Of a DNA stretch of 64,000 bases, positions 1-64,000 are shown piece by piece. The stretch is from Pseudomonas phage BRkr, in the sequence record LC765218.1, one strand, 5' to 3'. Position numbers and translations under genes: made by a program. How positions within the stretch are numbered: position 1 is the stretch's first letter; each line of letters begins with the position of its first letter. Under the pieces are notes generated by a model. That model did no database searches. It was not told where the DNA came from and saw only the letters and a list, made by a program, of their open reading frames with translations.

Positions 1-102
1 CATAGCTCGCCTTAGGGCGGGCTTTATGCCTTATCTGATGAAAGTATAAGGATATATATTTTCGTGTTGTGGAAGAGACCGTGGCCCCTATAGGAGGGGA
101 AG

Positions 103-591
103 ATGGTTATTAGTCAGAATACTGCTACTGAGATTGATTCTCAAGTTGCCAAAGGTTTATCTATTGGGTATTTCGGTAAAGGAGATGACTTATCTCTTAT
201 TCCCCGTATGATCGGTGACTGGAATATCAGAACAATAGAGGAACAGAGGTCACCCGGAACAGGGTATATTGTGGCGGTTCCATCGAATACACGCACTCGA
301 CTTATTTATGCTGCTGGTCGAATAGCGTGGTTAGTAGCTTTAGGTTACTCTGAGCAAACAGCTCATGTTTATCTTAAAGCTAGTTCTACCGTTGCAAAAC
401 GTTGGGATCATGAGGTGGCACAGTTTGTACTAACTAACTACGGAATTGATACATTTATTCTAGAGCAAGCCTTATCCAGTGATAACCCAAAGAAATATCT
501 AGAATCACAAGGATATTATTCTAGGGTATCTCGTGGTAAGATTATTGCTAGTTGTCAGATTCTTCGCAATATCCGTGGTCTATCAAAATAA
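103..591 (+). CDS. hypothetical protein (162 aa)
   Basis: Intact ORF followed by a GC hairpin plus T-tract at 595-618; no recognisable motif. Confidence 0.5.
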   Translation: MVISQNTATEIDSQVAKGLSIGYFGKGDDLSLIPRMIGDWNIRTIEEQRSPGTGYIVAVPSNTRTRLIYAAGRIAWLVALGYSEQTAHVYLKASSTVAKRWDHEVAQFVLTNYGIDTFILEQALSSDNPKKYLESQGYYSRVSRGKIIASCQILRNIRGLSK

Positions 592-594
592 CTG

Positions 595-618
595 GAGCCT
601 TCGGGCTCCTTTTATTTC
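595..618 (+). terminator. rho-independent terminator (ggagccTTCGggctcc + T-tract)
   Basis: Perfect 6-bp GC stem with TTCG loop, followed by TTTTATTT. Confidence 0.6.
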
Positions 619-667
619 GCATAGTCCCTTATTCTTATGACTTCCTTATCGTAAAGGTTCACTCCCT

Positions 668-1099
668 ATGAGATTCTTTTGTGACGCTGAATTTGACGTA
701 CCAACTGATAGTTTGATTTCTCTTGCTATTGTATCTGAAGATGGCAACCGAGAGTTCTATGAAGTACTCGAACATAAGCATATTCAAGACGACTGGGTAA
801 AGGCAAACGTCATTCCTATTCTTCAAAAAGATCCTATTTCGTTTGAAGAATTCCAGATCCGCCTTGAGAAATTTGTATCGCAATTTGCTGGTATGAATAT
901 AATCGTTAACCACCCCAATGACGTTATTTATTTTAACAAAGCTCTATTAGGGGAGAAGGGGAAATGGATTATGATTCAACCATTGACTTTTGATATTGAT
1001 GATCGTCTCAGTGGTAAAGGATCTAAACTTTTGCACAATGCGCTATTCGATGCCAGGGCGACACGCGAGGACTGGTTTAAAAAGAATGGCTATACATGA
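668..1099 (+). CDS. small DEDDh-type 3'-5' exonuclease domain protein
   Basis: Exo motif I CDAEFD (D-x-E), exo II VNHPNDVIYF (H-N-x-x-D) and exo III HNALFDARAT (H-x4-D), in canonical order and spacing. Confidence 0.55.
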   Translation: MRFFCDAEFDVPTDSLISLAIVSEDGNREFYEVLEHKHIQDDWVKANVIPILQKDPISFEEFQIRLEKFVSQFAGMNIIVNHPNDVIYFNKALLGEKGKWIMIQPLTFDIDDRLSGKGSKLLHNALFDARATREDWFKKNGYT

Positions 1100-1120
1100 A
1101 ACCATTTTGGATAAATAGAA

Positions 1121-1792
1121 ATGACAACTGTACTTGAACAGATGACGGGTAAACCCGGTCGTAAATGCCGAGGCGAATCTCTTTTACGTCTTCTGATCTC
1201 CACGAGTTATCCACAGACAATTCTGTCGGATCTAACATTTGCTTTTACTAAGCACTCTGGAACAGATGACGAAGAGTCGCTTGAAAAACTTGCAGTACTA
1301 ATGCGAAATATCGAAAAAGAATTTGATATGTTCGACTTCATCCGCTGTATTGAAATTAGACGAGATGGCGATGTTATTAACATCATTGTTAAACGACTTG
1401 ATTTTGATCCAACCATGCGTGCACTGAATGATAGTGTTGATACGCATGAACACATGGCTAGCTCGTGCGTAACTCTATCCAATGCAGATGACCGCCTTGA
1501 AGATGTTGAGCAACTAGCTATTAAACTGCTGGAAGTATTCTATCGTTCTCAAGTTAAAGTTAAACGTGGTACAGAAATTGCGACTACAACTTGGAAATGT
1601 CGTTATCGTGAATCTGATCGTCGTAAATCGAAAGCTGAGCAAACTGCGATCGATACTAACCTTGACTTTGAAGGTGTAGTAGAAACAATCGCTGCTTCGC
1701 TCTGTAAGCGCCGTTTCCATTTAGTCCTTACACAGAATGCCTTTCTGCTTCTGGATCAACGTAAACGCATCTGGGGCGTTAGCAGGGGATGA
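1121..1792 (+). CDS. hypothetical protein (223 aa)
   Basis: Long ORF with a plausible composition; ends just before the bidirectional hairpin at 1802-1826. Confidence 0.5.
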   Translation: MTTVLEQMTGKPGRKCRGESLLRLLISTSYPQTILSDLTFAFTKHSGTDDEESLEKLAVLMRNIEKEFDMFDFIRCIEIRRDGDVINIIVKRLDFDPTMRALNDSVDTHEHMASSCVTLSNADDRLEDVEQLAIKLLEVFYRSQVKVKRGTEIATTTWKCRYRESDRRKSKAEQTAIDTNLDFEGVVETIAASLCKRRFHLVLTQNAFLLLDQRKRIWGVSRG

Positions 1793-1801
1793 CAACATAA
1801 A

Positions 1802-1826
1802 GCCTCCCCGAAGGGAGGCGTTTATG
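1802..1826. terminator. bidirectional terminator hairpin (gcctcccCGAAgggaggc) between convergent genes
   Basis: 7-bp GC stem placed between the plus gene ending at 1792 and the minus gene ending at 1830; followed by TTTATG on the plus strand. Confidence 0.55.
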
Positions 1827-1829
1827 TCG

Positions 1830-4800
1830 TTATTGTACAGGTACTGGATTTCCATTAACTGGAATCATCCAACGTTTTGTTGGATCTTCAAAACTTTGAA
1901 GAATCCTTGGTGCACCGTAGATGTCTTTTACCTTAGTGTTAGGTAAGATAGTCCAGGTATCATTAAACCAAGCATATACCGTATTGGTTTTCATATCGCA
2001 AACAATATTTCTCTTTAGACTACTCTCGTAAGTAATGTCTTTGAAATAAGAGTTAGCCTGCGACAAACTACCAAAACCATATTTCTTACCACCTTTGAAA
2101 ATACTTAATTCAGGATGGTCATTTAGATTAATACTCATGTCATAGGCTGGATTAAATGTTGTTCCATTCCAATCCGAACATTTAACATTAAACAGGTCAC
2201 CTGTTCTGATTACCTTAACACGTATGAATCTACCGCTCCAACCTTTAGGTGGTGTTGCTTCCCTAACTGAATATTCCTTATACTCAGTGGGATTCGCATT
2301 CCAAGTCGTATGCTTGCTAAAGTCCTTTACAATGGACTGAACTGGCCATACTGGTCTATTAGACCAATCTCCACTTGGACCGGATATTACTAAGTCAAGT
2401 GTATGGTTACGTCCAGCAGCTTCATCACGATTAAATGCTAGAATAACCGTGTTAAAGTCGTCGTCAGCATCACTTGATGTAAGAGTGACTTCAAGTTCAT
2501 ATGACTCTGGAGCTTCATCAGAAATGAATCCATTATAAAGACTAGTATTGATTGGTTGAACCGCAGCCTGTAATGTATCATTCCAGTACCAACTAGCGGC
2601 ATCACCTTCTGCACCTACACCACCAGGGAATAGTTTATCATTATTAAACCTATCCCAACTCTCGAAGATTTGTTTTGGCGTCGGAGGTTTTAACCTTTCA
2701 AGAGTCTCTAACGTTTCGGCTGTAGTTGCATAAGCTAAACCCTGAACATTAGTTTTCTGTAACTCACCAGTGAAATAACTAATAAGATTCTTAAAGTGAG
2801 AACCTACACTTAAAGTATTATTTAGAATATTGTAAACTGGTCGGAGTTGATGAATATCTTCAACTAGTTTGTGGGGCACTTGGATAGGAGTAACAGAATA
2901 GATAGGTTCACCCGTTTCTGTAGTACCTGTCTTAAATCGATCAAGATACGGCTTGGTATTTTCAGCGCGACCATATCGGTTAGCAATAGCAGGCGTATAA
3001 CGTTTGATCGGTAATCGGGATTCGTACTCAAACGGCTCTACGATTTTAACTCGTATTTCATCGTTATCATTAACATAGATTCCGTCTACTGGATAGATCG
3101 TCTGATGACTACCTGTTTCAGTAGAGTACCAAGCCTGACCAACTTTTGTTTCCCTTGCTGCCGCCGAACCTTCAGAACGGTAAATATCTGCTATAATACT
3201 ACCAACAGAAGATCCATCGATTTCTATTGTAATGTCAGCAATATCAGACAAGTCGGTATCGAGCAGGGTGATATTATTACCTTCTTTATCTTTGAAGATA
3301 ACATAGTCACCTGTACCAATGAGGTATGCGAAACTCATCGACTTAACGCTACCGTCCGTTAACCGTAGCAAGAAGTTAACAGTATGTTTTCCAGGGTTGA
3401 AGGTTAATGTCACTGGATCCTTCTTTTGGAAAACAACTTCTTTAACGACTACACTCGACTCACTACCACCAGCTACGATAAAATCGCCATCAGTTAGATC
3501 ATTGTAGAGAACATGATCGCCGTAAGTCGATCGTATAAATCCAACGTTAACATTCGATCTATCGACAGAACCACTGAAATATGCGTTGAAGTTTACAGCA
3601 AGTTGGTTAGCAGTAACAAAGAAACAGTTAGATGCAGTTGGAACCGGATACGCTTCTTCGATGCTGTTAATAACTGGACCATGGTCTGTAAATATGAAAA
3701 TGCCATTACCAGCTTTCCGATATGTAAGAATATCCTGAATCGCAGTTTGCGTAAACTTACCGTTAACTGATTGATTCGGATCACTTAAAGAACCAACAAA
3801 TACCAACCCTGCGTAATTGTTTAATTCCGTTAAGGTTGGATTTAAATGGGTTCCATCATAATCGGTCTGATCTTTCAGAGTGCATGTAAAACCACCAGCT
3901 CCCGCAACCTTAGTAATGTATTCATTGAACGCGGTCTTCAGTACATAGTTACCAGTAGTTGCATCACCTAGGACAAGAATGTTTTTATTACCGCTAGCGA
4001 CTTTCGCAGGGTTAGCAATAAAATCAAGACAGTTCTTAAAATAGGTTTGACTAGAGTTTAGGTTTTTACCTGGACCAAGATAGCGTTTACGGGTAACAGT
4101 CCAACTACCTATCCAATCCTGCGGTGTTGTTGGATTAACCACAAGACTGTTCGTCATGATAGCGAAAGCAACAGTTGTTCCGTTAAGGATCCGTGCATTT
4201 CTCAGCTGCCCACGATACTCTTTTACAAGGGTAGGATCTGCTTCATTTTCAAATGCCACGGTCCAAGTCGATAACCGCTTACCAACAATGGCTTCCAATG
4301 GGACTGTACGTGTTACCCATTTGTTTTTCCATTCTGGCCTATCTCTACACATAACTGGATGTGTTGCAGTGGCGGGGTTACCATTGTCTTTGATTACAGG
4401 ACTGTAGTTCCTAAATCGAACAGGGTTATTACCAGTTTCATCATAAACAGTACAGTCTAAACCAAAATATGCATCATCGAACACATAGTGATCGTAAACA
4501 AGAACATCTCCACTTTTAACTGTGTAAGTGTTATTGTTAATTACTTCATAGTAGCAAAGGTCTAGACCGTTTGCATCAGGTTGTAGTCTAGCAGAGAAAT
4601 CTAGAACACCCTGAGTCATGGAAATGTTTGCTGCCTGTGGATTCATGAACTTTGGAAAACCACCATCGTAAACAACGTTGCCGTTACCATCTTGGGTAAC
4701 GGCAATGAATGGAGTAGGCGGGCTTAAAGAATCGTAAGCGATATACTCAGAAACGACCGGCGGTAAACCATTAACAGAATACGCGACACCATTAGTAGCG

Positions 4801-4880
4801 ACATTAGAATCAAATGTCCATTTTACAACCTGGGTACTAGGATAGGCCCCAGGTTTTTTGTCTGGATTAGCATATGCCAT
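1830..4880 (-). CDS. large N/T/G/S-rich structural protein, putative tail fiber or baseplate receptor-binding protein (1016 aa)
   Basis: Very long ORF with a fiber-like composition and no enzymatic motifs; last gene of the minus-strand operon, downstream of the helicase. Specific function not established. Confidence 0.45.
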   Translation of the reverse strand: MAYANPDKKPGAYPSTQVVKWTFDSNVATNGVAYSVNGLPPVVSEYIAYDSLSPPTPFIAVTQDGNGNVVYDGGFPKFMNPQAANISMTQGVLDFSARLQPDANGLDLCYYEVINNNTYTVKSGDVLVYDHYVFDDAYFGLDCTVYDETGNNPVRFRNYSPVIKDNGNPATATHPVMCRDRPEWKNKWVTRTVPLEAIVGKRLSTWTVAFENEADPTLVKEYRGQLRNARILNGTTVAFAIMTNSLVVNPTTPQDWIGSWTVTRKRYLGPGKNLNSSQTYFKNCLDFIANPAKVASGNKNILVLGDATTGNYVLKTAFNEYITKVAGAGGFTCTLKDQTDYDGTHLNPTLTELNNYAGLVFVGSLSDPNQSVNGKFTQTAIQDILTYRKAGNGIFIFTDHGPVINSIEEAYPVPTASNCFFVTANQLAVNFNAYFSGSVDRSNVNVGFIRSTYGDHVLYNDLTDGDFIVAGGSESSVVVKEVVFQKKDPVTLTFNPGKHTVNFLLRLTDGSVKSMSFAYLIGTGDYVIFKDKEGNNITLLDTDLSDIADITIEIDGSSVGSIIADIYRSEGSAAARETKVGQAWYSTETGSHQTIYPVDGIYVNDNDEIRVKIVEPFEYESRLPIKRYTPAIANRYGRAENTKPYLDRFKTGTTETGEPIYSVTPIQVPHKLVEDIHQLRPVYNILNNTLSVGSHFKNLISYFTGELQKTNVQGLAYATTAETLETLERLKPPTPKQIFESWDRFNNDKLFPGGVGAEGDAASWYWNDTLQAAVQPINTSLYNGFISDEAPESYELEVTLTSSDADDDFNTVILAFNRDEAAGRNHTLDLVISGPSGDWSNRPVWPVQSIVKDFSKHTTWNANPTEYKEYSVREATPPKGWSGRFIRVKVIRTGDLFNVKCSDWNGTTFNPAYDMSINLNDHPELSIFKGGKKYGFGSLSQANSYFKDITYESSLKRNIVCDMKTNTVYAWFNDTWTILPNTKVKDIYGAPRILQSFEDPTKRWMIPVNGNPVPVQ

Positions 4881-4892
4881 TTCAGGCTCCTA

Positions 4893-5294
4893 TTAAGGTA
4901 CGATTTTCTTATGGGGTGCTCTGACAATGACAATGTATGCAACGGTGGCAGACGACGGGTTAGCAATAACCAACGTACCATCATCTTTAATACCCCAGGT
5001 TAATACAGCAGAAGCGTCAATGTAACAATCTTTGGTGAGAGAACCGTTTACAGTATCTCTAATCTTTACTTCTACAGAAGCCGCACGGGGTACCTCTGAA
5101 CCAGCTGGAATCAAAGGAACAAGATCATACGTCCTAGTTCCGCCTGCCGGTACCGTTGTACTCTCGTAAATGATGGCTGCTGCGCCACCACCTCCACCAG
5201 AACCGCCACCAGCGATTAGTTCTTCGATCTTAAGTAGATAACGGTTGATGGCCGCAATCATACCTTTATTTGTTTCACTCATTGTAGACTCCAA
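4893..5294 (-). CDS. Gly-rich small protein, possibly structural (133 aa)
   Basis: GGGSGGGGGAAA linker-like tract; start overlaps the helicase stop (translationally coupled). Confidence 0.45.
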   Translation of the reverse strand: MESTMSETNKGMIAAINRYLLKIEELIAGGGSGGGGGAAAIIYESTTVPAGGTRTYDLVPLIPAGSEVPRAASVEVKIRDTVNGSLTKDCYIDASAVLTWGIKDDGTLVIANPSSATVAYIVIVRAPHKKIVP

Positions 5295-8200
5295 TCACCG
5301 CAAATATGCGGGAACATTAGATTTGGGTTTAAGGGGTATCTCGAAATCAACTGTCGGAATCTCGATGTCGAATTTTTCGAATGCTTTCTGAAGAACACTA
5401 TGGATTACTTTGTTCTCATCAAACTGTGTTTCATCACCATAGTCTTCCATTGCCTCTCCAATCTCAAATGGAGACTTGATACCCATAATCGCTTCTACTT
5501 GATCCTGACTCCATTTAAGAATATCAGCCGATCGGGTAGAGATATTTGGGATATCCCCAGTATCGAGAGAACACTGGTAAACAACAACTTGAGAATCTTG
5601 ACCTAAACGATAAGCACGAGATATAGCCTGTTCCAGAATATAAGCTCTGAATGGACTATTCAATAGAATCAAGGTATCTGCCATTGTCAGGCGAACAGCC
5701 GTCGATAGAGAAGCATATGTAGCATTGAGTGGATTTAGATCCTTACCCGAATCAAAGCGTTTAACGATTTCAGCCAGTTCATTAGTAGTCTTCCCATAAA
5801 CGGCTAGTGGTTTCATACCTAGCTTAACACAATGTGCATCTGCTGCTTCCACTGCTTCAACAAAGCTAGTAAACATAATCGTCTTCTTGTGAGTAGATTC
5901 TGTAATACCAACCCAGTCGACATACGGGACCATTGCCACGTGGCACTCAATACGTTTACCACCTAACACACGTCCAAGACATTCACCTTGAATCTTAAGG
6001 TTAGTATATTTAATAACCGATTTGATGTCTCTGAACTCATGGATGAATTGCTTTGGAAGGGAAGGTCCAAATACTAATTTCTCGTATTGGTTCGTTGCTT
6101 TAATTTCCTCTCCTGCAAAGCGTGGATCAGGGATCTGTTGAACATACTTGACCAGATCCAAGTACTCTTTGAAGGCTCTTTCCTGTGCGGCTGTTTTGAG
6201 GGTTTTTCGATGGAGTCCACAGAACTCTGCCCAGCGTTTATCATCTTCAGGTCTCCGCTTCTTGTAGTAAGCCCAGCGTTCTTGAATAAATGCTTCCATA
6301 ACCTTTCTAATAGCCGGAAGGGTGAAGTCATCACCATTCGGAATTTTAATTGGATAAGGACGCATGATCGGGGGCTCTAGGTCGAGTTCTTGTTTCTCTA
6401 CCTTGTAGGATACGAGACCTAATCGATGTCTGATTATATCGAGTCCTTTAGATGCTTCTTTACCATACATCTTCTTGAAGCGTTCTTCTACCTGCGGAGT
6501 GAATAGAGGATCTACTATTCGCAGTAAGTTAATCAGTTCAACACCCAATGCTTTTACAGGCGTGCCCGAAGCTAAAAGATTATTACGAGAACCGACCATC
6601 TTTACAATGAGTTGATAAAGTTTAGTCCGTGTAGAGTTAGGGTCATTCATGTTGTGCGATTCATCTAGAATCGTCACAGTACGTTTGCTACCAACTATAT
6701 TACGGTTTCTAAGAAGTTCTACTACCTTATCCATTGCATCGTAATGACAGACGATCCAACGCTGTCCTTTGTAGGGCATATTAGGTTCGAACGTATGCCA
6801 AACTGTTTGCGGCTTATGGAACATCTCTTTCAGGGAATCTAACCAGACTAGATCCAAAGCATTCTTAGGACACATTACAACAATGAGTTCAGCATCAAGC
6901 ATCTCGGCAATAGCTGAAGTAAGATATGTGTTATGTGTCACGACGAAATCATCGGTTACATAAAGGTGATCGGGATGTTCAACCTGAATACATTGACATT
7001 CCACTCGATCTGACAGGTTAACATGTTTCACCTGTAAACGAAGATTATCCGCGTATTGGTGATTGTCGTTGCATCGAGCTATTTTGCGATCAAGGCGGAA
7101 AAGCGCACTGGGGGTATCAAACCGGACAGCTACCCGATAAGACATGTTACCGTACTTCTTGACGCCGTTGTACGTGAATGTAGGCTCTTTGAACGCCAGT
7201 TTGGCAATTCCACCCAGGGAACGAACTAGGTACTGGAACTGCTTGGCTAACATGTAGCTGCAACTGGTGAAACTGAGGTTGCTATTCTCGTCAACTGTAC
7301 CATCCGTGTCCATAAGACCTTGTACAAGAGCCAATCGCTGGGCAGTAGAACTGAACAGGTATTCTTGCGGAATGAATTTAGAAAGGGAATTCGTTCCTAG
7401 CAAATTCATATCTCGAAGAGCACTGATATATGGGTTACGTTCACCTTTCTTGTTGATGACCCCCATGGTAATGGAGTCACGGGCAATAAGATTGAGGTTA
7501 TCCGGGAGAGCTTTACTAAACGTGTCGAATAGCTGAGGATCACCACTGGTAATGGTCACACAACTCGAACTGATCCCACCGGCGCCAAGAATAACTCCGA
7601 GGTTATACGGATCGATCGGTAGATCGACATCCATACCTTCTTCGGACTTACAGAGTTGCACGTAAAGTCGATTCCGGTATGACTTCATAGACATGTAACC
7701 GAACAGGGTGGCGGTGTTGATTACTCGCCAACCATCGCTACCGTCCCTCGTCCAATTATAGCAATAGACTCGCCATAGGTGCTCATCACATGCTTCGGTC
7801 GTGCGACCGTCTTTGAAGGTAACCGTAAAAGTTTGTTTCTTCCCTTGTGGGTAAACGCCGGTGACCTTAGTCGGGGTACCGTCCCAAGCAGTGACCATGT
7901 CACCAACTTGAATATCACCCATACGTTTCCAGCCACCAGGAATTTTAACCATGGCGTTTAGTGGTTGTGCCTTACCCGTACCGGCGGCCGCGGCAATTAA
8001 GTCACCATTTAGATTGTATTGATCTAGCCGATAGGTATAGTTCTTGAAATATTCTAATTGATACGGTTTTGGATCAAATTTTAATCGAGACAGATTAGCT
8101 AGATTAAGTCGCCCTTGTACTGATTTCTCATCAATGGCTTTAGTAGAGGCAAGCCAAGTATTCTGTAAAAGCGCATCTTTAATAGCAGCGATCATTTTTA

Positions 8201-8450
8201 CAGAGGTGTATCGAGAACGGTAATAGACAATGTTTTCCAACATGTACATTACTTCAGGTGCAAAGAACTTATAGAAGCTTAATGAGTTCCGACCAATGTT
8301 GTTGAACAAGTTGGTTGTAATCTTGGAAGTCTTCCAATGCTTACTGATATCTCGGACTATGTCGAAGCCACGAATACCAGAGATGATAATCTCCGTTTCA
8401 GTTTCTTTGACTGTCAAGCCGCCAAATATCGAACGGAATGAGTCTAACAT
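5295..8450 (-). CDS. SNF2-family helicase/ATPase interrupted by an intein in the Walker A P-loop
   Basis: DEAH box ILDESH, motif III LLASGTP and textbook SNF2 motif VI QAISRAYRLGQ. Walker A is split as AAAAGTGK|intein|TYLTSAIAEM, which restores GTGKT after excision. Confidence 0.85.
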   Translation of the reverse strand: MLDSFRSIFGGLTVKETETEIIISGIRGFDIVRDISKHWKTSKITTNLFNNIGRNSLSFYKFFAPEVMYMLENIVYYRSRYTSVKMIAAIKDALLQNTWLASTKAIDEKSVQGRLNLANLSRLKFDPKPYQLEYFKNYTYRLDQYNLNGDLIAAAAGTGKAQPLNAMVKIPGGWKRMGDIQVGDMVTAWDGTPTKVTGVYPQGKKQTFTVTFKDGRTTEACDEHLWRVYCYNWTRDGSDGWRVINTATLFGYMSMKSYRNRLYVQLCKSEEGMDVDLPIDPYNLGVILGAGGISSSCVTITSGDPQLFDTFSKALPDNLNLIARDSITMGVINKKGERNPYISALRDMNLLGTNSLSKFIPQEYLFSSTAQRLALVQGLMDTDGTVDENSNLSFTSCSYMLAKQFQYLVRSLGGIAKLAFKEPTFTYNGVKKYGNMSYRVAVRFDTPSALFRLDRKIARCNDNHQYADNLRLQVKHVNLSDRVECQCIQVEHPDHLYVTDDFVVTHNTYLTSAIAEMLDAELIVVMCPKNALDLVWLDSLKEMFHKPQTVWHTFEPNMPYKGQRWIVCHYDAMDKVVELLRNRNIVGSKRTVTILDESHNMNDPNSTRTKLYQLIVKMVGSRNNLLASGTPVKALGVELINLLRIVDPLFTPQVEERFKKMYGKEASKGLDIIRHRLGLVSYKVEKQELDLEPPIMRPYPIKIPNGDDFTLPAIRKVMEAFIQERWAYYKKRRPEDDKRWAEFCGLHRKTLKTAAQERAFKEYLDLVKYVQQIPDPRFAGEEIKATNQYEKLVFGPSLPKQFIHEFRDIKSVIKYTNLKIQGECLGRVLGGKRIECHVAMVPYVDWVGITESTHKKTIMFTSFVEAVEAADAHCVKLGMKPLAVYGKTTNELAEIVKRFDSGKDLNPLNATYASLSTAVRLTMADTLILLNSPFRAYILEQAISRAYRLGQDSQVVVYQCSLDTGDIPNISTRSADILKWSQDQVEAIMGIKSPFEIGEAMEDYGDETQFDENKVIHSVLQKAFEKFDIEIPTVDFEIPLKPKSNVPAYLR
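6930..7970 (-). mobile_element. intein (~347 aa) with a LAGLIDADG homing-endonuclease domain; Ala-1 N-terminus
   Basis: Begins AQPLNAMVKIPGGW directly after GTGK and ends VVTHN followed by Thr+1. Block B-like TEACDEHLW, LAGLIDADG-like LALVQGLMDTDGTV, block F Cys (VECQCIQV). Confidence 0.7.
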
Positions 8451-8688
8451 GTGGGTTTATCCTTAAGGGGTAAATTCATAGAATTGGCCTACGTGTAAGA
8501 TTTAGAAAAAGATTACTAAAACAGTAATGATATAGTCAAGGCAGTCGCGCATAGCGCTGCACTTTAAGGGGGTGATCCAGCCGATTCTTTAACTTGATAC
8601 GTTAAAGTATTTGCGGGAGCAAAGACGAGTATCTAACTACGGTGCCTTGACGACTATGTTTGGACTCTCTAATCTAAACAGACATATC

Positions 8689-8716
8689 GCCCGGCTCAAT
8701 GCCGGGCTTTATGTTG
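8689..8716 (+). terminator. hairpin gcccggcTCAATgccgggc followed by TTTATG
   Basis: 7-bp GC stem lying between two minus-strand genes; same hairpin-TTTATG architecture as the plus-strand terminators. Confidence 0.4.
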
Positions 8717-8718
8717 TC

Positions 8719-9672
8719 TCATCGAATCAAACGTAAAGCTGGATTGAATCCACGGCTACTACCATAAGCTGTAAAAGCATTGTCAAGCTGGTGAGCGATA
8801 GATGTGCTAAATCCACGTTGGATACAACGGTTATCTTCAGTAACAGCTTTATAGAAAATATTCAAGCCATTACCTGGAGCTATAGACGATGGTAACTGAT
8901 TACCATAACGACTGCGTTGATAACCAGAATACAACTGTCCAGTTGGGTTTACTGCTGTATTGAATAGACGTTCGAAGGTATCTAAAGCTAGATCATTCAT
9001 CACATGGAGACTTACCATCGCATCAGTAGCATTGGTGTATACTACCTTATCACCATGTGGGATACATCCAACAGCAAAACTATTACCATTCCTAGAATAG
9101 ATCCTACCCTGCATTACAGCTGGATTAGTGAGAGATGATGGCAAAGTACCAACACCGTCTTCTACCGTATCAAGGAGAACACCTGTCCTATAAACATCCA
9201 TGAATGACATTCCAGAATATGGAACTCTGTTCGGGATGTAATACGTTACACCTTTGAACTGTATTTTCCATGCTTCTGTTGGTTGATCAACAGTATTCGT
9301 GAAGTTAGATGGTAAAGCCAAATTTGTTTTAAAATCAGCCACCTCAAAGACATCTTCGATTGGACATGTTCCGAAGTAGCCAATCCACCAGTCACCGAAT
9401 ACGGGAGTTTCGGGACCAGGTCCTTTATTAGTGTAATCAATAATGCAAATAGCTTTTACATCACTCAATACGAAAGAACCTGTATTGTCCGTACCAATAA
9501 CAAGATAGAAATAAGGTGTATCTTTCAAAGCAGTATCGTCTACAAATTCTCGATCAGTAACATCCAGCTGCTTAAAAACAGCTGGAAGATTATTCACATC
9601 AAATGGTTCTGTAGAACGATAAGCTTTTAAGTCAACAATATCACCTGTAACCGAAAAGCCTACTTTAATCAT
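8719..9672 (-). CDS. paralog 1 of 4: FN3-like N-terminus, putative fiber/adhesin-like protein (317 aa)
   Basis: Shares the YRSxT...YYY N-terminal block, the GPGP...GYFG block and W/DVY blocks with the three upstream ORFs. Confidence 0.55.
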   Translation of the reverse strand: MIKVGFSVTGDIVDLKAYRSTEPFDVNNLPAVFKQLDVTDREFVDDTALKDTPYFYLVIGTDNTGSFVLSDVKAICIIDYTNKGPGPETPVFGDWWIGYFGTCPIEDVFEVADFKTNLALPSNFTNTVDQPTEAWKIQFKGVTYYIPNRVPYSGMSFMDVYRTGVLLDTVEDGVGTLPSSLTNPAVMQGRIYSRNGNSFAVGCIPHGDKVVYTNATDAMVSLHVMNDLALDTFERLFNTAVNPTGQLYSGYQRSRYGNQLPSSIAPGNGLNIFYKAVTEDNRCIQRGFSTSIAHQLDNAFTAYGSSRGFNPALRLIR

Positions 9673-9680
9673 CGAATCAC

Positions 9681-10631
9681 CTATAGCTCTAGTTCTAGAA
9701 TTGGCATGAATGCAGCCGCGCTATTTACCAGAGTACTGGAAACGTTTATAAGCGCTGCACCTCTGACCAATATAGACTGGGTTTCACCTACGAATGTACG
9801 CGTCATGAAGATACCCGAACCAGGTGCGCCGCCCGTCATTACAACGTTCGTTGAAGTCGAGTTAACGCGTGTTTTAAGGTTAGGCTTATTGATGTTCGAT
9901 GCATATGCAATTAGACGATCCCATGTGAGGCCAAGTAGATCATTAAACTGATCATAGACAGCCTGTCCAGCAGCTATACTTGCGAGTGATCGTTCACCAG
10001 CAAATGTAGGCAGGCCAACTCTGTAACTATGATTCTTAATAATGACAGTCTTACCTTGTTCGGTTGGCGTACCAACTACAGTCTTAACAGGAGCAGGAAG
10101 ATCATCCCAATGGTCTCCGGACGTTGACCAAGCACAACCCGCATTATAGACATCGGCCCAACGTAGGTTATAAGCCACGTAGCGAATTGGCAGCATGAAA
10201 ATGCGCCCATCTACAACGAACTTATGCCAAATGAAATCCGTTACAGGTGGAATTCTAATATCAGTCAAAAGACTGAGTCCACAAAGATCTGTTATTTCAC
10301 CAGGTAATACAAAATCTGGAACCTCACCAAAATAACCTAATTCATAGTCTCCAGAACGAAGGGTATTTGGTCCGAAACCAGTGTAAGGCATGTTAGCAAG
10401 TGCAACCACTTTGGAATAGGTTACATCACCATTTTCAAAATTAGAACCGATGCAGTAATAGTAGACTTTATTTCTAATAGCTGTTGTATCATCGTATTCT
10501 TTGATGTTTCCTTGCACATTAACTAATACACTAGGTAATGTCGATTCATCGAATTTTGTTTCAGAACGAAAAATATCAAATGTGACTGCTTCGCGATCAT
10601 TGGTCAAACCCCATTGTACTTTAATACCCAT
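9681..10631 (-). CDS. paralog 2 of 4 (316 aa)
   Basis: FRSETKF...VYYYCIGS, FGPNTL...GYFGEVP, DVYNAG; C-terminus PILELEL. Confidence 0.55.
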   Translation of the reverse strand: MGIKVQWGLTNDREAVTFDIFRSETKFDESTLPSVLVNVQGNIKEYDDTTAIRNKVYYYCIGSNFENGDVTYSKVVALANMPYTGFGPNTLRSGDYELGYFGEVPDFVLPGEITDLCGLSLLTDIRIPPVTDFIWHKFVVDGRIFMLPIRYVAYNLRWADVYNAGCAWSTSGDHWDDLPAPVKTVVGTPTEQGKTVIIKNHSYRVGLPTFAGERSLASIAAGQAVYDQFNDLLGLTWDRLIAYASNINKPNLKTRVNSTSTNVVMTGGAPGSGIFMTRTFVGETQSILVRGAALINVSSTLVNSAAAFMPILELEL

Positions 10632-10633
10632 TA

Positions 10634-11620
10634 TTACACCTCAAAGTCAACGAAGTTACCAGGGATAAGTTCCAGTACAGGGAACCAAATGTTTGAACTT
10701 GAGGTTCTACTTGTATGTTGAGGTACAAAAGCCGAAGCTTTCGTTGCACTCGTATTTCGCGAAATATATGCAAAAGCTTGAGTGGTTGGAGTATCTCGTG
10801 TTAGAATAGCTTTATTATTAACACGTGTAGCCTCATTATCACCGGTTACGTTAACTCGTTCCAATGTTTTATTAGCATAGAACTGACTAGTTATACCAGC
10901 TAAAAATAACTCGACGGTACCATTGCTGAGAGATGGGTCAGAATTACCTAATGCAGTCGCCGCGGATGACGATAGATCACTAACAGAATTAGGATCATCG
11001 TGATCAACTAGAACGGAAGGTAAAGATACCTCAAACTCAGATAGAGCAAAGTTAATTCGCTTGCCCTGAGGAACAGGAGTAGTCACACCAGGGACAGTGG
11101 ATGGTACTGCATTCCTACTGTACACTAGACCCGCATTATAGAGGTCCATCCAGTACAGATCACCAGTAGCGATGGAATATTCAGGTACATAGAAAGTCCG
11201 TCCTTTCCATGCGAATTTATGCCAACGTTGACCAGCATTATTAGCGGCGTTCCAGGACAAACCACAACGAGCGATTAGTTCACTGTCCGAAATAAATTCA
11301 ACAGTGGGAAGAGAACCGTAGTAACCATAATTGATGTTACCTGCAACTAAGCGCTGTGGACCAGGTCCAGTGAAAGGCACCGCATGGAACTGGAATACAC
11401 GAGATTTAGCTACATCCCCATCTTTCGATGATTCAAACATGTAGTAGTAAATAAGTCCATATGTAAGCCCTTCGTCAGCATAACCGTCAACGTCACCATT
11501 GACTTCTGCTATTGGTGTACCAGGGTTGTTTCTATCAATCATTGTTGCCGATCGATAAATTTTAATACTTACGGACGCGTCGTTTGGGTTTACCCAACGT
11601 AGATTGATTGTAAATGCCAT
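10634..11620 (-). CDS. paralog 3 of 4 (328 aa)
   Basis: IYRSATM...YYYMFES, FTGPGPQRL...GYYGSLP, DLYNAG; C-terminus WFPVLELIPGN. Confidence 0.55.
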   Translation of the reverse strand: MAFTINLRWVNPNDASVSIKIYRSATMIDRNNPGTPIAEVNGDVDGYADEGLTYGLIYYYMFESSKDGDVAKSRVFQFHAVPFTGPGPQRLVAGNINYGYYGSLPTVEFISDSELIARCGLSWNAANNAGQRWHKFAWKGRTFYVPEYSIATGDLYWMDLYNAGLVYSRNAVPSTVPGVTTPVPQGKRINFALSEFEVSLPSVLVDHDDPNSVSDLSSSAATALGNSDPSLSNGTVELFLAGITSQFYANKTLERVNVTGDNEATRVNNKAILTRDTPTTQAFAYISRNTSATKASAFVPQHTSRTSSSNIWFPVLELIPGNFVDFEV

Positions 11621-11632
11621 GTTAAATCATCC

Positions 11633-12583
11633 TCATGTGAAACTAAAGCTATTAATTCTAACTTCAGCTGTTTTATCTATCTTTCGCGATATACTGTTCA
11701 AGTCGATAAGCGTTTCATCTTGTGGGGCATTGCTAATATAAGCAATACTTACAGGAGTTGGTAGTGAAGTAAGCTGAATAATAGGTTGAATTCCACCAGA
11801 GCTGATTTCTGTATTAGTTATAATACTAGCTTCGGCTAAATTACTGTAAGCATTAATAGTCGTTTCTATTGGTACTAGGTGATATTCATCTTTAGGAATC
11901 AGCTCTAATACCGGACGCCAAATACCATTATTCGTTGGGGCATTATTATTTACAGACGTGATACTTGTGTTGTAAAACTGATACATTGGGCGCTGGGCTG
12001 TATTTAATGCCTTTGTCCATGTACCGTTACCAAGACCGATAACACTTGTGGGTCTATTGTCCCAAGACCCATTAGTCACTCGTGTAAATACCTGACCAAG
12101 TTCACTTGTTGGGTCTTCATTATTAGTTGGAGTGAATGGGTTCTCAGTTAGATGACCCATACGGATTCTAAACTGCCAGCTCCCTTCATCGTCAGTAAAA
12201 TGATAGAACTTATCTTGAACGGTATTATATCCACTTGGAATATTTTGACCAATCGTGTTGTCTCCAAATACAAGGCCTTTATCGTAAAGAACCTTCCATG
12301 AGACGTTGGTCATGTAGATAGATAAAGGTGCAAAACAAACCTTACCCATCCAGAAATATTTAACCCATTGTTGATTAGCGAATGAACCTACAATAGAGTT
12401 GGTATAGTCGGCTATATCTGCTTGTTCGATAAACCGTTCACGAAAATAAATATCTTTCGAATCGACTAGACCGAAATACCCAAGTGTCTCATTACCCTTT
12501 ATTAGGAATTTACTTCCTGGTCCAGAAAATGGATACTCTATAGCTTGCTTCTTTTGACTCAATGATAACAGCACTTCAAACAT
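11633..12583 (-). CDS. paralog 4 of 4 (316 aa), N-terminally divergent
   Basis: FSGPGSKF...LGYFG and the C-terminal WRPVLELIPKD shared with paralog 3; first gene of the minus-strand block. Confidence 0.5.
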   Translation of the reverse strand: MFEVLLSLSQKKQAIEYPFSGPGSKFLIKGNETLGYFGLVDSKDIYFRERFIEQADIADYTNSIVGSFANQQWVKYFWMGKVCFAPLSIYMTNVSWKVLYDKGLVFGDNTIGQNIPSGYNTVQDKFYHFTDDEGSWQFRIRMGHLTENPFTPTNNEDPTSELGQVFTRVTNGSWDNRPTSVIGLGNGTWTKALNTAQRPMYQFYNTSITSVNNNAPTNNGIWRPVLELIPKDEYHLVPIETTINAYSNLAEASIITNTEISSGGIQPIIQLTSLPTPVSIAYISNAPQDETLIDLNSISRKIDKTAEVRINSFSFT

Positions 12584-12635
12584 ATTAGCACCTTTGCTGT
12601 TAAGGAAGAACTATATGATTGCCTAATAAAAATTA

Positions 12636-12655
12636 TCTTACATCTATATTACCTA
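12636..12655 (+). promoter_or_regulatory. class A promoter-like motif (CATCTATATTACC)
   Basis: Copy of the recurring CTATATTAC element 36 nt upstream of the first plus-strand gene, inside the divergent intergenic region. Confidence 0.45.
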
Positions 12656-12688
12656 AGAGAACATCTTTTCAAAGAAAGGAGAATATCG

Positions 12689-13471
12689 ATGAATATTGCT
12701 GAAAAAGTAAATGAGCTTATTAAGGAACTAGACAATAACAAATTTTATCTCATTCAGTTCAACCAACGAGTTGATGGAGAGTGCCAACATTTCTATCTTT
12801 GTGATGATATGGCAGGAGCGAGGCTCGACCGAGACCATCGGAAAGCAACTCTATTTAACCCGGTAAAAGATGATATTAGTCTCTTCATTAACCTTGGATA
12901 CTGTTTAGTAACGACTCGTACGCATCAGAGTCTTATTAAGTCAGCCAATATGGATCACCCGGCCTGGGTTGGTGATTGGGACGTAGAGCTAGCTCCCTGT
13001 ATGGTCGAATATGATAATTCGCTCCGTTTAGGTTTCACCGTTAGTAAAGAGGGAGATGTTCAAGCCGGTTATGTTTTCCCACCCGTTCATGTGACGGAAG
13101 AGAAACCTATAATCGTTCATGATAAGGAATCCATGGATTCCATCGTTGAAGAACAGCTTAATGCTCGGGTAACTCCAGATTTCTTTGATGGATTCGATAT
13201 TCTGTCTGTCCAAGATATCTTAACCTTGCTGCGTACTTTCAAATGGCAGAATGCTGATAAGGTTAAATGTGCTGGCCAACATGCAGTTCGACAAAAGAAA
13301 GATATGTTGATTTACGAATTCGGCATCAACGGAGTTATCCATATTGATATCTTGAATGAACTATACAGCGTTCTGAAAGAACAAGGTTGGACTGGTGCGT
13401 CTACTGCTGTATCAGGTATGGCCTCTGGTTCTTGGACCCGTCTCATGTTACATCGAAAGGTAGCTGTATGA
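12689..13471 (+). CDS. hypothetical protein (260 aa)
   Basis: AAGGAG RBS 8 nt upstream; first gene of the plus-strand block. Confidence 0.55.
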   Translation: MNIAEKVNELIKELDNNKFYLIQFNQRVDGECQHFYLCDDMAGARLDRDHRKATLFNPVKDDISLFINLGYCLVTTRTHQSLIKSANMDHPAWVGDWDVELAPCMVEYDNSLRLGFTVSKEGDVQAGYVFPPVHVTEEKPIIVHDKESMDSIVEEQLNARVTPDFFDGFDILSVQDILTLLRTFKWQNADKVKCAGQHAVRQKKDMLIYEFGINGVIHIDILNELYSVLKEQGWTGASTAVSGMASGSWTRLMLHRKVAV

Positions 13472-13884
13472 GGAGAGTAAAATTCTATTCACGGTTAGCT
13501 GCACAGGCATTGACTGACGAAAGCTACATTATTTCTATTCGCTGTCCCGAACAAGACGTAAAATTTGTACGCGAACACAAAGCTGTATTGGTTCTTGTTT
13601 TCGATGATATTGAAGATTATGTAGATAATCGTTATCAAATGTTTGACTACGTGCATGCTGATAAGATTCTTACATTCATCGATAAGATTCCAGATGGCGA
13701 AACGTTAATCGTTCACTGCGAGGCTGGCGTATCACGTAGTGCAGCTGTGGCTAAGTTTCTTCAGGGTATTGGCTGGGAAATCAAGAAAGATCGTTTTTGT
13801 AATGGTAAATTAGACATGGCTAATGGTCGAGTCTACGGTATGCTTCGTACTGTACATTATAGCCGTTCCAAAAATGAAGCTTAA
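13468..13884 (+). CDS. Cys-based protein phosphatase (dual-specificity/PTP-like), copy 1
   Basis: Canonical CX5R P-loop VHCEAGVSRSAAVA; start ATG overlaps the upstream stop (ATGA). Start moved from 13387 to 13468. Confidence 0.65.
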   Translation: MRRVKFYSRLAAQALTDESYIISIRCPEQDVKFVREHKAVLVLVFDDIEDYVDNRYQMFDYVHADKILTFIDKIPDGETLIVHCEAGVSRSAAVAKFLQGIGWEIKKDRFCNGKLDMANGRVYGMLRTVHYSRSKNEA

Positions 13885-13913
13885 CGATATGTCTATTCAA
13901 AAGAAGGTGTAAC

Positions 13914-14273
13914 ATGGCATTCCCAACATTTGATGAACTTGTCGATATCATCAAAGCTGATGATGTTGACTCCACAGCAGTCGTAGCTGCATTAGAAGCC
14001 GACATGGCAGATGCTGATAAAGTTAAAGCTGGTCATCGCCTGGTCAATGGAACTAGTACTTTTCAGTTCCACGTCCTTGGTCACATTACTGATTCCGACG
14101 TAATCACCAAACTTATTAAAGATCTGGGTGAAGCTGGTTTCATTATTAAAGACCTCAGTAGTATTACTGGTCGCATGCCACCTAATAGCCAGGACCGAAT
14201 CTTCAATGTTGAAGGTGAAGGTAATTCCTCTACAAAGTGGTCTCGTCTGGTAGTCGCTAAGAAACCTGACTAA
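13914..14273 (+). CDS. hypothetical acidic protein (119 aa)
   Basis: ORF followed by the terminator at 14279-14302. Confidence 0.5.
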   Translation: MAFPTFDELVDIIKADDVDSTAVVAALEADMADADKVKAGHRLVNGTSTFQFHVLGHITDSDVITKLIKDLGEAGFIIKDLSSITGRMPPNSQDRIFNVEGEGNSSTKWSRLVVAKKPD

Positions 14274-14278
14274 CATAC

Positions 14279-14302
14279 TGCTCCCTTCGGGGAGCTTTAT
14301 GC
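14279..14302 (+). terminator. terminator gctcccTTCGgggagc + TTTATG
   Basis: Perfect GC stem with TTCG loop. Confidence 0.6.
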
Positions 14303-14327
14303 CATCTCTCATTAAAAGGAAAATCAA

Positions 14328-15428
14328 ATGTCTTATCGTGGCCCTAAACTTAATCCTAACCAGCAATATTGGATTGAGCGTTATGTTGAACTAGCTCTGC
14401 GAGCTGGTCAAGCCGGTTCCCCTTGGAAAGTACACCACTATATTCTCAATGAAAAGGGTCTCAATACAGATAGCGAGAAGCTCCGCATCTATTATCCTTT
14501 TGGCGTTGATCGTGAAGAGTATATTAAAGAACGGATTGTCGAGATTAAGAAGAATGTCATTGAGACATTTAACCTTACTGCTTTTTCTATTAGTGGTGGT
14601 TGGGCGCTGCTTGATGCAGAAGGTATCCTCGGTTTCCTTATTGAGGGAATGGAAGGTTCAACTAGCCATGGCTTCACCATTTACTCCACTGAAGAATTTG
14701 CTCAGAAGTTCAAGGAACGTTTTGAGTCTGTATTCGATCAGACCAGACCTCCGAGCATCAAGCGCATTCGATTGAATCGTCAGAAGGATGAACTCTATGC
14801 ATGGAGTGAGGTAATTGCTACGCGTGAATACAATGATAAGCTGATGGCAATGTATCCGTTCCTGACTCGTTCCCCAGCTGAAACTTGGGAGGCATTCGCA
14901 GCATCCGATTCTAATATCCTCCTGTTGATTGGGCCGCCTGGCACGGGTAAGTCTACGTTCATTAACGAAATGGTTCGTGCACGTGGTTATGACGACCGTA
15001 ACGTATACTTGGCAGACCAAGACTCCGTACTGAGTCATGGTGATCTCACCAGCTTTATTCGTGGTGTCGAGGATAACTCGCTGATCATTACTGAAGACTC
15101 TGATAAGATGGTTGCCAAACGCGAGGATGGTAACAGTAATATGGCAGGGCTGTTGAATGCGACTGCTGGACTTGTGTCTACCAAAACCAAGATCATCATC
15201 TCTACTAATCTCCCAACTCTTCGTGATGTTGACGAGGCTCTAGTTCGTCCTGGACGTGCTTTCGATATCCTCACCTTTAAGACCCTTACGGCTGAACAAG
15301 CAAACGATGCTCGTATTGCTAACGGTCTTGAGCCTGTGGATTTCGTTGGTAATAACTTCACTCTGGCTGAAGCATTGAACACTGATGCAGCTAGTTCTCC
15401 CCGTAAAGCAAACCGTATTGGTTTCTAA
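14328..15428 (+). CDS. classic AAA-family ATPase with a unique ~190-aa N-terminal domain
   Basis: Walker A LLLIGPPGTGKST and Walker B LIITEDSD. Second region of homology STNLPTLRDVDEALVRPGRAFD matches the classic-AAA TNRPDxLDxALLRPGRFD. Confidence 0.7.
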   Translation: MSYRGPKLNPNQQYWIERYVELALRAGQAGSPWKVHHYILNEKGLNTDSEKLRIYYPFGVDREEYIKERIVEIKKNVIETFNLTAFSISGGWALLDAEGILGFLIEGMEGSTSHGFTIYSTEEFAQKFKERFESVFDQTRPPSIKRIRLNRQKDELYAWSEVIATREYNDKLMAMYPFLTRSPAETWEAFAASDSNILLLIGPPGTGKSTFINEMVRARGYDDRNVYLADQDSVLSHGDLTSFIRGVEDNSLIITEDSDKMVAKREDGNSNMAGLLNATAGLVSTKTKIIISTNLPTLRDVDEALVRPGRAFDILTFKTLTAEQANDARIANGLEPVDFVGNNFTLAEALNTDAASSPRKANRIGF

Positions 15429-15437
15429 GGAAAAAGA

Positions 15438-15902
15438 ATGGCACATTCAGAAGCGTTTGAAGACGCTTGGGATCAAGTGAAAGCAGCGGTAGGTGCTGTC
15501 CCTATCGAACATCGAATAAAGATCATTGAAGCAGCTGTACGCAAGCATAAAGAAACTCTCCGTGAGCGCTGCTGGATCGAAGATGATGAAGATGGTTTCA
15601 CTGGATGGCGTTGGGATAAATATAATAAGACCCGCTACATTGTCTGTGCAGCTAACCGTTACAAAGACTACATTGTAACGGGTTCTCGCCATTACTGTGT
15701 ATCCATGAATGCGCAGATCGATCTTATCGGTATGGACGCACTCAGAGCTTATGCAGCCGATGACTATGAGCAAGGCTTCATTGATCAATACGGTGTATTC
15801 TGGTCTCGGAGTGATGCCCTGGAACACGTGAAGAAAACTGGCCAATTGCGTTACCCTGAACATTGCACACGAGATGAGCTTTTCTCGGAAGGTTTGTACT
15901 AA
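15438..15902 (+). CDS. hypothetical protein (154 aa)
   Basis: ORF with GGAAAAAGAATG-type spacing; the overlapping antisense ORF was rejected. Confidence 0.5.
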   Translation: MAHSEAFEDAWDQVKAAVGAVPIEHRIKIIEAAVRKHKETLRERCWIEDDEDGFTGWRWDKYNKTRYIVCAANRYKDYIVTGSRHYCVSMNAQIDLIGMDALRAYAADDYEQGFIDQYGVFWSRSDALEHVKKTGQLRYPEHCTRDELFSEGLY

Positions 15903-16216
15903 TGCTCGTTGAAACTATCGACCTTATAGAAATCGTAAAGTCTTCTAATAAGAAAACCGTTGAATTGCGTGATGCAATCGTAGGAGTACTGCGTGATCTA
16001 CTCTATGAAACCTCTAGCCTTAGAACTCGACTTAGATGTCAGTCAAAGAGAGAGGCTCCTTGGGTTCGTAAATACATTGCTAAGCGTACTGCATACAGAC
16101 ATCGACCTTTCCATTTGTCTGTACAGAGGGAAAACGGAATTACAGTTAGAGGCAGTTCATACAAACGTCGCTATATTGAAGGAACACTTCCGTTCCGCAC
16201 TAGAAGGGGCTACTAA
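15902..16216 (+). CDS. hypothetical basic protein (104 aa); frame ambiguous with 15993..16274
   Basis: Chained by TAATG overlaps to both neighbours, which favours this frame. The alternative frame 15993..16274 also reads protein-like. Confidence 0.3.
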   Translation: MLVETIDLIEIVKSSNKKTVELRDAIVGVLRDLLYETSSLRTRLRCQSKREAPWVRKYIAKRTAYRHRPFHLSVQRENGITVRGSSYKRRYIEGTLPFRTRRGY

Positions 16217-16638
16217 TGTCGAAAAAGAAACAACGTCAACTCGTTACTGTCACCCTCAATGGCTTGGATATTGAGCTTAAAGATGTAGAGATCAAAAACA
16301 TTGGTCGTGGTAAAGGTGACATGTTTGTTCATCTGGAAGAACGTAATGAACGTTGGACGATCATTCACACAGATAGTCCGGTACAGAATGAAATGGGTGA
16401 TGAGCTAACCATTGAATTCAAACGTGGCGGGGATTTCCTTTTCCTGGAAGCTATTAATCCATCTGGACAGGGCTATGGTTTCGCTATTTCAAAAGCAGCT
16501 AAAATCGTTTCTGCTGGAGCGCCTAAGTTCTTGCATATTGATCAGCTGCCAGACGGATTCGAATACCGTATGAACTGGAGTGGGAATTTCTTTGATGAAT
16601 CTCGCTGCATTCAATCGATCGTAATTAAAAAGCAATGA
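16216..16638 (+). CDS. hypothetical protein (140 aa)
   Basis: TAATG coupling to the upstream gene. Confidence 0.5.
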   Translation: MSKKKQRQLVTVTLNGLDIELKDVEIKNIGRGKGDMFVHLEERNERWTIIHTDSPVQNEMGDELTIEFKRGGDFLFLEAINPSGQGYGFAISKAAKIVSAGAPKFLHIDQLPDGFEYRMNWSGNFFDESRCIQSIVIKKQ

Positions 16639-16709
16639 GGTCCTAACATGCCTATCTACAACCAAGTGTTTCCTGGCTTTATTAACATAGAGCCAAAGGA
16701 GGCACTCTC

Positions 16710-16871
16710 ATGTCGCGTAGCAATCATTCCAAACACCAGTCCGCCAAAGAGTTCTGGAGCCGTCGTCCAATGCGCTATTTCACTTCCTGTAAATGGGCTA
16801 AAGTGAAATGCCATCGGATCGAACGAGCACAAGCCCGTAATCTGGTTAGGAAAGAAGTGGACAAGCTGTAA
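16710..16871 (+). CDS. small basic protein (53 aa), below the ORF-track cutoff
   Basis: Strong RBS AAGGAGG 7 nt upstream of ATG; followed at once by the terminator at 16880-16903. Cys- and His-containing basic sequence. Confidence 0.4.
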   Translation: MSRSNHSKHQSAKEFWSRRPMRYFTSCKWAKVKCHRIERAQARNLVRKEVDKL

Positions 16872-16879
16872 CTAGAAAA

Positions 16880-16903
16880 GGGAGCTTCGGCTCCCCTTTT
16901 TAT
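16880..16903 (+). terminator. terminator gggagcTTCGgctccc + T-tract
   Basis: Perfect stem with TTTTTATTT. Confidence 0.65.
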
Positions 16904-16909
16904 TTCTTT

Positions 16910-17659
16910 TTGGAAATAGCGATGAACCCATTGATCTTATTCTCGGGTGGATTAGATTCCACTTACATGCTTCAGCAGTATCTTCAAAAAGGTTCGGTGG
17001 ATGTCATGTACATCAATGCTGGTCAAGACGAAGAAAAGATGAAGTTAGAACTCAGGCAACGACAAGTAATCCTTGAAAAGTTTTCTGAGTTCTACCCTTA
17101 CAAAGTACAAGCGCAATATGAACGTCTGAAAAGTACCCAGTTACAAGGTGATAATACCAAATGGTCACAAGTTGCACCGTGGTTATTTGGGGCGCTAGCT
17201 ATAGCTGATTCGGCTCGACATAGCAAGTTGATGATAGGGTATGTCAGTGATGATGGTGCCTACTTCGGATCACATCTACGGTACATCGAAGACGCTTGGT
17301 ATAATCTACAAAAGGTATCTTGCGTTAATGATCCTATTCCAATTGAGTTCCCTTTACTCGGCATGACGAAGGTCGATATTCTTCGTGATCTAGATAAGAG
17401 AGTACTGAACGACATTTGGATATGTGAGACACCTACTAATGAAAAACATTGTGGCAAATGTAAGCCGTGTGTAACCATGACTCGTGTTCTTAGCGATTAC
17501 AAAATTCGACATAAGGAAACTGTATTTGCTACAGCTCGCAGAGCACTGATTCCACATAAGTTTCCAGTGGATAGATACCCAGGTCCGATGGATAAAGATC
17601 ACAACCATTATGTCTTTAACATGGCTGGTCCAGATTACTACAAAATCCCGAGGCACTGA
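16910..17659 (+). CDS. QueC-family PP-loop ATPase (7-cyano-7-deazaguanine synthase-like)
   Basis: PP-loop LILFSGGLDST and C-terminal Zn motif C-x8-C-x2-C-x2-C (ICETPTNEKHCGKCKPC) with QueC spacing. True start may be the second ATG at 16922. Confidence 0.65.
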   Translation: MEIAMNPLILFSGGLDSTYMLQQYLQKGSVDVMYINAGQDEEKMKLELRQRQVILEKFSEFYPYKVQAQYERLKSTQLQGDNTKWSQVAPWLFGALAIADSARHSKLMIGYVSDDGAYFGSHLRYIEDAWYNLQKVSCVNDPIPIEFPLLGMTKVDILRDLDKRVLNDIWICETPTNEKHCGKCKPCVTMTRVLSDYKIRHKETVFATARRALIPHKFPVDRYPGPMDKDHNHYVFNMAGPDYYKIPRH

Positions 17660-17660
17660 A

Positions 17661-18137
17661 ATGACAGACAAGAACAAAGACGAATCTATTATTGTACTTA
17701 GTGCGAATGCATTCGAAGAACTGATGGCGTATGCGAGGATAGGCTGTGAAGAAGCTGGTTGCCCTGAGAAAGCAAACTCTCTGCACAAGCATGCACGTAA
17801 GCGCAACACTTGGTTGCGTGATAAACACATGCAAGATACTCAAGAGGCTCGTCGTAACTATGCTAACCTGAAACAACAGGTCAAGCAGTTCGTTGGTGCT
17901 CATGGCGGCACTACTGTTTACATGCGTTATGACGAATTCGTCGTTATCCCGGTTAAGGTACTTGCTGTCTATCTTCCCAACCGAGTTAAGATCCGTGTCA
18001 AAGAACATGGTTTCAATGGCGGCGAGAAATTGGTTGATCTGAGCCAATTGACTATCACCAAACCGGCAGGCACATGGACACCGATGGAACTTGCCCAGCT
18101 TCAATGGGATTCATCGAAGAGTCGCTATCGTGGCTAG
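17661..18137 (+). CDS. hypothetical protein (158 aa)
   Basis: Start placed at the first ATG after the upstream stop; the longer ORF-track start at 17610 overlaps queC. Confidence 0.45.
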   Translation: MTDKNKDESIIVLSANAFEELMAYARIGCEEAGCPEKANSLHKHARKRNTWLRDKHMQDTQEARRNYANLKQQVKQFVGAHGGTTVYMRYDEFVVIPVKVLAVYLPNRVKIRVKEHGFNGGEKLVDLSQLTITKPAGTWTPMELAQLQWDSSKSRYRG

Positions 18138-18144
18138 GGGATAC

Positions 18145-18783
18145 ATGGCAATCGTAGGTTCTCGTAACGTACCCGAATGGATCCTTGAGGTAATGATCCG
18201 TCTTGGTCGTACACTCACGGACTACGGTTGGGCTATTAGTTCAGGCGACGCCTATGATTCTGATCGGGCTGGTTGGTATGGTGCAAAGCAGTCGCGTAAG
18301 TATGGTGAGGTAGGCGCTAGGATCTATCTCGCTAGTGGTACAGGTAGAAGCTTCTATCGTATTCGTGATAATGCTTTCTTTATGGATGCGTCTCAGTTCA
18401 CTGATACATGGGCTACAGCTGAAAGTATGGCTGCTTGTGCTCGTGGTAGTTTTGGTGGGTTGAACGATTACGGTAAAGCTCTCCATACTCGGAACGTCTT
18501 CCAGATCCATGGTCATACTCTCGATGAGTTGGTCACTGGTATTTTCTATTATGCCGTCCCTAAGGGGAAACGTGAGAATGAAGTGGTGAACGGTGGTACT
18601 AATACAGCAGTTCGCTTAAGTGTTAATGCTGGTGTTCCTATCCGTAAGAACCTGTACTACGATGATGACTTAAAATGGGTCATCAAGTTCCTAGATAAAT
18701 ACGAGCTTGATTATCCATACGAGCCGATTGACTGGACAGCTATCCATCATCCACAAGACCCGAGGATACTTGATTTTGAATAA
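18145..18783 (+). CDS. DprA/Smf-like Rossmann-fold (SLOG superfamily) protein
   Basis: MAIVGSRNVPEWILEVMIRLGRTLTDYGWAISSGDAYDSDRAGWYGA matches the DprA core (IVGSR, ivSGxAxGxDxxA). AGGGGA RBS upstream of the ATG at 18145. Confidence 0.5.
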   Translation: MAIVGSRNVPEWILEVMIRLGRTLTDYGWAISSGDAYDSDRAGWYGAKQSRKYGEVGARIYLASGTGRSFYRIRDNAFFMDASQFTDTWATAESMAACARGSFGGLNDYGKALHTRNVFQIHGHTLDELVTGIFYYAVPKGKRENEVVNGGTNTAVRLSVNAGVPIRKNLYYDDDLKWVIKFLDKYELDYPYEPIDWTAIHHPQDPRILDFE

Positions 18784-19168
18784 ACAAATAAAAGGCGTCA
18801 TATTCAAGAATTCCCCTATTGATCCGATTGAGTTCGGCAAACAACTCAAACGTAACACAGGGGAAACATACAAACTGGAAAAAATCAAAGGTACTCTGAA
18901 TTCAGCTAATGCGTCAGTTCAATGGCAACATGTTCATCAACGCCCATTGGATGAACAGATGATTTTGGCTAATATTGAATTGACTATAATTGAAGAAATC
19001 TTACTGGGTAACGATGTAGAGGGTATGTATGAACGTTTGTTGCAACAAGCTATTTCGCTCGATGGGTCGGAACCGAAGAGCACTGTTTGTGGATGCTTCT
19101 CTTGTAGAAACGTTATCTTCGGAAAAAGAGCTCCCACCTATCAATTGGAGAAAAGCCGTGACAATTAA
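18776..19168 (+). CDS. hypothetical protein; start uncertain (TTG at 18776 or ATG at 18959)
   Basis: ORF frame continues from 18707; there is no ATG until 18959. TTG with an upstream AGGA would keep the gene packing. Confidence 0.3.
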   Translation: MNKQIKGVIFKNSPIDPIEFGKQLKRNTGETYKLEKIKGTLNSANASVQWQHVHQRPLDEQMILANIELTIIEEILLGNDVEGMYERLLQQAISLDGSEPKSTVCGCFSCRNVIFGKRAPTYQLEKSRDN

Positions 19169-19337
19169 AGCATCTGAGGATTGGGTTCGTCGGAAACTCA
19201 AACTGTCAATGAAAGGAGATGAAAATCCAATCATTGAACTCGCTGAGAAATATGAATTCCGTAAAGCAGAGTTTAATCCGGACCACCTTAAGAAACATTA
19301 CTTTACCACTAACGGAGATTCCCATGCAACGCAATAA
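19161..19337 (+). CDS. possible small protein (58 aa, GTG start)
   Basis: Protein-like frame (EDWVRRKLKLSMKGDENPIIELAEKYEF...) bridging the two flanking genes; start codon uncertain. Confidence 0.25.
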   Translation, partial: TIKASEDWVRRKLKLSMKGDENPIIELAEKYEFRKAEFNPDHLKKHYFTTNGDSHATQ

Positions 19338-19902
19338 TGATCCGCAACAAATTATCATGTCCATCGAAGCATACAACAATCTTGTTGCTATGGCCGATAC
19401 CTCGCCGCGTTATAGCACCAAACTGATTCGACGACATGTTCGAAAAATGAATCCTTTCCTGCAACCAGCACATCAGAAAGCGGTTAGAGAAGCAGAGATT
19501 ATTCGCACGAAACGTATTAGGGAAGCACGAGCTTTCTTTGAAGCTAATCATGGTAAACTTCTTTACGCTGAAGTGGACTTGGGTAGTCTTAAGCAAGGTG
19601 ATGATCCCGTTTACTTCCCTTGTGTATCGGAACGGATTGACCGTAACCGTCAATGTATCCGAATTCACCATGTGAATGATACAGGTGAAAATATTCGTAC
19701 ACGAATTGTTACTGCTGATATTTTGACCACTGAGCTCCCGGATGGTTATATCCAAGGTATCTGGCATTTCCGTGACTATCTCGTAAAAGAGAATGGACCT
19801 TATGACCTTCGTGAGCAAGAAAAGCAACGGGAGATTTCACTTAAGAAATATGTAGATTCTCTTCCGGCATACAAAGGCGATGAAATTCTGGTAGAGCGTT
19901 GA
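19324..19902 (+). CDS. hypothetical protein (192 aa)
   Basis: ATG with GGAG 8 nt upstream; the ORF-track start at 19219 reads as lower-complexity sequence. Confidence 0.45.
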   Translation: MQRNNDPQQIIMSIEAYNNLVAMADTSPRYSTKLIRRHVRKMNPFLQPAHQKAVREAEIIRTKRIREARAFFEANHGKLLYAEVDLGSLKQGDDPVYFPCVSERIDRNRQCIRIHHVNDTGENIRTRIVTADILTTELPDGYIQGIWHFRDYLVKENGPYDLREQEKQREISLKKYVDSLPAYKGDEILVER

Positions 19903-19950
19903 TTTACTGACCATGTTAATAGTGTACGTCTCCAACAGGTAAATTAAAAA

Positions 19951-20595
19951 ATGACAGTTCTCTCTGATAAAACAATTCGTGAATACTGCGAAGGCACAAT
20001 GGTCGGTGCACATGGTCCAATGATAGAACCATTTCACGGTTCGTCAGTGAAAGAAGATAGTCATGGAAAGCGTATCGCTTCCTATGGTCTGTCCTCTGGG
20101 GGTTATGATCTTCGAGCTGGTACTGAGTTTAAAGTATTCAAGCCTCTACCTAAGTTCACTCTTTGGCAACGTTTCAAAGCCTGGGTAACAGGTAAAGAAC
20201 TTGAACACCCTGTACTGGATTACAAGAACATCAGCGCTGATCTGTTTGATACAGTCTACGGTGATAAAGTTGTAGTTCCCCCAGGTGGTTTCCTTCTGAC
20301 TCATTCGAAAGAGTATGTTCGAATGCCTCGGAATGTAATCGCAATGTGTATTGGTAAATCTACCATCGCGCGAGCTGGTTGGAACTGTCTGTGTACTCCA
20401 ATCGAGCCAGGTTGGGAAGGACATATCACGTTCGAGTTCCAGAACACTACTAATCGCCCTAACGTGTTCTATGCACATGAAGGTGTTTTGCAACTGGTGT
20501 TCCATGATCTCGATCAAGATTGTGAAACTTCCTATGCAGATCGTGGTGGTAAATACATGAAACAGGCAGATAAGGTTATTCTGCCTCGGGTATAA
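19951..20595 (+). CDS. dcd: dCTP deaminase family protein (Dcd/dUTPase-fold)
   Basis: EPGWEGHITFEFQN matches the Dcd DPGWSGCIVLEFYN block; overall length and motif order match Dcd. Confidence 0.65.
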   Translation: MTVLSDKTIREYCEGTMVGAHGPMIEPFHGSSVKEDSHGKRIASYGLSSGGYDLRAGTEFKVFKPLPKFTLWQRFKAWVTGKELEHPVLDYKNISADLFDTVYGDKVVVPPGGFLLTHSKEYVRMPRNVIAMCIGKSTIARAGWNCLCTPIEPGWEGHITFEFQNTTNRPNVFYAHEGVLQLVFHDLDQDCETSYADRGGKYMKQADKVILPRV

Positions 20596-20628
20596 TTTAT
20601 TAAGGTGGTTTGGTTTACATTTAAGCCT

Positions 20629-20650
20629 TTTTAAAGGCTATATTACAAAT
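20629..20650 (+). promoter_or_regulatory. class A promoter-like motif (TTTAAAGGCTATATTACAAATG)
   Basis: Conserved CTATATTAC 38 nt upstream of the ATG at 20685; the TTTAAAGGC part lies in a small palindrome. Confidence 0.5.
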
Positions 20651-20684
20651 GTGAACTACAAACCACCAATAGGAGAATACAAGC

Positions 20685-21152
20685 ATGGCACGCGTTAAAT
20701 TCAACTCGCTTAAAGACCTTATTGCTGCTCAAGGTCCTATTGCAACTGTACCGGCACCCAAGAAAGAAAAGAAGAAGGCAGAGCCTGTAGCTACACCTAA
20801 AACTGCTCTTCCGATGCCTACAGTACCTAAGCGAGTGAAGAACAAGAAGAAAGATCCGGTACATCGTCCTGCACCTGAAAAGGAAATTCGCTACGCCCAA
20901 GTAACGGATTTCCGCGTTAAACCCGAGGGGCAGAAAGAGGTCTCCAAGCCGGACCAATCTGGTTTGTCTGAACTGGGTCACTTTAAAAATAAACTTGATT
21001 GTCTCGGTCTTGAACTGTTTGGTTGTGAAGTTCGCAAGAAGAAAGAATTCGCTGATGAGTTCTTTAATGATGCAACTGAGACACCGACTCAACGGGCAAT
21101 GATCAAAGAGTTCCAAGATCTCTATGATTCTAAGTTCCGTGTAAAGGTTTAA
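20685..21152 (+). CDS. hypothetical Lys/Pro-rich protein (155 aa)
   Basis: ORF downstream of the class A motif; followed by the hairpin at 21161. Confidence 0.5.
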   Translation: MARVKFNSLKDLIAAQGPIATVPAPKKEKKKAEPVATPKTALPMPTVPKRVKNKKKDPVHRPAPEKEIRYAQVTDFRVKPEGQKEVSKPDQSGLSELGHFKNKLDCLGLELFGCEVRKKKEFADEFFNDATETPTQRAMIKEFQDLYDSKFRVKV

Positions 21153-21160
21153 AACATAGT

Positions 21161-21203
21161 GCTCCTACCCAAAGGTAGGAGCATTTGCTTTCTTTTTATT
21201 TTT
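21161..21203 (+). terminator. terminator gctcctaccCAAAggtaggagc + T-rich tail
   Basis: 9-bp stem followed by TTTGCTTTCTTTTTATTTTTT. Confidence 0.6.
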
Positions 21204-21217
21204 TCTCAGATCTACAT
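21204..21217 (+). promoter_or_regulatory. class B motif TCTCAGATCTACAT
   Basis: Identical 14-mer also at 28497 and 47701, each right after a terminator and 27-40 nt upstream of a start codon. Confidence 0.45.
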
Positions 21218-21243
21218 TATCAAAATGTATAACTATCGGAGAT

Positions 21244-23839
<2,596 letters not shown>

Positions 23840-23857
23840 CTATCCTAGGAGATTACA

Positions 23858-24109
23858 ATGTTCGCGTCTATTAAAGAATGGTTCCGTAACCATATCCGTT
23901 CTATCCGGATTGCCAAGCTGGAAGAAAAACACCGTAAAGACGTTAAGGCTTTCCTCGATAAGATCGATAAATGGGGTCTGACTGTCCGTAAAGGTCGTGT
24001 AGTTGGAAATGCAAAAGATATCAGCATTTCCAATGATGCACGCGTCGAGCTTGAAGTTGAATATAAGACCATCGTATGGGAACATCAGCAAGCGTTGAAA
24101 GCGCTGTAG
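23858..24109 (+). CDS. hypothetical protein (83 aa)
   Basis: ORF with GGAG 7 nt upstream. Confidence 0.45.
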   Translation: MFASIKEWFRNHIRSIRIAKLEEKHRKDVKAFLDKIDKWGLTVRKGRVVGNAKDISISNDARVELEVEYKTIVWEHQQALKAL

Positions 24110-24144
24110 GTTCCCTTCCATTAGGATCGGTCGAGGTCTCAATA

Positions 24145-24354
24145 ATGAAAAAGCTGCGATTGGTTAAAGTAATAGCTAAACGGGTTCTCTGGGTATTGAC
24201 TTTTATTGCCCGAGTCCAGATAGTTGATCCCATCGTGAAAGCAAAAGCCCGGCGTGCTGGATTCTATAGTAACCCTGTAGATCGTTCGTTGGAATGGAAA
24301 CTTGCAGATGCGAACTTCCATGCTGACTACAACCTTGCACGTGCAGTTAAATAA
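24145..24354 (+). CDS. hypothetical small protein (69 aa)
   Basis: First ATG after the upstream stop, within the ORF 24076..24354. Confidence 0.35.
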   Translation: MKKLRLVKVIAKRVLWVLTFIARVQIVDPIVKAKARRAGFYSNPVDRSLEWKLADANFHADYNLARAVK

Positions 24355-24358
24355 AAAT

Positions 24359-24380
24359 AGCCTGTCCAGATGGACAGGCT
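24359..24380 (+). terminator. hairpin agcctgtccAGATggacaggct
   Basis: Perfect 9-bp stem followed by ATATTCC rather than a T-tract. Confidence 0.4.
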
Positions 24381-24398
24381 ATATTCCGTGAGGTCCTG

Positions 24399-24887
24399 AT
24401 GATTGGATTATTTAAGATGTGGCGGGGTTTCCGTAAAGTGCATTCACTACATCGTGAAGGTACACAAGCGATGTGGTTTAGACTACAAAGACTTGATCCT
24501 AAGCGGAAGTTGTTCAACCCTAATAAAATGAAAGAGTCTATTGCTCTGATTGACTTCTTGACTAATGTTAGTATTGGACTAGGTGATGAATTCACACGTT
24601 TCCTAATCGAGTCAATTGGAGATAATCGTAACTGCGACATTATTGCAAGAGAGCTCCGCGAATGGCATCGTAATACCGATGTATTGGCGAAGATTTTCTC
24701 GTTAGCATATACACAAGAAAATGCCGCAGCTCAAAGATATGCAATACTATTAGCTAAAGAACTCTCGTCTTTTATGCCGGAAAATGTGTACCTATGGTAT
24801 AGTCGAGTACGTTTTGCTGTTAGGAAACAATTGCATGAACTCGATAAGGGTAGACCAGAACCGTCACCCTGGGAAGCAAATTTGTAA
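24399..24887 (+). CDS. hypothetical protein (162 aa)
   Basis: ORF only. Confidence 0.45.
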   Translation: MIGLFKMWRGFRKVHSLHREGTQAMWFRLQRLDPKRKLFNPNKMKESIALIDFLTNVSIGLGDEFTRFLIESIGDNRNCDIIARELREWHRNTDVLAKIFSLAYTQENAAAQRYAILLAKELSSFMPENVYLWYSRVRFAVRKQLHELDKGRPEPSPWEANL

Positions 24888-24973
24888 GCAACACCCTCAA
24901 ACCGAAATGGCATATTACTCCTTCCGGATAGGATGGGGTAATATGTTGTCTATGCTATTTAAAGGAAATAGGA

Positions 24974-25363
24974 ATGTACGAACATAAAGAAGCCATGAAC
25001 AATATGCACCAGCGTATAGCTCTGCACAATGACTACTATAATGTCGTTATCGGCGGTATAAGGATGACCGATGAAAACGGCAATGTATTCGTAGTGGAAG
25101 GTGGTAGGAAGATGAAAGTTCGTCGCAGTAGTATCTTCCTGAAGAAACGAATTGGGAAGAAACGGCATAAAAAGGAACAGGATCAAAATGACATCCTTAA
25201 ATGGATTTATGATCTCAGGATGTATCTGGTCGAAGCAAATGGCGAAGATGAACGTGTAATTATTGACCAGTTCAAAAACAAAATGAAGAGTGTCAACAAC
25301 ATGTACTTTAAGGCGCCGTTAATGAATCATTACGTCAGTGTAGCGATGGGTGACACATTGTGA
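24974..25363 (+). CDS. hypothetical basic protein (129 aa)
   Basis: Preceded by the variant class A element GGCATATTACTCC at 24909-24921. Confidence 0.45.
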   Translation: MYEHKEAMNNMHQRIALHNDYYNVVIGGIRMTDENGNVFVVEGGRKMKVRRSSIFLKKRIGKKRHKKEQDQNDILKWIYDLRMYLVEANGEDERVIIDQFKNKMKSVNNMYFKAPLMNHYVSVAMGDTL

Positions 25364-25743
25364 GAGACGTTATTATTGTCGGATCAGGTGACCTAGGGCG
25401 CGCCTCAGCACTTGCTCTAATTGGTTCCATGGCGCTTAAAGCAATCGTGGATATTCCAATTAATGAAACTTACCCACAATATCTAACTGCTGCTGATGAG
25501 GATGACCTTGATAACGTTCAAGGTCATCCCACTTGCTATGGTTGGCGACAATGTCGAAAAATGAACCAGCGTGATAAAGCCTGGGATATTTATTGCTTTT
25601 TCTTAACTGCCTATAAAAATGCCACTACAAAGAAAATGAAACAAAAAGCAATAACGGAGTTTAAACGTAATATGCGTCGTAATGGTGGTAGGCATTTCCC
25701 AACCAGTCGTATGCATGAATATATTGTTTCCGCATTAAAATAA
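25360..25743 (+). CDS. hypothetical protein (GTG start, 127 aa)
   Basis: GTGA overlap with the upstream stop; an alternative ATG lies 69 nt downstream. Confidence 0.4.
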   Translation: MRDVIIVGSGDLGRASALALIGSMALKAIVDIPINETYPQYLTAADEDDLDNVQGHPTCYGWRQCRKMNQRDKAWDIYCFFLTAYKNATTKKMKQKAITEFKRNMRRNGGRHFPTSRMHEYIVSALK

Positions 25744-25789
25744 TCCCAGCTCAAGCTGGGTACTATAACGAGCTATCGAGGACTCAGCT

Positions 25790-26140
25790 ATGCAAACACA
25801 CATTGATTTATTCACAGTGTACAGAGGGAAGTTAAATTCTCTCTTTACCGAAGAAGTGGACCTCACTCTACAACAAGCAATTACACGAGTAGAAATCCTT
25901 TCTGATAATAAAACTACAGATGAGTTTAAATGGTCTATTAGTCGGTCAAAAAACATAGATGGTTTGGTTGACACTATTTTTATTGTTCCGCGTGATCAGC
26001 AAGGCATTGTCGTTGCTTATATTGAACTTCAGTATGGTTCTAACCATTTTGAAACCTTTGTAAGTCCAAGCTATCGAACACGGTTCATTTCCGTAACATT
26101 CGATCTGGAGGTTGATAATGGAATTAACTATACCGCTTAG
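25790..26140 (+). CDS. hypothetical protein (116 aa)
   Basis: ORF after the cccagcTCAAgctggg hairpin. Confidence 0.45.
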   Translation: MQTHIDLFTVYRGKLNSLFTEEVDLTLQQAITRVEILSDNKTTDEFKWSISRSKNIDGLVDTIFIVPRDQQGIVVAYIELQYGSNHFETFVSPSYRTRFISVTFDLEVDNGINYTA

Positions 26141-26450
26141 TTTAGACAATAACTTCGAACATGTTATTTTTAAATACGGTGACCTGACAGATTGTATCTC
26201 TATACTTGACCGTAAAGGTAGGATCGACAATACGTATTCTATCACGGTTGAGATGGATGACCTGTTTGACAACGAATGGTTAGTGACGATTCAATCTAAA
26301 CCAAACTGCCGACGCTTCTTAAAATTCAAACGGTATTGGTTTAGATATAATTCAGCAACAGGTCGTTTTGCTGGAGATCCATTCTTCATAGCCGGTTTAA
26401 GAAAACGCTTTATTCATATAAAAACACCATCTGGCATATCGCTTCCCTAA
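26118..26450 (+). CDS. hypothetical protein (110 aa)
   Basis: GGAGG 6 nt upstream of the ATG at 26118. Confidence 0.45.
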   Translation: MELTIPLSLDNNFEHVIFKYGDLTDCISILDRKGRIDNTYSITVEMDDLFDNEWLVTIQSKPNCRRFLKFKRYWFRYNSATGRFAGDPFFIAGLRKRFIHIKTPSGISLP

Positions 26451-26516
26451 GGGGAGGCTTTATGCCTTTTTTTATTTTCCTAACCAATCCTGTAGATTAT
26501 TACAATCTGAGGATAT

Positions 26517-26912
26517 ATGAGTACTCGATTAAACTCTGTTTTTGTTGACCTTGAATACTACTTCCGTGGAACTTACTCTGAACGTTTTAAGTCACTTCGC
26601 AAGAATGGCATTGAAGCGTTAGAATTCACTGATGTAGATATAGAAAGGATTATCAACGGTGATACACAAAAAGATGCCGATACACTAAAGTTCTATAAAG
26701 AGACATGGCTAGAGAAACCAAGACATGTCTGCTTTACCATCTTCGAAAAACAAAGAAACCGTGTCTTAGTCGAACTGCATGTAGAGCTCGATAAGAAACG
26801 TATATATTGGAAGAAACCTATTACACGTTGGAACATGCCTAACTTTAAGCTTCGGCTTAAGATAATACAGGATACATCCAAACGTAACTGGTCCGGATCG
26901 GAGCAACTGTAA
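26517..26912 (+). CDS. hypothetical protein (131 aa)
   Basis: ORF only. Confidence 0.45.
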   Translation: MSTRLNSVFVDLEYYFRGTYSERFKSLRKNGIEALEFTDVDIERIINGDTQKDADTLKFYKETWLEKPRHVCFTIFEKQRNRVLVELHVELDKKRIYWKKPITRWNMPNFKLRLKIIQDTSKRNWSGSEQL

Positions 26913-27337
26913 TGTCAGCGCAACGTGTTATTATCCCAATGTACCATGGTGTAAAAGGGGATTTAAAACAGTTCTTTTATTCACGCGATGGAAACCTGAA
27001 ACTAACTGAGGTGTTTTGGCTAGTACCAGTAGCTGTCTTCACTCCAGATGGATTAAACGTTTTCGAATTCAAGACAATACCTACAACTGCTCGATACGAA
27101 AACAATCTTACGTTCGAGGTTTGGGATAAGCTTCGTAATAGTACGCCTAAACTTGTAGCTACTGTAAAAATCGACACCATTGCAGATACTTATGTTGTTG
27201 AAGTTTCTGAGCGATATATGAAAAACCGTTTCACGATGGAATTCAATTTAATTATCGCAAATCGAGAACCTGATCCAGCTCTGCTGTATCGGAACAATAC
27301 CCATCATGGCGACATTCACTATAAAGGTAAACTTTAA
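26912..27337 (+). CDS. hypothetical protein (141 aa)
   Basis: Overlap coupling with the upstream gene. Confidence 0.45.
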   Translation: MSAQRVIIPMYHGVKGDLKQFFYSRDGNLKLTEVFWLVPVAVFTPDGLNVFEFKTIPTTARYENNLTFEVWDKLRNSTPKLVATVKIDTIADTYVVEVSERYMKNRFTMEFNLIIANREPDPALLYRNNTHHGDIHYKGKL

Positions 27338-27501
27338 TGGGTGATAAGAGTGAACGTATAGCTCTATTAGAGCAGCGTTTAGACGATATGGCGATCCAGT
27401 TTGAATCTATAGTAAAAATGCTAAGTGAATCAAGACGGATCATCGAACGCCAGCAGACAGCATTGGCTAGTTTGCAACGTAAAGTTAATCGCAAGTCCTA
27501 G
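27337..27501 (+). CDS. small coiled-coil protein (54 aa), below the ORF-track cutoff
   Basis: TAATG coupling to the upstream gene; heptad-like MGDKSERIALLEQRLDDMAIQFESIVKMLSESRRIIERQQ. Confidence 0.35.
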   Translation: MGDKSERIALLEQRLDDMAIQFESIVKMLSESRRIIERQQTALASLQRKVNRKS

Positions 27502-27509
27502 GAGAGCAT

Positions 27510-28010
27510 ATGTCCGTAAACATTCATCAATTCTCGCACGGCCTATCGTTCTGCACTGCTGTTATTCAGTATCACAAACTCGTGACATTCATACAACAGC
27601 ATACAGAATCTAATTCACTCTCCATCGAGAAAGGGTCAAGTCTATATACGCAGTTTATTGAATGGTTCAATAATAACTGCGAGTGGATTCCATCAGCTGC
27701 AAAGTCGGATCCAGAACTAATTCGTTTTATGGTATCCGCCGATGTTTCTGGTTATGATGACCCTAGATCCATTGTTTACGAAACAACAAGTCAGCTCTAT
27801 GGAATAAATGGTAGGGGTCTTCTGACTGAACATGCTATAAATTCAATGGTTGAAAACGTTAAAGAATATTTCGAGAGTAACAACTCTAATGTCATATTTG
27901 GAGACGAGAATACATTCATTGAACTTATTACAGATGGGACACCCAATGGAACTAAGATGTATTCCATTGTCTTCATCGACGTTAATGAGGCTACCCCAAA
28001 GAAAGAATAA
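27510..28010 (+). CDS. hypothetical protein (166 aa)
   Basis: ORF only. Confidence 0.45.
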   Translation: MSVNIHQFSHGLSFCTAVIQYHKLVTFIQQHTESNSLSIEKGSSLYTQFIEWFNNNCEWIPSAAKSDPELIRFMVSADVSGYDDPRSIVYETTSQLYGINGRGLLTEHAINSMVENVKEYFESNNSNVIFGDENTFIELITDGTPNGTKMYSIVFIDVNEATPKKE

Positions 28011-28062
28011 GATACGCTGTAGTGTATTATATTCTGACCTAACAACCAAAGGTACCAACGTG

Positions 28063-28428
28063 ATGCAATGTTTTACACACGTAATGCGGCTAATGGTTGT
28101 AGCTGGAATCTTAATGGTTCCACTGCAAGCTGAAGCTACAGAGGTGCGTGTCGATGAGGTTTATTGTGAAGCACTAGCACTAGCTGCTCATGCTACAGCA
28201 GAAGCCCGCGGCCGTTCTGAACCCATTGCAAAATGGAAACAGAACCTCCTTGCCCTAAAGGGATACGGTGTGAAGGACAAAGATAACGTTCTTTACAAAA
28301 TCCTGCCCAAAGCTATTCAAGACGTCCGTGGTATATACGACGCTAAGGATAGTCCGCGAGACGCATACATGGCATCGTTTGATTCATGCATGTCTGAAGA
28401 TTACGGCAAAATGGTCGTGATTAGGTAA
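28063..28428 (+). CDS. secreted protein with a signal peptide (121 aa)
   Basis: N-terminus MQCFTHVMRLMVVAGILMVPLQAEA has a hydrophobic core and an AxA cleavage-like site; start moved from 27850. Confidence 0.45.
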   Translation: MQCFTHVMRLMVVAGILMVPLQAEATEVRVDEVYCEALALAAHATAEARGRSEPIAKWKQNLLALKGYGVKDKDNVLYKILPKAIQDVRGIYDAKDSPRDAYMASFDSCMSEDYGKMVVIR

Positions 28429-28439
28429 TGGTACATTTG

Positions 28440-28480
28440 GCCCTCCCTTCGGGGAGGGCTATATGTCGTTTTTTATTTTA
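28440..28480 (+). terminator. terminator gccctcccTTCGgggagggc + TATATG + T-tract
   Basis: 8-bp GC stem followed by TTTTTTATTTT. Confidence 0.65.
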
Positions 28481-28496
28481 CTTACGCTAAAAAATA

Positions 28497-28510
28497 TCTC
28501 AGATCTACAT
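28497..28510 (+). promoter_or_regulatory. class B motif TCTCAGATCTACAT
   Basis: Second identical copy, 40 nt upstream of the ATG at 28551. Confidence 0.45.
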
Positions 28511-28550
28511 CATGTGTTTGATCCCCCTACACACCCAACGAGGAAAATCA

Positions 28551-29066
28551 ATGTCTTTTATATCTGCGGAATCTTTCACTAATTGGAAGTTCTATAAGGA
28601 ATTGAGAAAACAGCATCGCAAACATTTACAACTGTGTCGCCACCGAGCAATTTTGTTCTTTGGCGATGTAATAGGTAGACCCAGGTTGCATATTGATGGT
28701 ATTTTATTCAAAGATCTATTTGTCATTCCAGATGTCTTCGTTGTCAGTGGTGGTGACGAGGATTCATTCGATCATCGACTGGAAGAACTGGACAAAGAAA
28801 TATGTGTGATCATGAACAATGTCTTCGTACAGCTTGAAGCGGAAGCTATCAACGATTACTACAAAAGTTCTTCACGAGGTGTTACTATTCGTCCTAATGG
28901 AGAAACTCCAGTAAAAGACGATGTTGTTATTGGTGAAGGGAAAATTTATATCTGTGATGGCAATGGCAATCTAAACTTACTTTCGAACGAACCTGGTGTA
29001 GTCTATGCATCGACAACTCCATGGTATCTTAAGCCATGGAATTTCATAAAGAACATGTTCCGTTGA
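28551..29066 (+). CDS. hypothetical protein (171 aa)
   Basis: GAGGA RBS before the ATG at 28551; the ORF-track start at 28512 lies inside the class B motif. Confidence 0.45.
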   Translation: MSFISAESFTNWKFYKELRKQHRKHLQLCRHRAILFFGDVIGRPRLHIDGILFKDLFVIPDVFVVSGGDEDSFDHRLEELDKEICVIMNNVFVQLEAEAINDYYKSSSRGVTIRPNGETPVKDDVVIGEGKIYICDGNGNLNLLSNEPGVVYASTTPWYLKPWNFIKNMFR

Positions 29067-29073
29067 GGTAATC

Positions 29074-29505
29074 ATGTATCCATTCCAGAAACCCAATGAG
29101 CTGCAACCACGTCATGAACTTGATGGTGATGTTATTACCAATCGTTGGGTTCCGGGTGTAGCACCGCGTACTTTAAAAGAACTCAAAGAAGTACATGCTA
29201 ACCTTCCCAAAGGTGATCTTAGTGCTCTCGATGAATTCAGCCGATCGGTTAGTCAATCCATCGATGCTTATCTCATTGAAGATAGCGATGAGTCTAATGC
29301 AGCTGTAAAGAAAATAATCTCGGAATCCAAGACATGGAACATTAGTGTCTATACGGGTACCCAGATCCATCACATACTCACGGCCAATCCCAAAATGGCA
29401 AATGGTCCTGAAGATGTAGGTTACTTCAAGAAATACCGTGATCACATGTCTTCTCTCAATAAAGAAAAGAAACTGATCACTTCTATCACTGAACGATTCC
29501 TTTAA
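29074..29505 (+). CDS. hypothetical protein (143 aa)
   Basis: ORF only. Confidence 0.45.
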   Translation: MYPFQKPNELQPRHELDGDVITNRWVPGVAPRTLKELKEVHANLPKGDLSALDEFSRSVSQSIDAYLIEDSDESNAAVKKIISESKTWNISVYTGTQIHHILTANPKMANGPEDVGYFKKYRDHMSSLNKEKKLITSITERFL

Positions 29506-29519
29506 TCTGGAGACTCAAA

Positions 29520-30317
29520 ATGATCAAACTCACTTCTGCACTGAATCAAAAACTGGTTGAAGCATACTACAACTGGAATGCAGATAACAACATGTACCGC
29601 TTCGACTGTGTTATCGATGTAGGTTATCTGGCAGAACCGCTTCGTAAAATCATGATGCGTTCGAAAGATTTCAATGCCACTAATGGTACCATCGTTCTCA
29701 ATCTGTCGGTAAATGCGTGCCGCCACATTGATTATTCGGGTGATTGCTTCTATGGTGAAATTGCTTTCTCGGGTATGCCTACTCGTTTGCATCTGCCATG
29801 GCATTCTTTCATTGGTGTGAATGTGCAGATCTCTGAGAATGCAAGTGTGTTCTCTTCGTTCCCTAATGTCGATCGGATTTTGTTTGATGCCGAGAATCCG
29901 ACGTATGTTCATCCCTTCCGCGATATTGCTAATGGTGCGCCTGGTACCGTCAGCATTGATATCGTAGATGTAATGGCATGGCTGGCAGAGAAGGGAATCA
30001 CCGATGTTCCCGTAGAGAAAGCGCTTGAACATGTACAGCACATGGTTAGCAACGATGACGATTTGTTCTCTCAGTTCTTGTCCTATGTTTCCGAACGTGC
30101 AAATACTCGGAAACTAAAAGAACTGGAAGAAACTGAAGATTTCATTGCTAATCAACCTGGTGTGGAGGTTAGTCCGATCAAGAAATACCCCGAACTGAAG
30201 GTTGTTGATAAACCTCTTCTCGACTTTGGCGATCTTCCCGGTGCACCAGTTAATGTTGCTCCATCCCGTTATAAAGGCAAGCCGAAGCTTACCGTAATTA
30301 AAGGAGGTAAAAAGTAA
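29520..30317 (+). CDS. SspB-like ClpXP adaptor homolog
   Basis: The N-domain aligns block-by-block with E. coli SspB: AYYNWNADNNMYRFDCVIDV vs AFYEWLLDNQLTPHLVVDV, NGTIVLNLSVNAC vs DGQIVLNIAPRAV, GEIAFSGMPTRLHLPWHSFIGV vs FNARFGGIPRQVSVPLAAVLAI. Acidic linker, then KPKLTVIKGGKK resembling the ClpX-binding tail RPALRVVK. Confidence 0.65.
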   Translation: MIKLTSALNQKLVEAYYNWNADNNMYRFDCVIDVGYLAEPLRKIMMRSKDFNATNGTIVLNLSVNACRHIDYSGDCFYGEIAFSGMPTRLHLPWHSFIGVNVQISENASVFSSFPNVDRILFDAENPTYVHPFRDIANGAPGTVSIDIVDVMAWLAEKGITDVPVEKALEHVQHMVSNDDDLFSQFLSYVSERANTRKLKELEETEDFIANQPGVEVSPIKKYPELKVVDKPLLDFGDLPGAPVNVAPSRYKGKPKLTVIKGGKK

Positions 30318-30565
30318 TGTCTCTTGCAGGAGCTATTCTCATTAGCACTACTATTGTCTCTGGTATTTATGCTGGTGGTTCTTCTGAAACCACCACTAAG
30401 ATGGAAAGCATTGACTCCTGTTGGAAAGCTGTAGGTGCTATTCAAGATACAACAGCAGCGAATGGAACTAAAGTTAAAGTAGTTCGTACTCAGGCCGGTG
30501 TGGTTCTGGAATACGAATTCGATAATAAAAACATTCGTCGCGAAATGTCATGCGTTTCAATGTAA
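30317..30565 (+). CDS. small secreted or membrane protein (82 aa)
   Basis: N-terminal hydrophobic segment LAGAILISTTIVSGIYAGG. Confidence 0.4.
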   Translation: MSLAGAILISTTIVSGIYAGGSSETTTKMESIDSCWKAVGAIQDTTAANGTKVKVVRTQAGVVLEYEFDNKNIRREMSCVSM

Positions 30566-30598
30566 TATTATGTAGTTGATCGTAAAGGTCAGCGCACC

Positions 30599-30635
30599 GG
30601 GGCTCCTTCGGGAGCCCCATCTATTTTCTTTTTGT
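30599..30635 (+). terminator. terminator ggggctccTTCGggagcccc + T-rich tail
   Basis: 8-bp stem followed by TCTATTTTCTTTTTG. Confidence 0.65.
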
Positions 30636-30649
30636 CGTGAGGTATAGAA

Positions 30650-31405
30650 ATGACATCTCCATTCGTAATGTCCCGTATCCATAAAGAGATCGCTGATGGT
30701 CTTTCTCTTGGCACTGTAGATATCGGACGCAAACCACTGGAGTTCGTATTTTGCACCCCCAGTTATGAAGAGTTTCAAGAACTCGTAGCTATCTCTGATT
30801 TTGTCAAGCAACTTGGACATGACCTTAAAGTGTTTCATGGTACGCTTGATGCACTCGGAGACCACGCGGACGAGTTTGACTACTACATGACCGCGGGTAA
30901 CTCATACGGGCATATGACCGGTGGATATGATGGTGCCCTAGCTACCCGTTTTGTTAACATGCAGAAAAATGTGGTTCACGATATCAATCGTTTCCACAAC
31001 GGTGAGTTAAACGTAGGTTCCTGTGCTTGCGTTCAATTCACCAAACTTAATGGTATCACTGCAACACTCCTGTACACTCCTACGATGCGTGTTCCTCGCA
31101 GGCTACCCAAAGGTTCGGATGTTCCGTATCTAGCCTCTAAGGCAGCTCTAGATGGCATTGCTGGGTGTGAATGGTACGGTAAACAAAAGAAAGATTCTTT
31201 CCGTGTCCTCGGTTGCCTGATGGGAACCGGCACTGGTGTTATTCCAGCCCGAGTAGCTGTAACCCAATTTGCAATTGCGTTGTACAACTATACTTACCCG
31301 TCCAATGTAGAGAAGCTGTTTAAGGATGGTCAACGTACTGACAACGCTATTCGTGAAACCTGGAAAGAAGAGGGCGGGTTCTGGAAACTTCGTCTTGAGG
31401 AATAA
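30650..31405 (+). CDS. macro-domain protein (ADP-ribose binding/processing)
   Basis: HGTLDALGDHADEFDYYMTAGNSYGHMTGGYDGALA aligns with the macro core GDITxxxxDVIVNAANxxLxGGGGVDGAIH. A later GTGTGVIP matches the macro P-loop-like GxGxxGxP block. Confidence 0.6.
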   Translation: MTSPFVMSRIHKEIADGLSLGTVDIGRKPLEFVFCTPSYEEFQELVAISDFVKQLGHDLKVFHGTLDALGDHADEFDYYMTAGNSYGHMTGGYDGALATRFVNMQKNVVHDINRFHNGELNVGSCACVQFTKLNGITATLLYTPTMRVPRRLPKGSDVPYLASKAALDGIAGCEWYGKQKKDSFRVLGCLMGTGTGVIPARVAVTQFAIALYNYTYPSNVEKLFKDGQRTDNAIRETWKEEGGFWKLRLEE

Positions 31406-31407
31406 AC

Positions 31408-31674
31408 ATGGCATCCTTAATTAGCTATACCCCTGTTGAACGCAAACGAGAATTCGATCTGAAGTACAAACACAATAATAACATCCACTTCGTTATCGAC
31501 AACAGTCACACTGGTAATATGCCGGTCGTGGAATCAGTTGCAGATGGGTTTAAAGTCATCTGTACGGATTATCAGAATTTCAATATGCACCGCCGTGACG
31601 AAAGTCCATATTGGGATCATTTCTACGAAGTAGCTGGTATCCCGAAATCCTACGACCCTGAGGAAAAGAAATGA
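31408..31674 (+). CDS. hypothetical protein (88 aa)
   Basis: ORF chained by overlaps. Confidence 0.4.
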   Translation: MASLISYTPVERKREFDLKYKHNNNIHFVIDNSHTGNMPVVESVADGFKVICTDYQNFNMHRRDESPYWDHFYEVAGIPKSYDPEEKK

Positions 31675-31979
31675 TTAGTTACGTTGCTGAAAGCACCACT
31701 GAAGATTCGCTGGTTAAATACAAAGTCGACTTCGGTACTATTCCAACTCCCCGTAAACTGATTGCCATTAAGCAAAATGATGAAGTTTTCGAACTGGGTG
31801 AAATCAACACTGATGATAACACTTATCAGTATTACGATAAACGTAATAACCTAGTCGTAGCTGTTGTCAAATATGACGAATTCAATAACAGTATTCGTCT
31901 CCTTACCGAACGTAAACACACTGAGAATTATGAATTCATATTCGGTTCTCACTCGGTGAAATTCAAAGGTGAAAAATGA
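31671..31979 (+). CDS. hypothetical protein (102 aa)
   Basis: ATGA overlap coupling. Confidence 0.4.
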   Translation: MISYVAESTTEDSLVKYKVDFGTIPTPRKLIAIKQNDEVFELGEINTDDNTYQYYDKRNNLVVAVVKYDEFNNSIRLLTERKHTENYEFIFGSHSVKFKGEK

Positions 31980-32380
31980 ACAATCCAACTGTAAACGCTT
32001 TACCTCTTCCAACTACTAATGAAGTCAAATTTTTGTTGACTCCGTTCAACAATTATAAACTGACTGTACCGCCGTCTCGTGGTCACTACTTCATCGGGTT
32101 GACTGAAGTCACTGCTTACATTAACCCAGGTAACATGGGTATCATCGTACCCAGTTGCGATCACCTGATGGGTATCTCTCGCACTAGCAATAGTTCAGGC
32201 GATTACACTGAAGTTCAATACATGGCAACTGATGAACTTGTTCCGAACGGTGCTCGTGTGTGGGTTGATGGCGGTAGTATCCATTATGAATCTGATGGTG
32301 ATGACGCCCGTGCCGAATCTGGTATCATTCTCCAAGTAACTGCAAAGTTCCTAAAGGTAGTTGAAGATGACAATCTCTGA
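31976..32380 (+). CDS. hypothetical protein (134 aa)
   Basis: ATGA overlap coupling; faint dUTPase-like motif, not supported. Confidence 0.4.
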   Translation: MNNPTVNALPLPTTNEVKFLLTPFNNYKLTVPPSRGHYFIGLTEVTAYINPGNMGIIVPSCDHLMGISRTSNSSGDYTEVQYMATDELVPNGARVWVDGGSIHYESDGDDARAESGIILQVTAKFLKVVEDDNL

Positions 32381-32705
32381 AATCGTAAGTCGTAACCTAC
32401 TGCAATCCACTGGTGCTTGGGCAGTCGTCCATAACCGTGCTACCATGAACTTCATTGCTATCGGTCATGACCGTAAGGTTATTAAAGGTATCAGTCTGGG
32501 TTATCCGGTGAATGTTGGTGATGTCGATTTCAGTCATGTCGTGGATGTCCCTATGACCTTCGAAATCAGTTATCAAAATGATCCTCATCTGGGTCATCCT
32601 ACTGGTAATATGGAAGCTCTTCTGAAAGCTATTGAAGAAACTACCCATAAAACTCTAGGTCTTCCTAGCAAGTTGACCGTAGCTTCTAACGATGGAGGTG
32701 TTTAA
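32361..32705 (+). CDS. hypothetical protein (114 aa)
   Basis: Overlap coupling. Confidence 0.4.
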   Translation: MKMTISEIVSRNLLQSTGAWAVVHNRATMNFIAIGHDRKVIKGISLGYPVNVGDVDFSHVVDVPMTFEISYQNDPHLGHPTGNMEALLKAIEETTHKTLGLPSKLTVASNDGGV

Positions 32706-34048
32706 TGCATCAGTATCTACAACTACTTGAAGATACCCAGAAGTACGGTGTATTTAAAGGTGACCGTACTGGTACGGGTACTACCTCTTTGTTCGGTAGA
32801 CAGTTCCGCTATGATCTTCGTAACGGTAACCTCCCTGTAGTGACCACCAAGAAGATTCATCTTCCGTCGGTTGAAGAAGAACTCAACTGGATGAAGTCTG
32901 GTGACACTCGCCTTGAGTATCTCCTGAGCAAGAACGTTACCATTTGGAATGAATGGGTTAAACCAGGTACTGAAGTATTTGAAATTGTTTCTGATGAGTG
33001 GTTAACCACGGCTGTTCAGAAAAAGTTCAAAAACGTTCCATTTGAAATGCACTTCAGTAATGAGATCGGTGATGTTGATTGGAAGTGGCTTGAACCCGAG
33101 CAGGGTACCCCAGCTAAACTTCTGATTAATCTGAAGACGTGGGCCGATACGGAACGCTTTGGTCCTGGTCCTAGTGCTTATGATTATTACGGCATGGCTC
33201 TACGTGTTTATCGCATCACTATTGGCGATGCAAAGATCGTAGTCAAAGACAAAGATGGTTCTCTTGTTGCTTACCGTTTAATCGGTGGTGACCTTGGTCC
33301 TGTCTACGGCAAGACATGGCGTGATATCGATGACGTTCGAATTGTCCCCAAAGTCGACTGGGTTAACTACGAGAAACGTGGTTTTAAATTCGTGGTAGAC
33401 GTACCTGGTGAAGACTATACTAAAGACGAGTGTGTTATTCGTCGACATGTGGATCAGGTTCAGGAACTCTTGTATCAGTTGGAGCATAATCCGGATAGTC
33501 GTCGTCTGATTATCTGCGCTTGGGATCCTCGGTTGGTTGAAGATCAAGCACTACCTCCATGCCACGCATTTATTCAGTTCTGGACTCGTGAGCTGACTCT
33601 AGAAGAACGTTATGAATGGGCGCAGGAAAATGATCCAGAATCACAGAACATTTATCTAGAGGATCAGCAACCTGAAACTGGACACGAGCTATGGGATAAA
33701 CTCGGGGTTCCGAAACGAGCTATCAGTTGCCAACTCTATCAAAGATCGGCGGACGAATTTTTGGGCGTGCCCTTTAACATCATGTTCTATTCGCTGATGA
33801 CCCATCAATTGGCGAACCAGTTTAACATGGTAGCAGAAGAGTTCATCTGGACTGGTGGTGACTGTCACATCTACAGTAACCATGAGGAACAGGTTACTCT
33901 GCAACGTTCGCGGAATACTTATCCTACTCCTACCATCCGCTTCAAGCCTGAGGCCAAAGGTAAACCTTTCCTTGATATCACTCGGGAAGATTACGAGATT
34001 CTGGATTATCAGTTCCATCCGCACATTGCTGGTAAAGTTGCTGTTTAA
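32705..34048 (+). CDS. thyA: thymidylate synthase (ThyA) family enzyme with three large insertions (447 aa)
   Basis: DRTGTGT, DLGPVYGK, catalytic Cys in LPPCHAFIQFW and FLGVPFNI. GGDCHIYSNH keeps the Asn typical of uracil substrates. About 180 aa of extra sequence relative to the 264-aa E. coli enzyme. Confidence 0.8.
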   Translation: MHQYLQLLEDTQKYGVFKGDRTGTGTTSLFGRQFRYDLRNGNLPVVTTKKIHLPSVEEELNWMKSGDTRLEYLLSKNVTIWNEWVKPGTEVFEIVSDEWLTTAVQKKFKNVPFEMHFSNEIGDVDWKWLEPEQGTPAKLLINLKTWADTERFGPGPSAYDYYGMALRVYRITIGDAKIVVKDKDGSLVAYRLIGGDLGPVYGKTWRDIDDVRIVPKVDWVNYEKRGFKFVVDVPGEDYTKDECVIRRHVDQVQELLYQLEHNPDSRRLIICAWDPRLVEDQALPPCHAFIQFWTRELTLEERYEWAQENDPESQNIYLEDQQPETGHELWDKLGVPKRAISCQLYQRSADEFLGVPFNIMFYSLMTHQLANQFNMVAEEFIWTGGDCHIYSNHEEQVTLQRSRNTYPTPTIRFKPEAKGKPFLDITREDYEILDYQFHPHIAGKVAV

Positions 34049-34055
34049 CATAAAC

Positions 34056-34082
34056 GCCTCCCTTCGGGGAGGCTTTATTTTC
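34056..34082 (+). terminator. terminator gcctcccTTCGgggaggc + TTTATTTTCC
   Basis: 7-bp stem and T-rich tail. Confidence 0.65.
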
Positions 34083-34101
34083 CTTTGGAGGTATACTTCT
34101 T

Positions 34102-34509
34102 ATGAACAATATCGAACTTAAACATCAGCTTGAACTCGCCGTAGAACTGATGGGTGTAGACCCTGCTCCACTTAAAATCGGTATCGCTGGTGATCGAGTT
34201 GATACTGCAACACGATGCGGTATTTTCAATGGGAAAGATCCGGGTAGAGAATTCAGTATCGGTCTTGGAATTGTTAGCCGAAAGCAATGGCTTGAACTCA
34301 CTGATGATTCCCTGATTCTCAATAAACCAAATAAAGATCCGGTTGTCATTCCCTATGACGCTATCTATGAGTTGAACATTCCTCTGGAATATGGCGAACA
34401 AGCAGAAAAAGAAGGTTGGATGTATTACAACCTTCTCGGGGAATCGATGTTCATGTATTTGGATACCGGTAAAGAAGAGAAACTTCAACTAGCTAAGGTA
34501 GAAGCCTGA
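34102..34509 (+). CDS. hypothetical protein (135 aa)
   Basis: ORF only. Confidence 0.45.
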   Translation: MNNIELKHQLELAVELMGVDPAPLKIGIAGDRVDTATRCGIFNGKDPGREFSIGLGIVSRKQWLELTDDSLILNKPNKDPVVIPYDAIYELNIPLEYGEQAEKEGWMYYNLLGESMFMYLDTGKEEKLQLAKVEA

Positions 34510-35333
34510 TGGATCCACGACACCCAGTTAGCGATGAAATGCGCGCAACGGTAAACGCTGAACTTGACCGAATTGAGAGGAAGTACGGTGTAAAGATTAT
34601 TTACGCTTGTGAGTCTGGTAGTCGTGGTTGGGGTTTTGCTTCTACTAACAGTGACTATGATGTTCGTTTCATCTACGTTAACCATCCGAGTCATTACGTT
34701 CGTGTAGATAACGAAGGTCGTGACACTATCGAGGAGATGGTATCGAAAGAACTCGATCTAGCTGGTTGGAATATCACCAAGACTCTACAGTTGGCTTATA
34801 AGTCCAACCCAACTCTGTTGGAATGGCTAAACTCTCCGATCGTCTATCGGAAGAATCAATGGGACTACGATCTGATTCGTTCCTATGCCATCAAGCACTT
34901 CATTCCTGAATCGAGCTTCATGCATTATATCTCCATGGCCAAACAAACCAAGATGCGATGGCTGTCGGATGATAAGGTTCGAATGAAGAAATACTTCTAT
35001 GCTTTGCGTCCTCTACTTGCAGCATTGTGGGTAGAGACCAGTCGTGAACATCCACCCATGGTGTTCCATGAACTGTTGCCTATTCTGTCTGATCCTACTC
35101 TGTACAAGCGTATCCAAGAATTGGTTAACGCTAAGGTTGGAGCTACTGAGCAGGATCTCGTTGACCGTTGCCCAGTTCTTGATCGGTTCATTGATTTCCA
35201 TCTGGCTAAAGAGAAACCAAACTTCGGCGAATACGAACGTCCGGATATCTACAGGCTCAGTGAACTCGCTTGGCACTTCGTTGATCAATACAAGTTCGAC
35301 ACGTTCCAGTTACTACATGGTACTGAAAAATGA
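34509..35333 (+). CDS. Pol-beta-superfamily nucleotidyltransferase (predicted)
   Basis: NTase signature ...CESGSRGWGFASTNSDYDVRFIY (hG[GS] x9-13 DhDh). Confidence 0.55.
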   Translation: MDPRHPVSDEMRATVNAELDRIERKYGVKIIYACESGSRGWGFASTNSDYDVRFIYVNHPSHYVRVDNEGRDTIEEMVSKELDLAGWNITKTLQLAYKSNPTLLEWLNSPIVYRKNQWDYDLIRSYAIKHFIPESSFMHYISMAKQTKMRWLSDDKVRMKKYFYALRPLLAALWVETSREHPPMVFHELLPILSDPTLYKRIQELVNAKVGATEQDLVDRCPVLDRFIDFHLAKEKPNFGEYERPDIYRLSELAWHFVDQYKFDTFQLLHGTEK

Positions 35334-35920
35334 ACGGCGGATTAGAGATGGCTATTATAAATGCAGCAGCGGCACGTTCCCCACACGGTTACAGTGAATC
35401 CATCGGCTGTAAGATAACTACCCGTAAGGAACCGTACGTGCCTATTTCCAAATGGGTTAAATTACGGTGTGTCGTATTGTATCTACTCTGTCTGTTATTC
35501 TTGAGTGGCGCAATCTACAACAGCTTGTATTCGGAATACGTAACCAAACGTAAGACGGAGGTGATTCTAACTTGGAAGTGGGAGGAATCTTACAAGTACA
35601 AGAATGGCGTTTATACCGAACTAATGAGTCGTTGGGAAGGGAAGATGAAAGGAAAACCTTTCGTCTATGAAACCAAGCTGGATAATTACACCTATCACCA
35701 TGTTCCCGTAGGTACAAATTATGTCCTCGATATCGCCCCGCGCGATGTTGATGAAAGTAATAGCCTATGGATTATCATGAGCTTGGTATGGGCAGCTTTA
35801 GCTGCCATCTTGGGTGGACCTGCAATGTGGTTCAGTGTGAGACCATGGTTTGTTGATGTAGAACTCCGGAGGAAAGAGAAAGAATGTGCTATGAAAGAAG
35901 AATCATCCCACTCGCAATAA
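35330..35920 (+). CDS. membrane protein (2 TM segments)
   Basis: Hydrophobic segments VVLYLLCLLFLSGAIY and LWIIMSLVWAALAAILGG; ATGA coupling. Confidence 0.45.
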   Translation: MNGGLEMAIINAAAARSPHGYSESIGCKITTRKEPYVPISKWVKLRCVVLYLLCLLFLSGAIYNSLYSEYVTKRKTEVILTWKWEESYKYKNGVYTELMSRWEGKMKGKPFVYETKLDNYTYHHVPVGTNYVLDIAPRDVDESNSLWIIMSLVWAALAAILGGPAMWFSVRPWFVDVELRRKEKECAMKEESSHSQ

Positions 35921-36130
35921 ACTCTTATCCTCTTCCAGCGTTCTTATGGAATGAGCGGTGCCTTCGGGCACCAAAGCCCTTCATGATCGATGGCTACTAT
36001 CACATACCTCCCTATCGTAGGGTAAGACCGGGATTTATAGTTGTTCCTACTGGCTTCACGACAACGCCTAGTACCGTAAGAGATGTAGTTGAGCCTCTAC
36101 GCGGTCGAGTGCGTAATACCAATAAGGCTA

Positions 36131-36160
36131 TTGACAATTTACTCAAAAGTCTTATCTAAT
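36131..36160 (+). promoter_or_regulatory. sigma70-like promoter candidate (TTGACA-18-TCTAAT)
   Basis: Exact -35 hexamer and a 5/6 -10 hexamer at 18-nt spacing, about 110 nt upstream of rtcB. It sits in one of only two long non-coding stretches in the window. Confidence 0.35.
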
Positions 36161-36162
36161 AC

Positions 36163-36191
36163 GGACATGCATGACATTACTCTACATGTCC
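36163..36191 (+). promoter_or_regulatory. leader hairpin ggacatg(15 nt)catgtcc
   Basis: 7-bp inverted repeat directly downstream of the candidate promoter, upstream of rtcB. Confidence 0.3.
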
Positions 36192-36270
36192 TTGGAATTC
36201 TGCGATCCCGACCTTGGCACAACGTTAAATCGTTGAATTCCTAAACCTTAAAACATCCGGAGCGTCTACA

Positions 36271-37524
36271 ATGACTACTCAAAATTACGTTATGCTGAAC
36301 GAACAAAATGAATTCCCAATCAAAGGCTGGGTTAAGGGCGTACCGGTTGAAGCCGATGCTAAGCGTCAGCTGAAAAACATTGCGGGACTCCCGTTCATTT
36401 ACAAGCATTTGGCAGTAATGCCTGATGTCCATCTTGGGACCGGTGCTACCATCGGTTCTGTTATCGCTACTCGGGGTGCAATCATTCCGTCTGCGGTAGG
36501 GGTCGATATTGGGTGCGGAATGGCCTGCCAGCTGACTGATCTGACAGCTAACGACATGACTCGTGGCCTACAACATCTTCGATATAGAATCGAGTCCCGT
36601 ATCCCCCATGGTCGTACTGACAATGGCGGACCTAACGACCGTGGTGCATGGAGTGACTTCAACCTCGTTTACAAGAAACTCGAACCAGAACTCCAAGTTC
36701 AGGTTAAGAAGCTTGAAGAGGAACTGAAGCTCATTGTAGCTAAACACCCCAAACTGGGTAAAGCAGCTAACCGTGCGTTCAACCATGCTGGTACCCTCGG
36801 CACTGGTAACCACTTCGTCGAAATCTGTCTGGATGAACAAGATCGAGTTTGGATCATGCTCCATTCGGGTTCTCGTGGGATCGGTAACGCTATTGGTCGG
36901 TACTTCATCGAGAAAGCAAAAGAGGAGATGCGGCTCTACCACATCAACCTGCCTGATCAGGACCTCGCTTATCTGCCGGAAGGTACCAAGTACTACAACG
37001 ATTACATCGAAGCTGTACATTGGGCTCAGCGTTATGCAGCACTCAACCGTACCATCATGATGCGGGCGACCATTGAGGCTGTAGCTGATTACATGGGTCG
37101 TCCAATCAATACCAGTCTCACTGCGGTCAACTGCCACCACAACTACGTGTCGTTCGAGAATCACTTCGGTGCGAAAGTATCCGTTACTCGTAAAGGCGCT
37201 GTACGGGCAGATGAAGGCATGTATGGTATTATCCCTGGATCGATGGGTGCAAAGAGCTTCATCGTGAAAGGTAAAGGGAACCGCGAGTCCTTCTGTTCGT
37301 GTTCGCACGGAGCAGGACGTGTCATGTCCCGAACCCAAGCCGCTAAGACTTTCACTCTTGAAGATCATGCTCGTGATACTGCCGGTATAGAATGCCGGAA
37401 AGACATTGACGTAATCGACGAGACTCCAAAGGCTTATAAGAACATCGAAGACGTAATGGCTGCTCAGGATGACCTCATTGAGATCGTCCACACCCTGCGT
37501 CAAATTGTTTGCGTCAAGGGCTAA
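36271..37524 (+). CDS. rtcB: RtcB RNA 3'-phosphate/2',3'-cyclic phosphate--5'-OH ligase
   Basis: Hallmark blocks NHAGTLGTGNHFVEI, HSGSRGIG, CHHNYVSFENHFG and the C-terminal SCSHGAGR. Confidence 0.85.
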   Translation: MTTQNYVMLNEQNEFPIKGWVKGVPVEADAKRQLKNIAGLPFIYKHLAVMPDVHLGTGATIGSVIATRGAIIPSAVGVDIGCGMACQLTDLTANDMTRGLQHLRYRIESRIPHGRTDNGGPNDRGAWSDFNLVYKKLEPELQVQVKKLEEELKLIVAKHPKLGKAANRAFNHAGTLGTGNHFVEICLDEQDRVWIMLHSGSRGIGNAIGRYFIEKAKEEMRLYHINLPDQDLAYLPEGTKYYNDYIEAVHWAQRYAALNRTIMMRATIEAVADYMGRPINTSLTAVNCHHNYVSFENHFGAKVSVTRKGAVRADEGMYGIIPGSMGAKSFIVKGKGNRESFCSCSHGAGRVMSRTQAAKTFTLEDHARDTAGIECRKDIDVIDETPKAYKNIEDVMAAQDDLIEIVHTLRQIVCVKG

Positions 37525-37571
37525 CCCGAACGGGGACTTCGGTCCCCATAACTTTCCTAAAGGAAAAATAA

Positions 37572-38459
37572 ATGATTCGAATTACTCAGCTTCACGGTAA
37601 CGGCCTGGCAGATCACTACGATTGTCAGCCCTTTAAATTCCCTGGCGGTGAGATCGGTATCAAGATCCCTCTGAAAGATCACAGAAAGAAAGGTGAACAA
37701 TTCATAGTCAATGCTTGGCTTCGTAATAGCGATGACATCATGGAACTGTTCCTGGTGTTCGATGCTATTCGTCGTCAACGTATTCGTCCTGAAATGCACC
37801 TGGTTATTGGTTATCTGCCGTATGCACGACAAGATCGTGTTTGCGATGAAGGTGAACCTTTGTCGATCAGTGTGATGACTAGCTTGATCAACGCATTGGA
37901 TGCTACATCCGTGTGTTTGTACGATCCGCACAGCAATGTGTCGCTACCGCTCATCAACAACTGTCGTGAAATCACCCAAGCTGATATTATCAAGAGCTGG
38001 GTATGTGTAGAAGGACAACTTCTGGAAACTCCACAAGAATGGTGGTTGGTTGCCCCTGATGAAGGTGCACGTAAAAAGATCGAAGCCATTGCAAAAGAGA
38101 TTGGCGCTGCTGGCGTACTCTACGCTTGCAAGAACCGTGAACTGTCGACTGGTAAGATCACCCATACGTCTTTGTTGAATGCCCATGATGTTCCTCGGTT
38201 AGCAAAGCTGTTGGTTATCGATGACATCTGTGATGGTGGCCGCACGTTCATTGAACTTGCTAAGGTTATCCACGAACAGTGCATCGTAGATCAACTGGGT
38301 CTGTTTGTAACCCATGGTATTTTCTCCAAGGGTTTCGACGAGCTGAACGAATACTACGACTATATCCAGACCACTAACACCTATCATCCTAACGCCGTAA
38401 ATGATTATCGGCATGATGGTGTACGTGACCCGAAATTCTTCTCCCATTCTGTTTTCTAA
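37572..38459 (+). CDS. prs: ribose-phosphate pyrophosphokinase family enzyme (Prs, or ADPR-PP synthetase Adps-like)
   Basis: FPGGEIGIKI (Prs FxDGE-type), LPYARQDR and PRPP-binding loop LLVIDDICDGGRTF. Confidence 0.7.
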   Translation: MIRITQLHGNGLADHYDCQPFKFPGGEIGIKIPLKDHRKKGEQFIVNAWLRNSDDIMELFLVFDAIRRQRIRPEMHLVIGYLPYARQDRVCDEGEPLSISVMTSLINALDATSVCLYDPHSNVSLPLINNCREITQADIIKSWVCVEGQLLETPQEWWLVAPDEGARKKIEAIAKEIGAAGVLYACKNRELSTGKITHTSLLNAHDVPRLAKLLVIDDICDGGRTFIELAKVIHEQCIVDQLGLFVTHGIFSKGFDELNEYYDYIQTTNTYHPNAVNDYRHDGVRDPKFFSHSVF

Positions 38460-38475
38460 TCCGAGGATCAAAAAT

Positions 38476-40242
38476 ATGTCTAATGCTCTCTATGCTGCAA
38501 CTGCTACTGACTGCTACAAACCCGGTCATGGTGCTCTGTACCCGAAAGGTACTGAACGTAAATATGCTAACTTCACCCCGCGCTCTGCTAAGCAGTTCCT
38601 GCGGTCGAAGTCTTGCTCTGCGTTCTACGATAACAAAGTCGTTAACTTCGGGTTGCAAGGTACCTGGCACGAACTGGTAGAACTGTGGGATCGCACCTTC
38701 TTCAATCTGCCTCGTGAAATTGCCGTCAAACGTGCACAACGTCGTTTCGACAACATGTGCGGTAAAGGCGTAATCAAACATGAGTGTCTGTACAAACTAC
38801 ATGAACTGGGTTATCTGCCTCTGACTGTACTGGCTATTGATGAAGGTGAACGTGTTAACATTGGTGTTCCAACTTTCGTAGTTTACAACAGTCTGGATGA
38901 CGATGATCATTACTGGCTGGTGAACTATCTGGAAACCATCGTTAGTTCGTACAACTGGAAAATGATTTGCAACGCAACCATCGCTGCTGAATACCAACGT
39001 GTATTGAACCATTATGCTGACCGTACTTGCGATAACCGTGAGCACGTTAAGTTCCAAGCACATGATTTCAGCTTCCGTGGTATGAGTGGCCCTGAAGATG
39101 CAATGCGTTCTGGCTCGGCTCACCTGACTAGCTTCGCTGGTACTGATACCATCCCGGCACTTGATTACGCTGAGATGTATTACGGTGCTAATAGCGATAC
39201 TGAACTGTTGGGTGCTTCGGTTACTGCAACCGAACACGCTGTAGCCACTACCAACATCCTGTACCGTTTGCAAATGAAGATCAACTTCCTCAAAGAGGAA
39301 GGTACTGTGATCACGCCGGAACTGCATGACAAACTGCGACTGGAAGCTGAACGTGACTACATTCTGGAGATCATTCTTCAGAAAGTTCCGGAAGGCATCA
39401 TCTCGCTGGTCTGTGATTCCTTCGACTTCTGGGGTGTTATCTCTGATGTTCTCCCGAGCATCCGTGCAGAAATCGAAAGTCGTCTGAAGAATGAACTTGG
39501 CCTTGCCAGGGTTGTTGTTCGTCCTGACTCCGGTGATCCGGTTAAAGTTATTACTGGCTACATGGCTTACCCGACTGAGTTTGCAGATCGCGCTGATTTC
39601 GAGAAGCACATCGGTGAACTGGGGTCCATTGAGTTCAGTGGCTACGAAGTTGTACGTATCGCAGGCGAATACTACGAGATCAATCACATTGCTTCGTTGC
39701 TCTCCGATTTCCTGTCTGAAAAGACTATCCCGGAAGTTGAAGTACGTGGTGCGATTGAAGTCCTGTGGGATTCCTTTGGCGGTACTGTTAACGGTAAAGG
39801 CTTCAAATGCCTGAACGAATATGTTGGCCTGATCTATGGCGATTCGATTACTGTAGAACGTACCGAGCAGATCATGTCTCGCTTGGAACGTAAAGGCTAC
39901 GCCTCTAGTAACGTCGTTCTCGGTATTGGTAGCTACACCTATCAGTACAACACTCGCGATACGTTCGGTATGGCCGTTAAAGCCACTGCTGTTCAGATCG
40001 AAGAGGAATTCGTAGAGCTGTATAAAGATCCAAAAGCTGCATCTAGTAAGAAGTCTGCAAAAGGTTTCCTTCGTGTAATTAAAGATGAAGAAGGTAACTT
40101 CGTTCTTGAACAAGAAGCCGACATGTCTTGGGCGACTCTGGAGACAGAATCCGGCGAATTGAAGCTGTTCTTTAAGAATGGTGAATTCTACAAGAACGAC
40201 ACGATGGCAAAAATCCGGGAACGGATTGCGACCTCTCTGTAA
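38476..40242 (+). CDS. nadV: nicotinamide phosphoribosyltransferase family enzyme (NAMPT/NadV or Namat-like)
   Basis: N-terminal AATATDCYKPGH matches the NAMPT TDSYK block; ~590 aa; GAGGA RBS before the ATG at 38476. Confidence 0.75.
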   Translation: MSNALYAATATDCYKPGHGALYPKGTERKYANFTPRSAKQFLRSKSCSAFYDNKVVNFGLQGTWHELVELWDRTFFNLPREIAVKRAQRRFDNMCGKGVIKHECLYKLHELGYLPLTVLAIDEGERVNIGVPTFVVYNSLDDDDHYWLVNYLETIVSSYNWKMICNATIAAEYQRVLNHYADRTCDNREHVKFQAHDFSFRGMSGPEDAMRSGSAHLTSFAGTDTIPALDYAEMYYGANSDTELLGASVTATEHAVATTNILYRLQMKINFLKEEGTVITPELHDKLRLEAERDYILEIILQKVPEGIISLVCDSFDFWGVISDVLPSIRAEIESRLKNELGLARVVVRPDSGDPVKVITGYMAYPTEFADRADFEKHIGELGSIEFSGYEVVRIAGEYYEINHIASLLSDFLSEKTIPEVEVRGAIEVLWDSFGGTVNGKGFKCLNEYVGLIYGDSITVERTEQIMSRLERKGYASSNVVLGIGSYTYQYNTRDTFGMAVKATAVQIEEEFVELYKDPKAASSKKSAKGFLRVIKDEEGNFVLEQEADMSWATLETESGELKLFFKNGEFYKNDTMAKIRERIATSL

Positions 40243-40250
40243 TAGACATG

Positions 40251-40275
40251 GGGAGCTTCGGCTCCCCTTTATGTC
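40251..40275 (+). terminator. terminator ggggagcTTCGgctcccc + TTTATG
   Basis: 7-bp stem. Confidence 0.65.
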
Positions 40276-40284
40276 ATAAAAAAG

Positions 40285-40305
40285 ATTTCAAATCTATATT
40301 ACTCT
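40285..40305 (+). promoter_or_regulatory. class A promoter-like motif (TTCAAATCTATATTACTC)
   Basis: CTATATTAC 30 nt upstream of the ATG at 40332. Confidence 0.5.
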
Positions 40306-40331
40306 CTTGTATCCACAACGAGGTAACTGCA

Positions 40332-40730
40332 ATGTCGAATAAAGACCGTTTAGATGAAAAGAAAGAATGGCAAGAATCGAACCCAGTTCTCAATGAGTTC
40401 TGCTGGACTATAAGTCGTACCATGGGCGACGTAGCACGTACCAGTGACGACCGTACTCCCATTGTCGATATCCCTGCTGGAAAGACTTATGAAATCACTA
40501 CCAACCAGGAGAACGATATTTATAATGTCGGTCTTGAAACTGGTATGGTGAACTTCGTTGATCACCTACGCGAGAATGGTTACAAGATCATCTCGCCGGT
40601 AAGTGGGCATCCTGTCCCATTTGAGCAAGCTGTAACCTTGGTAAATAGCACAGAGCAGGTCGTACAAGAACTACCTGGTAAGTCTTTCGTTGAAACCTTC
40701 TATGATTATAACTGGGGTGTGAATACATGA
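40332..40730 (+). CDS. hypothetical protein (132 aa)
   Basis: ATG after the promoter-like motif; the ORF-track start at 40248 lies inside the terminator. Confidence 0.45.
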   Translation: MSNKDRLDEKKEWQESNPVLNEFCWTISRTMGDVARTSDDRTPIVDIPAGKTYEITTNQENDIYNVGLETGMVNFVDHLRENGYKIISPVSGHPVPFEQAVTLVNSTEQVVQELPGKSFVETFYDYNWGVNT

Positions 40731-40933
40731 TCGCAGCGCCGCCGACACCGGGTAAAGTAACGATAGATGGTTTACGTCGAACGTTGTCAGATCAGATTGA
40801 AGCTGAAATTTCATTGGCTTGTCGTGAAATTGAACTGACAGACATTCGTTATGTAGATCAAAAAGAAATACTCGAAATAGTGCGGCGGTTCCGTAATGAC
40901 GTTCGCACAACCATCACTGATAAAGGTAAATAA
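40727..40933 (+). CDS. hypothetical small protein (68 aa)
   Basis: Overlap coupling. Confidence 0.4.
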   Translation: MIAAPPTPGKVTIDGLRRTLSDQIEAEISLACREIELTDIRYVDQKEILEIVRRFRNDVRTTITDKGK

Positions 40934-40934
40934 A

Positions 40935-42290
40935 ATGACGATTGAAATGGATGAATTGAAACCGATCCGCGAAGGTTTTGGTGTAGTAGAAGAAACTCGT
41001 AAGCTTGCACGCATTGTTGAGATCGATGATGTTGTGAAACACCCTAATGCCGATGCTCTGGAATTGGCTATTGTTGGTGGTTGGCAACTTTGTGTAAAGA
41101 TGGGCGAATATAAGAAAGGTGATCGCGCTATTTACTGCGAGATTGATTCTCTTCTTCCTCTGGATAACGTTAAGCTCTTCGGTTTTCTTGAGAGCCGTCG
41201 GTCCGACAATCGACGTGTAGACGGTAAAAACTATCATCGTTTGAAAACTATCAAGCTTCGTAAAGAGCTCTCTCAAGGACTACTGGTTCCGATTCCCGAT
41301 GAGTTCAAAGATGAACCCGTTGATACTAACCTGACCCTGAAGCTGGGTATCCTTAAGTACGAGTCTGCTCCTCCGATGGTATCGAAGGCTCATGCAGCAC
41401 GTAACGCTCCGTGGATCGTTAAGCTTGGTGCCAAGCTGATTGGTAATCTGGGTGGCGCTCTGAAACCGTGGCCTGAGATGCTAACTAAGTCCGATCAAGA
41501 CCGCATTCAGAATAAGACCGTTGCGTTTTATAACCTGAAAGAAGACGGTGATGACATGGAAGTTACCTATAAGCTGGATGGTAGCTCCATGACCGTATTC
41601 TGTGTCGATGACAAAGGTATTCGTACTGGCGTTTGTTCGCGGAACTACGAACTCGGAATGGGTGGTGAGAAGTGGGGATTCATCCAGCAGCTTCGGTATT
41701 GGGTTGGTAACTTCCTTATCCGTAACCGTAATCTGTTCCGTAAGAAGACCTGGGTTACTCCAGAAGGTAAACTTCGTAATGGTATTATTCTGCCCCTTTG
41801 GACGAAAGGTACCGCTATCGAAGACAATAACTTCGTACGTGTAACTAACCAACAACAGATCATCGAACGTCTTCTCAAGTTCCACAAGAACACCGGTCGC
41901 TTCATTTCTGTACAAGGGGAACTGATTGGACCATCTATTCAAGATAACTTTGAAGAAGTGGCTGATTACGATTATTACATCTTCAACGTATATGAGGATG
42001 GTAATCGTGAACTCCTGCCGGCCGAAGCACGAGCTGTTGTAAAAGACCTTGGTCTGAATTATGTTCCCGTACTTGACCCGTGCTGGAAACCTTCTAAGGA
42101 AATGTCTGTTAAAGATGTTCTCGCTATGGCTGAAGGTCCATCTGCATTTAAGAACAAGCGCGGATACCGGGAAGGTCTGGTATTTAAGTCCAACCAACGT
42201 GTTCTGTCGTGGAAAGCCATTTCGACTAATTATCTCTTGAAGAAAGAGAAAGAAGAAGAGAAAGCAGCTGCTAAAGAAGACGCTGTATAA
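40935..42290 (+). CDS. ATP-dependent RNA ligase with an N-terminal tRNA-binding-type OB domain (Rnl5-like architecture)
   Basis: N-terminal VVKHPNADALELAIVGGWQLCVKMGEYKKGDRAIYCEIDSLLP resembles the tRNA-binding OB (Myf/Trbp111) fold. Nucleotidyltransferase motif I TYKLDGSS (KxDG), motif IV-like GYREGLVFK, Lys-rich C-terminus. Confidence 0.6.
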   Translation: MTIEMDELKPIREGFGVVEETRKLARIVEIDDVVKHPNADALELAIVGGWQLCVKMGEYKKGDRAIYCEIDSLLPLDNVKLFGFLESRRSDNRRVDGKNYHRLKTIKLRKELSQGLLVPIPDEFKDEPVDTNLTLKLGILKYESAPPMVSKAHAARNAPWIVKLGAKLIGNLGGALKPWPEMLTKSDQDRIQNKTVAFYNLKEDGDDMEVTYKLDGSSMTVFCVDDKGIRTGVCSRNYELGMGGEKWGFIQQLRYWVGNFLIRNRNLFRKKTWVTPEGKLRNGIILPLWTKGTAIEDNNFVRVTNQQQIIERLLKFHKNTGRFISVQGELIGPSIQDNFEEVADYDYYIFNVYEDGNRELLPAEARAVVKDLGLNYVPVLDPCWKPSKEMSVKDVLAMAEGPSAFKNKRGYREGLVFKSNQRVLSWKAISTNYLLKKEKEEEKAAAKEDAV

Positions 42291-42299
42291 CGACATAAA

Positions 42300-42326
42300 G
42301 GGAGCTCTAGCTCCCTTTTTATTTTT
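42300..42326 (+). terminator. terminator gggagcTCTAgctccc + T-tract
   Basis: 6-bp stem followed by TTTTTATTTTT. Confidence 0.65.
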
Positions 42327-42343
42327 GTCAAGAAGGTGAATAT

Positions 42344-42730
42344 ATGTCACAAGCTCTAAAATTCCTGACTCGTAATTTGGATAGTGAAGAACTATACCTG
42401 ATATTGAACTGGAAGACCGATAAGGTTCTCTCTCCTATTCTTCAGACAGTTGGTATCCTATCTGAAGAAATGGGTGAAGAAGGGCGACGCGTCTACTATA
42501 AGTTCGATAACGCCATTTGGAAACTTTGTCGACTTATCCGGGCCGAACATAATCTTCCAGAGTTCCAAGAAGATCTCATCAGTGTTGTTCGCAACTACTT
42601 TAAGTTTATCTGGCGTGACGATGGATTCAATATTGTTATCTTTGAAGAACCTGGATATGCTCGTGTCGAGTATAGTACTACCATTGACGTAATGGACATC
42701 TTCCATGAAGGTAAACCTCGTCGGCTCTAA
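42344..42730 (+). CDS. hypothetical protein (128 aa)
   Basis: ORF only. Confidence 0.45.
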   Translation: MSQALKFLTRNLDSEELYLILNWKTDKVLSPILQTVGILSEEMGEEGRRVYYKFDNAIWKLCRLIRAEHNLPEFQEDLISVVRNYFKFIWRDDGFNIVIFEEPGYARVEYSTTIDVMDIFHEGKPRRL

Positions 42731-42986
42731 GAAAACCATAACTGCATTGCTGTATAACAACAATGTATATTCGTTTGCTTTCTTTGCTGAGACAATCAGG
42801 AAAGCTATTGAAGCGTATGACCCAAATCAGCGCTTCACCATCAGCTATCGTCGTTATATGCCACTATGGCAGAAAATCCGGATGACGATATTCCGCCAAT
42901 ACTCGGATCAGATGTATGTCAATCAAATAAGGATCCAGCTTCAGACGGACAAAACCTGGGAAACTATTCTTGACGTAGAGGGATAA
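42705..42986 (+). CDS. hypothetical protein (93 aa)
   Basis: 26-nt overlap with the upstream gene. Confidence 0.35.
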   Translation: MKVNLVGSKKTITALLYNNNVYSFAFFAETIRKAIEAYDPNQRFTISYRRYMPLWQKIRMTIFRQYSDQMYVNQIRIQLQTDKTWETILDVEG

Positions 42987-42988
42987 AC

Positions 42989-43438
42989 ATGTCAATATTT
43001 TACCGTTACGCTAGTCAACCTAAAACAGAAATTGTTTGGTGGAATCCCATTAGTTGGATTAAACGTGGTTGGCAAGAACTCACCACAGCTAATGCATCTG
43101 ATGGACACACGTTCTTTACAGCGTTATATTTCTGTTCTCTCCTTCTGTCAATGTGGTTGATCCATATTCTATTCGTGGGTTGGTTCCGTTGTCTGTTTAT
43201 ACCTCGGTGTTGGATTGGTCGAGTTGATCAGCTGAAGGAAGGTTACATTTATGATTGGGGTACTTACACGAAAGAGGCTAGAGAATGTATTCTAGCTAAT
43301 TCTGATAGCCCTCACGCAATTGTAAAAATCGTTGAACGAGTTAATCCAATCTTCATGGCAGATGAAGGTTTCTGTAGTATATACTCACCTAACTACAAAT
43401 GGAAACGAAGCTGGCGTGAACTTTTTTCTCGGAATTAG
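42989..43438 (+). CDS. membrane protein (149 aa)
   Basis: Hydrophobic LYFCSLLLSMWLIHILFVGWF segment. Confidence 0.4.
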   Translation: MSIFYRYASQPKTEIVWWNPISWIKRGWQELTTANASDGHTFFTALYFCSLLLSMWLIHILFVGWFRCLFIPRCWIGRVDQLKEGYIYDWGTYTKEARECILANSDSPHAIVKIVERVNPIFMADEGFCSIYSPNYKWKRSWRELFSRN

Positions 43439-43490
43439 AAAATACCGAGTTAACTGATAATGTGTTATTAACTATAAACAGGAAACGAAA

Positions 43491-44048
43491 ATGTCTCAAG
43501 AAATCGATTTGACTGTATCTCCGCTGGAACCTCGTAAAGAGACTCCCCTACAACCGACTGACGTTTTTGACATCGTCCGTAAGTGTGGTCTTACTGAAGA
43601 CTTTAAACGTCTCTGCTATGAAGATGCCACTCCAGAAGAACTCGATTTTAATCCTGACGTAGTTACTGTCTACCGTCATGATCTCGGATTGAAATTCCTT
43701 CGTGGTAAAAATCTGCCGACTACGCTGGAAGATCTGAAGGATCGAACTGAAGTTCTGTTTGAAACCATGACTGCTGGTAAGATTGACTATAAAGCCGGTG
43801 AAATGATTGTTCTTTTCCCTCGCCCTGTTTATAGTGGTAGCGATCTTAAAAATAACATGGTCATTGCCATTGTTAAAGAAGACTTTAAGTTCGAATCTGA
43901 CGTAGATCTTAACTGTGGCGGCGAAGAGAATTTCGAAATTGCGATGCGCCCCTATGTAGAAGGTGGACAACTGGAACTGGTTACTAATCCTGGTCTTCGT
44001 GTGTATAGCGCGTATGAACGTTGGACTTTCCTGGAACGGTTTAAATGA
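43491..44048 (+). CDS. hypothetical protein (185 aa)
   Basis: Preceded by paired GTTAAC palindromes at 43452-43478. Confidence 0.45.
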   Translation: MSQEIDLTVSPLEPRKETPLQPTDVFDIVRKCGLTEDFKRLCYEDATPEELDFNPDVVTVYRHDLGLKFLRGKNLPTTLEDLKDRTEVLFETMTAGKIDYKAGEMIVLFPRPVYSGSDLKNNMVIAIVKEDFKFESDVDLNCGGEENFEIAMRPYVEGGQLELVTNPGLRVYSAYERWTFLERFK

Positions 44049-44614
44049 AAATTCTTGAACAACTGACACAAAAAGGTCTGCTTGACGAATTCATTTCTGA
44101 ATTTTGTACGACCTCTGCTCTCGGTCCACAAGTTATTTCAGATCGTCTTCCCGATGCCAAGAAATGGTTGGAAAGTCATTCTATCACATTTGAGTCGAAG
44201 GGGAGCATCGAAAGAACCCCTCGGCTCATTGCAGAATCTGATTTCCGTATTGATCAATGGATGCGTGTTGTAAACAATAAGCTGGACTATCTTGAGACAG
44301 CTTATGATAAAGCAATTGAACAAGGGGTTAGTCTAAATAACAGCTTCTTCAATTACGATATCAGTGTCCTGTATACTCTTGATAAAAAGCGTCTAGATGC
44401 TTACCCAATAACTGTCGCTCGGGTTAGAGCCTTTGCAGAGAAGATCGGTGCGCAACCTTATCGTCTTCTTAATGGCGATATTAATACGAGGATAGCTTAT
44501 GAGGAAGAATACTACGCCGCGTACGTCAAGGAACCATATAAGGCGATCATGGGAAACCCCGACTACTACAAGGAAACCATCGAAGCCGCGAATGAATGCT
44601 ACGGACGTCCGTGA
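44045..44614 (+). CDS. hypothetical protein (189 aa)
   Basis: ATGA overlap coupling. Confidence 0.45.
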   Translation: MKILEQLTQKGLLDEFISEFCTTSALGPQVISDRLPDAKKWLESHSITFESKGSIERTPRLIAESDFRIDQWMRVVNNKLDYLETAYDKAIEQGVSLNNSFFNYDISVLYTLDKKRLDAYPITVARVRAFAEKIGAQPYRLLNGDINTRIAYEEEYYAAYVKEPYKAIMGNPDYYKETIEAANECYGRP

Positions 44615-44870
44615 TATTTATCGCGACATCGAATCGTTAGTTCCTGTCCCACCTCCATTGAAAGAACCAATTCCAGTGAGTGTCGATCCAGTCTATTCGA
44701 CGATAGACATAGATTGGAATGAGAAGAAATCTGGTGTCAAGTTTGTACCCAGAGAACGATTCAATCTGTTTGACGGTATATCGCCGTGGACATGGTTCTG
44801 CATCGCCTTTCTCTCTGGATGTTGGATTGGTATCGAAATCATTAGCGCTTACTTAACGAGGTCATTATGA
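44592..44870 (+). CDS. small membrane protein (92 aa)
   Basis: C-terminal TM segment WTWFCIAFLSGCWIGIEIISAYL; start moved from 44499. Confidence 0.35.
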   Translation: MNATDVRDIYRDIESLVPVPPPLKEPIPVSVDPVYSTIDIDWNEKKSGVKFVPRERFNLFDGISPWTWFCIAFLSGCWIGIEIISAYLTRSL

Positions 44871-45178
44871 GTCTGCTCCTTTCTGCTTGTCAACGACTGC
44901 ATGCTATCGCCACTGTTGGTTTCCCCAACTATCTAAAAGATCGAGCTACTTTTGTTGGAGATAAGGAGTATATTCTCCAGGTAATTGCACATTTCGAAAA
45001 GTATCACTGGACTGAACAGTTGAGTGAAGCTATCAATGATTATGTACGCAGTCGTAAGAAAGCGCGTACATGGACAGTCACCGTTGTACCTTCGATTCTT
45101 CAACCTGGTACAGCTCTGTTTAAGTTCAAAGGTGACGATGGTAGTACTCTTTCTATTCGCATTAGGAAAGCTCTATGA
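44867..45178 (+). CDS. hypothetical protein (103 aa)
   Basis: ATGA coupling. Confidence 0.4.
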   Translation: MSLLLSACQRLHAIATVGFPNYLKDRATFVGDKEYILQVIAHFEKYHWTEQLSEAINDYVRSRKKARTWTVTVVPSILQPGTALFKFKGDDGSTLSIRIRKAL

Positions 45179-45280
45179 GAGACGATTATGAAGGTTTCTG
45201 ATTCTTGGGAAGACTACATCTTCTCTTAACGTCATATAAGCCCGGCGTTAGCTGGGCTTTATATCGATTAGGGTATTCCG

Positions 45281-45748
45281 ATGTCAGCAAAAAATAAAAT
45301 CAACATAGATCTATACGAAGTGTATCTCCGCTTCATTTATTTGAATCAGGCGATAAAACTTCCACGTACTGAATTCGAGCAATTCAAAAAAGAGTTTGTC
45401 AGAAAGGTACGCTATTTTTATAAAAACGTAACCAGAGCTCCTCTCATCTGGAACAATAGTCATTATCTCGTTCAACTTTACAGAGTAATGGTTGAAGAAG
45501 ATAAAGAAGCTATTCAAAAAGAAATTCAAACCGAACTCGATTGGCTGTTCGATATTTGTCGTATTTGGATCGACTCTCCTAATTGGAATGGAGTCGGTGT
45601 AGATGAGTATGTTTACCGAACAGATCTATTCCATATCGAATCTTATTACAGATGGGTTTGGAATAGAAGGGCAGAAATTGTTTATCCTCCCTTCTCAGAA
45701 ATCAAAGAAATCTACATCGCCATCGAAAAAGAACTTGAAGGAAAATAA
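45281..45748 (+). CDS. hypothetical protein (155 aa)
   Basis: ORF after the hairpin at 45239-45266. Confidence 0.45.
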   Translation: MSAKNKINIDLYEVYLRFIYLNQAIKLPRTEFEQFKKEFVRKVRYFYKNVTRAPLIWNNSHYLVQLYRVMVEEDKEAIQKEIQTELDWLFDICRIWIDSPNWNGVGVDEYVYRTDLFHIESYYRWVWNRRAEIVYPPFSEIKEIYIAIEKELEGK

Positions 45749-45749
45749 A

Positions 45750-46310
45750 ATGCAATCCAACAGTATCCGTAATCAAATCCTCGTTATGACCGATGACCCT
45801 GCTACCAGCCTGGCTATTCGCAATGTGCTTTCTAATGGGTTGACATCTCTTGGTCTTAACCACGAAGTAATGCACACCGGTCGTGAAGACTATGATAATC
45901 TCGATCCCGCTGTAATCTTGGGTAAGTTCAAAGAAGACAAGTATCATCTCACTGTCAGTGAACATGCTATTCATCCATGTGGAACCAAAGTGTCTCCACC
46001 GGTGAATAATGCAATTAACCCACTTTGGAGTAAAGAACTCCGCATTGCTGTTCTTGGTGGTACTCATCGTGGTAAATTAATTCTGTGTAGCGCCATTTAC
46101 CACATTCTGGTAGAACACCTGAAACTGGTTGATGCTAACAAGTTCACTCTACGTGATATCGATGGTCCTCGTTTCGCCATCGAGTGTCCTCTTGGTACAG
46201 AGCATTGGCCTGCTGCGGCTGAAGCCATTAGTCGTTGGGGTATCGATCTGCGTTCGGTGTTCCTGGAATCTACCCAGAGTCTCGATCCGATTCTGCGTCG
46301 CTCCATCTGA
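45750..46310 (+). CDS. hypothetical protein (186 aa)
   Basis: ATG directly after the upstream stop. Contains GGTHRGK, but not a canonical Walker A. Confidence 0.4.
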   Translation: MQSNSIRNQILVMTDDPATSLAIRNVLSNGLTSLGLNHEVMHTGREDYDNLDPAVILGKFKEDKYHLTVSEHAIHPCGTKVSPPVNNAINPLWSKELRIAVLGGTHRGKLILCSAIYHILVEHLKLVDANKFTLRDIDGPRFAIECPLGTEHWPAAAEAISRWGIDLRSVFLESTQSLDPILRRSI

Positions 46311-46316
46311 ATCACG

Positions 46317-46350
46317 GGGAGCTTCGGCTCCCCTTTGTTCTTTTCTTTTT
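46317..46350 (+). terminator. terminator ggggagcTTCGgctcccc + T-rich tail
   Basis: 7-bp stem followed by TTTGTTCTTTTCTTTTTTT. Confidence 0.65.
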
Positions 46351-46364
46351 TTGCATTTAAATAC

Positions 46365-46385
46365 ATTAAAAACCTATATTACCAA
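46365..46385 (+). promoter_or_regulatory. class A promoter-like motif (TTAAAAACCTATATTACCAA)
   Basis: CTATATTAC downstream of a terminator, upstream of 46455. Confidence 0.5.
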
Positions 46386-46454
46386 TTTGATATTCGTAAA
46401 GATATCATTCAAATACGTAAAGAAGATCATCGATAGTCCATAGAGGAATGTTCC

Positions 46455-46859
46455 ATGAACACCGAAATCCAAACCAGCGTACATATCACCATTCTGCAAC
46501 GCATTGCAGAAGCTGTATTCGTTTACTATAATAACGCTTTCCGTCGTGAAGCTGCTAATGCCCTCCCCACTGTTGAGGTTGGTGACGCTACTGTTACCTT
46601 CCATCATCGCTCCGTTGATCGTCGCCTGAGCTATGTCGTTGCTGAAGTAAAGGTATCTGATCGTCTGTGGAACGTCGTACAGGAATATAGCTATGGCGTC
46701 CCTGGTGGCATTGACTTCCAACTAGTTGGAGGTACAGTTTCTGATGACATCATTTCGGATATGGAAGAAGTGAACAGTTTGTTTACAGAGGCAGTTGCAT
46801 ACTGTTCCTCTAACTTCGATCAATACGGTAAACCTATCACGGTTAAAACTAAAGTCTAA
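46455..46859 (+). CDS. hypothetical protein (134 aa)
   Basis: ORF only. Confidence 0.45.
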   Translation: MNTEIQTSVHITILQRIAEAVFVYYNNAFRREAANALPTVEVGDATVTFHHRSVDRRLSYVVAEVKVSDRLWNVVQEYSYGVPGGIDFQLVGGTVSDDIISDMEEVNSLFTEAVAYCSSNFDQYGKPITVKTKV

Positions 46860-46895
46860 CTGTTTCTTCTAACCCACATTGCAAGGATTTAATTT

Positions 46896-47234
46896 ATGGA
46901 TACCGATAAGCGTTATCAAGAGCTGTGGAAGAAAACAATAGTCATGGTTGTCACCGATACGGTCATGTCGCATCCAAGTTGCTTGGATAAAGAGCATGTA
47001 CATTTCTGCGATGGGACACAGGTGATAATCGGTGATACCAGTTTTGATCCGGAAGTAAAAACCTGGACAATCGCCGTAGGTACCGGTCCTGGTATCCTTC
47101 ACTTCGATGTGACCGTTCATGACGGTGGCGTAATAATTAATGACTACGCTAGTCGCGGTTGTATCGAATCTGCTGAGCTATACCGTGACTGTGCGCAGGT
47201 TCTTGTGAAATGGGCCGAGTATGTAACTCGATAA
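46896..47234 (+). CDS. hypothetical protein (112 aa)
   Basis: ORF only. Confidence 0.45.
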   Translation: MDTDKRYQELWKKTIVMVVTDTVMSHPSCLDKEHVHFCDGTQVIIGDTSFDPEVKTWTIAVGTGPGILHFDVTVHDGGVIINDYASRGCIESAELYRDCAQVLVKWAEYVTR

Positions 47235-47244
47235 GGAAAAAGTA

Positions 47245-47637
47245 ATGGATCAAGAATTCCATCGCCTTCGTCGTAATGAACTTTATATCCTTGAACACGA
47301 TGCAATCTCAATGGCATTGTTCAGGTTCATTCTCGATAAAGTTACACCAGAGAAGCTTCCATATATCCTCAACAACATCACTGGTCCAGATAACCACTCG
47401 GTTGATGTGAGGATTGATTGGAAATCTGAAGCACCAGAACGTTTCATCGTTCATATCACGGCAACTCGTGACAAAGAGACATCTTGGATCGAATATGAAT
47501 TCGACATAGACTGCATGAACCATTTGACGATCTTTAAGAAATATCGTCAAGGAAGTCGCTCCGAGGGTTGGATGAGAAGTCTTCTTCATGAAGTGCTTCG
47601 CTACGTAGCCCAGAACTGCGATGCATTAAAAGCTTAA
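47245..47637 (+). CDS. hypothetical protein (130 aa)
   Basis: ORF followed by the terminator at 47649. Confidence 0.45.
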   Translation: MDQEFHRLRRNELYILEHDAISMALFRFILDKVTPEKLPYILNNITGPDNHSVDVRIDWKSEAPERFIVHITATRDKETSWIEYEFDIDCMNHLTIFKKYRQGSRSEGWMRSLLHEVLRYVAQNCDALKA

Positions 47638-47648
47638 GGTGCATAAAG

Positions 47649-47685
47649 CCCTCTCCTTCGGGAGAGGGTACTCTATCTTTTTCTT
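47649..47685 (+). terminator. terminator ccctctccTTCGggagaggg + T-rich tail
   Basis: 8-bp stem. Confidence 0.6.
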
Positions 47686-47700
47686 TACCGTTAAAGATTA

Positions 47701-47714
47701 TCTCAGATCTACAT
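47701..47714 (+). promoter_or_regulatory. class B motif TCTCAGATCTACAT (here extended into the palindrome ATCTACA-TCA-TGTAGAT)
   Basis: Third identical copy, 33 nt upstream of 47747. Confidence 0.45.
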
Positions 47715-47746
47715 CATGTAGATGATCATGAACTCATTACTAGGAG

Positions 47747-48232
47747 GTGTCCATGATAGAACTACATCCTATTTTGGAGGCGGTTGTACTTACAGCCATC
47801 CGTTCTTCTACCATGGCATGCGGTAGAGCGGACGAGCTTGAAGAGGAATATAGGGCATTCTTTGCCGAGCCTCAATTTAAGCGCCGGATTCCAATTAAAG
47901 ATAAGAAACATTGGTTCACAGTTGAAAGTGGTCAACAATTCCTTTATCGTGAACACGTGCTTGATTTAATGAGCGGTGTGGACGATGAGGATGATGACGA
48001 CGAAGACCTCGATGATACCCTAGACGAAGAGGATATGTCCAAACTTCGATTCTATCAATTGCAGATTGAAGATGGTCCGATCTATTATGGTTCATTCGAT
48101 CCGCTTGATCTAATCGATCTTGAAGATGCATATGAAACGGGTATTCTCCAAACTAAAACTTGGATGGACGTAATTCTCGTTAATTGTGGATTCTTTGTTG
48201 ATCCTAACGAGAAGATCCTTTTTCCTCAATAG
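47747..48232 (+). CDS. highly acidic protein (DDEDDDDEDLDD tract)
   Basis: ORF with a polyacidic tract. Confidence 0.45.
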   Translation: MSMIELHPILEAVVLTAIRSSTMACGRADELEEEYRAFFAEPQFKRRIPIKDKKHWFTVESGQQFLYREHVLDLMSGVDDEDDDDEDLDDTLDEEDMSKLRFYQLQIEDGPIYYGSFDPLDLIDLEDAYETGILQTKTWMDVILVNCGFFVDPNEKILFPQ

Positions 48233-48255
48233 TACTAACGCTTAACGTGGAGTAA

Positions 48256-48864
48256 ATGATGGATATTGTAGCAGAAGCATATCAGCAAGTTAAAGCTATC
48301 TTGGATACTCGCATCCCGGCGAACGTGCTTCCGCTATGGAAAGGGCATCACACAGTAGAGTTAGCAGCAGCTATTGGTGTAGGTTATACGATCGGTTCTG
48401 GTGAACGACGTAAAGGTTCTGGGCTACCGGTATGGACACATTTGCACAATGCAGCATCCATCGGTAAAATGTTTGGACTTGGTCCTGGCGAACAGGCTGC
48501 CTTGTGGTTACATGACATCGTCGAAGATAGTAGCTGGACTCTCGATGACGTTCTAACTCATTTCACGCCGTATATCACCAAACTTGTACAAGGTTTAACG
48601 CAGCCGAATTTTGATGCTCCTCGGAAAGTTCGAATCGATGCGTATCATCGGCAATTAGAAGAATGTTGTGACGTTACACAGACGTGCAAACTTATTGAAT
48701 CTCTCACCAACGTGTATGTCATCGTTGATGATGCTCCTAAGTTTGCGCCCGTCTTCCTCAAAGAGAAATTGGACCTCTATAATCGAATGACTAAAGCTCA
48801 TCCGGTAGTAAGAGATGTATTCAAGATTTTCTTAGACGAGGCATTTGCTAAACTGGAGGCTTAA
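48256..48864 (+). CDS. HD-domain phosphohydrolase (SpoT/Mesh1-like ppGpp-hydrolase-type HD)
   Basis: H...HD signature: HTVELAAAI followed by ALWLHDIVEDS, matching the RelA/SpoT HD motif LHDVIEDT. Confidence 0.55.
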   Translation: MMDIVAEAYQQVKAILDTRIPANVLPLWKGHHTVELAAAIGVGYTIGSGERRKGSGLPVWTHLHNAASIGKMFGLGPGEQAALWLHDIVEDSSWTLDDVLTHFTPYITKLVQGLTQPNFDAPRKVRIDAYHRQLEECCDVTQTCKLIESLTNVYVIVDDAPKFAPVFLKEKLDLYNRMTKAHPVVRDVFKIFLDEAFAKLEA

Positions 48865-49136
48865 TGTCATACTACCTTGCTTTTATAGTTGGTATAGTAA
48901 CCGCCTATATCTCTGCTTATCATGAGAGTGTAGCGATAGTTATGTTCATAGGTACATCCATCTGGTTCTACCTTTATATACAACTGGAAGCACGTGGTAT
49001 TTGGAAAGATATTTTCAAATGGTCACCCGTGTGGTATAAACGTTGGGTAATTGGACATAACTTTTTGATGCCATGCGTATTCGCTATATGGATTGGCTAT
49101 CTGGTCGGTCCAATTGTAGAGTCGTATGCTATCTAA
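48864..49136 (+). CDS. small membrane protein (3 predicted TM; 90 aa)
   Basis: Hydrophobic segments YLAFIVGIVTAYISAY, AIVMFIGTSIWFYLYI and CVFAIWIGYLVGPIV. Confidence 0.4.
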   Translation: MSYYLAFIVGIVTAYISAYHESVAIVMFIGTSIWFYLYIQLEARGIWKDIFKWSPVWYKRWVIGHNFLMPCVFAIWIGYLVGPIVESYAI

Positions 49137-49141
49137 ACATA

Positions 49142-49170
49142 GTCCTCCCTTCGGGGAGGACTTTATGTTG
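49142..49170 (+). terminator. terminator gtcctcccTTCGgggaggac + TTTATG
   Basis: 8-bp stem. Confidence 0.65.
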
Positions 49171-49243
49171 GATGGATATTACATTTAAAACATTTGAATC
49201 ACTACATAACAAACTTGACATATACTCAAAAGAGGTTAAGGAG

Positions 49244-49600
49244 ATGAAACGCTATATAATCGCTTTTCTGATCATGATGTTTACTGGTTGCCAACCATCG
49301 TTCGCTGAACGTGATCAACAGATAACCGAAAAATCCTGTAAGATCGCTGTATCTATGTCCCGCGATGTTATCAAGATCTTTCGGAATGGCGGTGACCAGT
49401 TCCAAGCAATGTCCTATTTGAATAAGCGCATGGGCGACACTGATAACGATGACATTCGTACTGGTGCCATCTATGCACAAGTTCTTGTAATAGATATTAA
49501 ACGCAACATAACTAAACGTTTTCCTGATAAAGATATTATTCAGGCCGTAATCGAAAGTTGTGAAGCTAACATGGGTTACAAATTCGCAGGGAGTAAATGA
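49244..49600 (+). CDS. lipoprotein (signal peptide with lipobox FTGC)
   Basis: MKRYIIAFLIMMFTGCQPSFA; AAGGAG RBS; start moved from 49073. Confidence 0.5.
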   Translation: MKRYIIAFLIMMFTGCQPSFAERDQQITEKSCKIAVSMSRDVIKIFRNGGDQFQAMSYLNKRMGDTDNDDIRTGAIYAQVLVIDIKRNITKRFPDKDIIQAVIESCEANMGYKFAGSK

Positions 49601-50052
49601 ATATGTTCGTTCGTCTTATTGTAGGTTTTGTAATGATAGCGGTAATGAGCGTGGCCAATGCAGCGCCGGTACCTAAAGGTTTCATGCGGGATATCCGGAT
49701 GGTTGACACTGAGCTCTGCGAAAAAGTCGAGATTATCGCGACTGCTCTTGCCATCGATAACATGCAGAGTTCTGTGGGTGCACGGGATCTTTCTCAACAA
49801 GTAGTTACTGCTCTTCTTAATAACGAGAGCAAAGACCCAACCAGTTGGGCAACATTCCATTTCATTTCGGTCTATTCGCCAACGTTGCACGGTAACCTCT
49901 ACAGTAAAACCTACCGGCTTAGCTGGCTTAATCTGAAAGGTAATCTCAGCCAATACCCTGATTTTATTGGCGGTGCAGCTTACCTCGATTGCAAAAAAGC
50001 AATCGGCACTAAGTTCGAATACCTTCGTCCTATTGTAGGTCGCGCCCTTTAA
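49597..50052 (+). CDS. secreted protein (signal peptide)
   Basis: MNMFVRLIVGFVMIAVMSVANAAPVP. Confidence 0.5.
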   Translation: MNMFVRLIVGFVMIAVMSVANAAPVPKGFMRDIRMVDTELCEKVEIIATALAIDNMQSSVGARDLSQQVVTALLNNESKDPTSWATFHFISVYSPTLHGNLYSKTYRLSWLNLKGNLSQYPDFIGGAAYLDCKKAIGTKFEYLRPIVGRAL

Positions 50053-50066
50053 ACTGAGGATATTTC

Positions 50067-50516
50067 ATGAAACATGTAGCAGCTCTATTTCTTCTCGTCT
50101 TGTCCTTTGCAGTCAATGCGAATAATTATCTCGTGTTGAACGATGACGTATGTGCGCTGGTTTATCAAACCAGCATCGTTGTCGGTAATCAGATTGAGGA
50201 GAAGAACGCTAATTCTGATCAAGCTTCGATTGCTGTTCAGAATGCGTATTGGACTCTATGGAATAAAGTGAAAGACATGCCGAAATCCATGGAGTACGAA
50301 ATCACTGCAAACCTTACGGCTCTGTGGTATATCAAAGACAAGATCGTTAACTTCCATGTTGACATTACGCGATACAGGAAACAGTTTGGTCCAAATGGTT
50401 TTAATGGGATGACTGCGACCGATCGTGCGGCTGAAAGATTGTTTTCTGCATGTCGGATGAGTAAGAGTTTCGATCCTAAACCTTTTACGGTGCCTAACCC
50501 AGCCGATAAGAAATAA
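50067..50516 (+). CDS. secreted protein (signal peptide)
   Basis: MKHVAALFLLVLSFAVNANN. Confidence 0.5.
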   Translation: MKHVAALFLLVLSFAVNANNYLVLNDDVCALVYQTSIVVGNQIEEKNANSDQASIAVQNAYWTLWNKVKDMPKSMEYEITANLTALWYIKDKIVNFHVDITRYRKQFGPNGFNGMTATDRAAERLFSACRMSKSFDPKPFTVPNPADKK

Positions 50517-50524
50517 ATGCATAT

Positions 50525-50546
50525 GCCCTCTCCTTCGGGAGAGGGC
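50525..50546 (+). terminator. terminator gccctctccTTCGggagagggc
   Basis: 9-bp stem; followed by TGTATG, a weaker T-run. Confidence 0.55.
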
Positions 50547-50563
50547 TGTATGTACTAAAATTT

Positions 50564-50584
50564 TTTTCAAATCTATATTACGTA
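50564..50584 (+). promoter_or_regulatory. class A promoter-like motif (TTCAAATCTATATTACGT)
   Basis: CTATATTAC 31 nt upstream of the ATG at 50612. Confidence 0.5.
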
Positions 50585-50611
50585 TTTGCTGAATCCATAA
50601 GGACTTTACAA

Positions 50612-50782
50612 ATGACGTATAAGAGGAAACAGTCTATCTGGTTAATGATAATTGGACTAATCGTCTTTGTCATTATTGCCTGTATCTACACGAAGAAACA
50701 CGCTGAACGTCAAGTTGAGCAATGTAAAAAATATCCCCTTTCTTGTCAAGAGGTAGTTACACATGTCCAGTCGTTCCGCTGA
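50612..50782 (+). CDS. small single-pass membrane protein (56 aa), below the ORF-track cutoff
   Basis: First ATG after the class A motif; TM segment IWLMIIGLIVFVIIACIY. Overlaps the start of 50763..50957 by 20 nt. Confidence 0.3.
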   Translation: MTYKRKQSIWLMIIGLIVFVIIACIYTKKHAERQVEQCKKYPLSCQEVVTHVQSFR

Positions 50783-50957
50783 TCGTCTTCAAGTACTTGT
50801 AAATGGTGGTAAATCGGTTATCGCTACAAACCCAGATATCGCAAAACGTATCGCCAGTCTTGAGATAGGTTGGGAAGAACGTTCTGGTGAATTACTTCCC
50901 ACTGTAAAAATTACATTCCGAGATCCAGAACCTTTGAGGGGTGGTGTAATTGGCTAA
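50763..50957 (+). CDS. hypothetical protein (64 aa)
   Basis: ORF with AGAGG upstream. Confidence 0.35.
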   Translation: MSSRSADRLQVLVNGGKSVIATNPDIAKRIASLEIGWEERSGELLPTVKITFRDPEPLRGGVIG

Positions 50958-51444
50958 CAAGATCGCAATAATCCACGGTACATGGATGCCTGATCCAGAT
51001 AATGAGACCGGCTGGGAACTCGCTGTCGTTCCGCTTGTTCAGACGTATTGCAATTCAAATTGTACTCGTTATATCCCTGGTGGTCAATTCAGTCTGATTA
51101 ATCTGACTGATGATACTGTTCTCGATAAGGCTATTAATAACTCAATGTCATTTACGCATGACATTGAAACTTTTATCAAGGTAACAAATAAACCAGGTAT
51201 TCATCGAATGACACCTGTTCCTAAAACAGGTAGTATCACCATGCATAATCTCGGCCAGTTGGACGATGAAGGTGAAGAGTATGATGTTTACCTGATGATC
51301 CCAAGTAATATTAATGCCGCTCTTAAAGACCGGTGTTTTGAATGGGATGGAATGTACTTACTGAGAGACATCGAGGTTGAAGAAGATGAGCTGTTGGAAT
51401 TGGCTACCTTGGAACTTCTCAAGCAAGTCCGCTTCGGTGAATGA
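50950..51444 (+). CDS. hypothetical protein (164 aa)
   Basis: ORF only. Confidence 0.45.
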   Translation: MANKIAIIHGTWMPDPDNETGWELAVVPLVQTYCNSNCTRYIPGGQFSLINLTDDTVLDKAINNSMSFTHDIETFIKVTNKPGIHRMTPVPKTGSITMHNLGQLDDEGEEYDVYLMIPSNINAALKDRCFEWDGMYLLRDIEVEEDELLELATLELLKQVRFGE

Positions 51445-51832
51445 CTCAAATGTCACGTCACTAAATAAAAAAGAGTTATCTTTTATGCTTCGAGATAGAA
51501 CCATTGTCATAGATTCTAAAGAAGAGTTCTATGACAAATATGTTCGCTACATGACAACTCAAATTCTTCGGGATATCCGTTCTGAAATGGAATTGGATGA
51601 TTATGGTGGAAATTACGCGAACGTAAAATATGATTCGTCTGGAGCAGCCTGGTTCGAAATACATGTATCCCACATACTCACAAAAGAGTTAAAACTCTCT
51701 CTAAGAGAAGCAATGGGTAAGCATGGTTGGTCAATTGAAATCATTGATGAGGCTAGCCCTACTAATGAAACAGGTGAGTCAATTGTGACCCGTATTAAAA
51801 TCTATCTCACTCATGGAGAGCTTGTCCGATGA
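51437..51832 (+). CDS. hypothetical protein (GTG start at 51437, or ATG at 51485)
   Basis: GTGA overlap with the upstream stop. Confidence 0.35.
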   Translation: MNDSNVTSLNKKELSFMLRDRTIVIDSKEEFYDKYVRYMTTQILRDIRSEMELDDYGGNYANVKYDSSGAAWFEIHVSHILTKELKLSLREAMGKHGWSIEIIDEASPTNETGESIVTRIKIYLTHGELVR

Positions 51833-52173
51833 CCCTTGGTATTTCAAAATCGCTTCTGGAAGATGCAATCAAAACTCTCCGGATGGAAACCGACAATTGT
51901 TCTATTCCGACAAAAAGTGAAGTTATTGCGATGCTGGTAGAACGCCAGGCTAATGAAGTCTGTGCAAGCATCCGTAAAAAGATCCTTGAAGATCTACCTG
52001 GTTTCAATAACTTCCATTATGTCAGAAACTATGAGATTGTTGTCGAACATAAAGACGACATTGCTTTGTCTGTAAAGAAAGTTGTTAAAGCGCGGTTGAA
52101 AGAAGCAGGATGGACGAAGGTAGAGTTCTGCGAACATAGTTGCGGTATTACAAAGATCAGGATCAAGCTATGA
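51829..52173 (+). CDS. hypothetical protein (114 aa)
   Basis: ATGA coupling. Confidence 0.45.
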   Translation: MTLGISKSLLEDAIKTLRMETDNCSIPTKSEVIAMLVERQANEVCASIRKKILEDLPGFNNFHYVRNYEIVVEHKDDIALSVKKVVKARLKEAGWTKVEFCEHSCGITKIRIKL

Positions 52174-52592
52174 AAAACACCCGTTTAGTAGAAGTGGCTA
52201 AACATGCCTATTGTTTAATCGGTGGTCTGCCTGAGCCAGAAGACCTTGATGAAAATGAAAAAGAATACTGGGCGACTATACCGAGTGAAGACATCAAACT
52301 TGCTTCGCATTGGAAACTCGTATCTACCGGTCCTCTTTACGACCTCCTGATGAAGTTTAGTAAAATAGACCACGATCGAGTTAACCCTTATCCGGGTGGT
52401 CCCACTCTTAACACCGATGAACTTGAAACATTCAGGATTCCAGGTGAAGATGAGGGTGCTTTGATTTGGCGTGATGTCTGTATCACGTGGTACAAACGAC
52501 CAGGGCGTTGCATGTGTGCTTCAAGGGATCTCACCGATGAAGAACTCGTGCAACTAGAACAAGAACTCAACAAAGCGATCGAAAAACCATGA
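52170..52592 (+). CDS. hypothetical protein (140 aa)
   Basis: ATGA coupling; start moved from 52140. Confidence 0.45.
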   Translation: MKNTRLVEVAKHAYCLIGGLPEPEDLDENEKEYWATIPSEDIKLASHWKLVSTGPLYDLLMKFSKIDHDRVNPYPGGPTLNTDELETFRIPGEDEGALIWRDVCITWYKRPGRCMCASRDLTDEELVQLEQELNKAIEKP

Positions 52593-52957
52593 CCGTATAT
52601 TTCGAAGGCACTGGTGAACCGCGCGCAGCCACGTTCAGTGAAGTACGTGATCTGTTTATAGACGCGGTAAATAGTAAACGAGATGAAATTCTCGCTGAAG
52701 CTGAACAAGGTAAGTATGAGGCATATGTCAATCCGAATGCTGCCATGGCGGATGATATTGTCTCTGGTGTACTCGGTGTGATTGAAGGTAACCATCCCGA
52801 CTGTCCCGGTTTTTCACTCATTCCTAAGGTGGGTGAAGAAGAAAAAGCCGAAGCTATTGAAGCAGGTGGAAACTGGATTCCATTCGCATCTGAAGATGTG
52901 GAAGCAATCGATATTTCCGATGGGGTAGTTGATTATTTCAAATTGGTAAACAGCTAA
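52589..52957 (+). CDS. hypothetical acidic protein (122 aa)
   Basis: ATGA coupling. Confidence 0.45.
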   Translation: MTVYFEGTGEPRAATFSEVRDLFIDAVNSKRDEILAEAEQGKYEAYVNPNAAMADDIVSGVLGVIEGNHPDCPGFSLIPKVGEEEKAEAIEAGGNWIPFASEDVEAIDISDGVVDYFKLVNS

Positions 52958-53457
52958 TGAACTACAGTATCATCGAAGCTCCCATTCTTGTGAAGATGTC
53001 CCTACGTTCGATCATAGAGAACAAACTTTACGAACAATCCGGTTCACTCTGTCGTTATATCAAAACCATTCTGAAAAATGGTACCGTGAGACGTTACCGT
53101 GTGGTAATGGCGATCGATGATACTGATGGTGCACTGGTTGGTTATATCTTGCACAATACTGGCCGTCGTAATCTCTGTATGTTCTACGTTAAACCCGAAT
53201 TCCGGCGAAAAGGCGTCGGTTCAGGTATGGTGAAAGAACTACGACGATTGACTGGTTCAAAACTTCTACGTGGTTATTATGGTTTCCATGGATACCAACA
53301 TTTCTACGAGAAGCATTACATCTACCAAGTCGATGCTGACTTCACGACTGAAGAAACTAAACGCATTCTGAGGGGTGAAGTTAAAGCATCATCCATTCTG
53401 AAATACCGGCAACACAAACTACGTCTTAAAACCAAACAACTTGTAGGAGAAGCTTAA
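52957..53457 (+). CDS. GNAT-family N-acetyltransferase
   Basis: Acetyl-CoA motif A: FYVKPEFRRKGVGSGMVKEL (R-x-x-G-x-G). Confidence 0.55.
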   Translation: MNYSIIEAPILVKMSLRSIIENKLYEQSGSLCRYIKTILKNGTVRRYRVVMAIDDTDGALVGYILHNTGRRNLCMFYVKPEFRRKGVGSGMVKELRRLTGSKLLRGYYGFHGYQHFYEKHYIYQVDADFTTEETKRILRGEVKASSILKYRQHKLRLKTKQLVGEA

Positions 53458-53747
53458 TGGCTACTCAACTGATTGGCGCTGCTGTAGAAGTACGTACTGA
53501 GGCAATTGAACTGTTCAAGAACAAAGTTCGTGAACTCAGTAAAGATGACACCAACGACGGCAATGATGTTCTTTGCGGGGCAGCTGCTGCCGCTATTGAC
53601 TATGCGGTGGGTGGTGTTCTCGACGCTGTTGAAAACCATTACGAGGATATCATCACTGGGTCTACCGACCACGATGAAGACCCTGGTGTGAATCTCACTT
53701 GTGTCTCCGGGCTCTCGGAAACCTACTTCGAGTCCGTGAATACCTGA
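53457..53747 (+). CDS. hypothetical protein (96 aa)
   Basis: TAATG coupling. Confidence 0.4.
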   Translation: MATQLIGAAVEVRTEAIELFKNKVRELSKDDTNDGNDVLCGAAAAAIDYAVGGVLDAVENHYEDIITGSTDHDEDPGVNLTCVSGLSETYFESVNT

Positions 53748-54088
53748 TGAAGGTTCCTTCGTTAGATTGGAACGATCCAGACCTTGACTCCTTGCTCCGA
53801 GTGAGTGGGGAGTTTTCTGCCGTTGTTATCGACCTTGAGAAATCCATTATCAATGTCGGTGTTGCAATGTTAAATGATCTTCTGGATAAAGCAACGGTTG
53901 ACGTGGTTGACAAGACGGGTATAGCTGAAGGACCTGTCCGTGAATGGCTAACTGACTTTGCTTACAAGCTCGGTGACATTAACCTCTCCGCTGTGAAAAT
54001 GGTGGAGAACCATTCTCTGGATACTTCAGCTGCTAGTCACGTTGTGGGTTCCATCTACTCCTATCACTACGACAGGGTTAACACATGA
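53747..54088 (+). CDS. hypothetical protein (113 aa)
   Basis: ATGA coupling; start moved from 53699. Confidence 0.4.
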   Translation: MKVPSLDWNDPDLDSLLRVSGEFSAVVIDLEKSIINVGVAMLNDLLDKATVDVVDKTGIAEGPVREWLTDFAYKLGDINLSAVKMVENHSLDTSAASHVVGSIYSYHYDRVNT

Positions 54089-54300
54089 GTGATCCGGCTA
54101 ACGCTCTTATCGAGTATTACGCATCTCGTGGTCTTAGTGGCGTAATGGCTACACATGAACTACATACACAGATCAACGGCGATCACATCATCTTCGGTGG
54201 TGGTTGGACCGAGACAACAGAGAAAGCAGCATCATCGCTAAGGCGGCGAATGAAGCGTAGTTCCATAACCGAGGTGAATGTATGGAAGAAGCGAAAGTAG
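54085..54300 (+). CDS. hypothetical protein (71 aa)
   Basis: ATGA coupling. Confidence 0.4.
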   Translation: MSDPANALIEYYASRGLSGVMATHELHTQINGDHIIFGGGWTETTEKAASSLRRRMKRSSITEVNVWKKRK

Positions 54301-54617
54301 AATACCCCTACCATGATAACGAATTTCAGAGCGGGAAAACAAAATTCCTACAAGATGAAATTCGCGAACGGGTAGATGGCATCATCAATGAAGGTTTCGC
54401 TGATATTTCATATAACGGCGAAGGACGAATGATGTCTAAACTCTTCACTGATACTGCAAGAAAAGCTGCTTTGGCTACTATCGATGCTATTCAGACTCAT
54501 GGTCAAATCATGATCGTCGGTAGTGATGTGTACGATGAAGAGGGTAAAATCCGCCTCACTAGTACGCCGTGGTATCCTGATCTCACGCAATCTCTTTTTG
54601 AGGGAGTTAACACGTGA
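54282..54617 (+). CDS. hypothetical protein (111 aa)
   Basis: ORF in the chain. Confidence 0.4.
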   Translation: MEEAKVEYPYHDNEFQSGKTKFLQDEIRERVDGIINEGFADISYNGEGRMMSKLFTDTARKAALATIDAIQTHGQIMIVGSDVYDEEGKIRLTSTPWYPDLTQSLFEGVNT

Positions 54618-54958
54618 CTGATACGAAAGATGATTGTCCCTTTAAACCTACAAAAGAGTGGTTAAGAGCAAATGACTTATTCCTCCAAGAGTTTTCAGAA
54701 ACTCATGAAACGTTCAGCCGAGAAAATGTGCTCCGTTACACGGACGCTGCACAACAAGACGCGTTCGATGAAGGAATTAAAGAAGGTATCCTTCTGGCCC
54801 TTCGGTTCCTGAGTTCAGGTAACTATCGTTGCTCCAGGGATTATGACTCTAAGCTCAAGCGGAGTAAATCTGTAACTGATCGCGCTGTTGGTGTTAGGCT
54901 TATTTCTGATAATAACAATACCTTAGCAGATCAATATTTCAAACACGTTAATCAATGA
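54614..54958 (+). CDS. hypothetical protein (114 aa)
   Basis: GTGA coupling. Confidence 0.4.
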   Translation: MTDTKDDCPFKPTKEWLRANDLFLQEFSETHETFSRENVLRYTDAAQQDAFDEGIKEGILLALRFLSSGNYRCSRDYDSKLKRSKSVTDRAVGVRLISDNNNTLADQYFKHVNQ

Positions 54959-54965
54959 GGTAAGT

Positions 54966-55316
54966 ATGCATAATCTAAACATCGTTATTATTGGTAGTCC
55001 ATTCCTCTATGGAATCCTCACACTGATTTCGATTGGTCTGGCGGGATGGATTCTGTTCTCTAAAAAGAACTGGGTAAAACAACTTGGTTTTGCAAAACGC
55101 TTCCTCATCGCTTTGGTCATCGTAATCTTCTTCCAGTTGTCGCTGCTTCAAATTACCACTCCGGTGAAACAATCAGCGGTAACTCGATTCGATGCACCGC
55201 TGGTTGATCAATCAACTATCCCGGAAAAAGTTACCAAACCCCAAGATAATGTGTCGAAAGCTCAATCTTCTTTTGACGAACAACTCAAGAAATCTAAACA
55301 GGAAAACGCGCAATGA
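54966..55316 (+). CDS. membrane protein (3 TM segments)
   Basis: IVIIGSPFLYGILTLISIGLAGWILF and LIALVIVIFFQLSLLQI. Confidence 0.45.
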   Translation: MHNLNIVIIGSPFLYGILTLISIGLAGWILFSKKNWVKQLGFAKRFLIALVIVIFFQLSLLQITTPVKQSAVTRFDAPLVDQSTIPEKVTKPQDNVSKAQSSFDEQLKKSKQENAQ

Positions 55317-56179
55317 AAAAGTATATCCAATTTGTTTTTGCAATTCTGATCGCTCTCGCAGTTACCGGTTGTTCGTTTGAGGTTATTCCTCCGGCGCACA
55401 AAGGTAAGCTACTCACTGTTAACGGCTATTCCCCGGAAGTTCTCGAACCCGGTAAACTCACTGTCTATGGACGTGATCAACTCATCCTGCTGGATGGTTC
55501 GGTACAGACCAAAAACGAACAACTGACTGTAAAAATGGCAGATAAACTCGATCTGACTTTTACCGTTAGCTTCCGGACTCGCGTTGCTGGTAACGAACAA
55601 GTTATCAACGCCATGTTCAACTCGATCACCGTTGTTGACAACATCGTTACCCTGGATCAAGTTTACAGTATCTACGGGCGTGATGTAGTTAGCTCGGTTT
55701 CTCGTTCTGTGCTCGGCAAATATAAAGTCGAAGAAGTTCCTGCAAACTTCGATAAGATCACTGCTGATCTTCTGGCCAAACTCCAAGAAGCAATGAAAAA
55801 TTCTCCGCTTGAAGTATCTAACGTTACTCTCGGTAGTCTGAAGTATCCGAGTGTTATTACTGAAGCTATTGAGAAACAAGCTGAGCGTGAACTTGCTATT
55901 CAGACCGAGAATAACCAGCAAGCGATTGAAATGACCAAACGCACTAACGCCTTGAAACTGGCCGAAGCTGATCGTGAGGTTGAGCTGACTAAAGCACGTA
56001 CCCTGCGTGATCAGAACCAAATCGTTGCTGCGGGTATCAGCGAGAAGCTTCTGCAATATCGTGCTCTGGAAGTCCAAGAGAAAATGGCTAACAGTCTGGG
56101 TAACTCCGGCTCGTCCATCTTCGTTCCGTATGAAGCACTGAACAGCACTGGCATGAGCAATCGTGTATTCAGCAAGTAA
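55313..56179 (+). CDS. SPFH/Band-7 (HflK/C-, prohibitin-like) lipoprotein
   Basis: Lipobox LAVTGCS. The SPFH region and the coiled-coil tail EKQAERELAIQTENNQQAIEMTKRTNALKLAEADREVELTKARTLRDQNQIVAAG fit band-7 architecture. Confidence 0.6.
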   Translation: MKKYIQFVFAILIALAVTGCSFEVIPPAHKGKLLTVNGYSPEVLEPGKLTVYGRDQLILLDGSVQTKNEQLTVKMADKLDLTFTVSFRTRVAGNEQVINAMFNSITVVDNIVTLDQVYSIYGRDVVSSVSRSVLGKYKVEEVPANFDKITADLLAKLQEAMKNSPLEVSNVTLGSLKYPSVITEAIEKQAERELAIQTENNQQAIEMTKRTNALKLAEADREVELTKARTLRDQNQIVAAGISEKLLQYRALEVQEKMANSLGNSGSSIFVPYEALNSTGMSNRVFSK

Positions 56180-56184
56180 TCTAA

Positions 56185-56208
56185 GCTGCGCATCTTAGGG
56201 TGCGCAGC
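56185..56208 (+). terminator. hairpin gctgcgcaTCTTAGGGtgcgcagc
   Basis: 8-bp stem after the SPFH gene; weak T-run. Confidence 0.45.
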
Positions 56209-56238
56209 TATACCTTCTCTCTAATTAAGGATATGAAA

Positions 56239-56550
56239 ATGGAACATGTAGAAAACGTAATTGAACAACATGCGTCTCTGACCAATGCTGGTGCTTCTGT
56301 ACTGAAGTATTGCGAGGATCTTAAAGCAGATCTTCTTAAAGGTCTCGATATTGAAGCTGAAGCAGTCAAGGTGCATTCGACGTTTATCGATCGAGCTATC
56401 GCTGGTACCATGGCTGGTATCCAGAATGATTTCCATCTGGTACCAAAGTTCATCGTTAATGAGAGTGGTGAATCTCAGACTGTTGAAGTCGCTCCTAATA
56501 CTCTGGAGATTGATCTGGCAGCATCCTACTGGGCCACTGTCAACAACTGA
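56239..56550 (+). CDS. hypothetical protein (103 aa)
   Basis: AAGGA 8 nt upstream of the ATG at 56239. Confidence 0.4.
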   Translation: MEHVENVIEQHASLTNAGASVLKYCEDLKADLLKGLDIEAEAVKVHSTFIDRAIAGTMAGIQNDFHLVPKFIVNESGESQTVEVAPNTLEIDLAASYWATVNN

Positions 56551-56561
56551 TCTGACATAAG

Positions 56562-56589
56562 GCTGTCCCTACGGGGACAGCTTTTTTGA
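56562..56589 (+). terminator. terminator gctgtcccTACggggacagc + TTTTTT
   Basis: 8-bp stem plus T6. Confidence 0.65.
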
Positions 56590-56603
56590 CGTTTAATTTT
56601 TAG

Positions 56604-57035
56604 GTGAAAGGTATGCCATTTACTATACCGACATCAGCTATTATTCTTTTAATTCTAGCTGGTTTAATTTGGTTAACATTGCCATCTGAAACAAGTAAGA
56701 AAGAGAAACCAAAAAAGAAAGAAAAGCGACGTGTCATTATTGGTAGTATGACACACTACGTTGGTAGTAATCTTATTGCTTATTCAGACTTCCGTCGAAT
56801 GTATCTAGACTTTCCAGATACCCAAGGCACTGTGTTTCTTTGCTGTCAGGATAGAACAATTGAAGTATACCAATCTCTTGAATCGGCATACCGAATGGCA
56901 GGGGAAGATACGCATTCTATTCTAGAAGTTACTTTGGTTGGCGATCCTGAATGGAGTGTTAAAGTAGAGCAGGTTACAGAGGGGCAAACCGGTGTACGGA
57001 CTGAACTTGGCTTTGGTATTATCGCTATGAAGTGA
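56604..57035 (+). CDS. N-terminally anchored membrane protein (143 aa)
   Basis: TM segment AIILLILAGLIWLTL followed by a Lys-rich tract. Confidence 0.45.
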   Translation: MKGMPFTIPTSAIILLILAGLIWLTLPSETSKKEKPKKKEKRRVIIGSMTHYVGSNLIAYSDFRRMYLDFPDTQGTVFLCCQDRTIEVYQSLESAYRMAGEDTHSILEVTLVGDPEWSVKVEQVTEGQTGVRTELGFGIIAMK

Positions 57036-57038
57036 CCG

Positions 57039-57494
57039 ATGTTATGTACAGCAATACCGCTGTTCATGACTATGGAGAATCACCCAATGGCGATTTATTC
57101 CCTGGACGAAGCCGGCAAGGCTATGTCCGATGCTGAGATTGCTCAGTACGAAGATGCTATCAACGAATATCTGTCTCTTCCTGGGACTGTTGATTTCCTT
57201 AACGATCCGGAACAAGCTGTCCATTTCGTTCACCGTCATTTCCGTAATGTCACCATTGCTGAAACTTCCGTTGCTGCTCTAAAGAAAGCGATTGAAGATG
57301 CCGGTTGGAAATCCGTTTCCGTTGAAATCAAGAATGGAAATGAGATGTTCGTTAGCTTCTATGTTGAAGAACAACCGGAAGCTCCGGTAGAACCTGAACC
57401 TGGTGAAGGCGGCGATAACGAAGGTGAGAATGGTGGCACTGGCGGTACTCCTCCGGAGACTGGCGGCGAAACCGAACCCGACGTTGGTGAGTAA
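57039..57494 (+). CDS. hypothetical protein with an acidic Gly/Glu-rich C-terminal tail
   Basis: C-terminus PEAPVEPEPGEGGDNEGENGGTGGTPPETGGETEPDVGE. Confidence 0.45.
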   Translation: MLCTAIPLFMTMENHPMAIYSLDEAGKAMSDAEIAQYEDAINEYLSLPGTVDFLNDPEQAVHFVHRHFRNVTIAETSVAALKKAIEDAGWKSVSVEIKNGNEMFVSFYVEEQPEAPVEPEPGEGGDNEGENGGTGGTPPETGGETEPDVGE

Positions 57495-57502
57495 ACATAA
57501 TT

Positions 57503-57545
57503 GCCTCTCCTTCGGGAGAGGCGTTATGTCCTTTTTTTCTTTTAT
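57503..57545 (+). terminator. terminator gcctctccTTCGggagaggc + T-tract
   Basis: 8-bp stem followed by GTTATGTCCTTTTTTTCTTTT. Confidence 0.65.
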
Positions 57546-57554
57546 ATTTAAACG

Positions 57555-57576
57555 CATTAAAAGCCTATATTACAAC
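57555..57576 (+). promoter_or_regulatory. class A promoter-like motif, first of a tandem pair
   Basis: ATTAAAAGCCTATATTACAACTG. Confidence 0.5.
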
Positions 57577-57604
57577 TGTGATAATAGAAGGTTATATTTA
57601 AACC

Positions 57605-57626
57605 TTTTAAATCCCTATATTACAAA
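57605..57626 (+). promoter_or_regulatory. class A promoter-like motif, second of the tandem pair
   Basis: TTTTAAATCCCTATATTACAAATG; 36 nt upstream of the ATG at 57660. Confidence 0.5.
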
Positions 57627-57659
57627 TGTGATATTCCACCATGTAAAAAGGATAGTACA

Positions 57660-58265
57660 ATGAAACAATTGCGAAAAGAAATTCTGAGTAATACCATCGA
57701 CGGTATTCCGTCTGCATGTGAGCTTCACCTGTACGTTGATTTCATTTTTAACGTACCTGTGTTCATCGTCCATAATCAACTAGCTAAAGATTTCGATGTA
57801 GACGATGTTCGTCGTTACGGTGCTGTGTTCGTGGATTTCTATTCCGCGATGAATTTCATGCAACTCGCTAAAGCTACCTGGTATGGTAACACCGAGATCG
57901 AACTCGGGCGGGTACAAGGGTGCATCAAATACCATGAGCTTTATGAGCTACTGGAAGACAAAAACGGTGATGATGAACTTATCATCGAGATCTCGGCTGG
58001 GAACAAATTTGTGTTTCTCACTGTTGGAGATGATCCCAATTCTCTTCACTTCACATCGGATATCAGCAAGGCATGTAACTTCAATAATCTTGGACATGCT
58101 GACATGATTATCGCTCGCCTTGGACTCGCGTGCGAGATGGCGTCCGTAACCGAAATCATCAAAACTGGAGTTTTCAACGATCATGATGTCGTTAACTTCA
58201 GTGTTCTCCGAAAAACCGCAGAGCGTACACATAGTGTCGTTCGCCACTACACCACTAATATTTAA
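57660..58265 (+). CDS. hypothetical protein (201 aa)
   Basis: ORF only. Confidence 0.45.
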   Translation: MKQLRKEILSNTIDGIPSACELHLYVDFIFNVPVFIVHNQLAKDFDVDDVRRYGAVFVDFYSAMNFMQLAKATWYGNTEIELGRVQGCIKYHELYELLEDKNGDDELIIEISAGNKFVFLTVGDDPNSLHFTSDISKACNFNNLGHADMIIARLGLACEMASVTEIIKTGVFNDHDVVNFSVLRKTAERTHSVVRHYTTNI

Positions 58266-58279
58266 AAGGAAAATTCAAA

Positions 58280-58516
58280 ATGCTGACTTACAACATCCTG
58301 AACGATATGGTTACCATCATCCATCTGGATCCGGTTACCATGACTCCCGAGCGCTTCCAGGCTTACAACATGCATGTGGCTGGTAAACTCGGACATGATG
58401 CACGTGCTTTCATGAAGAAAGATGGGCACGGCTACGACGTGATCGAATGCTGGGGTTCCAGCGTAGAAGCCAAAGAAAAACTGATTCAAGCACTGCGCGA
58501 GGTTGATTCCAAATGA
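58280..58516 (+). CDS. hypothetical protein (78 aa)
   Basis: ORF only. Confidence 0.4.
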   Translation: MLTYNILNDMVTIIHLDPVTMTPERFQAYNMHVAGKLGHDARAFMKKDGHGYDVIECWGSSVEAKEKLIQALREVDSK

Positions 58517-58905
58517 GTATCGTATCTGTAAAGGTTACTCGTAAGCGTAAAGGCGTTATCCATGTTCCTCGTGGTGTTGGGTGTGCCGTTAATCCCGGTA
58601 CCAATCTGATCAGTATCGAATACAACCGTGCTGATAATTACGGTATCGCTGACGGTGTCAATGTCTTCGAGATTGATGGATTCGATAATCCCATCAATAG
58701 CCGTAATGCAGAGCTCGTCGAATGGGTAAAAGCCTGTAATGGCGAAAATATCGTTGTCCATTGTGAAATGGGCATGAAGCGTTCCAAGCAAGTAGCTCTG
58801 TGGATCATCGAACACTTCGGTTACCACATGATGGATACCATTGAATTCCAGCGGCCGGGTGATGGAAACTGGGTTCGTTACAACCGCTATCGCTCGGGAG
58901 AATAA
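58513..58905 (+). CDS. Cys-based phosphatase (CX5R), copy 2, divergent
   Basis: VHCEMGMKRSKQVA: HC-x5-R-S P-loop. Confidence 0.5.
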   Translation: MSIVSVKVTRKRKGVIHVPRGVGCAVNPGTNLISIEYNRADNYGIADGVNVFEIDGFDNPINSRNAELVEWVKACNGENIVVHCEMGMKRSKQVALWIIEHFGYHMMDTIEFQRPGDGNWVRYNRYRSGE

Positions 58906-58906
58906 C

Positions 58907-59437
58907 ATGTTCGAACTCAAATTCGCTGAAAAGGAAAGTTTCCCTGGTCGTGGTCCATGCATTGAACTCTATGGTGACTATGTCACCGAGCGTGTATGGG
59001 AAGCTGTTCATCGGGTTGTTACATGTAACCTGATGTCCTCTCCGTTCTATCAAGCAAAACAAGGTTTCAGTGTATTCTTCCAAGGCGGTCATAATGACCC
59101 ACGTGGAAAATGGATCCTTCTGGAATTCTGGGTTGATGACATCGAGAAAACCAACGAATTCGTCCGACTCTTGTCGATTGAAGTTGATAAGGTTCTGATG
59201 AAGCGTAATACCCAGATCTGCGTTAACCCGTACAAAATGGGTTACGATGATGGCAGTGGTTCTTATACCGCTCTCAGTGAAATCCATAAAGAAACTGGCT
59301 GTCGTGTTGACTGGGGTTGTTCGATGAGCCCCATCACATTCCATCCAGAAAATAACCTGGAACATCGTGCAGTAACTAAACTCTGTGAGATGTTCCAACT
59401 TCCTGTAACTCGCTGGAAAGACACCTGGGAAGTCTAA
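58907..59437 (+). CDS. hypothetical protein (176 aa)
   Basis: GGGAGA RBS before the ATG at 58907; start moved from 58841. Confidence 0.45.
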   Translation: MFELKFAEKESFPGRGPCIELYGDYVTERVWEAVHRVVTCNLMSSPFYQAKQGFSVFFQGGHNDPRGKWILLEFWVDDIEKTNEFVRLLSIEVDKVLMKRNTQICVNPYKMGYDDGSGSYTALSEIHKETGCRVDWGCSMSPITFHPENNLEHRAVTKLCEMFQLPVTRWKDTWEV

Positions 59438-59479
59438 CCCGGAATCCCAATCTACTGATTAACTAAAAAGGAAAATGTA

Positions 59480-59953
59480 ATGTTCGGTTCTAATAATACT
59501 GCTGATCGCCGCCTCGCTTCCACTCTGGCTCAAGAAAACAAAATCGAGATCGTGGGTGGTAATATCGTCCTGTCGGATCTGTATCGTGCAACTCCTCTGA
59601 TGGACGACAAGCTGTTGTTCAACGTGGAGGCTCTTCCGGAATTCATGCCCCACCTACTGACCTTCGCTCCGGTGGAAGTCGAACGCAAAAATCTGATCCT
59701 GGGCGATGAGCGGGTGTTCCAGCTGATCGAGAACTACATCGAAAATATGACCGATGAGGAAGCGCTGGTTATTCGTAACCAAATCGATCGCATCAATGTC
59801 GTTTATGGCATTCGTTCCATCGAGTGTTACAAAGACAGCTTCATCGTGCACTTCAACATGGGCAAGAAACCCATGAGCGCGATCATCGCTGTGTTCAACA
59901 TGGTTGATGGTGTCGATACCTTCGAGTACGCTCATCGCACTTCTCTGAACTAA
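59480..59953 (+). CDS. hypothetical protein (157 aa)
   Basis: ORF followed by a terminator. Confidence 0.45.
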   Translation: MFGSNNTADRRLASTLAQENKIEIVGGNIVLSDLYRATPLMDDKLLFNVEALPEFMPHLLTFAPVEVERKNLILGDERVFQLIENYIENMTDEEALVIRNQIDRINVVYGIRSIECYKDSFIVHFNMGKKPMSAIIAVFNMVDGVDTFEYAHRTSLN

Positions 59954-59957
59954 TGAC

Positions 59958-59980
59958 AGGGGACCTTCGGGTCCCCTTTC
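59958..59980 (+). terminator. terminator ggggaccTTCGggtcccc + TTTC
   Basis: 7-bp stem. Confidence 0.6.
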
Positions 59981-60007
59981 TATACATTTTTCTTTAGGGT
60001 CTTGAAA

Positions 60008-60358
60008 ATGCAAGTTAAACAAGGTTGGGGTTCACTCCCCGAGTCGTTGTCTCTCTTCGACAACACGAGTAAGGCTTCTGAAGCATTCCGTAAGGTACGC
60101 GAAGCTAATCCAGAAATGTTCAATGTTGTTGATCAAACGCGCATTATTATTCGGTCTGGTGTATTGGAACCGGAGAACTGGAAACTCGATGACCACACTA
60201 AAGGTCTGGTCTATCGCGTCAGTATGGGTAGTATGCCGTGGAACATGGCAGACTATCAAGAACTCCGGCAATGGCTTTTCCGTTTGGGTTATGTCAACCC
60301 TTACATCGAATACAACCCTGAAAAATCTATGGTCACCATTCAATTTGAGATGCCATAA
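60008..60358 (+). CDS. hypothetical protein (116 aa)
   Basis: First ATG; the ORF-track start at 60002 is a TTG. Confidence 0.4.
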   Translation: MQVKQGWGSLPESLSLFDNTSKASEAFRKVREANPEMFNVVDQTRIIIRSGVLEPENWKLDDHTKGLVYRVSMGSMPWNMADYQELRQWLFRLGYVNPYIEYNPEKSMVTIQFEMP

Positions 60359-60780
60359 TGACTGAACTCGACGAAAAGATAAAGAAGTTATTGGACTGGA
60401 GTTGGCGTGTAGAGATAGAGCCTCGCCATTATAATGGAAAGGCCACTCTGACACAAATGCTATGTGGCCGTAGTTGCTATTATGGATCCTTCATCGATGC
60501 CAATAAACTCTTGGTGTCTGATGAAGACAAGAAGACTATGTTTGAATCCGCTAAGGCTACGAAGCAATTCGTATCACTTAGCATCGAGCTTACCTACAAA
60601 GAACCTAAAAAGTACTCGTGGGAAAAACAAACATATCGAACTAAAACCTTGTGCATCTGGGCCGATACCATTAGCAAAGCTGTGCAGATAGCTTATCTCT
60701 ATTTAGATGAACATACGACTAATGAGACACATGACAATGGTCAGTCTGTTTATAAGGTCGTAAAATTACCCGGAGAATAG
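60358..60780 (+). CDS. hypothetical protein (140 aa)
   Basis: TAATG coupling. Confidence 0.45.
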   Translation: MTELDEKIKKLLDWSWRVEIEPRHYNGKATLTQMLCGRSCYYGSFIDANKLLVSDEDKKTMFESAKATKQFVSLSIELTYKEPKKYSWEKQTYRTKTLCIWADTISKAVQIAYLYLDEHTTNETHDNGQSVYKVVKLPGE

Positions 60781-60782
60781 AC

Positions 60783-61043
60783 ATGAATTCTAACATCAAA
60801 CTGGTAAAAAACGAAGGCGAATGGCTGGTACAGAAAATGGAAACTCAAAACAAGTTTACGTTTTCGCTGGATGATGATACCAGTTGGGTGTCACTAGGAA
60901 TTCATCCTGACTCGGGTCTTCGTTTCGAATGTAATATGAGTGGTGTTCTAGAACGGGTTTATCGAGTGAAAGACAACATTGATCTTGATGTGGTTGAAAT
61001 CCCATCTAACCATGGTCTTGCACGCCAACTTAATATTCAATGA
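60783..61043 (+). CDS. hypothetical protein (86 aa)
   Basis: ORF only. Confidence 0.4.
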   Translation: MNSNIKLVKNEGEWLVQKMETQNKFTFSLDDDTSWVSLGIHPDSGLRFECNMSGVLERVYRVKDNIDLDVVEIPSNHGLARQLNIQ

Positions 61044-61444
61044 GGTTATCAATGTTTATTGAAACACTGGTTAACTTATGCATCATAGTTGCGGTAATTG
61101 CACTTGCTTATACAGTCGTTCGTTTTGTATTTAGGATCAGGAAACATTTCGTCGTAAATGTACTACATGTCCGAGGTGCAGTGAGTCGCAAAATACCAAT
61201 TAAAAATAAAGGTAATTGCTATGGGCTGCGTGATGGTAGGAACCAGTTCTATGTTGTAGTTAGAAATGGTGAAGTGACCTACCACAAAAACCTTACCAAT
61301 CTGGAGATAGATTTAATCTCCAACGATGCTGATACCCTGTACTTCAAATATCACCAAGTCTGGTTAAGAGGCGGTGGTGCTTATAAATTCGAGGAATTCG
61401 ATTTGAAGGGTAACAATAACGTTATTGATTGGAGGACAATCTAA
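61040..61444 (+). CDS. membrane protein (134 aa)
   Basis: N-terminal TM segment LVNLCIIVAVIALAYTVV. Confidence 0.4.
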   Translation: MRLSMFIETLVNLCIIVAVIALAYTVVRFVFRIRKHFVVNVLHVRGAVSRKIPIKNKGNCYGLRDGRNQFYVVVRNGEVTYHKNLTNLEIDLISNDADTLYFKYHQVWLRGGGAYKFEEFDLKGNNNVIDWRTI

Positions 61445-61458
61445 CACGGAGATTCCGT

Positions 61459-61836
61459 ATGGATAAAACTCTCATTGAGTTATCTTTTCTATTATTCATG
61501 ACTGCATTACTACTAACTTGGGTAATGATTATTATTCATCGTCCTCTTGTAGTGAATAATAAGCGCGTGAATATAGAAGTAGTAGGATACTCACATGACG
61601 GTATAAAAACGACTCCGGTCTGTTCGAATCCTGTTGTGGTCGATAGCTTAGATTCGACATTTTATGTCTATCTTTCTAATGACATGGTTATACTAGATCA
61701 ACGCTATAGGGAAGATTTGATATATCAGTCCTCGTTCTATTATGTCATTGAAACTTCATTGAATGAATTTGTTCGAGTCATTAGAACGCGATCTGATAAA
61801 CCCATTAGCTTCAATTTCAAATTTGGAGAATACTGA
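61459..61836 (+). CDS. membrane protein (125 aa)
   Basis: GGAG RBS; TM segment LSFLLFMTALLLTWVMIIIH; start moved from 61429. Confidence 0.4.
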   Translation: MDKTLIELSFLLFMTALLLTWVMIIIHRPLVVNNKRVNIEVVGYSHDGIKTTPVCSNPVVVDSLDSTFYVYLSNDMVILDQRYREDLIYQSSFYYVIETSLNEFVRVIRTRSDKPISFNFKFGEY

Positions 61837-62276
61837 TGACTGAGAAAGTCTCTAGTTCTATCCGTGTACCGCTTTACCAAATGGGTAAGAGCGATAAGCA
61901 CTTCGCACAACATCTACGTATGCCTGTTTATCGGGTTGATATAGAAGGTGTTGGTTCGGTTCTGTCTAGTTATGTGAAGGTGGATTCCACGTTCAATATC
62001 TTTGCACTCTGCGGTGGTGATGAAGACATTCGTAAACTGAAGATTGAAGAAGTCGCCTACGTTGATTCGGGTGATAATATTCTATTCCACAAAGTCACCG
62101 AACACGATCCTATCGAAATTCGTCGCGATGGTCTTTTCCGTTTTGGTATGGTATCCAAGATGGATGGACTGCGGTGGGGAACTACCTTCGAAGTCGATGG
62201 TGTTACTGGTCATGCTGTGATCAAGATCGATCGGGAATCTCCGATTATCGGAGTTAAGTTCTCTCTGGTAGCTTAA
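61836..62276 (+). CDS. hypothetical protein (146 aa)
   Basis: Overlap coupling; followed by a terminator. Confidence 0.45.
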   Translation: MTEKVSSSIRVPLYQMGKSDKHFAQHLRMPVYRVDIEGVGSVLSSYVKVDSTFNIFALCGGDEDIRKLKIEEVAYVDSGDNILFHKVTEHDPIEIRRDGLFRFGMVSKMDGLRWGTTFEVDGVTGHAVIKIDRESPIIGVKFSLVA

Positions 62277-62282
62277 CATAGA

Positions 62283-62310
62283 GCTCTCCCTTCGGGGAGA
62301 GCATTATGTC
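62283..62310 (+). terminator. terminator gctctcccTTCGgggagagc + ATTATG
   Basis: 8-bp stem. Confidence 0.6.
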
Positions 62311-62324
62311 GTTACATTCAATTG

Positions 62325-62346
62325 TTTTAAAAGCCTATATTACAAG
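62325..62346 (+). promoter_or_regulatory. class A promoter-like motif (TTTTAAAAGCCTATATTACAAG)
   Basis: CTATATTAC 26 nt upstream of the ATG at 62370. Confidence 0.5.
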
Positions 62347-62369
62347 CTTGGTCAACCGGGGAACATGTA

Positions 62370-62726
62370 ATGAAAGATATACTGATCCGTGAATCACGTA
62401 ATGCGGCTGTAACTAGCGTCATGCGTATTTATTACGATCAACAACATAAGGCTGGTGTAACGACTGAAGCTGCAACGAATGCTATCGTTGATGCTTTCAA
62501 CAATCGTTTCGACTTCAAAGCTGAACTGAGGGATAACGCAAACGATGAACGTCTGTTTGTTGTAAACTGTATCTTCGAGGGACGGGATCGCCGTTACCTC
62601 ACTGTTTGGGTTGATCGTTCCACGGGTGAGATCAATGCACATGCAAATCACACTCTGAATTGGCCCGATGCAAATCGTTTCCAACGTGAACTAATCTCTG
62701 TCGCTGTAATTGCTTCAACGGTGTAA
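62370..62726 (+). CDS. hypothetical protein (118 aa)
   Basis: ORF only. Confidence 0.45.
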   Translation: MKDILIRESRNAAVTSVMRIYYDQQHKAGVTTEAATNAIVDAFNNRFDFKAELRDNANDERLFVVNCIFEGRDRRYLTVWVDRSTGEINAHANHTLNWPDANRFQRELISVAVIASTV

Positions 62727-62837
62727 AATGCAACAAGTTACAACAAGTAAACAAAAATATATCATCAACACGATACTCGACCAAAAATGGAGAGAGCGTA
62801 AAGATGTAGTGACAGATAAAGCGAAAGGTAAAAAGAA

Positions 62838-63137
62838 ATGAACTTCAGTACTCTCATTAGTGATACAATGAAACTTAGTGCTAACCTGGCAAAGAACGAT
62901 GTCGTTAAAGGCATGGTATTGCAGGCGGCCAGGGATATCTTTATTACCCGTACTGATAGAGAAAAAGGTTATACCGAAACAAAGTATGCCAATGAAGGTG
63001 ATGACCTTGAAATCATTTGTGAGGATGTAGATAATCCAGCTGGTGGTTTCCGGGTAATCAACCATGATAATTTCAATCAGATTGAAACCATCCCATTTAG
63101 TGAGATGGAAGATACATTCAACGACTATGGTAAATAA
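62838..63137 (+). CDS. hypothetical protein (99 aa)
   Basis: ORF only. Confidence 0.4.
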   Translation: MNFSTLISDTMKLSANLAKNDVVKGMVLQAARDIFITRTDREKGYTETKYANEGDDLEIICEDVDNPAGGFRVINHDNFNQIETIPFSEMEDTFNDYGK

Positions 63138-63168
63138 ACATAGTTATCTCGATCAAGAGGAATAAACC

Positions 63169-63366
63169 ATGAGTGTTAAAGCTACTGCTCTGGAAAACAT
63201 CACTGCCAACGTTAGTGATAGTGGGCCTGGTTTAATAATGGCAAATAAAGGTGATGAACTCAAGATCATTCGTAAGGTAAGCGGGGACACTTACGAGGTT
63301 GTTCTATCGAGTGATCCTGAAGCTGTATCGTTCTATGCCTCCCGTAGTCAGATTGTCATTCATTAA
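63169..63366 (+). CDS. hypothetical protein (65 aa)
   Basis: ORF only. Confidence 0.35.
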   Translation: MSVKATALENITANVSDSGPGLIMANKGDELKIIRKVSGDTYEVVLSSDPEAVSFYASRSQIVIH

Positions 63367-63380
63367 TAGAGGATTCGAAA

Positions 63381-63905
63381 ATGAAAGTAGGTGATCAGTT
63401 CTATACAACCACCACACTGCGCACGCAGGATAATCCGAATGTAACCTATCATCCTGGCTGGGTACTTACCCTCGAAAAAGAAATGGAAGGCACTACACTG
63501 TTTATCGGTGTAGATAGCTGCGGACGTCGATTCGTGGTCGGACCTCATAATGGGGTAGCCACTGATATCCCAGTCGATCCTGAACTTTTCCGCCGTGCTG
63601 TTGCACGAGGATATGATGGTAGCCCCGAGTTCTTCCGCAAAGGTTACAACCGTATCCTCGAAATGCAATTGAAGGTGGCGATGGAAGGTCGTCAGATCTT
63701 TATGATTTCTGACGAGGCATTGGACAAAGCCATTCAACTCGACTCCGAAATGGAATCTATTGGTGTATTCGATCCTATGTATGAGCAACATAAAGCTAGC
63801 CGAGATGCGTATCTCAACATGGCTGAGATTCTCAGTAAGCTGGAATCGCTTGTTGTTACATATCGAGAAGAATCCCGTCTACTCTTCCCAGAATACCACA
63901 AGTAA
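63381..63905 (+). CDS. hypothetical protein (174 aa)
   Basis: ORF only. Confidence 0.45.
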   Translation: MKVGDQFYTTTTLRTQDNPNVTYHPGWVLTLEKEMEGTTLFIGVDSCGRRFVVGPHNGVATDIPVDPELFRRAVARGYDGSPEFFRKGYNRILEMQLKVAMEGRQIFMISDEALDKAIQLDSEMESIGVFDPMYEQHKASRDAYLNMAEILSKLESLVVTYREESRLLFPEYHK

Positions 63906-64000
63906 TACTGGGCTGCTAAATGTAATAGTCATTTAGCAAGGATTTTGAAATGCAACAGGCATTCCATGGTGAAACCCAATACAACAAATGGTCTTCGACT

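What the first reader, a model, noticed from the sequence alone, without database searches (positions are those of the whole stretch)
37572..40242. Prs-family gene immediately upstream of a NAMPT-family gene with no NMNAT: NARP1-like (Adps + Namat) pair
The PRPP-synthetase homolog (FPGGEIGIKI, PYARQDR, VIDDICDGGRTF) is followed 17 nt later by the NAMPT homolog (TDCYKPGH). In the described NAD-reconstitution pathway 1, a Prs homolog (Adps) pyrophosphorylates ADPR and a NAMPT homolog (Namat) condenses ADPR-PP with nicotinamide into NAD+. Pathway 2 instead needs NMNAT, which I could not find anywhere in the window by its H-x-G-H motif. The unusual Gly in place of the Prs Asp (FPGGE vs FxDGE) may reflect an altered substrate, ADPR rather than ribose-5-P.
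Basis: partly seen in the sequence, partly recalled or inferred. Interest (0 to 1): 0.7.

Follow-up and report, generated by a model that had tools for sequence, protein, structure and literature searches.

The report
Phage NAD+ rebuilding gene pair (NARP1)
This is an ordinary, already catalogued copy of the two-gene phage pathway NARP1, which rebuilds NAD+ from the fragments left by bacterial NAD+-destroying defences, here in a Pseudomonas aeruginosa jumbo phage whose close relative carries phage-nucleus genes.

Summary
A 295-aa Prs-family ORF (37572-38459) is followed 16 nt later by a 588-aa NAMPT-family ORF (38476-40242). The window is a Pseudomonas jumbo phage of genus Pawinskivirus, 99.7% identical to phiLBG22 and 98.8% to PS119XW.

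The first protein is not a housekeeping Prs. It falls below every NCBIfam Prs cut-off. It scores 261 bits against an Adps profile and 60 bits against a Prs profile. It groups with Adps in 200 of 200 bootstraps.

The second protein is far closer to the crystallised SPbetaL1 Namat (348 bits) than to human NAMPT (156 bits). It carries the published Namat adenine-clamp signature exactly (GSYTYQYNTRD).

No NMNAT, Macro or RyR domain was found in any window ORF. No PxHxGH-coding gene was found in the whole PS119XW genome.

The NARP1 interpretation is therefore supported by homology. It is not new: Osterman et al. (2024) already list these proteins of PS119XW, PA1C and phiLBG22 in their Adps and Namat tables.

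The validated SPbetaL1 Adps has FPNGE, and bona fide actinobacterial Prs have FANGE.

Mildly interesting context: the pair sits between RNA-repair genes, an order conserved in Ralstonia phage RP12.

The parts
37532..37547 (+). GC-rich hairpin GGGGAC-UUCG-GUCCCC between the RtcB stop (37524) and the Adps start. It is a possible terminator or processing element marking the 5' border of the pair.
   Evidence: Sequence, position. RNA fold -12.3 kcal/mol but z = -1.69 only, so the support is weak.
37560..37564 (+). Shine-Dalgarno-like AAGGA, 7 nt upstream of the Adps ATG.
   Evidence: Read directly from the sequence.
37572..38459 (+). adps: predicted ADP-ribose pyrophosphokinase (ADPR-PP synthetase), 295 aa, Prs superfamily.
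   Evidence: Pfam Pribosyltran_N 2e-10. Below all NCBIfam Prs cut-offs. phrog_619 1.9e-80. Adps HMM 261 bits versus Prs HMM 60 bits, and NJ bootstrap 200/200 with Adps. The PS119XW, PA1C and phiLBG22 orthologs are listed in Osterman Table S1.
38130..38132 (+). Lys187 (in CKNRELSTGK), which aligns with the catalytic Lys162 of SPbetaL1 Adps. The K162A mutant of that enzyme is inactive.
   Evidence: Alignment, K162 context, coordinates.
38214..38249 (+). VIDDICDGGRTF, the counterpart of the Prs ribose-5-phosphate binding loop (DDxxDTGGT). The phosphate-contacting Thr is replaced by Gly, as in other Gram-negative-phage Adps.
   Evidence: Alignment. Prs R5P loop residues from PMC5395218. The link to ADPR binding is inference.
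38463..38467 (+). Shine-Dalgarno-like GAGGA, 8 nt upstream of the Namat ATG. It supports 38476 as the true start.
   Evidence: Same start as annotated in PS119XW and in Osterman Table S2.
38476..40242 (+). namat: predicted nicotinamide ADP-ribose transferase, 588 aa, NAMPT family, long form with two insertions.
   Evidence: PDB phmmer: SPbetaL1 Namat 9W5W/9W5X 9.7e-103 (348 bits) versus human NAMPT about 1e-44 (PDB identities). 42% identity to Bas63 and SPbetaL1 Namat, 31% to a KVP40-like Nampt. The PS119XW and PA1C orthologs are labelled 'Adps-associated' in Osterman Table S2.
38575..38637 (+). Selectivity-clamp loop (SCL, beta1-beta2 loop): TPRSAKQFLRSKSCSAFYDNK. The third loop residue is Lys39, as in Bas63 (SDKW). 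The loop is 9 aa longer than in SPbetaL1.
   Evidence: Alignment. SCL rule from PMC12774641. Which residue stacks on the adenine is not established.
39235..39237 (+). His254 (in ATEHA). It is inferred here to be the conserved catalytic histidine of the Nampt/Namat core. The aligned SPbetaL1 motif is A242-T-E-H.
   Evidence: Invariant column H254. A242 is a published NAM contact and the paper reports a conserved catalytic histidine. Its residue number comes from my own counting of the motif.
39256..39360 (+). Insertion 1 (about 35 aa) relative to SPbetaL1 Namat. A shorter version is present in Bas63 Namat.
   Evidence: pairwise alignment with RP12 Namat; gap in the PDB alignment. Function unknown.
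39562..39744 (+). Insertion 2 (about 60 aa) after RPDSGDPVKVITGY. Bas63 Namat has an insertion at the same site.
   Evidence: Function unknown.
39928..39960 (+). Selectivity-clamp helix (SCH) signature GSYTYQYNTRD. [quoted passage not shown]
   Evidence: Motif definition in PMC12774641. Window, Bas63 and SPbetaL1 have the motif; the KVP40-like Nampt has GGGLLQQLDRD. Coordinates.
40245..40275 (+). Strong stem-loop (core GGGGAGC-UUCG-GCUCCCC, 40250-40267) followed by UUUAU, 8 nt after the Namat stop. It is the likely 3' end of the two-gene unit.
   Evidence: Terminator-like hit. Fold -19.7 kcal/mol, z = -5.3, 0 of 200 shuffles as stable. The same 18-mer recurs at 46316.

Best explanation
The two genes are a core NARP1 (NAD+ reconstitution pathway 1) cassette of a Pseudomonas aeruginosa jumbo phage (Pawinskivirus). 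Its close relative PS119XW is annotated with a nuclear shell protein and PhuZ tubulin. Many bacterial defences (SIR2, TIR, SEFIR effectors) cleave NAD+ into ADP-ribose and nicotinamide. In the proposed mechanism, the first enzyme (Adps, a Prs relative) transfers pyrophosphate from ATP onto the terminal ribose of ADP-ribose to give ADPR-PP. The second enzyme (Namat, a NAMPT relative) displaces that pyrophosphate with nicotinamide and regenerates NAD+ directly, so no NMN adenylyltransferase is needed. What is shown here: family and clade membership of both proteins, conservation of the catalytic and selectivity residues, operon-like arrangement, and absence of a detectable NMNAT. What is inferred from characterised homologs (Bas63 in vivo, SPbetaL1 in vitro and by crystallography): the two reactions and the anti-defence role.
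For: Adps: NCBIfam scores lie below every Prs cut-off (103 bits versus 113 for TIGR01251; equivalog cut-offs are 296-536). phrog_619 gives 1.9e-80. A profile built from 16 Adps-table sequences, without the window protein, scores it 261 bits, against 60 bits for a Prs profile. The Prs | Adps+window split appears in 200/200 NJ bootstraps, with Ralstonia RP12 and a Pseudomonas Pakpunavirus Adps as nearest neighbours. The catalytic Lys (SPbetaL1 K162) and the clade-typical DPHS, KxR..TG and DDICDGGxTF motifs are present. The Prs N-terminal segment and C-terminal tail are absent, as in other Adps. Namat: 348 bits to SPbetaL1 Namat versus 156 to human NAMPT and 147 to Xcc Nampt. The SCH motif is matched exactly and all aligned NAM/NMN/AMP contact residues are conserved or conservatively replaced. 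Arrangement: a 16-nt gap, SD sequences before both genes, and a strong hairpin after the second gene. No NMNAT, Macro or RyR domain in the window. In the PS119XW genome the only PxHxGH coding matches are three antisense hits inside known genes, and no NMNAT is annotated. Published census: the PS119XW and PA1C proteins are listed as Adps homologs (PS119XW with a Namat within 10 genes) and as 'Adps-associated' Namat. The phiLBG22 Adps homolog is in Table S1 as well.
Against: No biochemistry or genetics exists for this phage or genus. Identity to the characterised enzymes is modest: Adps 27.5% to SPbetaL1 and 33.6% to Bas63; Namat 42% to both. My Prs reference set was small (E. coli plus six actinobacterial sequences) and the tree was neighbour-joining, not maximum likelihood. 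Archaeal-type Prs were covered only through the NCBIfam thresholds. The SCL residue after Lys39 is Gln, not the Trp seen at that position in Bas63 (the paper assigns the stacking role to the fourth SCL residue), so the adenine-stacking residue is uncertain. Namat enzymes retain PRPP-dependent NMN synthesis in vitro, so some NMN output cannot be excluded.
Confidence: 0.87

Rival explanations
1. Conventional salvage. The first enzyme is a true PRPP synthetase and the second a true NadV/NAMPT. Together they make NMN from ribose-5-phosphate and nicotinamide, and host enzymes (for example PncC/NadD/NadE or NadR-type) finish the route to NAD+.
For: This is what the deposited annotations say. NCBIfam NF006629 (NadV-type model) is passed by the second protein (444 versus 405 bits). 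Namat enzymes can make NMN from PRPP in vitro when ADPR-PP is absent.
Against: The first protein fails all curated Prs thresholds and sits in the Adps clade. The SPbetaL1 Adps gave no product when ribose-5-phosphate was tested as substrate (Fig. 2D legend; text). Bas63 NARP1 worked in a pncC nadR double mutant. The second protein has the adenine clamp that true Nampt lacks. NF006629 is named for the nicotinate/nicotinamide PRTase family only; whether it separates Namat from Nampt was not tested.
Confidence: 0.07
2. NARP2-type pathway (Nampt + Nmnat, as in Vibrio phage KVP40), with the NMNAT encoded elsewhere in the genome.
For: Only 64 kb of a roughly 302 kb genome is in the window. A very divergent NMNAT lacking PxHxGH would escape the motif scan.
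Against: No NMNAT family hit in any window ORF. The whole PS119XW genome has no sense-strand PxHxGH match and no annotated NMNAT. The window protein is 31% identical to a KVP40-like Nampt but 42% to Namat, and tblastn bit scores are about 150-170 versus 350-460. Osterman et al. found no phage encoding both pathways, and 94% of KVP40-type Nampt phages have an Nmnat. NARP2 does not need a Prs homolog.
Confidence: 0.02
3. Same chemistry, different purpose (not exclusive with the best explanation). The pair mainly sustains the phage's own NAD+ demand, for example its NAD+-dependent DNA ligase, or recycles ADPR generated during normal infection, rather than countering immunity.
For: The window encodes a complete LigA-type NAD+-dependent DNA ligase at about 21.7-23.8 kb. 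Jumbo phages often carry NAD+ synthesis genes described as metabolic (PMC11662467).
Against: LigA produces NMN + AMP, not ADPR + nicotinamide, so NARP1 cannot recycle its products. In Bas63, ADPR-PP appeared only when a defence system was present. NARP1 is nearly phage-specific.
Confidence: 0.15

Closest known systems
NARP1 of Escherichia phage Bas63 (JohannRWettstein) genes 79-80. Shown in vivo to counter SIR2-HerA (Osterman et al. 2024, bioRxiv 10.1101/2024.02.11.579819; Nature 634:1160).
   Same: Same gene order, with adps then namat on one strand (45-nt gap in Bas63, 16 nt here). Long-form Namat (593 versus 588 aa) with insertions at the same two sites. SCH motif GSYTYQYMTRD versus GSYTYQYNTRD. 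SCL with Lys at the third position. Adps with DDICDGGRTF and THGIFSKG.
   Different: 33.6% (Adps) and 42% (Namat) identity only. The host and phage type differ: Felixounavirus of E. coli versus a 300-kb Pseudomonas jumbo phage. The fourth SCL residue is Gln here and Trp in Bas63. The neighbours differ too: nucleotide reductases and rII genes in Bas63, RNA-repair genes here.
NARP1 of Bacillus phage SPbetaL1 (Adps WIT26982, Namat WIT26983). Reactions shown in vitro. Namat crystal structures 9W5X and 9W5W (PMC12774641).
   Same: Catalytic Lys of Adps conserved. The Namat NAM, ribose-phosphate and adenine contact residues align, with F392 replaced by Tyr and A362 by Ser. The best PDB match of the window protein is this structure.
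   Different: 27.5% Adps identity. SPbetaL1 Adps has the Gram-positive-phage loop DDLSSFGGTF. SPbetaL1 Namat is the short form (491 aa) without the two insertions and uses Arg40 in a shorter SCL.
Orthologous pairs in Pawinskivirus phages (phiLBG22, PS119XW gp280-281, PA1C, HHBS36_1, phiHQ, HPP-Temi) and in Ralstonia jumbo phage RP12 (ORF212-211).
   Same: 88-99.7% DNA identity within the genus. RP12 has the same RtcB-Adps-Namat-x-RNA ligase order. Its Namat gene has the same length (1767 bp) and is 50% identical, and its RNA ligase is 35% identical.
   Different: Records annotate the genes as ribose-phosphate pyrophosphokinase and nicotinamide (or nicotinate) phosphoribosyltransferase, not as Adps and Namat. 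PS119XW carries an extra roughly 317-aa insertion in the neighbouring RtcB.
Housekeeping class I PRPP synthetase (Prs; for example E. coli Prs, M. smegmatis PrsA).
   Same: Two-domain PRTase fold family. Shared PYARQDR flexible-loop start, PD.G PP-loop, K-x-R, and the DD of the ribose site.
   Different: About 20-22% identity. The window protein lacks the Prs N-terminal beta-alpha segment and the C-terminal tail. It has DPHS instead of DLH[AT] and DGGRT instead of DTGGT in the 5-phosphate loop. It is below all NCBIfam Prs thresholds.
NARP2 (KVP40-type Nampt + Nmnat) and the extended NARP1 variants: NARP1-AP with Macro-domain phosphatase Adpp, and NARP1 with the RyR-domain glycosidase RyDEP.
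   Same: All are phage NAD+ reconstitution routes built around a NAMPT-family enzyme.
   Different: No Nmnat, Macro or RyR (PF02026) domain protein was found within two genes on either side or anywhere in the window. This is the plain two-gene NARP1. By the published logic it would not handle ADPR-1''-phosphate from aRES systems.

Membership tests
Adps (ADPR-PP synthetase of NARP1) | Prs-superfamily protein that falls in the phage-specific Adps clade, separate from prokaryotic Prs | tested here: met
   Adps HMM 261 bits versus Prs HMM 60 bits. NJ bipartition 200/200. Below all NCBIfam Prs cut-offs. Limits: small Prs reference set and a distance tree.
Adps (ADPR-PP synthetase of NARP1) | Namat homolog within 10 genes (true for 97% of the clade) | tested here: met
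   The Namat homolog starts 16 nt downstream on the same strand. Definition.
Adps (ADPR-PP synthetase of NARP1) | Catalytic lysine equivalent to SPbetaL1 K162 | tested here: met
   Lys187 in CKNRE aligns with K162 in GHKQR. The K162A mutant is inactive.
Adps (ADPR-PP synthetase of NARP1) | Pyrophosphorylates ADPR with ATP and is inactive on ribose-5-phosphate | not testable with these tools
   Requires purified protein and LC-MS.
Namat (nicotinamide ADPR-transferase of NARP1) | Nampt-like catalytic core (SPbetaL1 D13, Y15, F189, R192, D215, catalytic His, R306, D308) | tested here: met
   Window D12, Y14, F198, R201, D224, H254, R349 and D351 are invariant columns in the alignment. Residue list; the position of the catalytic His is my own assignment from the aligned ATEH motif.
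Namat (nicotinamide ADPR-transferase of NARP1) | SCH signature GS-X-phi1-X-phi2-X-phi3-TRD with aromatic X at positions 3 and 7; absent from Nampt | tested here: met
   GSYTYQYNTRD at aa 485-495. The KVP40-like Nampt has GGGLLQQLDRD.
Namat (nicotinamide ADPR-transferase of NARP1) | SCL loop supplying an adenine-stacking residue: third residue R/K/Y, and if it is K or Y the next residue stacks | tested here: inconclusive
   The third residue is Lys39 (allowed), but the fourth is Gln40, followed by Phe41. The loop is 9 aa longer than in SPbetaL1. Which residue stacks needs a structure.
Namat (nicotinamide ADPR-transferase of NARP1) | Closer to Adps-associated Namat than to Nmnat-associated or cellular Nampt | tested here: met
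   348 and 321 bits to the top PDB chains (9W5W/9W5X are Namat; 9KE8 not identified) versus 147-156 bits to Nampt. 42% versus 31% identity. tblastn scores are bimodal.
Namat (nicotinamide ADPR-transferase of NARP1) | Prefers ADPR-PP over PRPP and makes NAD+ directly | not testable with these tools
   Requires an enzyme assay with both donors.
Housekeeping Prs (ribose-phosphate diphosphokinase) | Reaches the curated NCBIfam/TIGRFAM score for the family | tested here: not met
   Best score is TIGR01251 at 103.2 bits versus a cut-off of 113. Equivalog models give 40-90 bits versus cut-offs of 296-536.
Housekeeping Prs (ribose-phosphate diphosphokinase) | R5P-binding loop D-D-x-x-D-T-[GA]-G-T | tested here: not met
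   The window has DDICDGGRT, with the contacting Thr replaced by Gly. Loop definition from PMC5395218.
NARP2 (Nampt + Nmnat) | An Nmnat encoded by the same phage | tested here: not met
   No NMNAT family or motif in the window. None found in the PS119XW genome by annotation or by PxHxGH scan. The whole-genome test was motif-based, not profile-based.
NARP1-AP / RyDEP-extended NARP1 | Macro-domain phosphatase (Adpp) or RyR-domain (PF02026) protein in or next to the operon | tested here: not met
   Pfam at E up to 1 on the neighbouring ORFs and at E up to 0.01 on 82 further ORFs gave no Macro or RyR hit.

The most novel reading that the evidence does not exclude
In this jumbo-phage lineage, NARP1 may be a fixed part of a cytoplasmic counter-defence module. 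The order RtcB-Adps-Namat-x-RNA ligase is conserved between Pseudomonas Pawinskivirus and Ralstonia Ripduovirus. The pair could be the phage's specific answer to SIR2-type anti-jumbo immunity such as P. aeruginosa Avs5. Avs5 hydrolyses NAD+ to ADPR + nicotinamide early in infection and blocks phage-nucleus formation (PMC12931631). The prediction is that Pawinskivirus phages resist Avs5 in a NARP1-dependent way. The evidence does not exclude this, and nothing here tests it.
Probability: 0.3. Interest if true: 0.45.

Novelty: already known. Interest (0 to 1): 0.2.

Why it matters
It corrects the deposited annotations ('ribose-phosphate pyrophosphokinase' and 'nicotinamide phosphoribosyltransferase'), which imply NMN synthesis. 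It also indicates that this therapeutic-candidate type of P. aeruginosa jumbo phage probably carries a broad counter-measure against NAD+-depleting defences (Thoeris type I, DSR, SIR2-HerA, SEFIR, possibly Avs5). By published logic it would not cover aRES-type systems, because no Adpp phosphatase is present. This matters for predicting host range. It adds no new biology beyond the 2024 discovery and its census.

Tried and rejected
- The longest-ORF start of the NAMPT homolog (38401) was rejected. It overlaps adps, lacks an SD sequence, and disagrees with the PS119XW annotation and Osterman Table S2. I used 38476 instead. A first attempt with 38477 was out of frame.
- The sigma-70 promoter scan of 35800-41200 found 5 sites against 7.6 expected by chance. 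It is uninformative, and such phages may also use promoter types the scan does not cover.
- I tried to retrieve the KVP40-type Nmnat by searching its published cloning primer in the KVP40-like locus L005. There were 0 matches, so no Nmnat reference sequence was obtained. The NMNAT test used Pfam on window ORFs and a PxHxGH coding-pattern scan on the PS119XW genome instead.
- Most fetched loci were not exported to the Python sandbox. A local profile search of the entire PS119XW proteome could therefore not be run.
- I asked whether the gene after RtcB in Pseudomonas phage Psa21 is the RNA ligase, which would show a clean NARP1 insertion site. It is unrelated (E = 0.10), so insertion versus loss cannot be decided.
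- The upstream hairpin (37532-37547) is only marginally more stable than shuffles (z = -1.7). It is reported as weak.
- The expensive protein-database, structure-prediction and fold-search tools were not used, because the identity of both proteins was already settled.


Full report
**Source of the window.** Megablast of 37000-41000 finds seven Pseudomonas phage records that each cover at least 91% of the query. The best are vB_PaeM_phiLBG22 (99.7%), PS119XW (98.8%), HHBS36_1, phiHQ, PA1C (91%) and HPP-Temi (88%). These are roughly 300-kb phages of genus Pawinskivirus. The PS119XW record annotates a nuclear shell protein and PhuZ tubulin, so the relative carries phage-nucleus genes. The window's RtcB is 100% identical to that of phiLBG22.

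**The observation.** The downstream ORF runs to 40242. Its biologically sensible start is 38476 (MSNALY...). That start is preceded by GAGGA and is the one used in PS119XW and in the published table. The protein is therefore 588 aa and the gap is 16 nt. Pfam, PHROGs and NCBIfam place the two proteins in the Prs and NAMPT/NAPRTase superfamilies with E-values from 2e-10 to 3.8e-175.

**Is the first protein Prs or Adps?** NCBIfam gives 103 bits on the broad TIGR01251 model (cut-off 113). It gives 40-90 bits on the Prs equivalog and subfamily models, whose cut-offs are 296-536. By curated thresholds it is not a ribose-phosphate diphosphokinase. It matches the phage family phrog_619 at 1.9e-80.

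I took 16 sequences from Supplementary Table 1 of Osterman et al. These include the experimentally studied Bas63 and SPbetaL1 Adps and one bacterial Adps-like protein. I added seven Prs sequences: E. coli, translated, and six actinobacterial sequences from the same table.

- A profile built from the Adps set, without the window protein, scores it 261 bits. The Prs sequences score 85-144 bits on that profile.
- A Prs profile scores the window protein 60 bits, within the range of the other Adps (30-116 bits).
- A neighbour-joining tree recovers the split Prs | Adps+window in 200 of 200 bootstraps. The window protein sits next to Ralstonia phage RP12 and a Pseudomonas Pakpunavirus Adps.

The alignment shows several features shared with Adps and not with Prs:
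- loss of the Prs N-terminal segment and C-terminal tail;
- DPHS instead of DLH[AT];
- K-x-R-x-x-x-T-G;
- DDICDGGRTF instead of DDMIDTGGT.

Lys187 aligns with SPbetaL1 K162, whose alanine mutant is inactive.

The position after FP/FS in the FxxGE motif is G, N, S, A, D or K among Adps. It is D, N or S among Prs. SPbetaL1 Adps, which pyrophosphorylates ADPR in vitro, has FPNGE, and actinobacterial Prs have FANGE.

In Prs structures this beta2-beta3 'flag' hairpin completes the active site of the opposing subunit. Ribose-5-phosphate is held by the loop Asp230-Thr238 (DDxxDTGGT), with contacts from Asp230, Asp234, Thr235, Gly236 and Thr238 (PMC5395218).

The systematic Adps/Prs difference lies in that loop: Thr is replaced by Gly here, and the loop is SSFGGT in Gram-positive-phage Adps. 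The loop is a more plausible determinant of ADPR use. This is inference, not a test.

**Is the second protein Nampt or Namat?** Against all PDB sequences the best matches are 9W5W and 9W5X (9.7e-103, 348 bits). PMC12774641 identifies these as SPbetaL1 Namat bound to NAD+ and to nicotinamide. Human, mouse and rat NAMPT score about 155 bits and Xanthomonas Nampt 147 bits.

In a four-way alignment the window protein is 42% identical to both Bas63 and SPbetaL1 Namat. It is 31% identical to the Nampt of a KVP40-like Schizotequatrovirus.

That paper defines a Namat-specific adenine 'selectivity clamp'. [quoted passage not shown] The window protein has GSYTYQYNTRD at aa 485-495, a complete match. The KVP40-like Nampt has GGGLLQQLDRD.

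The variable clamp loop (SCL) has Lys at its third position, as in Bas63. It is followed by Gln-Phe rather than Trp, and the loop is longer, so the stacking residue is uncertain.

All catalytic-core residues listed for SPbetaL1 Namat are conserved. The 588-aa length is due to two insertions (aa 261-295 and 363-423). Bas63 Namat (593 aa) has insertions at both sites. RP12 Namat, encoded by a gene of the same length, aligns with the window protein in 597 columns at 50% identity. This is the usual long form seen in phages of Gram-negative hosts.

**NMNAT and accessory genes.** I scanned about 100 non-overlapping ORFs of 70 aa or more in the window against Pfam, in four calls. No cytidylyltransferase-like/NMNAT, Nudix, Macro or RyR family was hit. 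The coding pattern for P-x-H-x-G-H has no match in the window.

I fetched the whole PS119XW genome. No NMNAT is annotated. The pattern occurs three times, all antisense to annotated genes (gp001 and the nuclear shell protein). This whole-genome test is motif-based and would miss an aberrant NMNAT.

Osterman et al. searched with the KVP40 Nmnat and report no phage that carries both pathways. The locus is therefore the plain two-gene NARP1. It is not NARP2, not NARP1-AP (Macro-domain Adpp phosphatase), and not the RyDEP-extended form.

**Prior knowledge.** Supplementary Tables 1 and 2 of Osterman et al. (bioRxiv 10.1101/2024.02.11.579819, later Nature 634:1160) list the following entries.
- MN103543_00276 (PS119XW) and MK599315_00291 (PA1C) appear among the Adps homologs. 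PS119XW is marked 'Yes' for a Namat within 10 genes.
- OU343167_00278 (phiLBG22) is also listed among the Adps homologs.
- MN103543_00277 and MK599315_00292 are labelled 'Adps-associated' Namat.

NARP1 was found in 859 of about 20,000 phage genomes. My tblastn finds homologs of the window Namat in 2,034 of 50,697 phage records. AntiDefenseFinder-type tools already call NARP1 in P. aeruginosa phage panels and in the Pseudomonas nucleus-forming phage Ahti. The finding is therefore already known.

**Mechanism.** The chemistry is taken from the characterised homologs.
1. Adps: ADPR + ATP gives ADPR-PP.
2. Namat: ADPR-PP + nicotinamide gives NAD+, with the pyrophosphate displaced.

NAD+ is restored from exactly the products of SIR2, TIR and SEFIR NADases. 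Shown here: clade membership, conserved catalytic and selectivity residues, tight gene linkage, and absence of a detectable NMNAT. Inferred: the activities and the anti-defence phenotype in this phage.

**Local anatomy.** Both genes have SD-like sequences. A very stable UUCG-looped hairpin followed by U-rich sequence lies 8 nt after the Namat stop (-19.7 kcal/mol, z = -5.3). The same 18-mer recurs at 46316. A weaker hairpin lies between RtcB and adps (z = -1.7). The pair thus looks like a discrete unit.

**Context.** The pair is embedded among RNA-repair genes: RlaP nucleotidyltransferase (34509-35333), RtcB (36271-37524) and an Rnl-type RNA ligase (40935-42290). The same order RtcB-Adps-Namat-x-RNA ligase is found in Ralstonia jumbo phage RP12. 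Pseudomonas phage Psa21 and Erwinia phage Desertfox have the RtcB but no NARP1 next to it.

The window also encodes a LigA-type NAD+-dependent DNA ligase. P. aeruginosa Avs5, a SIR2-STAND system, specifically restricts nucleus-forming jumbo phages by hydrolysing NAD+ to ADPR + nicotinamide (PMC12931631). It is a reasonable but untested idea that NARP1 in Pawinskivirus counters such systems. This is the only angle with some novelty.

**Verdict.** The system is already known and catalogued, so interest is low.

Noticed in passing
window 34509-35333, 36271-37524, 40935-42290; L012 (Ralstonia phage RP12) 6953-13425: RNA-repair genes (RlaP nucleotidyltransferase, RtcB, Rnl-type RNA ligase with PHA02142 OB domain) flank the NARP1 pair. 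The order RtcB-Adps-Namat-x-RNA ligase is conserved in Ralstonia jumbo phage RP12. Psa21 and Erwinia Desertfox have the RtcB without NARP1.
   Followed up: partly
window 36271-37524 versus L001 6321-8525 (PS119XW gp279): RtcB is 417 aa in the window but 734 aa in PS119XW. There it matches the Pfam RtcB model and the window protein in two pieces, consistent with an intein-like insertion that is absent here.
   Followed up: partly
window 32705-34048: The thymidylate synthase is 447 aa although the Pfam model is 266 positions long, so it carries large insertions. The PS119XW ortholog is 476 aa.
   Followed up: no
window 21707-23839 (probable true start near 21797): A complete NAD+-dependent DNA ligase (LigA type: Nlig-Ia, adenylation, OB, HhH and BRCT domains). 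The phage therefore has its own NAD+-consuming replication enzyme about 14 kb upstream of NARP1.
   Followed up: partly
window 5295-8450 (-): A 1051-aa SNF2/helicase protein (annotated as DarB-like antirestriction in PS119XW) carries a LAGLIDADG_3 domain at aa 371-418. This may be another intein or homing-endonuclease insertion.
   Followed up: no
window 40250-40267 and 46316-46333: The identical 18-nt hairpin GGGGAGCTTCGGCTCCCC occurs after two different genes. It is probably a recurrent terminator or RNA-stability element of this phage.
   Followed up: partly
window 13387-13884 (+) and 52957-53457 (+): One ORF has a Cys-phosphatase signature (VHCEAGVSRS) and is the probable source of the Pfam DSPc hit. 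Another has a GNAT-like RRKGVGSG motif and is the probable source of the acetyltransferase hits. The hits were assigned to ORFs by motif only.
   Followed up: no
window 8719-12583 (-): Four consecutive ORFs of nearly equal size (317, 316, 328 and 316 aa) lie on the minus strand. They may be tandem paralogs. One ortholog is annotated as a virion structural protein in PS119XW.
   Followed up: no
window, one of 82 ORFs scanned (not located): A weak Pfam DNA_processg_A (DprA/SLOG-like Rossmann) hit, E = 2.5e-4. It was not located or pursued.
   Followed up: no
window 16910-17659, 19951-20595, 48256-48864, 55313-56179: QueC-like protein, dCTP deaminase, HD-domain phosphohydrolase and SPFH/Band 7 protein. 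These are other auxiliary genes in the same early or middle-gene region.
   Followed up: no
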